Virus record (IMG/VR): IMGVR_UViG_3300025646_000023
Origin: an uncultured virus (IMG/VR IMGVR_UViG_3300025646_000023)
Taxonomy: Duplodnaviria > Heunggongvirae > Uroviricota > Caudoviricetes
Reading direction: 5' to 3' (one strand)
Length of the DNA stretch: 20,000 nucleotides
Shown: positions 1-20,000 of the stretch, piece by piece
Layout of the letters: each line of letters opens with the position of its first letter
How positions within the stretch are numbered: position 1 is the stretch's first letter
Position numbers and translations under genes: made by a program
Notes under the pieces: model-generated
What the model saw: the letters and a program-made list of their open reading frames with translations, nothing else
The model's database searches: none
Told to the model about the DNA's origin: nothing

Positions 1-261
1 AGCGACCTTTGGAATGTTGTTATCGGGTGTAATTGGCGATTGAAGTAAGGTATTTTCGCCAAAATGGCGGATAGAAATGGGTTGATCGTAAACAGTATCG
101 GCTTGAAAGCCCTGTACTTCATCAAAACCCTTGAATTTACCAAATCCCCGGTTGAAATCATACACTTCAGGGGCTAACCGGGCCTTTTCCTGTGGAGTTG
201 TAGGGTATGGATTGCCAGTTGCCTGCGCCCAAAGCGCATAATCCTGCGGAGATACAGGCAT
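1..261 (-). CDS. 5' part of a hypothetical phage protein (MPVSPQDYALWAQATGNPYPTTPQEKARLAPEVYDF...), runs off the window
   Basis: ATG at 261-259 on the minus strand; open for 87 codons to position 1; divergent from the early gene array. Not in the ORF track because it is truncated. Confidence 0.7.
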   Translation of the reverse strand, partial: MPVSPQDYALWAQATGNPYPTTPQEKARLAPEVYDFNRGFGKFKGFDEVQGFQADTVYDQPISIRHFGENTLLQSPITPDNNIPKVA

Positions 262-441
262 TTTTATAAATTTATCTAGATATAACTGATTTTAGGTGCA
301 ATCAATACAGTATTTACGCCAGGAGTGATCCCCTAACCGGCTTAAAAAGCTGGCTTTTGGGGTGGTAATCGCTGGAGACATCAAGCTAGCTGTGCTAGCA
401 GAAGCGTGACGAAAGAAAAAAAAGAAACCTGTGATAATGTT

Positions 442-863
442 CGCTCCCTTCGGTCGCTAAGTGTGGAGTTTGATGCTCCCTACGGTCGCAAAGTGTGAGA
501 GTAAGAGAAAGATTCTGTATGAAATGTTGTATTAAATATTGTATTTTATGCGAAGGATGAGCGCTCCCTCCGGTCGCTATAAACCGGTGGACAGTTACAA
601 CATCGTACACTCTAACTGTCGAACAGTTTACAGTCTCTTTTTACCTTTTTTTACTCACTCATCCCCGCTTTCTCACCCTATTTCCCCTAGATCCACTGCG
701 CCGCAACGCTTCTCAACCTCATTTCGACCAGGAGTTTTGTGCGGTTTTGGGGCTGCGAAAATTTCCAAATGTGGAAAACTTGACGGGTTTTCCAAACTTA
801 TTGAATTGAATACTCTTTTAATAGGGATTTCAGCTGCAGCAAGTACCGCTTCCTTCGGTCGCT
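442..863 (-). repeat. Four dispersed 15-nt repeats GCTYCCTNCGGTCGC (minus strand GC-GA-CC-GNA-GG-RA-GC) at 443-457, 475-489, 563-577, 848-862
   Basis: Read directly: gctcccttcggtcgc, gctccctacggtcgc, gctccctccggtcgc, gcttccttcggtcgc. Confidence 0.9.
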
Positions 864-942
864 TTTCTGCTTAATCCTGAAGAGAAAGTTCTTTTAATTT
901 TTGCCTCCAGTGGAGTTGGGCACCACACAGTTGGATTAAACC

Positions 943-1095
943 ATGTCGGTTTATGTCGTGATGCTTGGTGATCTGTATCAGGATCACTTTATTGGTGTGT
1001 TTAACACCAGGTTAGCAGCTGAACGTTATGTTCAGATGCAAGATTCAGAAGAAGGAGAACAGTTCTTTATAACAGAATCTCTTGTCCAAAGCTGA
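943..1095 (+). CDS. small hypothetical early protein, 50 aa (MSVYVVMLGDLYQDHFIGVFNTRLAAERYVQMQ...)
   Basis: ATG 943 to TGA 1095, translated by hand; 'IGVF.T...A..Y' pattern typical of small phage proteins; first gene of the + strand array. Confidence 0.7.
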   Translation: MSVYVVMLGDLYQDHFIGVFNTRLAAERYVQMQDSEEGEQFFITESLVQS

Positions 1096-1157
1096 TCCGT
1101 TAAAGCGGGAGAGGAGGTGCAATCCCTCCTCCAGTTATTGCCTGCACTTCAGCAGGC
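1090..1157 (+). ncRNA. candidate structured RNA element: three-way junction with T-loop-like hairpin, followed by a GC hairpin
   Basis: AGCUG(1090-94)/CAGUU(1132-36) closes CCGU-UAAA-GCGG and GAGGAGG-UGCAAUC-CCUCCUC; then GCCUGC-ACUUCA-GCAGGC (1140-57). Confidence 0.55.
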
Positions 1158-1177
1158 TTTGCACACACCACTCTGTC

Positions 1178-1357
1178 ATGAAACAAGACACTGCTGTTGT
1201 TGTTATTCTCTGGGCGATTAGCCTAGTGAGCTTTACACACATTGTAATTGATCAGATTGATATTGCTACGACTAAACAATGCCAAGCACATGATTGGCCT
1301 GTAGAAGACAATCAGAGGCACCGTGATTGGTGCATCGCTAATGGGTACCAGCTCTGA
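1178..1357 (+). CDS. small membrane-anchored hypothetical protein, 59 aa (MKQDTAVVVILWAISL...HDWP...WCIANGY)
   Basis: Internal ATG of track ORF 1082..1357, placed just after a TTTGCACAC leader; N-terminal hydrophobic helix, two Cys. Confidence 0.7.
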   Translation: MKQDTAVVVILWAISLVSFTHIVIDQIDIATTKQCQAHDWPVEDNQRHRDWCIANGYQL

Positions 1358-1428
1358 GCTGTGATGCCCTTACAGCCTCATCTGATTGCCTCTCTCAACG
1401 TTTACCGTCACTTCCACCACTGTTTAAC

Positions 1429-1650
1429 ATGTCACTTCTCAACAACATCCTCAAAGTCACTTTCGTTGGAGCTGCTGTTGTCGGCAGCACTGTCGCTTAT
1501 GCTCGTCTCAGTGATGAGCAGAAGGATAAAGTTCAACAAGGTATGAATAAGCTACGCCGCAAAGTAGCTGACTTCATTACTCCAGATGATGGAGTTTATA
1601 CCTTACCGAAAGAGATCGAAGAAGAGCTCAATGCTCTGATCACCGAGTGA
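1429..1650 (+). CDS. hypothetical protein with N-terminal TM helix, 73 aa
   Basis: ORF track; hydrophobic VTFVGAAVVGSTVAYA; fits gene tiling. Confidence 0.75.
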   Translation: MSLLNNILKVTFVGAAVVGSTVAYARLSDEQKDKVQQGMNKLRRKVADFITPDDGVYTLPKEIEEELNALITE

Positions 1651-1700
1651 TGGTCACCCGAAGGGAAGCTTGCTTCCTTTCCTGTGATCTTCATGATCAC
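1649..1700 (+). promoter_or_regulatory. putative RNase III-type processing hairpin A
   Basis: Lower stem GGUCAC(1652-57)/GUGAUC(1684-89), upper stem AAGGGAAG-CUUG-CUUCCUUU; alternative 3' hairpin GUGAUC/GAUCAC(1695-1700). Confidence 0.6.
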
Positions 1701-1720
1701 ATCATTCCTACTTTCACACC

Positions 1721-1945
1721 ATGGAATCTTTCATCTACGCCAAGGACAACGATGGTTATCTCGTCACCATTCGCGGTGACTTTGCAGAGATGACCAAGGT
1801 TGACCTGGATCGACATGTCTCCAAGTACATTCGCTTGGAGGCTCCTGTAGAGCATATCCGCTCCTCTGTCAAGAAACTCATTAGCCAGGGATACAAACTG
1901 AGTAATCAGTTGGAACTAAGCTGGCAGCATTTCATTGACGCATAG
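1721..1945 (+). CDS. hypothetical protein, 74 aa
   Basis: ORF track; TTTCACACC-ATG leader; its stop codon lies in stem II of the hammerhead. Confidence 0.75.
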   Translation: MESFIYAKDNDGYLVTIRGDFAEMTKVDLDRHVSKYIRLEAPVEHIRSSVKKLISQGYKLSNQLELSWQHFIDA

Positions 1946-2015
1946 AACGAAACCAGGGGGCAGCCACCGCTCCCTCTGGTCGCTCCCTGACATGGGGAGC
2001 CTGATGAGTTCCTGC
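1940..2015 (+). ncRNA. type II hammerhead self-cleaving ribozyme; predicted cleavage after GUC, at C1981
   Basis: Stem II GAAC(1945-48)/GUUC(2008-11); GAAA 1949-52; stem III ACCAGGGGG(1952-60)/CCCUCUGGU(1972-80); C17 at 1981; stem I GCUCCC(1982-87)/GGGAGC(1995-2000); CUGAUGA 2001-07. All core nucleotides canonical; intergenic. Confidence 0.9.
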
Positions 2016-2021
2016 TTTGCC

Positions 2022-2276
2022 ATGAAGAACACCCGCATGTTCAGCGTTATCGACGCCCATCGTGAATGCTTTCCTGCATACATCGCAGTGATGTTAGGCA
2101 CCAGCCTTGGTTTCCTTGGCTGTATAGGCCTTAACAAAGCAATTAACCACAGAGTATTAGCAACTTGTAACCGCAACTTACATCAAGTTGTGTCTATTAA
2201 AACAGTCGTAGGTGATAGCTACGGCTGTGTATCTCGGATGGTTGTAAGTGGGCCTTCCGCTTCGCTTAAACCATGA
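2022..2276 (+). CDS. hypothetical membrane protein, 84 aa (MKNTRMFSV...)
   Basis: Internal ATG of track ORF 1935..2276, just downstream of the ribozyme; TM segment YIAVMLGTSLGFLGCIGL. Confidence 0.7.
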   Translation: MKNTRMFSVIDAHRECFPAYIAVMLGTSLGFLGCIGLNKAINHRVLATCNRNLHQVVSIKTVVGDSYGCVSRMVVSGPSASLKP

Positions 2277-2335
2277 GAAAGATTTTATTTGATTCATTGA
2301 TGTTAACCATCATTTTCCTGTTCTTTTGTCTCTAA

Positions 2336-2608
2336 ATGGAAGACCTAATGTATGCCCACGATGACGTGTGGCTTCTTCTCCACTGCCTTCCGACAATGCG
2401 CTATGCAAAGGAGGAAGATACAGAAACTTGGAGAAAGTTTCAAGAACTAGTATCCGATGAGACTGCCAACGGCTATTCACCTCATTGGAACGTGGAGTTT
2501 ACCCTCACCAAGATGGCAAACGACATTGGTTCTTACAAATTACTTCTGAACATCTGGCTCCAGGTGGATGAAGTAATGACTGATCTTCTCAATCCAATTG
2601 ACAAATGA
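2336..2608 (+). CDS. hypothetical protein, 90 aa
   Basis: ORF track; ATGA overlap with the next gene. Confidence 0.75.
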   Translation: MEDLMYAHDDVWLLLHCLPTMRYAKEEDTETWRKFQELVSDETANGYSPHWNVEFTLTKMANDIGSYKLLLNIWLQVDEVMTDLLNPIDK

Positions 2609-2847
2609 ATTACACCTTCTATCTACCAGGCGTCAACAAGCTGACTGGCCTTAGCCAGGAGGATTGGGACTTCCTGTCTGAGCGTGCAAAGGAGAACAAT
2701 GTTCTACCTGCAACGCTTGCCGCCAGGATCATTTCTAATGAGCTGGCACAATGGCGTGATGAGATCCATTACGCCAACATCATGGAGGAAGAACAAGCTA
2801 ATCGAGAGATGAAACTTGAGAAGCTTGTTGAGGAATCCATGCAGTGA
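2605..2847 (+). CDS. hypothetical protein, possible ribbon-helix-helix-like DNA binder, 80 aa
   Basis: ORF track; 'LSQEDWDFLSERAKENNVLPATLAARII' resembles the two RHH helices (inference). Confidence 0.7.
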   Translation: MNYTFYLPGVNKLTGLSQEDWDFLSERAKENNVLPATLAARIISNELAQWRDEIHYANIMEEEQANREMKLEKLVEESMQ

Positions 2848-2899
2848 TTTCTGCACTTTCCCATCAGCAATGATGGGTTTCTGCAGGATTCATTCCTGC
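2845..2899 (+). promoter_or_regulatory. putative RNase III-type processing hairpin B
   Basis: Lower stem UUCUGCA(2849-55)/UGCAGGA(2882-88), upper stem CCCAUCA-GCAA-UGAUGGG; alternative hairpin GCAGGA/UCCUGC(2894-99). Confidence 0.6.
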
Positions 2900-2925
2900 T
2901 TTGTACACCTACCTTGACATTCACC

Positions 2926-3354
2926 ATGTCTAGCTTCAATAACGGCACCATCATCGGCACCATCGTCTCTGACATTGTGGTGAAGAATCCTACCGATTCA
3001 CTTTCCGTGACTGAGTTCCGTATTGCACCTTCCAATGCGAAGGATGATGACTCTCCGATCCCTGTCGTTGCTTACAACGGCGTGGGTGAGCGCATCAGCC
3101 AGCGCATGAACAAAGGTGACACTGTTGGTCTGGAGTATCGCCTCCGCTACAACACTTGGCAGGACCAGGAGGGCAATCCTCGTGGTCGTATGGAAGTTGT
3201 TGTGACCAGCTGTGACATGTTACGCCTTGGCAAGATCTCCACAGCACAGCGCACTGCTGAAGCTGCTGGTGTCATCGAAGCCAACGGTGGACTGAAGAAG
3301 CAAGTGGCACCTGGTTATAGCCAGGAACCTACTGCTGAAGTAGTTCCTTTCTGA
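2926..3354 (+). CDS. ssb: single-stranded DNA-binding protein (bacterial-type OB fold)
   Basis: N..IIG start, 'KGDTVGLEYRLRYNTWQDQEGNPRGRMEVVV' SSB signature, C-terminal ...EVVPF tip. Confidence 0.9.
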   Translation: MSSFNNGTIIGTIVSDIVVKNPTDSLSVTEFRIAPSNAKDDDSPIPVVAYNGVGERISQRMNKGDTVGLEYRLRYNTWQDQEGNPRGRMEVVVTSCDMLRLGKISTAQRTAEAAGVIEANGGLKKQVAPGYSQEPTAEVVPF

Positions 3355-3355
3355 A

Positions 3356-3410
3356 CTGACTCTTACACTAAGGGGCTACGGCCCTTTTCTGTAGGACTTA
3401 GCTTCCTACA
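3356..3410 (+). promoter_or_regulatory. putative RNase III-type processing hairpin C
   Basis: Lower stem UCUUACA(3361-67)/UGUAGGA(3390-96), upper stem AAGGGGC-UACG-GCCCUUU; alternative hairpin UGUAGGA/UCCUACA(3404-10). Confidence 0.6.
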
Positions 3411-3433
3411 TCACCTCAGCTTCTTAATGAAGA

Positions 3434-3703
3434 ATGAAACGATTACTTTTACTTATACCTCTACTGGTTTTATCGGCCCTCCCGGCACACGCACAGTGGG
3501 CAACCACCTGTACACGTGATCCGTACTCATCCGTCAACCTACGCAATGGTCCATCGAAGAACAATCGCATGATTGCTTCCATCCCGAACGATTCTTACAT
3601 CCGCACCCTTGATTGGGTGTGGGGCAGTGACGGTCTTCGTTGGTATCGCGTTGAATTCAACGGTCTTGTGGGTTGGATGCGTAGTGATTACCTCTGCCGA
3701 TGA
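3434..3703 (+). CDS. secreted SH3b (bacterial SH3) domain protein
   Basis: Sec signal peptide MKRLLLL...PAHA; 'VNLRNGPS', 'WYRVEFNGLVGWMRSDYL' SH3_3 signature. Confidence 0.88.
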   Translation: MKRLLLLIPLLVLSALPAHAQWATTCTRDPYSSVNLRNGPSKNNRMIASIPNDSYIRTLDWVWGSDGLRWYRVEFNGLVGWMRSDYLCR

Positions 3704-4104
3704 GACGCAACCTTCTCCTTATTGGTGCAGGCTTAGCTGCTTTCCTCGTTGCTGGCGTTGCCATGTCATTAATCCAGATGACAGTCAGCGCTTTAGTTCC
3801 TGGTCGTAGTGATGATCCTCCAGGCAAAGTTGAAACGCCTGTCGATCAACCTACAAAGACCACTCAGGACCAGCAGAGCAGCACAACAACAGCTGAGAAT
3901 GTATCATCTGATACAAATACTCAGCAACAGATGCCTGCTCCCACTCCTCCGCCACCTGTTGATGTGATTCAAGAGGGGGCTAACGACTTCCCGCAGCCGC
4001 AACCGATGCCACAGCCGCCGCCTCCAGTGCGCGGTCCTGGCAACTTTAATGCGCCGCAGCCTTACTACCAACCTTCTGGTCCCGCTGGGCCAGGCAACCT
4101 GTAA
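3700..4104 (+). CDS. membrane-anchored Pro/Gln/Thr-rich low-complexity protein
   Basis: N-terminal TM helix; PPPP/PQPQP tracts; two GPGN repeats at the C terminus; ATGA-coupled to the SH3 gene. Confidence 0.8.
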   Translation: MRRNLLLIGAGLAAFLVAGVAMSLIQMTVSALVPGRSDDPPGKVETPVDQPTKTTQDQQSSTTTAENVSSDTNTQQQMPAPTPPPPVDVIQEGANDFPQPQPMPQPPPPVRGPGNFNAPQPYYQPSGPAGPGNL

Positions 4105-4106
4105 TC

Positions 4107-4850
4107 ATGAAACTTCCAATGATTGCTTTTATCTCCACGGCTCTGGGCATTACTGCTGCTGTTGGCGTTAGCTCTGTCACTCAGATGATCTCTGATCACA
4201 AGCAGCAGGAGCAACAGATCCGCTCATACATGTATGCACAACCACTGGCACAAGCAACGGGTGATCCCACCAAAGTTGTCCCGCCAGGTGCACTACCACT
4301 GGATGCAACACCTGAGCCAGGTTCAACTCCAGAGCCAGGCTCAGCAAGACCATGGATTCAACTCAAGCTTGATTCCTTGGTACCTCGTGCTATTGCACGG
4401 CCCTCTGCTTATCTTGTACTGAAACGTACAGACAAGACCATCAAGAGCACCAAAGATCCAGTATGGACCTTGGAATTAGTCTCCAGTGATGGTCAAGTCC
4501 TAGATCAACTTCCTGCATTAGTAGGACGTTCCTATCGGCAGACTGCAAACCGCAACACAGCAGGTAACAAATCGCCACTACCCATTGGTAACTATGCGAT
4601 TGACCGCTACGGCATTGCAGCTGCACCTTTCGATGATCCGGAACTCGGTAAAGGTTACTGGGTTCCGGTCACTCCACTCTTTAATACCAACCGATCTGCC
4701 CTTGGCTTTCACCAGGATCCATCCTGGGGTAAGAACAATGGCGAATCAGGTACTTCAGGTTGCATTGGACTGGAATCTGCAGACGCAACTGTAAAGCTTG
4801 TGACGTGGATTAAACAGTTCAATGTTCAACGACTTAATGTTCAATCCTGA
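4107..4850 (+). CDS. membrane-anchored L,D-transpeptidase family (YkuD-like) protein
   Basis: N-terminal TM, PEPGS x2 linker, 'PLPIGNY', catalytic-type 'LGFHQD...GTSGCIGL' (H...GC) motif. Confidence 0.8.
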   Translation: MKLPMIAFISTALGITAAVGVSSVTQMISDHKQQEQQIRSYMYAQPLAQATGDPTKVVPPGALPLDATPEPGSTPEPGSARPWIQLKLDSLVPRAIARPSAYLVLKRTDKTIKSTKDPVWTLELVSSDGQVLDQLPALVGRSYRQTANRNTAGNKSPLPIGNYAIDRYGIAAAPFDDPELGKGYWVPVTPLFNTNRSALGFHQDPSWGKNNGESGTSGCIGLESADATVKLVTWIKQFNVQRLNVQS

Positions 4851-4877
4851 CTACTTTGAACCTTCAACTTACTGATC

Positions 4878-5255
4878 ATGAAACCTCAATCAATCCAAGA
4901 CCTCCACCCTGTGGAACTCTTTATTCTTGGAATCCTTTTCATCTTTGCAACCATCTTCAACCTATGCACACCCTCACCTGCTGGCAAGAAGAAACTCCAA
5001 TCGAACGTACAGAACGATTCGGTTACTGGTATGACAGATACAGTGATCTCGAAGGAGAGCCCAAGACGATCACGGTCCACGAAGTCTGGGACTCGTACGG
5101 TGGCCCAGAAGAAGGTGGATGGACCTACGAGTGTGGCTACCCCATCGAAACCATCTGCATCTTCTCGCGCGCGCAAGCCATCAGGGTTCTCCACGAACTC
5201 CACGAGAAGTACGACGGTGAAGACTACGAAGAGAAAACTTACGACATCAATTTAG
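4878..5255 (+). CDS. possible overlapping gene: TM anchor plus basic Ser/Thr-rich tail, 125 aa
   Basis: ATG 27 nt after the previous stop; TM segment LFILGILFIFATIFNL; overlaps 4964..5305 in another frame. Confidence 0.45.
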   Translation: MKPQSIQDLHPVELFILGILFIFATIFNLCTPSPAGKKKLQSNVQNDSVTGMTDTVISKESPRRSRSTKSGTRTVAQKKVDGPTSVATPSKPSASSRARKPSGFSTNSTRSTTVKTTKRKLTTSI

Positions 5256-5305
5256 GTCAAGGTTATGCGGACTTTTATCCGCAAATCAGACCACACTATG
5301 AGTAA
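4964..5305 (+). CDS. hypothetical acidic phage protein, 113 aa (...YGGPEEGGWTYECG...PHYE)
   Basis: Internal ATG of track ORF 4856..5305; globular composition with a YGGPEEGGW motif I recall from phage hypothetical proteins. Confidence 0.8.
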   Translation: MHTLTCWQEETPIERTERFGYWYDRYSDLEGEPKTITVHEVWDSYGGPEEGGWTYECGYPIETICIFSRAQAIRVLHELHEKYDGEDYEEKTYDINLGQGYADFYPQIRPHYE

Positions 5306-5375
5306 GTTGGACTTTACATTTTCTTAATGGTTCCAACTTACTCTTTACTTCCTTCCTGCTTCCGCTACCATCACC

Positions 5376-5624
5376 ATGTCTTCTAAGGTCTTTCCGCTCC
5401 AGGGGGAACACATGCCACTTGCTAGTGATAGTGATTCATTTGGTGACCTCCTCTTCTTCTCTCCCACTTTTGGCTGGACAACAGCAAAGTTTGAAGATAC
5501 AGAAGAGATGATCAAGGAACACAAATGTACCCACTGGACATGGACACCAGAAGCTCCAGCTCAGTACGACGATATGGACAGCACACGGACTGAACTACTT
5601 CGTAATACAGGCTGGATTAAATAG
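5376..5624 (+). CDS. hypothetical protein, 82 aa
   Basis: ORF track; CACC-ATG leader; 'THWTWTPEAP' resembles the DUF551-type THW.PLP.PP ending. Confidence 0.75.
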   Translation: MSSKVFPLQGEHMPLASDSDSFGDLLFFSPTFGWTTAKFEDTEEMIKEHKCTHWTWTPEAPAQYDDMDSTRTELLRNTGWIK

Positions 5625-5639
5625 AGAAGAAGTAATTAA

Positions 5640-5789
5640 CTACTTCTTGAGTACATATGAACTAGCGGACGTGAGGTTTTCTTTCCTTGCGTCCGCTTCA
5701 TCTTGACGAATTGCATACCAAGTCTGCTTCCCACTGCGAATGGCAGTAGCCTTTGCCTTGGCAAGATACGTCACCAGTGCTCCTTGCAT
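5640..5789 (-). CDS. possible antisense small protein, 49 aa (MQGALVTYLAKAKATAIRSGKQTWYAIRQDEADARKENLTSASSYVLKK)
   Basis: Minus-strand ATG at 5789 with AGGAGG 5 nt upstream and a TATAAA box further upstream; fills the 5625-5868 gap. Confidence 0.4.
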   Translation of the reverse strand: MQGALVTYLAKAKATAIRSGKQTWYAIRQDEADARKENLTSASSYVLKK

Positions 5790-5868
5790 GACTTCCTCCT
5801 GGGATCTGTATTCATTTATACAGTAACAGAAGGTCCGAGGTATGCGTAGTTCACATTGCTACCAAACA

Positions 5869-6036
5869 ATGTCCGACTTTCACAGTCCCTTCATGGGTTG
5901 GATCGTTCCTCACCCCTGGCAAGAACCAGAGGAACATGAGGACAATGATCTTCTGGGTGATGGCTTCATCACCTATGACATGATCCCAGAAGACAATAGT
6001 GATTATGACGACGAGGGAGAATTCACCCTCCGTTAA
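5869..6036 (+). CDS. small acidic hypothetical protein, 55 aa
   Basis: Internal ATG of track ORF 5842..6036; very D/E-rich. Confidence 0.6.
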   Translation: MSDFHSPFMGWIVPHPWQEPEEHEDNDLLGDGFITYDMIPEDNSDYDDEGEFTLR

Positions 6037-6070
6037 ATCACCACCAAACCTTCCGCTTTTGCACATCACC

Positions 6071-6367
6071 ATGTCTTACAACATCCTTGAGATCAATGAC
6101 TTCCATAGCCTGATCTACGCCATGGAAAAGAGAGTTAAGCAACTCCTCATTGATGATCAGAGAAAGCCTGAATGGAAGGCTGAACCGTACTGGTCTATGG
6201 AGATCATCGAAGATGAGATCCTGCCAGCACTGGAGAAGTACCTTGCAGTCTGGGATGACGATCCGACTCCTCAGTATCTGTACGACAACGATGGAGGTGA
6301 GCCTCCCATCAGTGCAGCGGAGCGTCACCAGGCTGCATGGAAGCAGCATCAAGAGATGCACTCCTGA
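6071..6367 (+). CDS. hypothetical phage protein, 98 aa (...DPTPQYLYDNDGGEPPISAAERHQAAW...)
   Basis: Internal ATG of track ORF 5999..6367 after a TTTGCACAT leader. Confidence 0.8.
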   Translation: MSYNILEINDFHSLIYAMEKRVKQLLIDDQRKPEWKAEPYWSMEIIEDEILPALEKYLAVWDDDPTPQYLYDNDGGEPPISAAERHQAAWKQHQEMHS

Positions 6368-6383
6368 CTTCCGTCTAAACAAC

Positions 6384-6422
6384 AAGGGTGCTAGTACACA
6401 TCTACTAGTGCCCTTTCCTTTT
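6384..6422 (+). terminator. 13-bp hairpin with pyrimidine tail (terminator or processing site)
   Basis: AAGGGUGCUAGUA(6384-96)/UACUAGUGCCCUU(6403-15) followed by UCCUUUU. Confidence 0.55.
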
Positions 6423-6432
6423 CCTCAACACC

Positions 6433-6561
6433 ATGGCTAACAAAGACAAAGTATTAACGGACATTCGTGGAGGCAATAAATCTATTCCTCTCAAGCGTCA
6501 ACGTCCTAAATCCAAATCCAATTTTGCATTAATCAAACAAACCAATACCAAATCTAATTAG
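6433..6561 (+). CDS. small basic protein, 42 aa (MANKDKVLTDIRGGNKSIPLKRQRPK...)
   Basis: ACACC-ATG leader; stop 2 nt before the next ATG; translated by hand. Confidence 0.6.
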   Translation: MANKDKVLTDIRGGNKSIPLKRQRPKSKSNFALIKQTNTKSN

Positions 6562-6563
6562 CC

Positions 6564-6902
6564 ATGACTAAGAAGAAGAAATCTGGTCGTCAAGAAACCT
6601 TGCCTGTCAAGGATTACGACACCAAGATCAAATACATCATGGATCATTTCAACTTCACCAAGGTCCATGATGCAATGCTTGCTCTGGACTGGAAGTGGCA
6701 ACATTCAAATGATCTAGAAGATCAAACTACTCGCGTTCCAAACATTGAACGCATCAAAGAGACTGCCCGTTATCTTCTCTATAAAGCAGCAACAGAGAAG
6801 GAACGCCACTGGGGAACAGGTGGTTTTGAAACCAGACGTTTTATGTCGGGTGAACTAAGCCTCATGTTTGTCCTTGCTGAATACCACTCTTGTAACGATT
6901 AG
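6564..6902 (+). CDS. hypothetical phage protein, 112 aa (IMDHFNFTKVHDAMLALDWKW...GTGGF)
   Basis: ORF track; motif I recall from phage hypothetical proteins. Confidence 0.8.
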   Translation: MTKKKKSGRQETLPVKDYDTKIKYIMDHFNFTKVHDAMLALDWKWQHSNDLEDQTTRVPNIERIKETARYLLYKAATEKERHWGTGGFETRRFMSGELSLMFVLAEYHSCND

Positions 6903-6913
6903 TCTCCAGAACA

Positions 6914-7114
6914 ATGTTTAAGATCCTTCAAACAGTCCATCACAATGATGGCAAAGATCCACATCGAACTTGGTATACAACAGAAACTAACTTATATACA
7001 GCTTTAGATCTAGTTGAAGAATATAATCAACGTAATCACCAAAGTAATCAAGATGAAAGCAAGATACCAATCACTTATCACATTGAGTACGCACCAGAAC
7101 TAATGAATGGCTAA
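6914..7114 (+). CDS. hypothetical protein, 66 aa
   Basis: ORF track; tight tiling. Confidence 0.7.
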   Translation: MFKILQTVHHNDGKDPHRTWYTTETNLYTALDLVEEYNQRNHQSNQDESKIPITYHIEYAPELMNG

Positions 7115-7448
7115 CCATCCTCAGTTCTTTATCCATCGCAACAAGAACAAATCTCTCATCATCAAAACCATGAACAACATTGAATGGGAATCCAACGACA
7201 ATGCCAAGGATCTCAGCAAGACTGATGCACCAACCATGCGTCAGTTGGCTGGGATGCAACTTGTCGCCAGGATGAAAGAAGCAGCAGACAAAGCAGGTGC
7301 TGGCTTTGTTGGTGGCTTCATTGATGAGAATGGTAATCGCTTCATGATGTCAAACATCAGTGAAGATGATATCCAAACTCAATACATCATGGAAAAACTA
7401 GATGAATATAAGCGTGAACTAGAAGAGGATGCACCAGACTGGAAGTAA
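7107..7448 (+). CDS. hypothetical protein, up to 113 aa
   Basis: ORF track; overlaps the previous stop; an alternative start at the internal ATG (MNNIEW) is possible. Confidence 0.75.
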   Translation: MANHPQFFIHRNKNKSLIIKTMNNIEWESNDNAKDLSKTDAPTMRQLAGMQLVARMKEAADKAGAGFVGGFIDENGNRFMMSNISEDDIQTQYIMEKLDEYKRELEEDAPDWK

Positions 7449-7466
7449 GCCTACCTTACTTCAGTT

Positions 7467-7790
7467 ATGTACAACGTCTGGAATGCAGCTGCCTATGAAA
7501 TAACGAACATCCTCATCGAATACAAACGTTCTTTAGAACTTAATCCTTTTATCAAAGCTATCCGTCTCCATTGCTTCCCAGACTGGGTGGCATGGAAGAC
7601 AGAACGTACCATGAAGAACGTTGACAAACAAATTGCAAAGCTCCAAGAGCAGATGCAAATTGAACATGATAAGAAATATGTAACACCTATCATCAGGGAA
7701 CACAAACCTGATGAATCCAAGGCGCAACAGCTACTTGGCGGTACATTACAAATCACAGCACCCTGGTACAAACCAGAACCTAAAGAGTGA
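7467..7790 (+). CDS. hypothetical protein, 107 aa
   Basis: ORF track; short coiled-coil segment. Confidence 0.75.
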   Translation: MYNVWNAAAYEITNILIEYKRSLELNPFIKAIRLHCFPDWVAWKTERTMKNVDKQIAKLQEQMQIEHDKKYVTPIIREHKPDESKAQQLLGGTLQITAPWYKPEPKE

Positions 7791-7805
7791 TTCCGTGTAC
7801 ACTGC

Positions 7806-8090
7806 ATGAACCTCTATACCTTCGCCGTCAAGACAATGAAGATGCGTCAATCGCCAGCTGATCAGAAACAAGAACAATTTGTTGAAGCATTACGTAATGT
7901 CCATTTCAAAATTACGAACCTCCTTGAGGATCCTCTCTTTATTGATAGTATTCACGGCGAACAAGAGATGGGTCTTGACCTGGCTCTTGACCTCATTGAC
8001 AACATCATTGCTCGCATCGAAATCAAGGACACCCAGCCTCAAGCTAACTTGATGGATCAACTGGAACGTACTGCAGTCGATGCAACCTGA
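7806..8090 (+). CDS. hypothetical protein, 94 aa
   Basis: ORF track; tiling. Confidence 0.75.
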   Translation: MNLYTFAVKTMKMRQSPADQKQEQFVEALRNVHFKITNLLEDPLFIDSIHGEQEMGLDLALDLIDNIIARIEIKDTQPQANLMDQLERTAVDAT

Positions 8091-8213
8091 GACTCATAAG
8101 AATCAGTTACATGTAACGTACGAACAGTCCACTCCAGGCTGTGATCCTAAACTACTTCAGCCGTGGTCCTCCTGTATCTGCAGTTGGATCACGGTCTTTT
8201 TGCACACAATCCA

Positions 8214-8603
8214 ATGTTCTCACCATCTGAATACCTCACAAATCTCAGGCAGATCAGTCTCCTCAATGGCCTCGTGACGCCAAGGGGACAGATGCCTGCC
8301 ATCCCTCCAATCCCTCAAATGAATGTAGGGCCTGGAATCCCTGTTGTTGCAACGGTTCCGCCAGCTGGTGGAGAATGTAACGACATGATTGGATTCCTTG
8401 CTACCTCATCTCTTGGCCTCAAGATTGCAGCCATCGTTGGTACTGCATTGATTGTTGCCTACTTTGTCAAGAAGTATGGCAAGACAATCCTTACTGGCCT
8501 ACGTGGCAAGATCCAACAGATCCTTGCTTCCATTGAGAACAAGATCCGCAAGCAACGTACTGTTTACCTGCTTGCTCCTGCTCCATCGATGGTGATCGGC
8601 TGA
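8214..8603 (+). CDS. hypothetical membrane protein, 129 aa (MFSPSEYL...)
   Basis: Internal ATG of track ORF 8163..8603, after hairpin 8161-8194 and TTTGCACAC; TM segment IAAIVGTALIVAYFV. Confidence 0.75.
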   Translation: MFSPSEYLTNLRQISLLNGLVTPRGQMPAIPPIPQMNVGPGIPVVATVPPAGGECNDMIGFLATSSLGLKIAAIVGTALIVAYFVKKYGKTILTGLRGKIQQILASIENKIRKQRTVYLLAPAPSMVIG

Positions 8604-8872
8604 TGGTTTACAGAACCAAGGCACATCATTTCTACAAAGGCAATGCCAAGTTTGCCCGCACCAAACAGTTTTGGACTGTATGGCGCAAGGTACGGATGGT
8701 CATTGGCATCATCTATGACAGCTGCTCAGTCATCTTGGTACTCATGAGTCTTGACAAGATTTATAAGTTCAAGAGCTGGCGCGTTGTCAAACCATGGCAA
8801 ATCGCTACCCTTGTGGAACGCATTCCAAAGCTGTTCAAAACCTTAAGACACCACTTCACTTATGGGATCTGA
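8603..8872 (+). CDS. basic hypothetical protein, possible membrane protein, 89 aa
   Basis: TGATG coupling with the previous gene. Confidence 0.65.
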   Translation: MVYRTKAHHFYKGNAKFARTKQFWTVWRKVRMVIGIIYDSCSVILVLMSLDKIYKFKSWRVVKPWQIATLVERIPKLFKTLRHHFTYGI

Positions 8873-8936
8873 CCCTCTCCAGTAGGACCAAACCGATAGG
8901 AAAAACTTAAGGTTACCTTCACGTTTGCTTATCGAT

Positions 8937-8984
8937 CCATTGCTACGCTAGTTTGCCTACAAACCCTGTCGTAGCAATGGTTTT
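8937..8984 (+). terminator. probable intrinsic terminator
   Basis: CCAUUGCUACG(8937-47)/CGUAGCAAUGG(8970-80), inner GUUUG/CAAAC stem, then UUUU. Confidence 0.55.
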
Positions 8985-9057
8985 CACTTCTACACAACAC
9001 CGTACTTGGACAGGTTTGTGCCCTCGATAATTAATTACCGGATGGAAAATATCTCCC

Positions 9058-9225
9058 ATGGAATCCAATATGAACACACAAGGAAAACTGGCTTGGGCAA
9101 TCCTTGCTCAACGACCTGACGGAAAGAGCGAAGTCATTAAGATCACTGATCACGAAGAAGCTGATCAGGCTGTCAAAGAAAACCCCACTCTTTGGTACAA
9201 GAGCGGTCCATTTGTGTTAATCTAA
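9058..9225 (+). CDS. small hypothetical protein, 55 aa (MESNMNTQGKLAWAILAQRPDGKSEVIKI...)
   Basis: Translated by hand, ATG 9058 (or 9070) to TAA 9225; globular composition. Confidence 0.65.
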   Translation: MESNMNTQGKLAWAILAQRPDGKSEVIKITDHEEADQAVKENPTLWYKSGPFVLI

Positions 9226-9280
9226 GTCCACTCCGGGGATCATCCTCGTCACTGATCCCTGGGGAACCTAACCAAACCTA

Positions 9281-9490
9281 ATGAAACTTCCCGTGACTGC
9301 TTACATCGTCATGATGCACCATGCTGATGTAGGTACTTTTGCTCCTGCTTTCCCAAACCTAGACGATGCCATTGAGTTCTCCAATGCCATGCGTCTTATC
9401 AATGATCAACTGTGTGTAGCAGAACCAGTCCCCCTGGTATCAACTGTGTCGCCAGGTGTAAGCAAAGTTATGGACTGGGTTGATCACTGA
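9281..9490 (+). CDS. hypothetical protein, 69 aa
   Basis: ORF track. Confidence 0.7.
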   Translation: MKLPVTAYIVMMHHADVGTFAPAFPNLDDAIEFSNAMRLINDQLCVAEPVPLVSTVSPGVSKVMDWVDH

Positions 9491-9513
9491 TTACGACAAA
9501 AGAAAAGAGTAAG

Positions 9514-9548
9514 AATCTGTGTTATCTTGTATCGAGGTAACACAGATT
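9514..9548. promoter_or_regulatory. 11-bp inverted repeat directly upstream of the RHH-like gene (operator or terminator)
   Basis: AATCTGTGTTA(9514-24)-N13-TAACACAGATT(9538-48); ATG at 9553. Confidence 0.55.
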
Positions 9549-9552
9549 TTTT

Positions 9553-9801
9553 ATGGCAGTCGTACTATCCGTTAGTATCCCAGATGATATGCACTCCAGG
9601 TGGAAAACATCTGGACTTGATATTAGTCCTAGTGCAATCTTTCAAAACGCACTTGAGTCTCAACTTACAGAAACAAATCAACAGCTAACTTACTGGAGCA
9701 ACCGTGCATTAGCTGCTGAAAAGAAATTGAAAACCATTGAGAAGTTACTACTTGCCAATGATAAAGAAATTAAGAAGTTCCTTTACTTTGATGAGATGTG
9801 A
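9553..9801 (+). CDS. ribbon-helix-helix (CcdA-like) DNA-binding protein, 82 aa
   Basis: 'LSVSIPDDMHSRWKTSGLDISPSAIFQNALESQL' matches the beta-strand/helix/helix pattern of CcdA-type RHH; C-terminal coiled coil. Confidence 0.65.
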   Translation: MAVVLSVSIPDDMHSRWKTSGLDISPSAIFQNALESQLTETNQQLTYWSNRALAAEKKLKTIEKLLLANDKEIKKFLYFDEM

Positions 9802-9865
9802 TTCTCCTTACATCTCAAACCAACATTGTTCGGTAAGCTACAATGAACAATAAATAACAAGGCAC

Positions 9866-10048
9866 ATGTCCGATAGGTCGTACCTTACTCTTACTGACGA
9901 TCAACGTCTTGATATTGCAAGCCTCTTGACGACCTTGAAAGGTATGGGTATCGTCCGTAATGAAACAGATTTCCAGCGGTTTATCTCTGGTTGTTTCTTC
10001 CGTGGTCTTTACGAATACAAAAAGGATTTATCCCGTAATGACTGCTAA
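9866..10048 (+). CDS. hypothetical protein, 60 aa
   Basis: ORF track. Confidence 0.65.
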   Translation: MSDRSYLTLTDDQRLDIASLLTTLKGMGIVRNETDFQRFISGCFFRGLYEYKKDLSRNDC

Positions 10049-10077
10049 ACTGTTTCAACGACACGCACTCAACCAAG

Positions 10078-10641
10078 ATGCAAAAGGAATTTGATTCCGT
10101 CGATCTCGACAAACTAAACAAGATCCACTCTGCTATTGGTTTACCTGATAAACCTGAAGGATACGTAGAAGATAAAGACGACGAGATTATCGAACCTGAT
10201 GTGGCTCGTGAATGTGGTGAATGCAACCTATGCTGCCACGGCTGGTTATATGCTGAAGTCTTTGACCAGGTTCTAACCTATGGTTCACCTTGCCATTATG
10301 TTGGCTGTAATGGATGCACCGTTTACGAACAACGCCCTGAAGATCCATGCCGCGTTTACAAATGCGTCTGGCTCCAGGATGGAACGTTCCCTGAATGGAT
10401 GAAGCCTAGCCAATCAAAGCTGATTGGTAGCTGGCGTAAGTGGAAACATAACGGCGAGCTAGAAGATTACATTGAAGTATGTGAATGCGGTGACATTATT
10501 CGAGGTCGTGATCTTCAATGGTTGATCACTGCATCCAAAGAACAAGAACTGAACATCATGTATATGGTGGACGGTAAGCGTTATGCAGCAGGTAGTGATG
10601 CATTCGTCAAATGGTTTGAAGAAGATTTCGAGTGGCTATAA
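10078..10641 (+). CDS. CxxCxxCC (YkgJ-like) Fe-S/zinc-chelating protein
   Basis: CGECNLCC, PCHY...GCTVYEQRPEDPCRVYKCVW cysteine pattern. Confidence 0.8.
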   Translation: MQKEFDSVDLDKLNKIHSAIGLPDKPEGYVEDKDDEIIEPDVARECGECNLCCHGWLYAEVFDQVLTYGSPCHYVGCNGCTVYEQRPEDPCRVYKCVWLQDGTFPEWMKPSQSKLIGSWRKWKHNGELEDYIEVCECGDIIRGRDLQWLITASKEQELNIMYMVDGKRYAAGSDAFVKWFEEDFEWL

Positions 10642-10694
10642 ACAAACTATTAAGACAATATAAATAACTTAATAAATAATTAAATCTATTTGAA

Positions 10695-10732
10695 GAGGCT
10701 GGCAGTACTACTGACTAGCCTCATTTTATTTT
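10695..10732 (+). terminator. intrinsic terminator
   Basis: GAGGCUGG/CUAGCCUC stem with inner CAGU/ACUG, followed by AUUUUAUUUU. Confidence 0.65.
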
Positions 10733-11016
10733 GCAAACAAATCTCAAAAACATTCCCCTTGGAGAACGGCCCACCGCCACGTAAGAATATTAGATATATA
10801 CATAACAATATAACTAACAATAGATACATATGTACCAATACATACTCCAATACATACCCCACCTAATAGATAAAAAAATGGACCGGGCACCACCCCAGTC
10901 CAATTCCTACTTTGCACACACAGCCTTCAGTATTCCTTTCTGAAGCTGCATTGCCAGTCTAGAGCGCCGCCGCTAGTATTTGCAAGCAAACGGCGCAAAT
11001 CCATTGCACACGTACC

Positions 11017-11442
11017 ATGCCCTTTCAATTCCAACCTGTTCAGCTCCTTGAACTCTCAGAAGCTGACGCCCCTTCCATCGATGTTCAAGATGGAAAGATG
11101 ATCCTCACTGCACAACGTGGTAACGAGCAGATCCGTATCACTGCTCCTCTACATCACGTCATGCCCCAGGTCAAGGCAACTGAAGTCAAGATGCCAAAGA
11201 CCCGACGCAAAGGTGTCCCACTTCCTGGTGGTGATAAGCGCGTTGGTGAACTCAACGGCATGGCTAAGCTCAATGAACAACACGTCCGTGAGATCCGTCT
11301 CATGATGAGCGATCCAAAATTTATGGCCAGCTTTCCTTCCAAGCAAGCAATGCTAGAAGAGATCTCAAAAGCTTATGGCGTTCACGTGGCAACCGTCAGG
11401 AACGTCATTGAAAACGTCAGCTGGAAGCACGTCAAGATCTGA
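11017..11442 (+). CDS. DNA-binding protein with the C-terminal HTH typical of phage HNH endonucleases, but no nuclease domain
   Basis: 'GELNGMAKLNEQHVREIR...ISKAYGVHVATVRNVIENVSWKHV'; no H-N-H motif upstream. Confidence 0.7.
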   Translation: MPFQFQPVQLLELSEADAPSIDVQDGKMILTAQRGNEQIRITAPLHHVMPQVKATEVKMPKTRRKGVPLPGGDKRVGELNGMAKLNEQHVREIRLMMSDPKFMASFPSKQAMLEEISKAYGVHVATVRNVIENVSWKHVKI

Positions 11443-11834
11443 TGGAAAAAACGTACAGTATCTTGGTTCAGTTCGGAGATGGCAAACCCATGCCATCTAA
11501 GATCAGAGCAAAGAATGGAATTGATGCACAAGATAAAGCACTTGCTGCTAACCCTGGTGCACGTTCCATCCGCGTTACTGGTGTCTTAGATATCCATCCA
11601 CCTAAGGCACCACGTATTGCCAAGACAAAGCCCAAGGAGCCTGAGCATCCATTGTTTACTGATGTTGATCAGGAAACAATGAATAGTTATCTCAGGTCTT
11701 CTCCTCAAGAAAGTAAACTACAGGTTTGCCACCAGCTCAGGAGAGCAGGTCTCACCTATAAAGCAATTGCTCGGCAGTTGGGTATGGGTGAAACAACAGT
11801 CAGAAGTTGGATTAAAAACACACTTACTTCTTGA
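11442..11834 (+). CDS. helix-turn-helix DNA-binding protein
   Basis: C-terminal 'LRRAGLTYKAIARQLGMGETTVRSWI' HTH; TGATG-coupled. Confidence 0.8.
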   Translation: MEKTYSILVQFGDGKPMPSKIRAKNGIDAQDKALAANPGARSIRVTGVLDIHPPKAPRIAKTKPKEPEHPLFTDVDQETMNSYLRSSPQESKLQVCHQLRRAGLTYKAIARQLGMGETTVRSWIKNTLTS

Positions 11835-11871
11835 CATCTAGTAGTAGTATAAAGCAGCGTTAGTTGCTTTT

Positions 11872-12078
11872 ATGGAAACCTGTAGTGAAGATGGTCTCAC
11901 CGTTACCTTTAACGATGAGACCAATATTTTTACGTTTGAATGGGATGAAGAAACCCATCCAGAATACAACTTTCTTAAAGATTTGACCGGTGATGATTTT
12001 GCTACCATGATGCGCGAGTACCTTGCTACTTTGGATACCCCAACCAATGGCTCCCAGTCTGCCTCCAGTCCTGCCTAA
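11872..12078 (+). CDS. small acidic hypothetical protein, 68 aa
   Basis: ORF track. Confidence 0.7.
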   Translation: METCSEDGLTVTFNDETNIFTFEWDEETHPEYNFLKDLTGDDFATMMREYLATLDTPTNGSQSASSPA

Positions 12079-12367
12079 GTTCAAACCAGGTGATCGCGTA
12101 GCAGAGCGGCCTAAAGCTTCTCTGCTTTCTGCGGTGCGCACTGAAGTAAGAGAATCAATCAAACAATACACAACTCACAGACGTGGTGTTGTGGTTGATA
12201 ACACAATCAAAGTTCTTACTTCAAGGAATGGTCGAACCAGTAGGGTTTGTTATGTCAGTATCCTTTGGGATGGATTGAAAACTCCTTCTCAACATTCACA
12301 GATGCGCATCTGTTTGGAGTCTGAATATGAAAAACTCCGTGAAGATTACTATTCACTAATGGAATAA
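12047..12367 (+). CDS. SH3/KOW-like small beta-barrel protein (FKPGDRV...ILWDG), paralog 1
   Basis: Internal ATG of track ORF 12023..12367; FKxGDRV motif. Confidence 0.75.
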   Translation: MAPSLPPVLPKFKPGDRVAERPKASLLSAVRTEVRESIKQYTTHRRGVVVDNTIKVLTSRNGRTSRVCYVSILWDGLKTPSQHSQMRICLESEYEKLREDYYSLME

Positions 12368-12372
12368 ATCAC

Positions 12373-12705
12373 ATGACACATCCAATCATCCCATCTGCTA
12401 ATCTCATTCTCCAGTGGCGTGCACAATGGCAGAATGATAACGAAGAAATAGAACTAACTAACTTGATTTACCAAGCTGCTCGCTGGGGTGCTGATCAGGA
12501 ACTAGAAGCCTGTTGTGATTGGTTAGAAAGTAACCAAGCTGTAGATCCAGAAGAAACTGTAGAAGGACTTTACGATGAACGTCGTGGTAACTGCTTAACA
12601 GTTAAAGAGCAGGCGTTACACGCTCTTGAAGTTTTAGTAGAAGAAGGACTTGATAAAAAGTCTTACGACGTTATTCTTGATGCTCTTGAATCTTTACCCG
12701 ATTAA
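12373..12705 (+). CDS. hypothetical phage protein (AARWGADQELEACCDWL motif), 110 aa
   Basis: ORF track; motif I recall from cyanophage hypothetical proteins. Confidence 0.8.
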   Translation: MTHPIIPSANLILQWRAQWQNDNEEIELTNLIYQAARWGADQELEACCDWLESNQAVDPEETVEGLYDERRGNCLTVKEQALHALEVLVEEGLDKKSYDVILDALESLPD

Positions 12706-12725
12706 AACCATCACAACCAACAACA

Positions 12726-12983
12726 ATGAGTGGTAAAGCTAGGCGTGAATTTAAGGTTGGTGATCGCGTTAAGTATAACAAAAAAGGAATGTCAGGTCCT
12801 CTCTCACCAACAAGCAAACCTCACACAGTCTTCCCCAGTCGCTTAGGTGAAGTAACCGGAATCTTTATTAAAGAAGATAGCAAAGGTTACAAACGTAAGT
12901 GGATTCAAGTACTCTGGGATGGTGCCGTCCGTTCTAGTGATCACGCTAGTCAACGTTTAGTTTTTGAAAATGAGGAATGCTAA
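12726..12983 (+). CDS. SH3/KOW-like small beta-barrel protein (FKVGDRV...VLWDG), paralog 2
   Basis: ORF track; similar to 12047..12367. Confidence 0.75.
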   Translation: MSGKARREFKVGDRVKYNKKGMSGPLSPTSKPHTVFPSRLGEVTGIFIKEDSKGYKRKWIQVLWDGAVRSSDHASQRLVFENEEC

Positions 12984-13637
12984 ATGAGCATTGTTGAACT
13001 CATCTGGAGAACGCCAGATGCAGAAGCTTTAATTACAAAGATGGCTCGTGTCTCTGCGCCAGCTAACGAAAATAACATGGAGACAGCTCCTAAGTTGTTA
13101 CGTTATCTGATTAAGAATGCACACTGGTCGCCATTTGAAATGGCAAACATGTGCGTAGAAATCCACACAACTCGTGCTATCTCTGCTCAGATCTTACGCC
13201 ACCGCTCATTTTCATTCCAGGAATTTAGCCAGCGCTACGCAGATATTAATCTGCTTGGTTCAACCTATGTTCCTCATTTACGTCGTCAAGATCTAAAGAA
13301 CAGACAAAACTCTGTTGATGATCTTGATGCAGAATTAACTGGTCAATTTTACAGGCGTATCAGTACACTCTTTGAAGAGAGTGAACATCTTTATAAGGAG
13401 ATGGTAAGCAAAGGTGTTGCTAAGGAATGTGCTCGTAGCATTCTTCCCCTTGCATCTCCGACTCGTTTATACATGAATGGTTCCTTACGTTCCTGGATTA
13501 CTTATCTATCTCTACGTGAGAAGAATGGTACTCAAATGGAACACATGCAGATTGCAAAAGATATTAAAACGATCTTCTGTGGGCAGTTCCCCATCATTGC
13601 AGAGGCCCTGGGCGGCAGCGACCCCTGGGAGATTTAA
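12984..13637 (+). CDS. thyX: FAD-dependent thymidylate synthase
   Basis: HWSPFE, 'QILRHRSFSFQEFSQRY' ThyX signature (RHRx7SxR), 'ECARSILP', 'TQMEH'. Confidence 0.97.
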   Translation: MSIVELIWRTPDAEALITKMARVSAPANENNMETAPKLLRYLIKNAHWSPFEMANMCVEIHTTRAISAQILRHRSFSFQEFSQRYADINLLGSTYVPHLRRQDLKNRQNSVDDLDAELTGQFYRRISTLFEESEHLYKEMVSKGVAKECARSILPLASPTRLYMNGSLRSWITYLSLREKNGTQMEHMQIAKDIKTIFCGQFPIIAEALGGSDPWEI

Positions 13638-13664
13638 TATAGATGCTTCCTCCAGGGGCAGCCC

Positions 13665-13820
13665 ATGGATGACGACAGCCTGAAGACAGCTGCTCTTGCA
13701 GCTTGGTTAGACATTGTTTACGGTGGACAGGACATGCGAGAGTACACCTACTCCCTGCGTGTTATCCGTCGTGCAATAGAGAAAGTACCAGAACATATAA
13801 AGATTACAGAATCTGATTAA
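13665..13820 (+). CDS. small hypothetical protein, 51 aa (MDDDSLKTAALAAWLDIV...VIRRAIEKVPE)
   Basis: Translated by hand; resembles the C terminus of 12373..12705. Confidence 0.65.
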   Translation: MDDDSLKTAALAAWLDIVYGGQDMREYTYSLRVIRRAIEKVPEHIKITESD

Positions 13821-13877
13821 CTGCCTGGGCATCCTTTGGAGTAAGTCCCAGGCTTTGTTGTATTTGCACACACCACG

Positions 13878-14819
13878 ATGGACAACACAACCCAAAACAA
13901 ACTACCAAAGGTTCCTGAAAAAGCGCTTGAAGCTTTGAAGGCTGGTATTCAATCTGTTCTTGACTCGAAGGATTGGATTGGTTTTCTTTCTGCCATCAGG
14001 CAGATCCATGATTACAGCTTCAATAACAAGCTCCTGATTATGCTTTCGCAACAGAAGCGTGGCTGGCCGTTCAGCCCACTTGTTGCAGGCAGGAGTAAGT
14101 GGAATGAGAAATTTAATCGGCAGCTTAAGGAAGGAGAATTTACCAAACCGATTTGGATTCTTGCGCCAGTCCTTATTGACAAGCGCGACGAGAACGGCAA
14201 TGTCATTCGGAAGTCGGATGGCACGCCCGAGAAGCTTGCTATTCGGTTCCGTGGAGTCAAGGTTTACGACCACCATCAAACCCACGGGGATCCAATCCCC
14301 GAACCAGATACCTCCACGATGTTAGCCCAATTGGATCAGAATGCTCCGGCTGAAGTGCTCTGTGGCATGTATGGTGTTGCAGAACGTCGCTCTGTTCAAG
14401 TCCTCACCATTGGTGAACAGGAACTAGGTAGAGCACTAGGCCGCTGCTGGTTTGAAAATAGTGGTCGCGCCAGTAGAATTGAACTGCGTAGTGACCTGAA
14501 CACTGCAACCATGATCAGTGTCCTGGCCCATGAGCTAGGCCATGCCATCCTTCACAACCGTGATGAGTACCAGGAGCATGACTCGTCCTCGATCAAAGAA
14601 CTTGAAGCAGAGTCAGTCGCGTATCTTGTTTGTTCTTATTACGGTTTGGATCTTGGTGGTCGTAGCTTCCAGTACATTGTTCATCACAACGTTGCGTCTG
14701 ATGATGTCGTAGCTGACCTACTCAAGTCAGGTGATCGGATCTTCCGTGCTTACCAGGAGATCATTACAACTGTTGATCAGTTAGTTCACCAAGAAACCAA
14801 ACAGCTTCTTGCTGCTTGA
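13878..14819 (+). CDS. ardC: ArdC-like antirestriction protein: ssDNA-binding N-terminal domain plus zincin metallopeptidase-like domain
   Basis: 'HDYSFNNKLLI..Q', 'W...R..K.GE', 'F....VYD..QT.G' ArdC-N motifs; HELGH and 'ELEAESVAYLVC..YGLD' zincin motifs. Confidence 0.85.
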   Translation: MDNTTQNKLPKVPEKALEALKAGIQSVLDSKDWIGFLSAIRQIHDYSFNNKLLIMLSQQKRGWPFSPLVAGRSKWNEKFNRQLKEGEFTKPIWILAPVLIDKRDENGNVIRKSDGTPEKLAIRFRGVKVYDHHQTHGDPIPEPDTSTMLAQLDQNAPAEVLCGMYGVAERRSVQVLTIGEQELGRALGRCWFENSGRASRIELRSDLNTATMISVLAHELGHAILHNRDEYQEHDSSSIKELEAESVAYLVCSYYGLDLGGRSFQYIVHHNVASDDVVADLLKSGDRIFRAYQEIITTVDQLVHQETKQLLAA

Positions 14820-14925
14820 GTTAAGAGCTAAGCCGTGTGTGGAACCACGGCTTTCTCACTCTCTCAGCTTGGACCAAGCCTCTCGGAGCAAGGTCTTAAC
14901 CGCAGCTAAGATGCGGGTAACGCCC
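14820..14925 (-). ncRNA. candidate small structured RNA or multi-hairpin intergenic element
   Basis: GTTAAGA(14820-26)/TCTTAAC(14894-900) encloses AAGCCGTG/CACGGCTT and GCTTG/CAAGC; CCGCA/TGCGG (14900-16); minus-strand TATACT at 14935-30. Confidence 0.35.
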
Positions 14926-14959
14926 ATGAAGTATAAAGGGCAACAGAATTTTACCACCA

Positions 14960-15256
14960 ATGAAAGGCTTTATCGCCACGAAAGAACAACAAAAACAAGC
15001 AACCTATTGGATTGCTTGCTATGCCAAGAATAATGAGGATGAACCTATTGGTGTCACTAAAAAACTAATCACTTACAAACCAGGTCAAAGTAAAGACAAA
15101 GCAATCCTCAAGTACTGCACAGAACTTATGCAGCTCAACCGCACCATCTGGGAAATCCTTGTTCATCAAGGTCCAGACCAAGTGCCAGAGCACGGCGACC
15201 AGATTACACATCGTCTCAGCCGTGAGCGCTTCCAGGGCTCGACAACCAAGATTTAA
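14960..15256 (+). CDS. hypothetical protein, 98 aa
   Basis: ORF track. Confidence 0.75.
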   Translation: MKGFIATKEQQKQATYWIACYAKNNEDEPIGVTKKLITYKPGQSKDKAILKYCTELMQLNRTIWEILVHQGPDQVPEHGDQITHRLSRERFQGSTTKI

Positions 15257-15261
15257 CCTTT

Positions 15262-15267
15262 TATAAT
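15262..15267 (+). promoter_or_regulatory. sigma70 -10 box upstream of the large ncRNA candidate
   Basis: Perfect TATAAT; the structured region begins 6-7 nt downstream. Confidence 0.55.
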
Positions 15268-15272
15268 TTCTT

Positions 15273-15517
15273 TGGTTCTGCAGACCACACCAGTGGCCAC
15301 TGGTTACTCATCCAAGCGGATGATCGCCGATATCACAGAGTGGAAGCTGTGATGTCAGACAACGATGAAGCAACGAGAGGAGTAGGGGCCGACCCCTACT
15401 TAATATCCGTGAACGGGATCCTCTCTAGCTTCAGAGTAACCCGCCAATTTGGATTGGACGGTACTGTTGACCGCGATACCGAAGCCACAGCGTAGGCCGG
15501 TGCGCTAAATTCCACCA
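15273..15517 (+). ncRNA. large (~245 nt) multi-helix, pseudoknotted ncRNA candidate of unrecognised family
   Basis: At least 10 compatible helices plus loop GUGGAA(15340-45)/UUCCAC(15510-15) pseudoknot; G-U pairs favour the + strand; lies in a 410-nt gap between longer ORFs. Confidence 0.7.
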
Positions 15518-15665
15518 GTTACGATTTGCTAAAGCTTCTTGCTCCTTAAAATAAGGAACACCCCGATAAGTTAATTGAGTCATGGCTGCTGCCACATACT
15601 CTTAACTATAAGAATTTGTATTAATTACTACAGTTTATACTGCAACACTAAGTCTTAAGTTAGTA

Positions 15666-16205
15666 TTAAGAATTAGAAACAACATCTTGCTCTGTTAATT
15701 GATTTTTCAATTCAGGTTGTCCAGAAACAACTAGATCATAGTGATCCTGGCTAAAGCAGATTCCACTATAGTCTTTAGCTACACAATGAGGTTCAACACC
15801 GTTGAGCCATTTCTGAACTGATAAAAACACGCCGCCACCAGGTCCAATAACAGCGCCATGTTTATTGTTTGGTTTAACTCTAATCACATGGCCACGTGCT
15901 TTACATACTCCCGATTCATCAACTTCTAATTCTTCATCTGAGTGTAGATACTTTCCTTCAAAAGAAAACTTAATATGACCACCTAGATAAACTTCATAGC
16001 TATCAACATTTGGGTGAGTATGTTCAGGAATAATTACACCTTCCGGTACAGAAAACATCTGTACTTGATAAGGTGCTTTCCTATAAAGCAATGTTGAAGT
16101 AACTTCTCCGATCTTCCATACACTATTTGCTTTTGGTACTGCCCAGGTACACGGCATTTCTTTTAGCACATACTTTAAAAAAACTGACAGATCGTCGATC
16201 TTCAT
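15666..16205 (-). CDS. cupin-fold protein
   Basis: 'IPEHTHPNVDSYEVYLGG' cupin motif 1 (HxH...E) and 'IRVKPNNKHGA' motif 2; AT-rich and opposite in orientation to its neighbours. Confidence 0.75.
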   Translation of the reverse strand: MKIDDLSVFLKYVLKEMPCTWAVPKANSVWKIGEVTSTLLYRKAPYQVQMFSVPEGVIIPEHTHPNVDSYEVYLGGHIKFSFEGKYLHSDEELEVDESGVCKARGHVIRVKPNNKHGAVIGPGGGVFLSVQKWLNGVEPHCVAKDYSGICFSQDHYDLVVSGQPELKNQLTEQDVVSNS

Positions 16206-16235
16206 CTTTAAAGATTAAAACTTTATAGGTACTAT

Positions 16236-16343
16236 AACGGGGCGCAGCCGCACCAATGAGGGCACGGCTGTTCAGTTACCAGCAGAAGGAAACCACAAAA
16301 ACTTCTGCTCCCCAGGCCTGACGTGGTTCTTCTTCGGCCCGTT
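16236..16343 (-). ncRNA. candidate ~108-nt pseudoknotted RNA (sRNA or 5' leader of the cupin gene)
   Basis: Terminal helix 16338-43/16236-41; stems 16302-09/16281-88, 16318-21/16272-75, 16261-70/16245-54; pseudoknot 16323-29 with loop 16290-96; internal G-U pairs favour the minus strand. Confidence 0.55.
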
Positions 16344-16352
16344 GTTATAATA
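16343..16352. promoter_or_regulatory. bidirectional -10 element: + strand extended -10 TGTTATAAT, minus strand TATTAT
   Basis: TG-N-TATAAT at 16343-51; the reverse complement reads CTATTATAAC; lies between divergent units. Confidence 0.6.
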
Positions 16353-16381
16353 GGTTCTATGTGCTTTACAAGAACCTTACC

Positions 16382-16612
16382 ATGGCCTTATTATCTAAAC
16401 CAAAAATCATAGGGAGAGTAGCCTGTGATTCCGGTTCAATCGCTCTTGTTGATCCGTCTTATCTCGAAGTATCAGCCACAGATACTGTTCAGCTTCCTAA
16501 CTGGAATCTGTTTACTTCTGTTGATACTGAAGTTGGAGATGGAGAATTTGTTGTCTATGCTCAACGTGACAGCCGTGGCTGCTTGCGTCGTGTCATCATT
16601 GAAATTGAATGA
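16382..16612 (+). CDS. hypothetical protein (DUF4241-like 'VACDSGSIALVDP' motif), 76 aa
   Basis: Internal ATG of track ORF 16361..16612. Confidence 0.7.
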   Translation: MALLSKPKIIGRVACDSGSIALVDPSYLEVSATDTVQLPNWNLFTSVDTEVGDGEFVVYAQRDSRGCLRRVIIEIE

Positions 16613-16761
16613 CTTCTGCAATTATCTTTCTCTTCTGGTTCTTCGTTAATATAATCTTTCTGTTTAACTTTAATTTACCTGCTGGCTACCTTGTCGTCGT
16701 CAACCTATCGTTTATAGTGGCCAGTATGCTTTCAGATTCTGAGCAACAGAACCGTCTATGA
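16609..16761 (+). CDS. small two-TM membrane protein, 50 aa (MTSAIIFLFWFFVNIIFLFNFNLPAGYLVVVNLSFIVASML...)
   Basis: ATGA overlaps at both ends; translated by hand. Confidence 0.7.
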   Translation: MTSAIIFLFWFFVNIIFLFNFNLPAGYLVVVNLSFIVASMLSDSEQQNRL

Positions 16762-17036
16762 CCTTACTGCTTGACCCTAGGCGTGAACCTAACCGCTGGC
16801 TTGCTGCCATGTTTGATCACCTTATCCAAGTAGGTGATGCTGATTCTCTTGAATCTTTACGATCTGGTTACTATCAGCTATGTAATGTCATTGAACCTGG
16901 GTTGATTGAGAGCCTGTTTGAACCATGGATTGAAGCATATCTTCAAGGACTCCAGGATAAAAGTCAACCCGAAAACATTCAAAATATTGTTGGCCCACCA
17001 AAGGAGCTGATGGATCTTCCGGAACCACTGGAATAA
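16758..17036 (+). CDS. hypothetical protein, 92 aa
   Basis: ORF track; ATGA-coupled. Confidence 0.7.
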   Translation: MTLLLDPRREPNRWLAAMFDHLIQVGDADSLESLRSGYYQLCNVIEPGLIESLFEPWIEAYLQGLQDKSQPENIQNIVGPPKELMDLPEPLE

Positions 17037-17490
17037 TCCGTCCCATCTCATATAAAGGATCACCAACATAAGGTGGTCGATGCCACCAAAAACGTTTCTT
17101 CTCCAGGTCTGCAATAGCATCTGGATTATTTTTTGCCCAATAGTAATAAGCTCGAAACTGTTTGTCGGGTTGACTGGATTGACAATCAAGATACAAACAG
17201 TCGCCCGGTTCTAGAACCCAACGCATACGTAAAAGAACATTGCAAGCTTCTATCAAAGGTTTAATGCCACCTTTTCCTGTGAGGTGGCTTTTCATATTGT
17301 TAGTTCTTTTGTTTTTCTTTTCTTTGTACCAGTCATTAAGTTGACGTTTTGACTTACTAATACCTACATGAACTTGCCAGATCCAAGCATCACCTGACCA
17401 TGGTTTTAATGGCGTAAGAACAATCTTGCAGTACTGTTGATTGATCTTAAAAGTAGTAGTGCTACGCTTGCGGCATACTCTATAGGTCAT
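16888..17490 (-). CDS. hypothetical protein, 200 aa
   Basis: Longest ORF over 17037-17490; globular, Trp-rich; its 3' end overlaps the convergent gene. Confidence 0.7.
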   Translation of the reverse strand: MTYRVCRKRSTTTFKINQQYCKIVLTPLKPWSGDAWIWQVHVGISKSKRQLNDWYKEKKNKRTNNMKSHLTGKGGIKPLIEACNVLLRMRWVLEPGDCLYLDCQSSQPDKQFRAYYYWAKNNPDAIADLEKKRFWWHRPPYVGDPLYEMGRIIPVVPEDPSAPLVGQQYFECFRVDFYPGVLEDMLQSMVQTGSQSTQVQ

Positions 17491-17493
17491 GAT

Positions 17494-17775
17494 TTGGACG
17501 ATCTAATTCAAACAATCCAACAGGATCAGGAGCTTTGGGATATCGTAGAACGCCTGAAGAATCCTGATGAGGATCTGGAAGATTTCTTGCTCAGCATAGC
17601 TCATATGTTTTCCATTGAGTTTCAAGAACTTCATAAGACAGATCTCTCTGACAAACTGGCTTCTTTGTTTGGTGGACTACCAAGCAAGTCACTGATCATG
17701 GCACCGATGCTGCTGCACATTGCATTGGATATTTTTCTAATGCGTGCCATTCCCGAGCATTTAGAAGAGGTGTGA
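17494..17775 (+). CDS. hypothetical helical protein (start uncertain: TTG 17494 or 17437)
   Basis: Track ORF 17437..17775; TTG 17494 avoids overlap with the divergent gene. Confidence 0.7.
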   Translation: MDDLIQTIQQDQELWDIVERLKNPDEDLEDFLLSIAHMFSIEFQELHKTDLSDKLASLFGGLPSKSLIMAPMLLHIALDIFLMRAIPEHLEEV

Positions 17776-17776
17776 G

Positions 17777-18010
17777 ATGCAACGCGGTTATGTCCTGTGT
17801 AATCACGATCTATCCCACGTACTTTGTTTCACGCCAGGGAAAGACGGGGTTGTTTTAGAAGATGTTAGCAGTACAAAAGTACTGAACAAAGCCATGTGCT
17901 TGCATGATCTGACAGAAGCAAAAAATATTTCACAAAGACTTCAGGATAAACAGCTGACAGCTGATCTTGAAATTGTTAACGTAGCTCGTCTCTACAACAA
18001 GTTCTTCTGA
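17777..18010 (+). CDS. hypothetical protein, 77 aa
   Basis: ORF track; GAGGTG upstream; tight tiling before the polymerase. Confidence 0.75.
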   Translation: MQRGYVLCNHDLSHVLCFTPGKDGVVLEDVSSTKVLNKAMCLHDLTEAKNISQRLQDKQLTADLEIVNVARLYNKFF

Positions 18011-18022
18011 TCCAGTACCAAT

Positions 18023-19870
18023 ATGAGATTAGTATTGGACCTTGAGAGTAATGGGTTGCTTCCAGAAATGGATACAATCCACTGCATTGTGCTGCGTGAT
18101 CTTGATACTGGTAATATCATTAGCTGTGCTGATCAGCCTGGTTATCACAGCTTAGAAACAGCATTAGATTTTATAAAAGAAGCAACACTAATTGTCGGTC
18201 ATAACGTTATCAAGTTTGACCTTCCTGCCCTTAGAAAAATATATCCTTCTCTACAACTTAAGTCAGGTGTTAAATACTACGACACTTTAGTTGTTAGCAG
18301 GGTTATGTGGCCCGAACTAGAGCCAGTGGATGCCTCTAAGTTCTCTCACATCCCTCGTAAATACTTCGGTCGCCACAGTCTTGCAGCATGGGGTGAGCGG
18401 CTTGGTGTTAGCAAGATTAACTTTAAAGAAGAGAGTAAGAAAGATGATGAAGAAGTTAAAGACGTGTGGGAAAAATGGACACCAACAATGCAAACTTATT
18501 GTGAAGGTGACGTAGAAGTATCGACTAGACTATATGAATATCTTTCCTGTCAACATCTTGATGTTAGGTGTAATGAACTAGAGCATGAATTTGCTTTAGT
18601 AATGGCTAGGCAGGAAGCATTTGGGTTTCCCTTCAATGAAAAGGCAGCCTATGCGTTGGTCAACACGCTCAAAGCTCGACGCTCTGAGCTTGAGGATCAA
18701 CTCCAAGATACCTTCCCGCCAATCGAGGAAGAGCGCTGGTCGGAAAAGACTGGCAAACAACTTAAAACGAAAGTTACTGTATTCAATGCTGCTTCCAGAC
18801 AGCAGATTGCAGAGAGGCTTCAAAATAAATATCCGGAGATTCGATTTGAATCGACTGAAAAAGGGAGCCCTAAAGTTGACGATGATGTTCTCGAAGTGCT
18901 GGGTCAAAAATACCCAGAAGCTAAGTTGCTTGCAGAATATCAACTGTTTAACAAAAGACTTGGCCAAATTGCAGAAGGCAAAGAGGCGTGGTTAAACCAC
19001 TGTAAAGTTTATAAAGATGGCCGTATTCATGGCGAAGTTATTACTAACGCTTGCATTAGTGGCAGATGCAGCCACAAGCGTCCAAATATGGCCCAAGTCC
19101 CCAGTGTTGGTCACGCTTTTGGAGATGAGTGCCGGGCTCTGTTTTATGCTCCTGATGATTGGATGCTGGTTGGTACTGATGCTTCTGGACTAGAACTCAG
19201 AGCACTGGGTTCCTGGCTTGCTTACTTTGATGAAGGTGAGTACGCCAGGCTAGTTAGTACAGATGGTTTTGATATCCACACATACAATGCCAAACTCTTT
19301 GGGATCTACGATGGTGTGGGTGAGATCAGCAAAGCAACTCGTGATCTTTCGAAGCGGCTTATTTATTGCATCTTGTATGGTGGCGGTGCAAAAAAGACTG
19401 GATCCATTATATCTCCTGATGAAGATGCCGATACCCAATACAAGCAGGGTAAGAAAACGATTGATACGTTTTATAGGAACTTACCTGCTATCAAGAAGCT
19501 TAAAGATCTCATCGAAGAACGCATTACGCAACGCGGTTATCTTACTGGTATTGACGGAAGAAGGTTACAAATTCGCTCTAAACATTCGGCACTCAACCAA
19601 CTCCTCCAATCCACTGGAGCAATTGCAGTAAAGAAAGCTACTACTATTCTCTATGATGATCTAACAAATAAAGGATTAGTCTTTGCAAAAGACTGGGGCT
19701 TTGTTGCTCATGTCCATGATGAATATCAATCTTTAGTTAAACCACAATATGTAGATCTCTATAAACAATTAGCTATTGATTCTTTTAGAAAATCAGGTGA
19801 GTACTTCCAACTTAAGTGTCCACTAACAGGTGAGGCACGAGTAGGAAAGAACTGGAAAGAAACTCACTGA
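18023..19870 (+). CDS. polA: T7 gp5-like family A DNA polymerase with 3'-5' exonuclease
   Basis: Exo I DLESNGL, Exo II GHNVIKFD, HSLAAWG, Exo III YCEGDV; motif A DASGLELR, motif B RDLSKRLIYCILYGGG, motif C HVHDE. Confidence 0.97.
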   Translation: MRLVLDLESNGLLPEMDTIHCIVLRDLDTGNIISCADQPGYHSLETALDFIKEATLIVGHNVIKFDLPALRKIYPSLQLKSGVKYYDTLVVSRVMWPELEPVDASKFSHIPRKYFGRHSLAAWGERLGVSKINFKEESKKDDEEVKDVWEKWTPTMQTYCEGDVEVSTRLYEYLSCQHLDVRCNELEHEFALVMARQEAFGFPFNEKAAYALVNTLKARRSELEDQLQDTFPPIEEERWSEKTGKQLKTKVTVFNAASRQQIAERLQNKYPEIRFESTEKGSPKVDDDVLEVLGQKYPEAKLLAEYQLFNKRLGQIAEGKEAWLNHCKVYKDGRIHGEVITNACISGRCSHKRPNMAQVPSVGHAFGDECRALFYAPDDWMLVGTDASGLELRALGSWLAYFDEGEYARLVSTDGFDIHTYNAKLFGIYDGVGEISKATRDLSKRLIYCILYGGGAKKTGSIISPDEDADTQYKQGKKTIDTFYRNLPAIKKLKDLIEERITQRGYLTGIDGRRLQIRSKHSALNQLLQSTGAIAVKKATTILYDDLTNKGLVFAKDWGFVAHVHDEYQSLVKPQYVDLYKQLAIDSFRKSGEYFQLKCPLTGEARVGKNWKETH

Positions 19871-19902
19871 AATAAAATAGAGAGATACATTATCATATTG
19901 CC

Positions 19903-20000
19903 GTGCATCTTCCTGACAGCATTGATACGGATCATGTTGTCATCTTGCAGAAGATCGACAAGATAATCCTTGCTGCAGAGGAAAAGGAATATGACATTGG
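19903..20000 (+). CDS. possible 5' end of the next gene (MHLPDSIDTDHVVILQKIDKII...)
   Basis: GTG at 19903, open to the window end; too short to confirm. Confidence 0.3.
   Translation, partial: MHLPDSIDTDHVVILQKIDKIILAAEEKEYDI

Follow-up and report, generated by a model that had tools for sequence, protein, structure and literature searches.

A putative type II hammerhead ribozyme between two early genes of an uncultured tailed phage and its relatives

Hammerhead ribozymes share the consensus C3 U4 G5 A6 N7 G8 A9, G12 A13 A14 and H17 (not G), and across the class this core is invariant with N7 left free. In the type II arrangement the RNA runs from the 5' strand of stem II through GAAA, stem III, UH, stem I and CUGANGA to the 3' strand of stem II, with loops closing stems I and III and with stem II open. 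The products of self-cleavage carry a 2',3'-cyclic phosphate and a 5'-OH, and fast cleavage at cellular Mg2+ needs a tertiary contact between stems I and II. The early transcript of phage T7 has RNase III processing sites that cut the polycistronic mRNA and leave hairpin-bearing ends. Synthetic insulators of the RiboJ type derive from the ribozyme of a satellite RNA; in them a hammerhead with a hairpin after it gives the downstream message a defined 5' end, whatever sequence is transcribed ahead of it.

The closest described systems are the type II hammerheads of bacteria and prophages. In the available parts of PMC3088659, prophage hammerheads that flank genes are reported as active both in vitro and in E. 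coli, and it is proposed that hammerheads process long phage transcripts into single-gene messages. The same partly available source describes intergenic hammerheads from phages PaP3 and Bcep176 and a variant from the halovirus HF2, for which the 5' end of a transcript has been mapped to no more than three nucleotides from the cleavage site. A different pairing is described in the available parts of PMC2219692, where the GIR1 branching ribozyme and a homing-endonuclease gene are found in twin-ribozyme introns.

Here we describe a candidate hammerhead in a stretch of 20,000 nucleotides, which we call the window throughout, from an uncultured tailed phage of ~80 kb. With the type II hammerheads of bacteria and prophages (PMC3088659, as far as its available parts go, and RF02276) it shares the permutation, a full consensus core, an intergenic phage setting and a position on the same strand as small genes. 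An initial annotation of the window had proposed that a type II hammerhead fills the gap between two early genes on the same strand, and the analysis given below supports this proposal.

The hammerhead in the window and its genomic setting

A blastn search of positions 1400-2700 against isolate phage genomes gave no match, and no isolate phage has a DNA polymerase more than 44% identical to that of the window. The nearest of the records searched (G001) is identical to window positions 6161-20000 and ends short of the ribozyme. The ribozyme, the small ORFs on either side of it and all the neighbouring genes share the + strand, and the ribozyme lies ~1.1 kb into a + strand arm that begins at a divergent region. 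The wider layout can be taken from a relative of 83 kb that is 97% complete (G006). In this genome the structural and packaging genes occupy one strand to ~33.9 kb, where the early/replication arm diverges, and ~1.7 kb along this arm comes the ribozyme. G006 has no apparent phage RNA polymerase, and its largest ORF, of 903 aa, encodes a structural protein. On gene layout alone, it was fair of the initial annotation to describe the surroundings as an early polycistronic region. The genes that we refer to in the window are the following:

1721-1945, + strand: gene A, upstream of the ribozyme, 74 aa, no family assigned (ORF list)
2022-2276, + strand: gene B, downstream of the ribozyme, 84 aa with a hydrophobic central stretch, no family assigned (ORF list)
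2914-3354, + strand: single-stranded DNA-binding protein, SSB (PHROG/Pfam scans)
4107-4850, + strand: YkuD-domain protein (PHROG/Pfam scans)
12984-13637, + strand: thymidylate synthase (PHROG/Pfam scans)
18023-19870, + strand: family A DNA polymerase (PHROG/Pfam scans)

Gene A has no PHROG match, and the Pfam scan gives it one sub-threshold match only.

Positions 1945-2011 of the + strand contain all of the hammerhead core elements in type II order. From 1940 to 2015 the + strand reads GCA UAG AAC GAAA CCAGGGGG-CAGCCACCGCU-CCCUCUGG UC GCUCCC-UGACAUG-GGGAGC CUGAUGA GUUC C UGC. The parts are listed here with the tail that leads to gene B, and counts out of 28 refer to the distinct sequences from related loci that are described in the next section:

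1945-1948, + strand: stem II 5' strand GAAC, with C11.1 as its last base, pairing with 2008-2011
1949-1952, + strand: core G12 A13 A14 and A15.1 (GAAA), invariant in 28/28 distinct sequences
1952-1960 with 1972-1980, + strand: stem III hairpin of 9 bp, counting A15.1-U16.1 and including two G-U pairs
1981/1982, + strand: predicted cleavage site C17/G1.1, with GUC-G invariant in 28/28
1982-1987 with 1995-2000, + strand: stem I hairpin GCUCCC(U)/(G)GGGAGC, 6 Watson-Crick bp
2001-2007, + strand: core C3 U4 G5 A6 N7 G8 A9 (CUGAUGA), invariant save N7
2008-2011, + strand: stem II 3' strand GUUC, with G10.1 as its first base and G10.1-C11.1 present in 27/28
2009-2021, + strand: pyrimidine-rich tail UUCCUGCUUUGCC, overlapping the stem II 3' strand and ending at the start codon

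The core nucleotides that define the class are present (CUGAUGA at 2001-2007, GAA at 1949-1951 and C17 at 1981), and the type II topology is found alike in the sequence, in the lowest-energy fold and by descriptor search. The order of the three helices, which includes the A15.1-U16.1 pair in 28/28 sequences as well as the G10.1-C11.1 pair, is accompanied by covariation. Stem III is capped by an 11-nt apical part in which 3 extra pairs are possible, and stem I could gain a further pair, U1988-G1994. The unconstrained lowest-energy fold of 1936-2019 is exactly the three-way junction, at -36.2 kcal/mol (z -2.9), an energy that is matched by 2 of 200 shuffles.

The core elements and coordinates first proposed for this hammerhead are borne out, with stems III, I and II of 9, 6 and 4 bp, G5 at 2003 and an ATG at 2022. 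The stop codon of gene A (TAG, 1943-1945) had been placed inside stem II. This is correct for its last base, by which it overlaps the stem, and incorrect for its first two. A suggested extension of stem II by GCA(1940-42)/UGC(2013-15) did not hold up, as it is not conserved: 69% of its cells pair, the third pair is present in 10/28 sequences, and the 5' side is the wobble base of gene A's last codon.

Stem II is followed by a conserved tail, CUGCUUUGC, which in the distant groups is UUUGC. In the window TTCCTGCTTTG recurs at 2893-2903, upstream of the SSB gene, and in one relative (L146) a TTCCTTTGC motif stands ~10 nt before 5 ATG codons. By our own reading there is no obvious Shine-Dalgarno sequence at any of the 31 window starts listed. 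For these reasons we read the tail as a probable gene-start, or translation-initiation, motif of the phage group, which would serve gene B and lie outside the ribozyme. The 3' strand of stem II overlaps this motif by 3-4 nt.

Our own type II descriptor finds 1945-2011 as its sole match on both strands of the window, and descriptors for type I and type III hammerheads find no match in it. As a null set we used 3000 random 20-kb sequences with the dinucleotide statistics of the window. A loose form of the descriptor (stems of at least 4/3/4 bp) gave 24 matches in this set, and the descriptor at the observed stem lengths (at least 6/4/8 bp) gave 0. Since very many windows were screened, a test against random sequence is insufficient by itself, and it is the comparative evidence that settles whether the element is real. 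A core lacking stem II at 877 (CTGAAGAGAAAG) was considered and rejected; it has no descriptor match, and the relatives have CAGG or CCGG there.

The Rfam models gave a different picture. The scan of the whole window returned no family at the gathering score and the scan of 1850-2100 at E<=10 returned no hammerhead family; the only weak matches, to STnc320 and snoR9, were dismissed as noise. RF02276 (Hammerhead_II, gathering threshold 37 bits) was over its cut-off in 0 of 5 related ribozyme-bearing records, and three weak matches of 9-14 bits were found elsewhere. An Infernal search with the Rfam hammerhead models had been put forward as the first check of the proposed ribozyme. These models do not match the hammerhead in the window, in 1850-2100 or in the 5 related records, and because they are blind to it the check would wrongly have led us to discard the finding.

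Related loci, compensatory changes and loop I

Related loci were fetched by means of the 74-aa protein of gene A, which gave 20 viral contigs and 37 metagenome contigs, or 57 loci, some of which are the same contig present in both collections. A descriptor-positive hammerhead stands right after the gene A stop codon in 40 of the 57. R1, a covariance model for which 28 distinct sequences served as input, matches 50 of the 57: 41 loci contiguously at 62-100 bits, 7 interrupted by a gene and 2 interrupted by a short insert. One of the contiguous matches (L155) is truncated by the end of its contig, and one contig (L144) has G10.1 changed to A. The 7 loci without an R1 match are L146-L151, whose slot is filled by other sequence, and L189, whose contig stops at this point. 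With filters off, R1 finds one site only in the window, the next scoring 12 bits, in a search that unrelated ribozyme families would escape. The related records have one R1 site each or none, and with one site per record neither R1 nor the descriptors show several hammerheads clustered around single genes. Gene A is 88-89% identical in two related groups, and for gene B the identity in two related groups is 52-56%.

The alignment used for covariation was made from the 28 distinct sequences by MAFFT without the use of structure. The invariant columns are C11.1, G12, A13, A14, A15.1 and the next C, then G-U16.1-C17-G1.1, C-C3-U4-G5-A6 and G8-A9, and N7 is U, C or A among the relatives. Stem I comes in five versions (GCUCCC/GGGAGC, GCCCGU/ACGGGC, GGCCAC/GUGGCC, GACCAC/GUGGUC and GCCAGG/CCUGGC) and stem II in four (GAAC/GUUC, GGAC/GUCC, AGAC/GUCU and AGGC/GCCU). 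The initial annotation had suggested looking for covariation in related phage contigs, and here the outcome is strongly positive. Of 642 cells, 93.0% are paired, a share that drops to 35-56% once the 3' partners are shifted by 1-3 columns, and 13/23 pairs have changes on both sides among the 28 sequences. Each of the three stems contributes to this: both-side changes are seen in 3/4 pairs of stem II (99.1% of cells paired), in 4/9 pairs of stem III (95.2%) and in 4/7 pairs of stem I (96.9%).

None of 500 shuffles reaches the observed number of paired cells, of double-change pairs or of double-change cells, or the observed covariation score. A fifth measure of covariation, that of further pair types, is reached by 73/500. 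RNAalifold arrives independently at the same junction, with 12/21 pairs compensated, and in three distant variants with entirely different stems (L152, L183 and L164) the lowest-energy fold is the junction in each case. The combination of an invariant unpaired core, a variable N7 and compensated stems is the signature of a hammerhead selected for catalysis. We consider it very likely that 1945-2011 is a selected and catalytically competent hammerhead.

The majority of type II hammerheads treated in the available parts of PMC3088659 have a pseudoknot of at least 4 pairs, which loop I forms with nucleotides just 3' of stem II. Its absence could be one reason for the miss by the Rfam models. In our sequences the longest complementary stretch that links loop I to the 3' tail averages 2.8 nt, compared to 3.4 in shuffled loops, and at least 4 nt of complementarity is found in 3/28 sequences only. 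A pseudoknot of loop I with the tail or with the 5' flank was rejected, as the complementarity test gives it no support. Loop I is nonetheless conserved in the second loop base, a G (1989), and in an A three bases on (1992), and follows the pattern U-G-N-N-A-Y-G in the main clade. In the 5' flank A7 is invariant although the stop codon shifts register. No other tertiary contact emerged from the comparison, so that the ribozyme could be of a slow 'minimal' type at cellular Mg2+. Given the RF02276 miss and the absent pseudoknot, we assign it to the hammerhead class, with type II topology, and keep it apart from RF02276 in the sense in which that model defines its family.

Interrupted and replaced copies and the repeated 15-mer

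Insertions break the ribozyme in 9/57 loci, and the hammerhead is absent after gene A in 6 more (L146-L151). An insert of 563 nt lies in loop I at seven loci (L134-L136, L137, L138, L159 and L162; L122-L124 are the same contigs as L134-L136), which contain 2 distinct endonuclease-bearing sequences. The insert follows ...GCUCCCUGCUAU and replaces GGGGAGCC, which is the stem I 3' strand plus C3, and the sequence resumes at UGAUGAGUCCC. Its gene, at 1782-2282 in L134, specifies a protein of ~166 aa. This protein contains an HNH_3 domain (E 8e-9) and matches AP2 below the threshold, and judging by these matches it is a free-standing homing endonuclease. The same insert junctions are found in two different stem III backgrounds. 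This repetition would fit site-specific homing, for which the invariant core of the ribozyme would make a good target. Two further loci (L171 and L176) carry ~80 nt that resemble the 3' end of the insert, without the gene, and have lost core bases too.

Other relatives have no hammerhead at the locus. In the near-complete records G003 and G004, R1 finds no copy anywhere. At L146, the hammerhead-less locus of record G003, gene B comes directly after gene A, with a 13-bp hairpin and then UUUU between the two; at L149 gene A is followed by a hairpin and then U6. Such hairpins in ribozyme-less relatives suggest that the slot between genes A and B is a transcript boundary with or without the ribozyme. 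It had been held that relatives keeping the locus and lacking CUGAUGA would speak against the ribozyme. Relatives of this kind do exist, but they arose through insertions of foreign DNA and not through drift of the core. That phages with a broken ribozyme survive makes the ribozyme dispensable, not spurious.

Part of the ribozyme belongs to a repeat that occurs elsewhere in the early leader:

443-457, 475-489, 563-577 and 848-862, + strand: four upstream copies of the 15-mer GCTCCCTNYGGTCGC, in the non-coding leader

The fifth copy, at 1969-1983, takes in the stem III 3' strand, runs across the cleavage site and reaches two bases into stem I. Five matches of GCTCCCTNYGGTCGC compare with 0.37 expected, and 0 of 200 shuffles reach five. 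Three relatives (G002, G005 and G006) have four copies each, all within a stretch of ~2 kb that lies upstream of the ribozyme and includes it, and the hammerhead-less G003 and G004 have no copies; in this comparison the reversed control pattern has 0 matches. The two variable bases of the 15-mer are UC, AC, CC, GC, CU or UU, and many copies have the complementary GGGGAGC before them and (G)AAGAGAAAGTTCT 10-21 nt after them. The idea that upstream copies match stem III in every clade was dropped, as there are none in L143, L182-L188 and L152 in the 1.5-1.7 kb fetched. With distant hammerhead groups lacking it, the repeat appears to be clade-specific and unneeded for the ribozyme. Hairpin promoters like those of N4 were rejected as an explanation of the 15-mer, since G006 is without a giant virion RNA polymerase. 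In another search, viral contigs scanned with a 15-mer gave 120 loci, none of which continues the conserved tail; they were treated as chance matches and left unused.

The module made of stem III and the cleavage site, CC-GCUCCCUNYGGUCGC-U, is found 3-4 more times between genes elsewhere in the early arm, and all the genomes with such repeats have, or once had, the ribozyme. One might join these observations by taking the ribozyme as a node in a clade-specific signal network. The core DNA would then be the homing site of the HNH endonuclease, and one factor, or the ribozyme RNA, would recognise all copies of the module, which would mark the boundaries of early transcripts, one of them self-cleaving. 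A homing site in the core DNA would explain why the same point of loop I is used in two ribozyme backgrounds. We regard this joint reading as doubtful.

Proposed transcript cleavage, rival readings and known systems

The best overall explanation, and one that we hold to be reasonably probable, is that a genuine hammerhead cuts the transcript of genes A and B. The ribozyme would be transcribed within the rightward (early/replication) arm, and when a ribosome leaves the gene A stop codon the RNA would fold into the three-way junction. The folded RNA would cleave itself between C1981 and G1982, which would separate the gene A message from that of gene B. The upstream piece would finish with the hairpin of stem III, its last nucleotide bearing a 2',3'-cyclic phosphate. 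In the downstream piece the 5'-OH would sit immediately at the hairpin of stem I, 21 nt before the gene B start codon. Only the 4-bp stem II would then join the two pieces, which should part. The ribozyme would in this way act like a terminator hairpin or an RNase III site, setting a transcript boundary and uncoupling the fates of the two messages. We put such a processing or boundary function at slightly better than even; both the cleavage and its effects on stability and translation are what we infer here.

The downstream mRNA may in addition be stabilised, its 5'-OH evading RNase E, as the initial annotation had supposed. The available parts of PMC4191395 report that RNase E cleaves a 5'-hydroxylated substrate inefficiently and that a 5'-OH left by a ribozyme seems to stay unphosphorylated in E. 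coli. The same parts describe 5'-end-independent 'direct entry' by RNase E as a major pathway. With direct entry as a major route a 5'-OH alone guarantees little, and the stabilisation is plausible but unproven.

The main rival to a plain cut between the two messages is a translation-coupled switch, which would set the expression ratio or the timing of gene B. Ribosomes on gene A would block the folding, the folded but uncut ribozyme would mask part of the initiation region of gene B, and cleavage with the loss of stem II would unmask it. The layout of the locus can be read in this way, as in 28/28 sequences the stop codon (UAG, UAA or UGA) adjoins stem II and shares 0-1 nt with it, and a start codon follows within ~10-25 nt after stem II. 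The tail, (G)UCC-UUUGC / GUUCCUGCUUUGC, matches the motif before other starts, so that the 3' strand of stem II overlaps this motif, and the invariance of A7 despite the shift in stop-codon register points the same way. However, the motif is paired over 3-4 nt only, its role is itself a matter of interpretation, and there is no Shine-Dalgarno sequence involved. In three loci (L170, L173 and L175) a short insert separates stem II from the motif and the ribozyme is kept, and the overlap is therefore not obligatory. We find the switch unlikely on this evidence. The second rival accepts the ribozyme as real but selfish or neutral, a leftover or passenger of mobile DNA, or DNA that is kept mainly as a homing site, without benefit for the phage. 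Its patchy distribution would agree with this, being present where gene A is 50-100% identical to that of the window and absent in others at 44-61%. So would its destruction in at least three ways by insertions (the 2 endonuclease-bearing sequences, L171 and L176) in genomes that survive, and its occurrence as a single copy per genome adjoining repeated 15-mers.

Against a passenger stand the eleven core positions that are invariant and the compensation in all three stems while the flanking proteins have diverged to 50-60% identity. An invariant core with compensated stems across diverged lineages indicates that purifying selection has long acted on the catalytic fold, always in the same position, and no transposase or other mobility gene is found beside the intact form. 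A ribozyme of no use to the phage is in our view improbable. It could also be argued that the element is not catalytic at all, but some other structure, for example a protein-binding site, a terminator or an RNase III target, whose likeness to a hammerhead is accidental. One could cite for this that no Rfam hammerhead model matches, that no tertiary contact was found, and that stem III shares its 15-mer with four upstream sites that are not hammerheads. Yet the unpaired core (CUGA-GA, GAAA and the UC of the cleavage site) is invariant while the stems and N7 vary, and a plain pair of hairpins has no reason to conserve core bases. The absence of any match in the 3000 random sequences is also against a chance resemblance, and we judge this reading to be very improbable. 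A hammerhead that cuts between genes A and B stays our preferred explanation.

The finding adds a well-supported hammerhead family, with 28 distinct sequences and natural compensatory mutants in all three stems. That Rfam misses the family bears on the number of phage ribozymes that may be overlooked by homology scans. The relatives amount to a natural experiment on the role of the ribozyme, as one gene pair is found around an intact ribozyme, around a ribozyme that is split by the endonuclease gene or carries a short insert, and around a terminator-like hairpin in place of the ribozyme.

Several known systems resemble the locus in part. The RNase III sites of T7 are alike in working as a structured intergenic cut, but the proposed ribozyme would need no host enzyme, and its 2',3'-cyclic phosphate and 5'-OH are unlike the end chemistry of those sites, which puts it outside that class. 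RiboJ is alike in placing a hammerhead and then a hairpin upstream of a coding region, and in the phage the hairpin at the 5' end would be stem I itself. The GIR1 system, as described in the available parts of PMC2219692, also brings a small ribozyme together with a homing-endonuclease gene in the same locus; there, however, the ribozyme serves the endonuclease mRNA, whereas the endonuclease gene in loop I of the phage hammerhead destroys the ribozyme. Among the papers listed by a literature search on hammerheads with homing endonucleases in phage, none was relevant by title or abstract.

The examples of PaP3, Bcep176 and HF2 are likewise single ribozymes in a phage intergenic region, but, going by their description in the available parts of PMC3088659, they carry core variations and are set apart from the ribozyme of the window by its full consensus core. 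Compared to the type II set in the same partly available paper, the ribozyme of the window is undetected by RF02276, has no pseudoknot and is a single copy rather than part of gene-flanking clusters. Three short strings of the ribozyme are not found in the supplementary text of PMC3088659 (11 files, of which the long ones are possibly incomplete). Type II hammerheads between phage or prophage genes, and the idea that they cut transcripts, were already published in 2011, as the available parts of PMC3088659 make clear, and the picture of phages placing hammerheads between genes stays unchanged. What is new here is a probable hammerhead family that Rfam misses and that is without the pseudoknot, kept in a single fixed slot, and with relatives in which the ribozyme is split by a homing-endonuclease gene or replaced by a terminator-like hairpin.

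Insertions and base changes at the ribozyme

The predicted hammerhead ribozyme is disturbed in several ways among the related loci (L-numbers) that were fetched through the protein of gene A, the gene ahead of it. The features concerned are as follows.

L134 1774-2336 (the same contig as L122, 2396-2958), also in L135-L138, L159 and L162: homing-endonuclease insert, 563 nt
L171 about 1786-1870 and L176 about 1772-1843: short insert, about 80 nt
L144 1710-1791: ribozyme with G10.1, the first base of the stem II 3' strand, changed to A

The 563-nt insert interrupts loop I and bears a homing-endonuclease gene with an HNH_3 domain and a weak AP2 match, and its junctions are identical across two different ribozyme backgrounds. 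The inserts of about 80 nt, which destroy the ribozyme core, each form two hairpins and are similar to the untranslated 3' part of the 563-nt insert, without the gene, and they may be deletion remnants of the endonuclease element. The change of G10.1 was seen in the one contig, where it disrupts the first stem II pair in a ribozyme otherwise the same as those of L143 and L145; this could be a sequencing error or a decaying ribozyme copy. Insertions of 5-13 nt are also found directly 3' of stem II in L170, L173 and L175, separating it from the CUUUGC tail, and the ribozyme is intact in these three loci.

The repeated 15-mer and a purine-rich motif

443-457, 475-489, 563-577 and 848-862, +: 15-mer GCTCCCTNYGGTCGC, a sequence repeat
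1969-1983, +: fifth copy of the 15-mer, within the ribozyme
504-515, 881-892 and 2274-2285, +: matches to the purine-rich motif (G)AAGAGAAAGWTYT

The stem III 3' strand and cleavage site of the ribozyme have the same sequence as the 15-mer, whose other four copies lie within the + strand arm's non-coding leader. Each related record with the ribozyme or its remains holds four copies of this 15-mer, and records without the ribozyme hold none. The purine-rich motif stands 10-21 nt 3' of many of the copies in the relatives, and it is found as well after the stop codon of the gene downstream of the ribozyme, gene B. In the window its three matches compare with 0.78 expected, and at least three are reached in 8 of 200 shuffles, thus the motif is not significant on the window alone.

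Gene starts and other genes of the window

2009-2019 and 2893-2903, +: pyrimidine-rich motif, TTCCTGCTTTG or TTCCTTTGC, ahead of start codons
L146 (gene B directly after gene A, no hammerhead) at 547, 1146, 1464, 1799 and 2268: the same motif
2208-2233, +: 26-nt stretch GTAGGTGATAGCTACGGCTGTGTATC within gene B
4107-4850, +: ORF of 247 aa matching the catalytic domain of YkuD L,D-transpeptidases (Pfam, E 1.3e-6, passing the cut-off)

At these sites the pyrimidine-rich motif lies about 10 nt ahead of start codons, and the 31 gene starts listed all lack an obvious Shine-Dalgarno sequence. These sequence features suggest a mode of initiation, or a host, that does not rely on Shine-Dalgarno pairing.

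The window, L126 and L122 agree at every base of the 26-nt stretch, even though the gene B proteins share just 52-56% identity; the L171 sequence departs from it. A short inverted repeat lies within the stretch. Further downstream lies the YkuD-domain ORF, which is unusual in the early or replication arm of a phage.

Follow-up and report, generated by a model that had tools for sequence, protein, structure and literature searches.

Between a run of plus-strand genes and two minus-strand genes in the DNA of an uncultured virus lies a stretch, 15262-15520, which raises the question of whether it encodes a structured RNA and, if so, how far this RNA extends and how it might act. The window denotes the whole stretch of DNA analyzed, 20,000 nt in length. 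In the first-pass annotation, the flagged stretch had been read as a pseudoknotted RNA of about 250 nt with its own promoter, matching no recognized family and possibly representing a ribozyme. The protein genes surrounding it were as follows.

12984-13637, plus strand: ThyX gene, upstream of the flagged stretch
13878-14819, plus strand: gene for an ArdC/M78-like protein, upstream of the flagged stretch
14960-15256, plus strand: p98, a 98-aa gene without assigned family, whose 3' end holds the -35 box of the RNA
15666-16205, minus strand: cupin-like 179-aa ORF
18023-19870: family-A DNA polymerase gene

The DNA polymerase was ~44% identical to podovirus polymerases from Pseudomonas, Roseobacter and Pelagibacter phages, and the closest record to the window was a 19.7-kb viral contig containing the flagged region at 100% identity. 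Among isolated phages, nucleotide and protein searches returned no match for the RNA region, its 8-kb surroundings, p98, or the DUF4278 protein described below. Meanwhile, p98 matched no Pfam, PHROG or NCBIfam family. Its predicted structure was a confident model (pLDDT 81.6), and its candidacy as an RNA- or DNA-binding partner was rejected, with no PDB fold found at E ≤ 0.001 and the rows for the T4 Dmd antitoxin being weak (E 0.3) and not evidence.

Extent and conservation of the RNA

Relatives of the region were collected by several routes. Six DUF4278-bearing loci and one found via p98 showed 77-86% identity to the window across the whole intergenic region, of which more distant DUF4278-bearing loci keep blocks. 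A pattern of invariant blocks gave 16 viral stretches, comprising 13 real members and three chance matches, and a stricter pattern gave 34 metagenome stretches, all 34 of which matched the covariance model R1. This model, built from 14 sequences, matches the window at 15274-15434 with 158.5 bits. A third pattern added one further main-family member and 10 more loci of a divergent subfamily (subfamily 2, 11 loci). As for the specificity of R1, a looser pattern gave ~150 hits at chance level among bacterial and archaeal genomes, and the model matched none of the 120 loci fetched from these hits and none of the three chance viral ones; the model by itself recovered L050, a locus outside the training set, at 76 bits. 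Searching 151 genomes of the cyanobacterial phylum gave one weak match (33.4 bits) on a short contig, which belongs to subfamily 2. In total, 46 distinct sequences on viral or metagenome contigs represent the RNA, and a further copy, lying downstream of a gene that, judged by eye, we take to encode a terminase, occurs in a cyanobacterial assembly. A similarity of the subfamily-2 RNA to the rest of the cyanobacterial genome that holds a 95% identical copy was discarded, consisting of just 15-20-nt chance matches. Among 31 loci reached through the neighboring cupin-like gene, the RNA or DUF4278 was present in the window's own two contigs only.

The helices listed by the first-pass annotation, all of which are present in the window as standard pairs, were tested on an alignment of 25 distinct relatives with the same gene order (A6). 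The local hairpins held. The pairing GAUAUCACAG/CUGUGAUGUC was kept in 92.3% of cells with 6 of 10 pairs compensated, AUCC/GGAU was compensated at three of its four pairs, and GUAGGGG/CCCCUAC and GAGAGGA/UCCUCUC were conserved with changes on both sides. Two further helices, UGGUU/GACCA and GAAGC/GCUUC, were likewise conserved, and both were uninformative as to covariation, the former being nearly invariant and the latter 68.8% paired.

The enclosing helices and pseudoknots fared differently. The strands GGUUACUC/GAGUAACC were paired in 47.5% and 56.3% of cells, AUCG/CGAU in 50% and 36%, and the AGCG/CGCU pseudoknot in 56%. CACC/GGUG and GUGGC/GCCAC never changed on both sides and have their 3' halves in DUF4278 codons, the latter also competing with a local palindrome that is 100% paired. 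No both-side change was seen in CGGUA/UACCG, whose 3' partner lies in DUF4278 coding sequence, and CCAAU/AUUGG, situated within the same gene, changed one pair on both sides. The second pseudoknot, GUGGAA/UUCCAC, could form in 98.7% of cells, yet both of its sides are invariant for other reasons and show no both-side change: UUCCAC is complementary to a pair of invariant Trp codons, compensation is lacking in the two sequences whose loop has changed, and the partner is missing where no DUF4278 gene lies downstream. Similarly, the "...UCCACCA" end attributed to the RNA contains CCACCA at 15511-15516, which is complementary to the invariant Trp-Trp codons in DUF4278.

Since these tests upheld the local hairpins and left the enclosing helices and pseudoknots unsupported, the real element of the flagged stretch is 15274-15433 on the plus strand, a predicted gene for a structured non-coding RNA of ~160 nt, rather than 15262-15520, the last third of which lies in the minus-strand DUF4278 gene. 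The larger pseudoknotted RNA is largely refuted on A6 and is in our judgment extremely improbable; its 3' partners fall in conserved coding sequence of the opposite strand, and the RNA family also occurs without that downstream sequence. Structural complexity aside, the ribozyme proposal found no support, and no ribozyme family matched. The 5' end was placed from promoter geometry and the 3' end was set at the last conserved helix, giving the following elements.

15274-15433, plus strand: structured RNA core, 160 nt (R1 match, fold z and covariation)
15274-15286, plus strand: H1, 5'-terminal hairpin GGUUCUGCAGACC, invariant in 35 main-family sequences
15290-15303, plus strand: H2, perfect palindrome CCAGTGGCCACTGG, 100% paired, 3 of 5 pairs changed on both sides
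15309-15322, plus strand: H3, variable hairpin with loop AAGC, 95.2% paired, 5 of 5 pairs changed on both sides
15329-15356, plus strand: H4, 10-bp hairpin, 94.0% paired, 8 of 9 modelled pairs changed on both sides
15363-15373, plus strand: conserved junction CGAUGAAGCAA, giving the 5' strand of P5, its columns being invariant or nearly so in alignments A1, A2 and A6
15366-15433, plus strand: 3' domain, a three-way junction closed by P5 and P6, supported by covariation
15366-15371 with 15428-15433, plus strand: P5, 82.8% paired, no pair changed on both sides, one-sided variation only
15375-15381 with 15419-15425, plus strand: P6, 7 of 7 pairs changed on both sides
15382-15399, plus strand: P7, loop CCGA, 4 of 7 pairs changed on both sides
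15406-15417, plus strand: P8, loop UGAA, 2 of 4 pairs changed on both sides

The RNA thus consists of eight helices, namely four 5' hairpins (H1-H4) followed by the three-way-junction domain (P5-P8), the latter occurring as two interchangeable sequence types. The core of H1 is TCTGCAGA or TCTGATCAGA, each a palindrome, and in subfamily 2 this element is the perfect hairpin GCUUCUGCAGAAGC, which supports H1 being a hairpin. In relatives, the H3 loop reads UCCUCGUC or UUCAGG(C), and H3 is missing in a few. Primary sequence is conserved at unpaired sites, that is, the GUGGAAG of the H4 loop, the junction and the P7 loop; the full H4 loop AGUGGAAG at 15339-15346 is conserved, with GUGGAAGC nearly invariant. 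H2 is a perfect palindrome of 14-16 nt in all 46 distinct sequences, with covarying arms and an always self-complementary center (GGCC, GCGC or AGCT). Since an RNA hairpin does not require its center to be palindromic, a role of H2 at the DNA level or in dimerization is hinted at.

The fold was evaluated on 35 distinct main-family sequences fitted to a covariance model (A4), an alignment procedure which favors structure. Standard pairs accounted for 91.1% of 1545 pair cells, compared with 75.0% in shuffles, none of 500 of which reached the observed value, although such controls overstate significance because the sequences are related. Changes on both sides were found in 29 of the 46 pairs, and the covariation score was 0.443, versus 0.169 in shuffles and 0.066-0.097 when the partners were slid by 1-3 columns. 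In addition, RNAalifold recovered H2, H3, H4, P6 and P8 on its own prediction, with 22 of 33 pairs compensated, and a plain MAFFT alignment agreed on the covariation. The predicted fold is accordingly described here as kept through many compensatory changes, and the search for homologues and covariation that the first-pass annotation proposed came out in favor of an RNA. In the comparison with shuffled sequence that it also proposed, both strands of the flagged 258-nt stretch gave better folds than their shuffles (plus, z -4.56; minus, z -4.12), and the 160-nt core alone gave z -4.45.

The paired cells further contained 114 G-U against 22 A-C combinations, the latter being would-be G-U pairs of the opposite strand, and 79 against 22 when the invariant H1 pair was left out. 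This excess therefore places the structure on the plus strand. RNA lengths range from 136 to 176 nt and distribute over the three classes modulo 3 as 17/9/9, and the stop-free stretches on the plus strand within the RNA vary from 24 to 54 aa across relatives, so that the RNA is not coding and holds no conserved frame. The plus-strand ORF of 47-51 aa that might have spoken against an RNA is hence not conserved. A conserved micro-ORF starting from the AUG in CGAUGAAGCAA was also considered and rejected; its stop position and length vary, and the AUG is ACG in locus L043.

Promoter of the RNA and the opposing DUF4278 gene

Two hexamers precede the RNA.

15239-15244, plus strand: -35 hexamer TCGACA, within the last codons of p98
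15262-15267, plus strand: -10 hexamer TATAAT, at a fixed distance before the first G of the RNA

Together they form a sigma-70-type motif (TCGACA-17-TATAAT, 15239-15267) with 11 of 12 matches and a 17-nt spacer, and its conservation across relatives bears out the earlier proposal that the RNA has its own promoter. All 35 distinct upstream regions have a TAnnnT -10 box, 23 of them TATAAT itself, whose end precedes the first G of the RNA by exactly 6 nt. In 22 of the 35, the -35 box agrees with TTGACA at five or more of its six positions, and 5 of these read TTGACA. Where the -35 box lies in the end of p98, it is TCGACA (Ser-Thr codons) in one group and TTGACA (Leu-Thr) in another having a different C-terminus; the box is thus kept as T(C/T)GACA despite differing C-termini of the overlapping protein. 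Subfamily 2 carries an extended -10 element, TGCTAAGCT, at the same distance from the RNA start. This putative sigma-70-like promoter is conserved and embedded in the 3' end of whichever gene is upstream. From the strand asymmetry and the conserved promoter motif, the RNA is most likely transcribed rightward from about 15274, where host RNA polymerase would start at the GG of GGUUCUG. No intrinsic terminator was found at its 3' end in any gene context, which would suit a leader or a read-through antisense RNA no less than a discrete small RNA, and no T-runs follow the RNA hairpins in the window.

On the opposite strand, the final third of the flagged stretch is a predicted small protein gene, with the following features.

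15431-15583, minus strand: 50-aa DUF4278 (IF17/gifB-like) gene including the stop codon (Pfam, phrog_5049, codon statistics)
15605-15610, minus strand: candidate -10 box TATAGT of the DUF4278 gene (TATAGT or TACAGT in most upstream regions)
15618-15631, no strand assigned: NtcA-type GTAN8TAC box, 7 nt upstream of the candidate -10 box

The encoded protein (MTQLTYRGVPYF...WWNLAHRP...LRYRGQQYRPIQIGGLL) matched Pfam DUF4278 marginally (E 1.8e-5, 25.5 bits against a cutoff of 25.3) and also phrog_5049. This marginal score is backed by relatives in 23 viral loci, found by back-translated searches at 56-100% identity, and by codon-type conservation: in 22 distinct full-length coding sequences, 29, 20 and 46 of 50 sites were variable at the first, second and third codon positions, and 386 synonymous as against 187 non-synonymous codon differences from the window's gene were counted. 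The predicted gene is under purifying selection. No relative of solved structure was found for the 50-aa protein. IF17 binds and inactivates glutamine synthetase, and its C-terminal residues are required for binding. One report links DUF4278 to IF17 (gifB), the glutamine-synthetase inactivating factor, notes short DUF4278 proteins without the C-terminal part of IF17, and places host DUF4278 genes behind glutamine riboswitches (PMC6212724). According to another, DUF4278 serves to recognize gifB homologues, and gifA and glnA are arranged tail-to-tail (PMC11288750). In our Rfam search, no glutamine-riboswitch aptamer was detected on either strand of 15100-15700, the DUF4278 5' region included.

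The upstream regions of the DUF4278 genes carried GTAN8TAC in 33 of 33 distinct cases, in three different placements, and the whole window contained 7 such motifs versus 2.55 expected; among the RNA promoters, the motif occurred in none of 35 upstream regions. NtcA represses gifA and gifB. GTAN8TAC is given as the NtcA consensus (PMC3898017), and its presence at an IF17-like gene points to a host among the cyanobacteria and to a control of the putative DUF4278 gene that is linked to nitrogen.

Gene contexts and possible modes of action

A DUF4278 gene was present in the fetched DNA of 46 of the 49 main-family loci. In 38 of the 49, including the window, it faces the RNA tail-to-tail with its stop codon ~0-24 nt from the last helix, the stop codon in the window overlapping the last 3 nt of the RNA; in seven, it is located upstream of the RNA and divergent, and in L050 it lies 588 nt away. 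In 30 of the 49 loci, p98 is the gene immediately before the RNA. In the seven loci with a divergent DUF4278 gene, and in L073, a co-directional gene begins 66-300 nt past the RNA with no terminator between; it is a gene of the GP88 family (Pfam GP88, E 2.3e-42) or, in L064 and L215, a 74-aa ORF ahead of the GP88-family gene. In subfamily 2, the RNA follows a terminase-like gene and two small genes and is faced by convergent genes, and no DUF4278 was found within 1.5 kb in any of its 11 loci. Constant in all three contexts are the promoter, the position right after an upstream stop codon and the fold, which argues that the function resides in the RNA itself, not in a cis effect on a neighbor.

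With moderate confidence, we therefore favor a reading that draws on these comparisons of sequence, in which the element would be a free-standing phage RNA whose function lies in the folded molecule. Acting in trans, it would be a regulator that binds protein or forms base pairs by way of its conserved loops and junction. The tail-to-tail IF17-like gene with its NtcA boxes would suggest a role in the takeover of host nitrogen metabolism in a cyanobacterium. As to targets, trans pairing of the RNA with the DUF4278 start region was no better than with shuffled targets (mean z -0.11, n = 31). No target having emerged, this outcome and the missing terminator both speak against a discrete small RNA.

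The frequent tail-to-tail arrangement could also mean that the RNA is a cis-antisense or convergent regulator, the unterminated transcript entering DUF4278 and lowering its expression by pairing or polymerase collision, with the structured 5' part stabilizing the transcript. The 38 of 49 loci with a closely facing stop codon and the lack of a terminator between the RNA and the DUF4278 gene are in keeping with such regulation, as is the precedent of Nostoc gifA, whose mRNA reads through antisense to the tail-to-tail glnA gene (PMC11288750). That antisense RNA is a plain mRNA read-through, whereas the phage RNA has its own promoter, a conserved fold and an arrangement that is not universal. We regard antisense action as rather unlikely, given the upstream, divergent DUF4278 genes of 7 of 49 loci, the distant gene of L050 and the subfamily-2 loci without the gene; moreover, simple antisense action needs no elaborate conserved fold and loops.

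Comparably doubtful is a cis-acting 5' leader of downstream co-directional genes, which would operate by antitermination, stability or ligand sensing. Six loci in which a co-directional gene follows with neither a terminator nor an obvious promoter between speak for a leader, and loci of the window type resume co-directional genes past the small convergent insert. A precedent is the put RNA of phage HK022, which is a nascent structured RNA just past an early promoter that acts on the polymerase that made it (PMC9378689). As described there, put is ~70 nt long with two stem-loops, as opposed to 160 nt and eight helices here, and no match in sequence or architecture was seen between them; the phage RNA, furthermore, mostly lacks a co-directional operon. 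Against a leader, a convergent gene comes next in 38 of 49 loci, as it does in subfamily 2, and no conserved expression platform was found.

The palindromes of H1 and H2 could instead reflect a DNA-level or boundary element, such as operator palindromes at +1 to +30, a bidirectional terminator, an insulator or an origin. Besides the perfect H2 palindrome with its three kinds of center, the location at a convergent gene boundary in most loci and the nearly equal folding of both strands would be expected of such an element. We nevertheless deem it very unlikely, as the G-U excess favors one RNA strand, the non-palindromic loops and junctions are conserved together with the promoter, the loci with a divergent DUF4278 gene and a co-directional GP88 gene have no convergent boundary, and the hairpins are not followed by T-runs.

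Beyond a free-standing RNA as such, it is conceivable, albeit decidedly improbable, that the RNA works together with the IF17-like protein as a two-part phage module seizing host nitrogen assimilation, in which the protein gene would be wired to NtcA and the three-way junction would be a sensor or decoy. If this were true, the RNA would stand in for the glutamine riboswitches of host DUF4278 genes, as a decoy for a nitrogen-status signal or for a host nitrogen-control factor, or as a new sensor.

Relation to known RNAs and significance

The whole window was compared with the 4227 models of Rfam 15, which include tmRNA, RNase P, group I/II introns, manA, wcaG, ribozymes, 6S, Y RNA and phage pRNA, and gave no match at the gathering score. 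When 15100-15700 was examined at E ≤ 10, snoZ152 alone appeared, at a meaningless 17.4 bits against a threshold of 50, and five diverse loci of the family gave no hit on the RNA element. ARAGORN found no tRNA or tmRNA in the window. The suspicion that the RNA belongs to no known family was thereby confirmed with respect to Rfam. A likeness to 5S/23S rRNA segments and CRISPR repeats was set aside, as the positions concerned are not conserved and no rRNA family was hit in Rfam.

In their placement, the closest parallels are MicL and DapZ, short Hfq-dependent enterobacterial RNAs that end at an mRNA terminator and have their promoter in the 3' end of the upstream gene. Similarly, the promoter of the phage RNA reaches into the final codons of the gene before it, and the RNA fills the space after that gene's stop codon; in contrast to MicL and DapZ, it is phage-borne and has 160 nt, eight helices and no visible terminator. 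CyVA-1, manA, wcaG and PhotoRC are Rfam structured RNAs of cyanobacteria and their phages. Like the present RNA, they are conserved structured RNAs of unassigned function from aquatic viral sequence, but none of them matches the element; a sub-threshold CyVA-1 hit in locus L044 (22.5 bits against 41.4) lay off the RNA.

The glutamine riboswitches glnA (RF01739) and Downstream-peptide (RF01704) resemble the phage RNA in being structured, in having a three-way junction and in their association with DUF4278 (PMC6212724). Their place is the 5' UTR, on the same strand as the gene, whereas the phage RNA lies on the opposite strand at the 3' end of DUF4278 or elsewhere, and neither family matched it in Rfam even at E ≤ 10. 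With gifA-glnA of Nostoc, the locus shares the tail-to-tail arrangement with an inactivating-factor gene (PMC11288750). A survey by Fremin et al. in 2023 listed 10,006 predicted viral structured RNAs (PMC10690425); six contig identifiers of the present family were absent from those of its supplementary tables that were compared. The RNA is a candidate founder of what is a new family of phage-encoded structured non-coding RNA, absent from Rfam 15 and compared with the 2023 survey by table identifiers only.

Few phage structured RNAs of this size are as well supported, the evidence here comprising eight helices, compensatory changes, a promoter and strand asymmetry, and such support makes the RNA a ready candidate for an Rfam family and for study at the bench. 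In the literature searched, to the extent that its text was accessible, no phage-encoded copy of DUF4278 or of the glutamine-synthetase inactivating factor was found described. The phage copy of this domain, with NtcA-type boxes in all promoters examined, points to phage manipulation of host nitrogen metabolism. The palindromic H2 could reveal a new recognition principle.

Palindromic second hairpin and mixed sequence types of the RNA

The second hairpin of the RNA (H2, window 15290-15303) was found to be a perfect palindrome, its 4-nt centre included, in all 46 family members, and its arms covary. The self-complementarity of the centre is unexplained by an RNA hairpin alone. In A4, the alignment of 35 distinct main-family RNAs, the sequence types of the 5' hairpin part and of the 3' junction domain were variously combined, as in the loci L206, L220, L225 and L226, and this mixing suggests that recombination has taken place among the RNA variants.

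Upstream p98 gene and flanking motifs

The gene p98 (window 14960-15256, plus strand), directly upstream of the RNA, encodes a well-conserved protein of 98-99 aa with 27 invariant columns among 17 sequences. Its predicted structure was a confident model (pLDDT 81.6). Searches of Pfam, PHROG and NCBIfam yielded no family assignment, and no PDB fold was matched by the model at E<=0.001, the T4 Dmd antitoxin appearing in weak rows only.

Loci devoid of p98 (L045, L209, L232, L201, L073, L078 and L210) share a CGGGTAACGC motif ahead of the -35 region of the RNA promoter, followed in some of them by a hairpin, GCTCCAC...GTGGAGC. Downstream of the RNA, L064, L073, L210, L215 and L221 carry two more small hairpins (GGAC...GUCC and AUAAGC...GCUUAU) together with repeated CAAUUCAAUUCA-like motifs, all of which lie immediately 5' of start codons.

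Other Rfam matches near family members

An abiF RNA was matched in L243 (2563-2671, minus strand) at 51.2 bits, above its gathering score (37); it adjoins a tRNA (36.5 bits, Rfam) and lies approximately 1 kb from a subfamily-2 RNA. In L044, a match to the cyanobacterial/viral RNA CyVA-1 (1248-1331) fell below threshold (22.5 versus 41.4 bits, E 0.38) and may be due to chance; it is located 5' of the DUF4278 gene, in the divergent region.

NtcA-type boxes at the phage DUF4278 gene

Seven GTAN8TAC sites, at window positions within 3901-19641, were counted in the whole 20-kb window versus 2.55 expected, a count of seven being reached in 2 of 200 shuffles.

Upstream of the phage DUF4278 (IF17-like) gene, a GTAN8TAC box of the NtcA type was present in every one of the 33 distinct regions compared (window 15584-15640 and loci L037-L232), at three positions relative to the ATG, namely -48, -57/-58 and -17 to -21. 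Such invariable occurrence of the box suggests that this phage gene would be under the control of the host nitrogen regulator.
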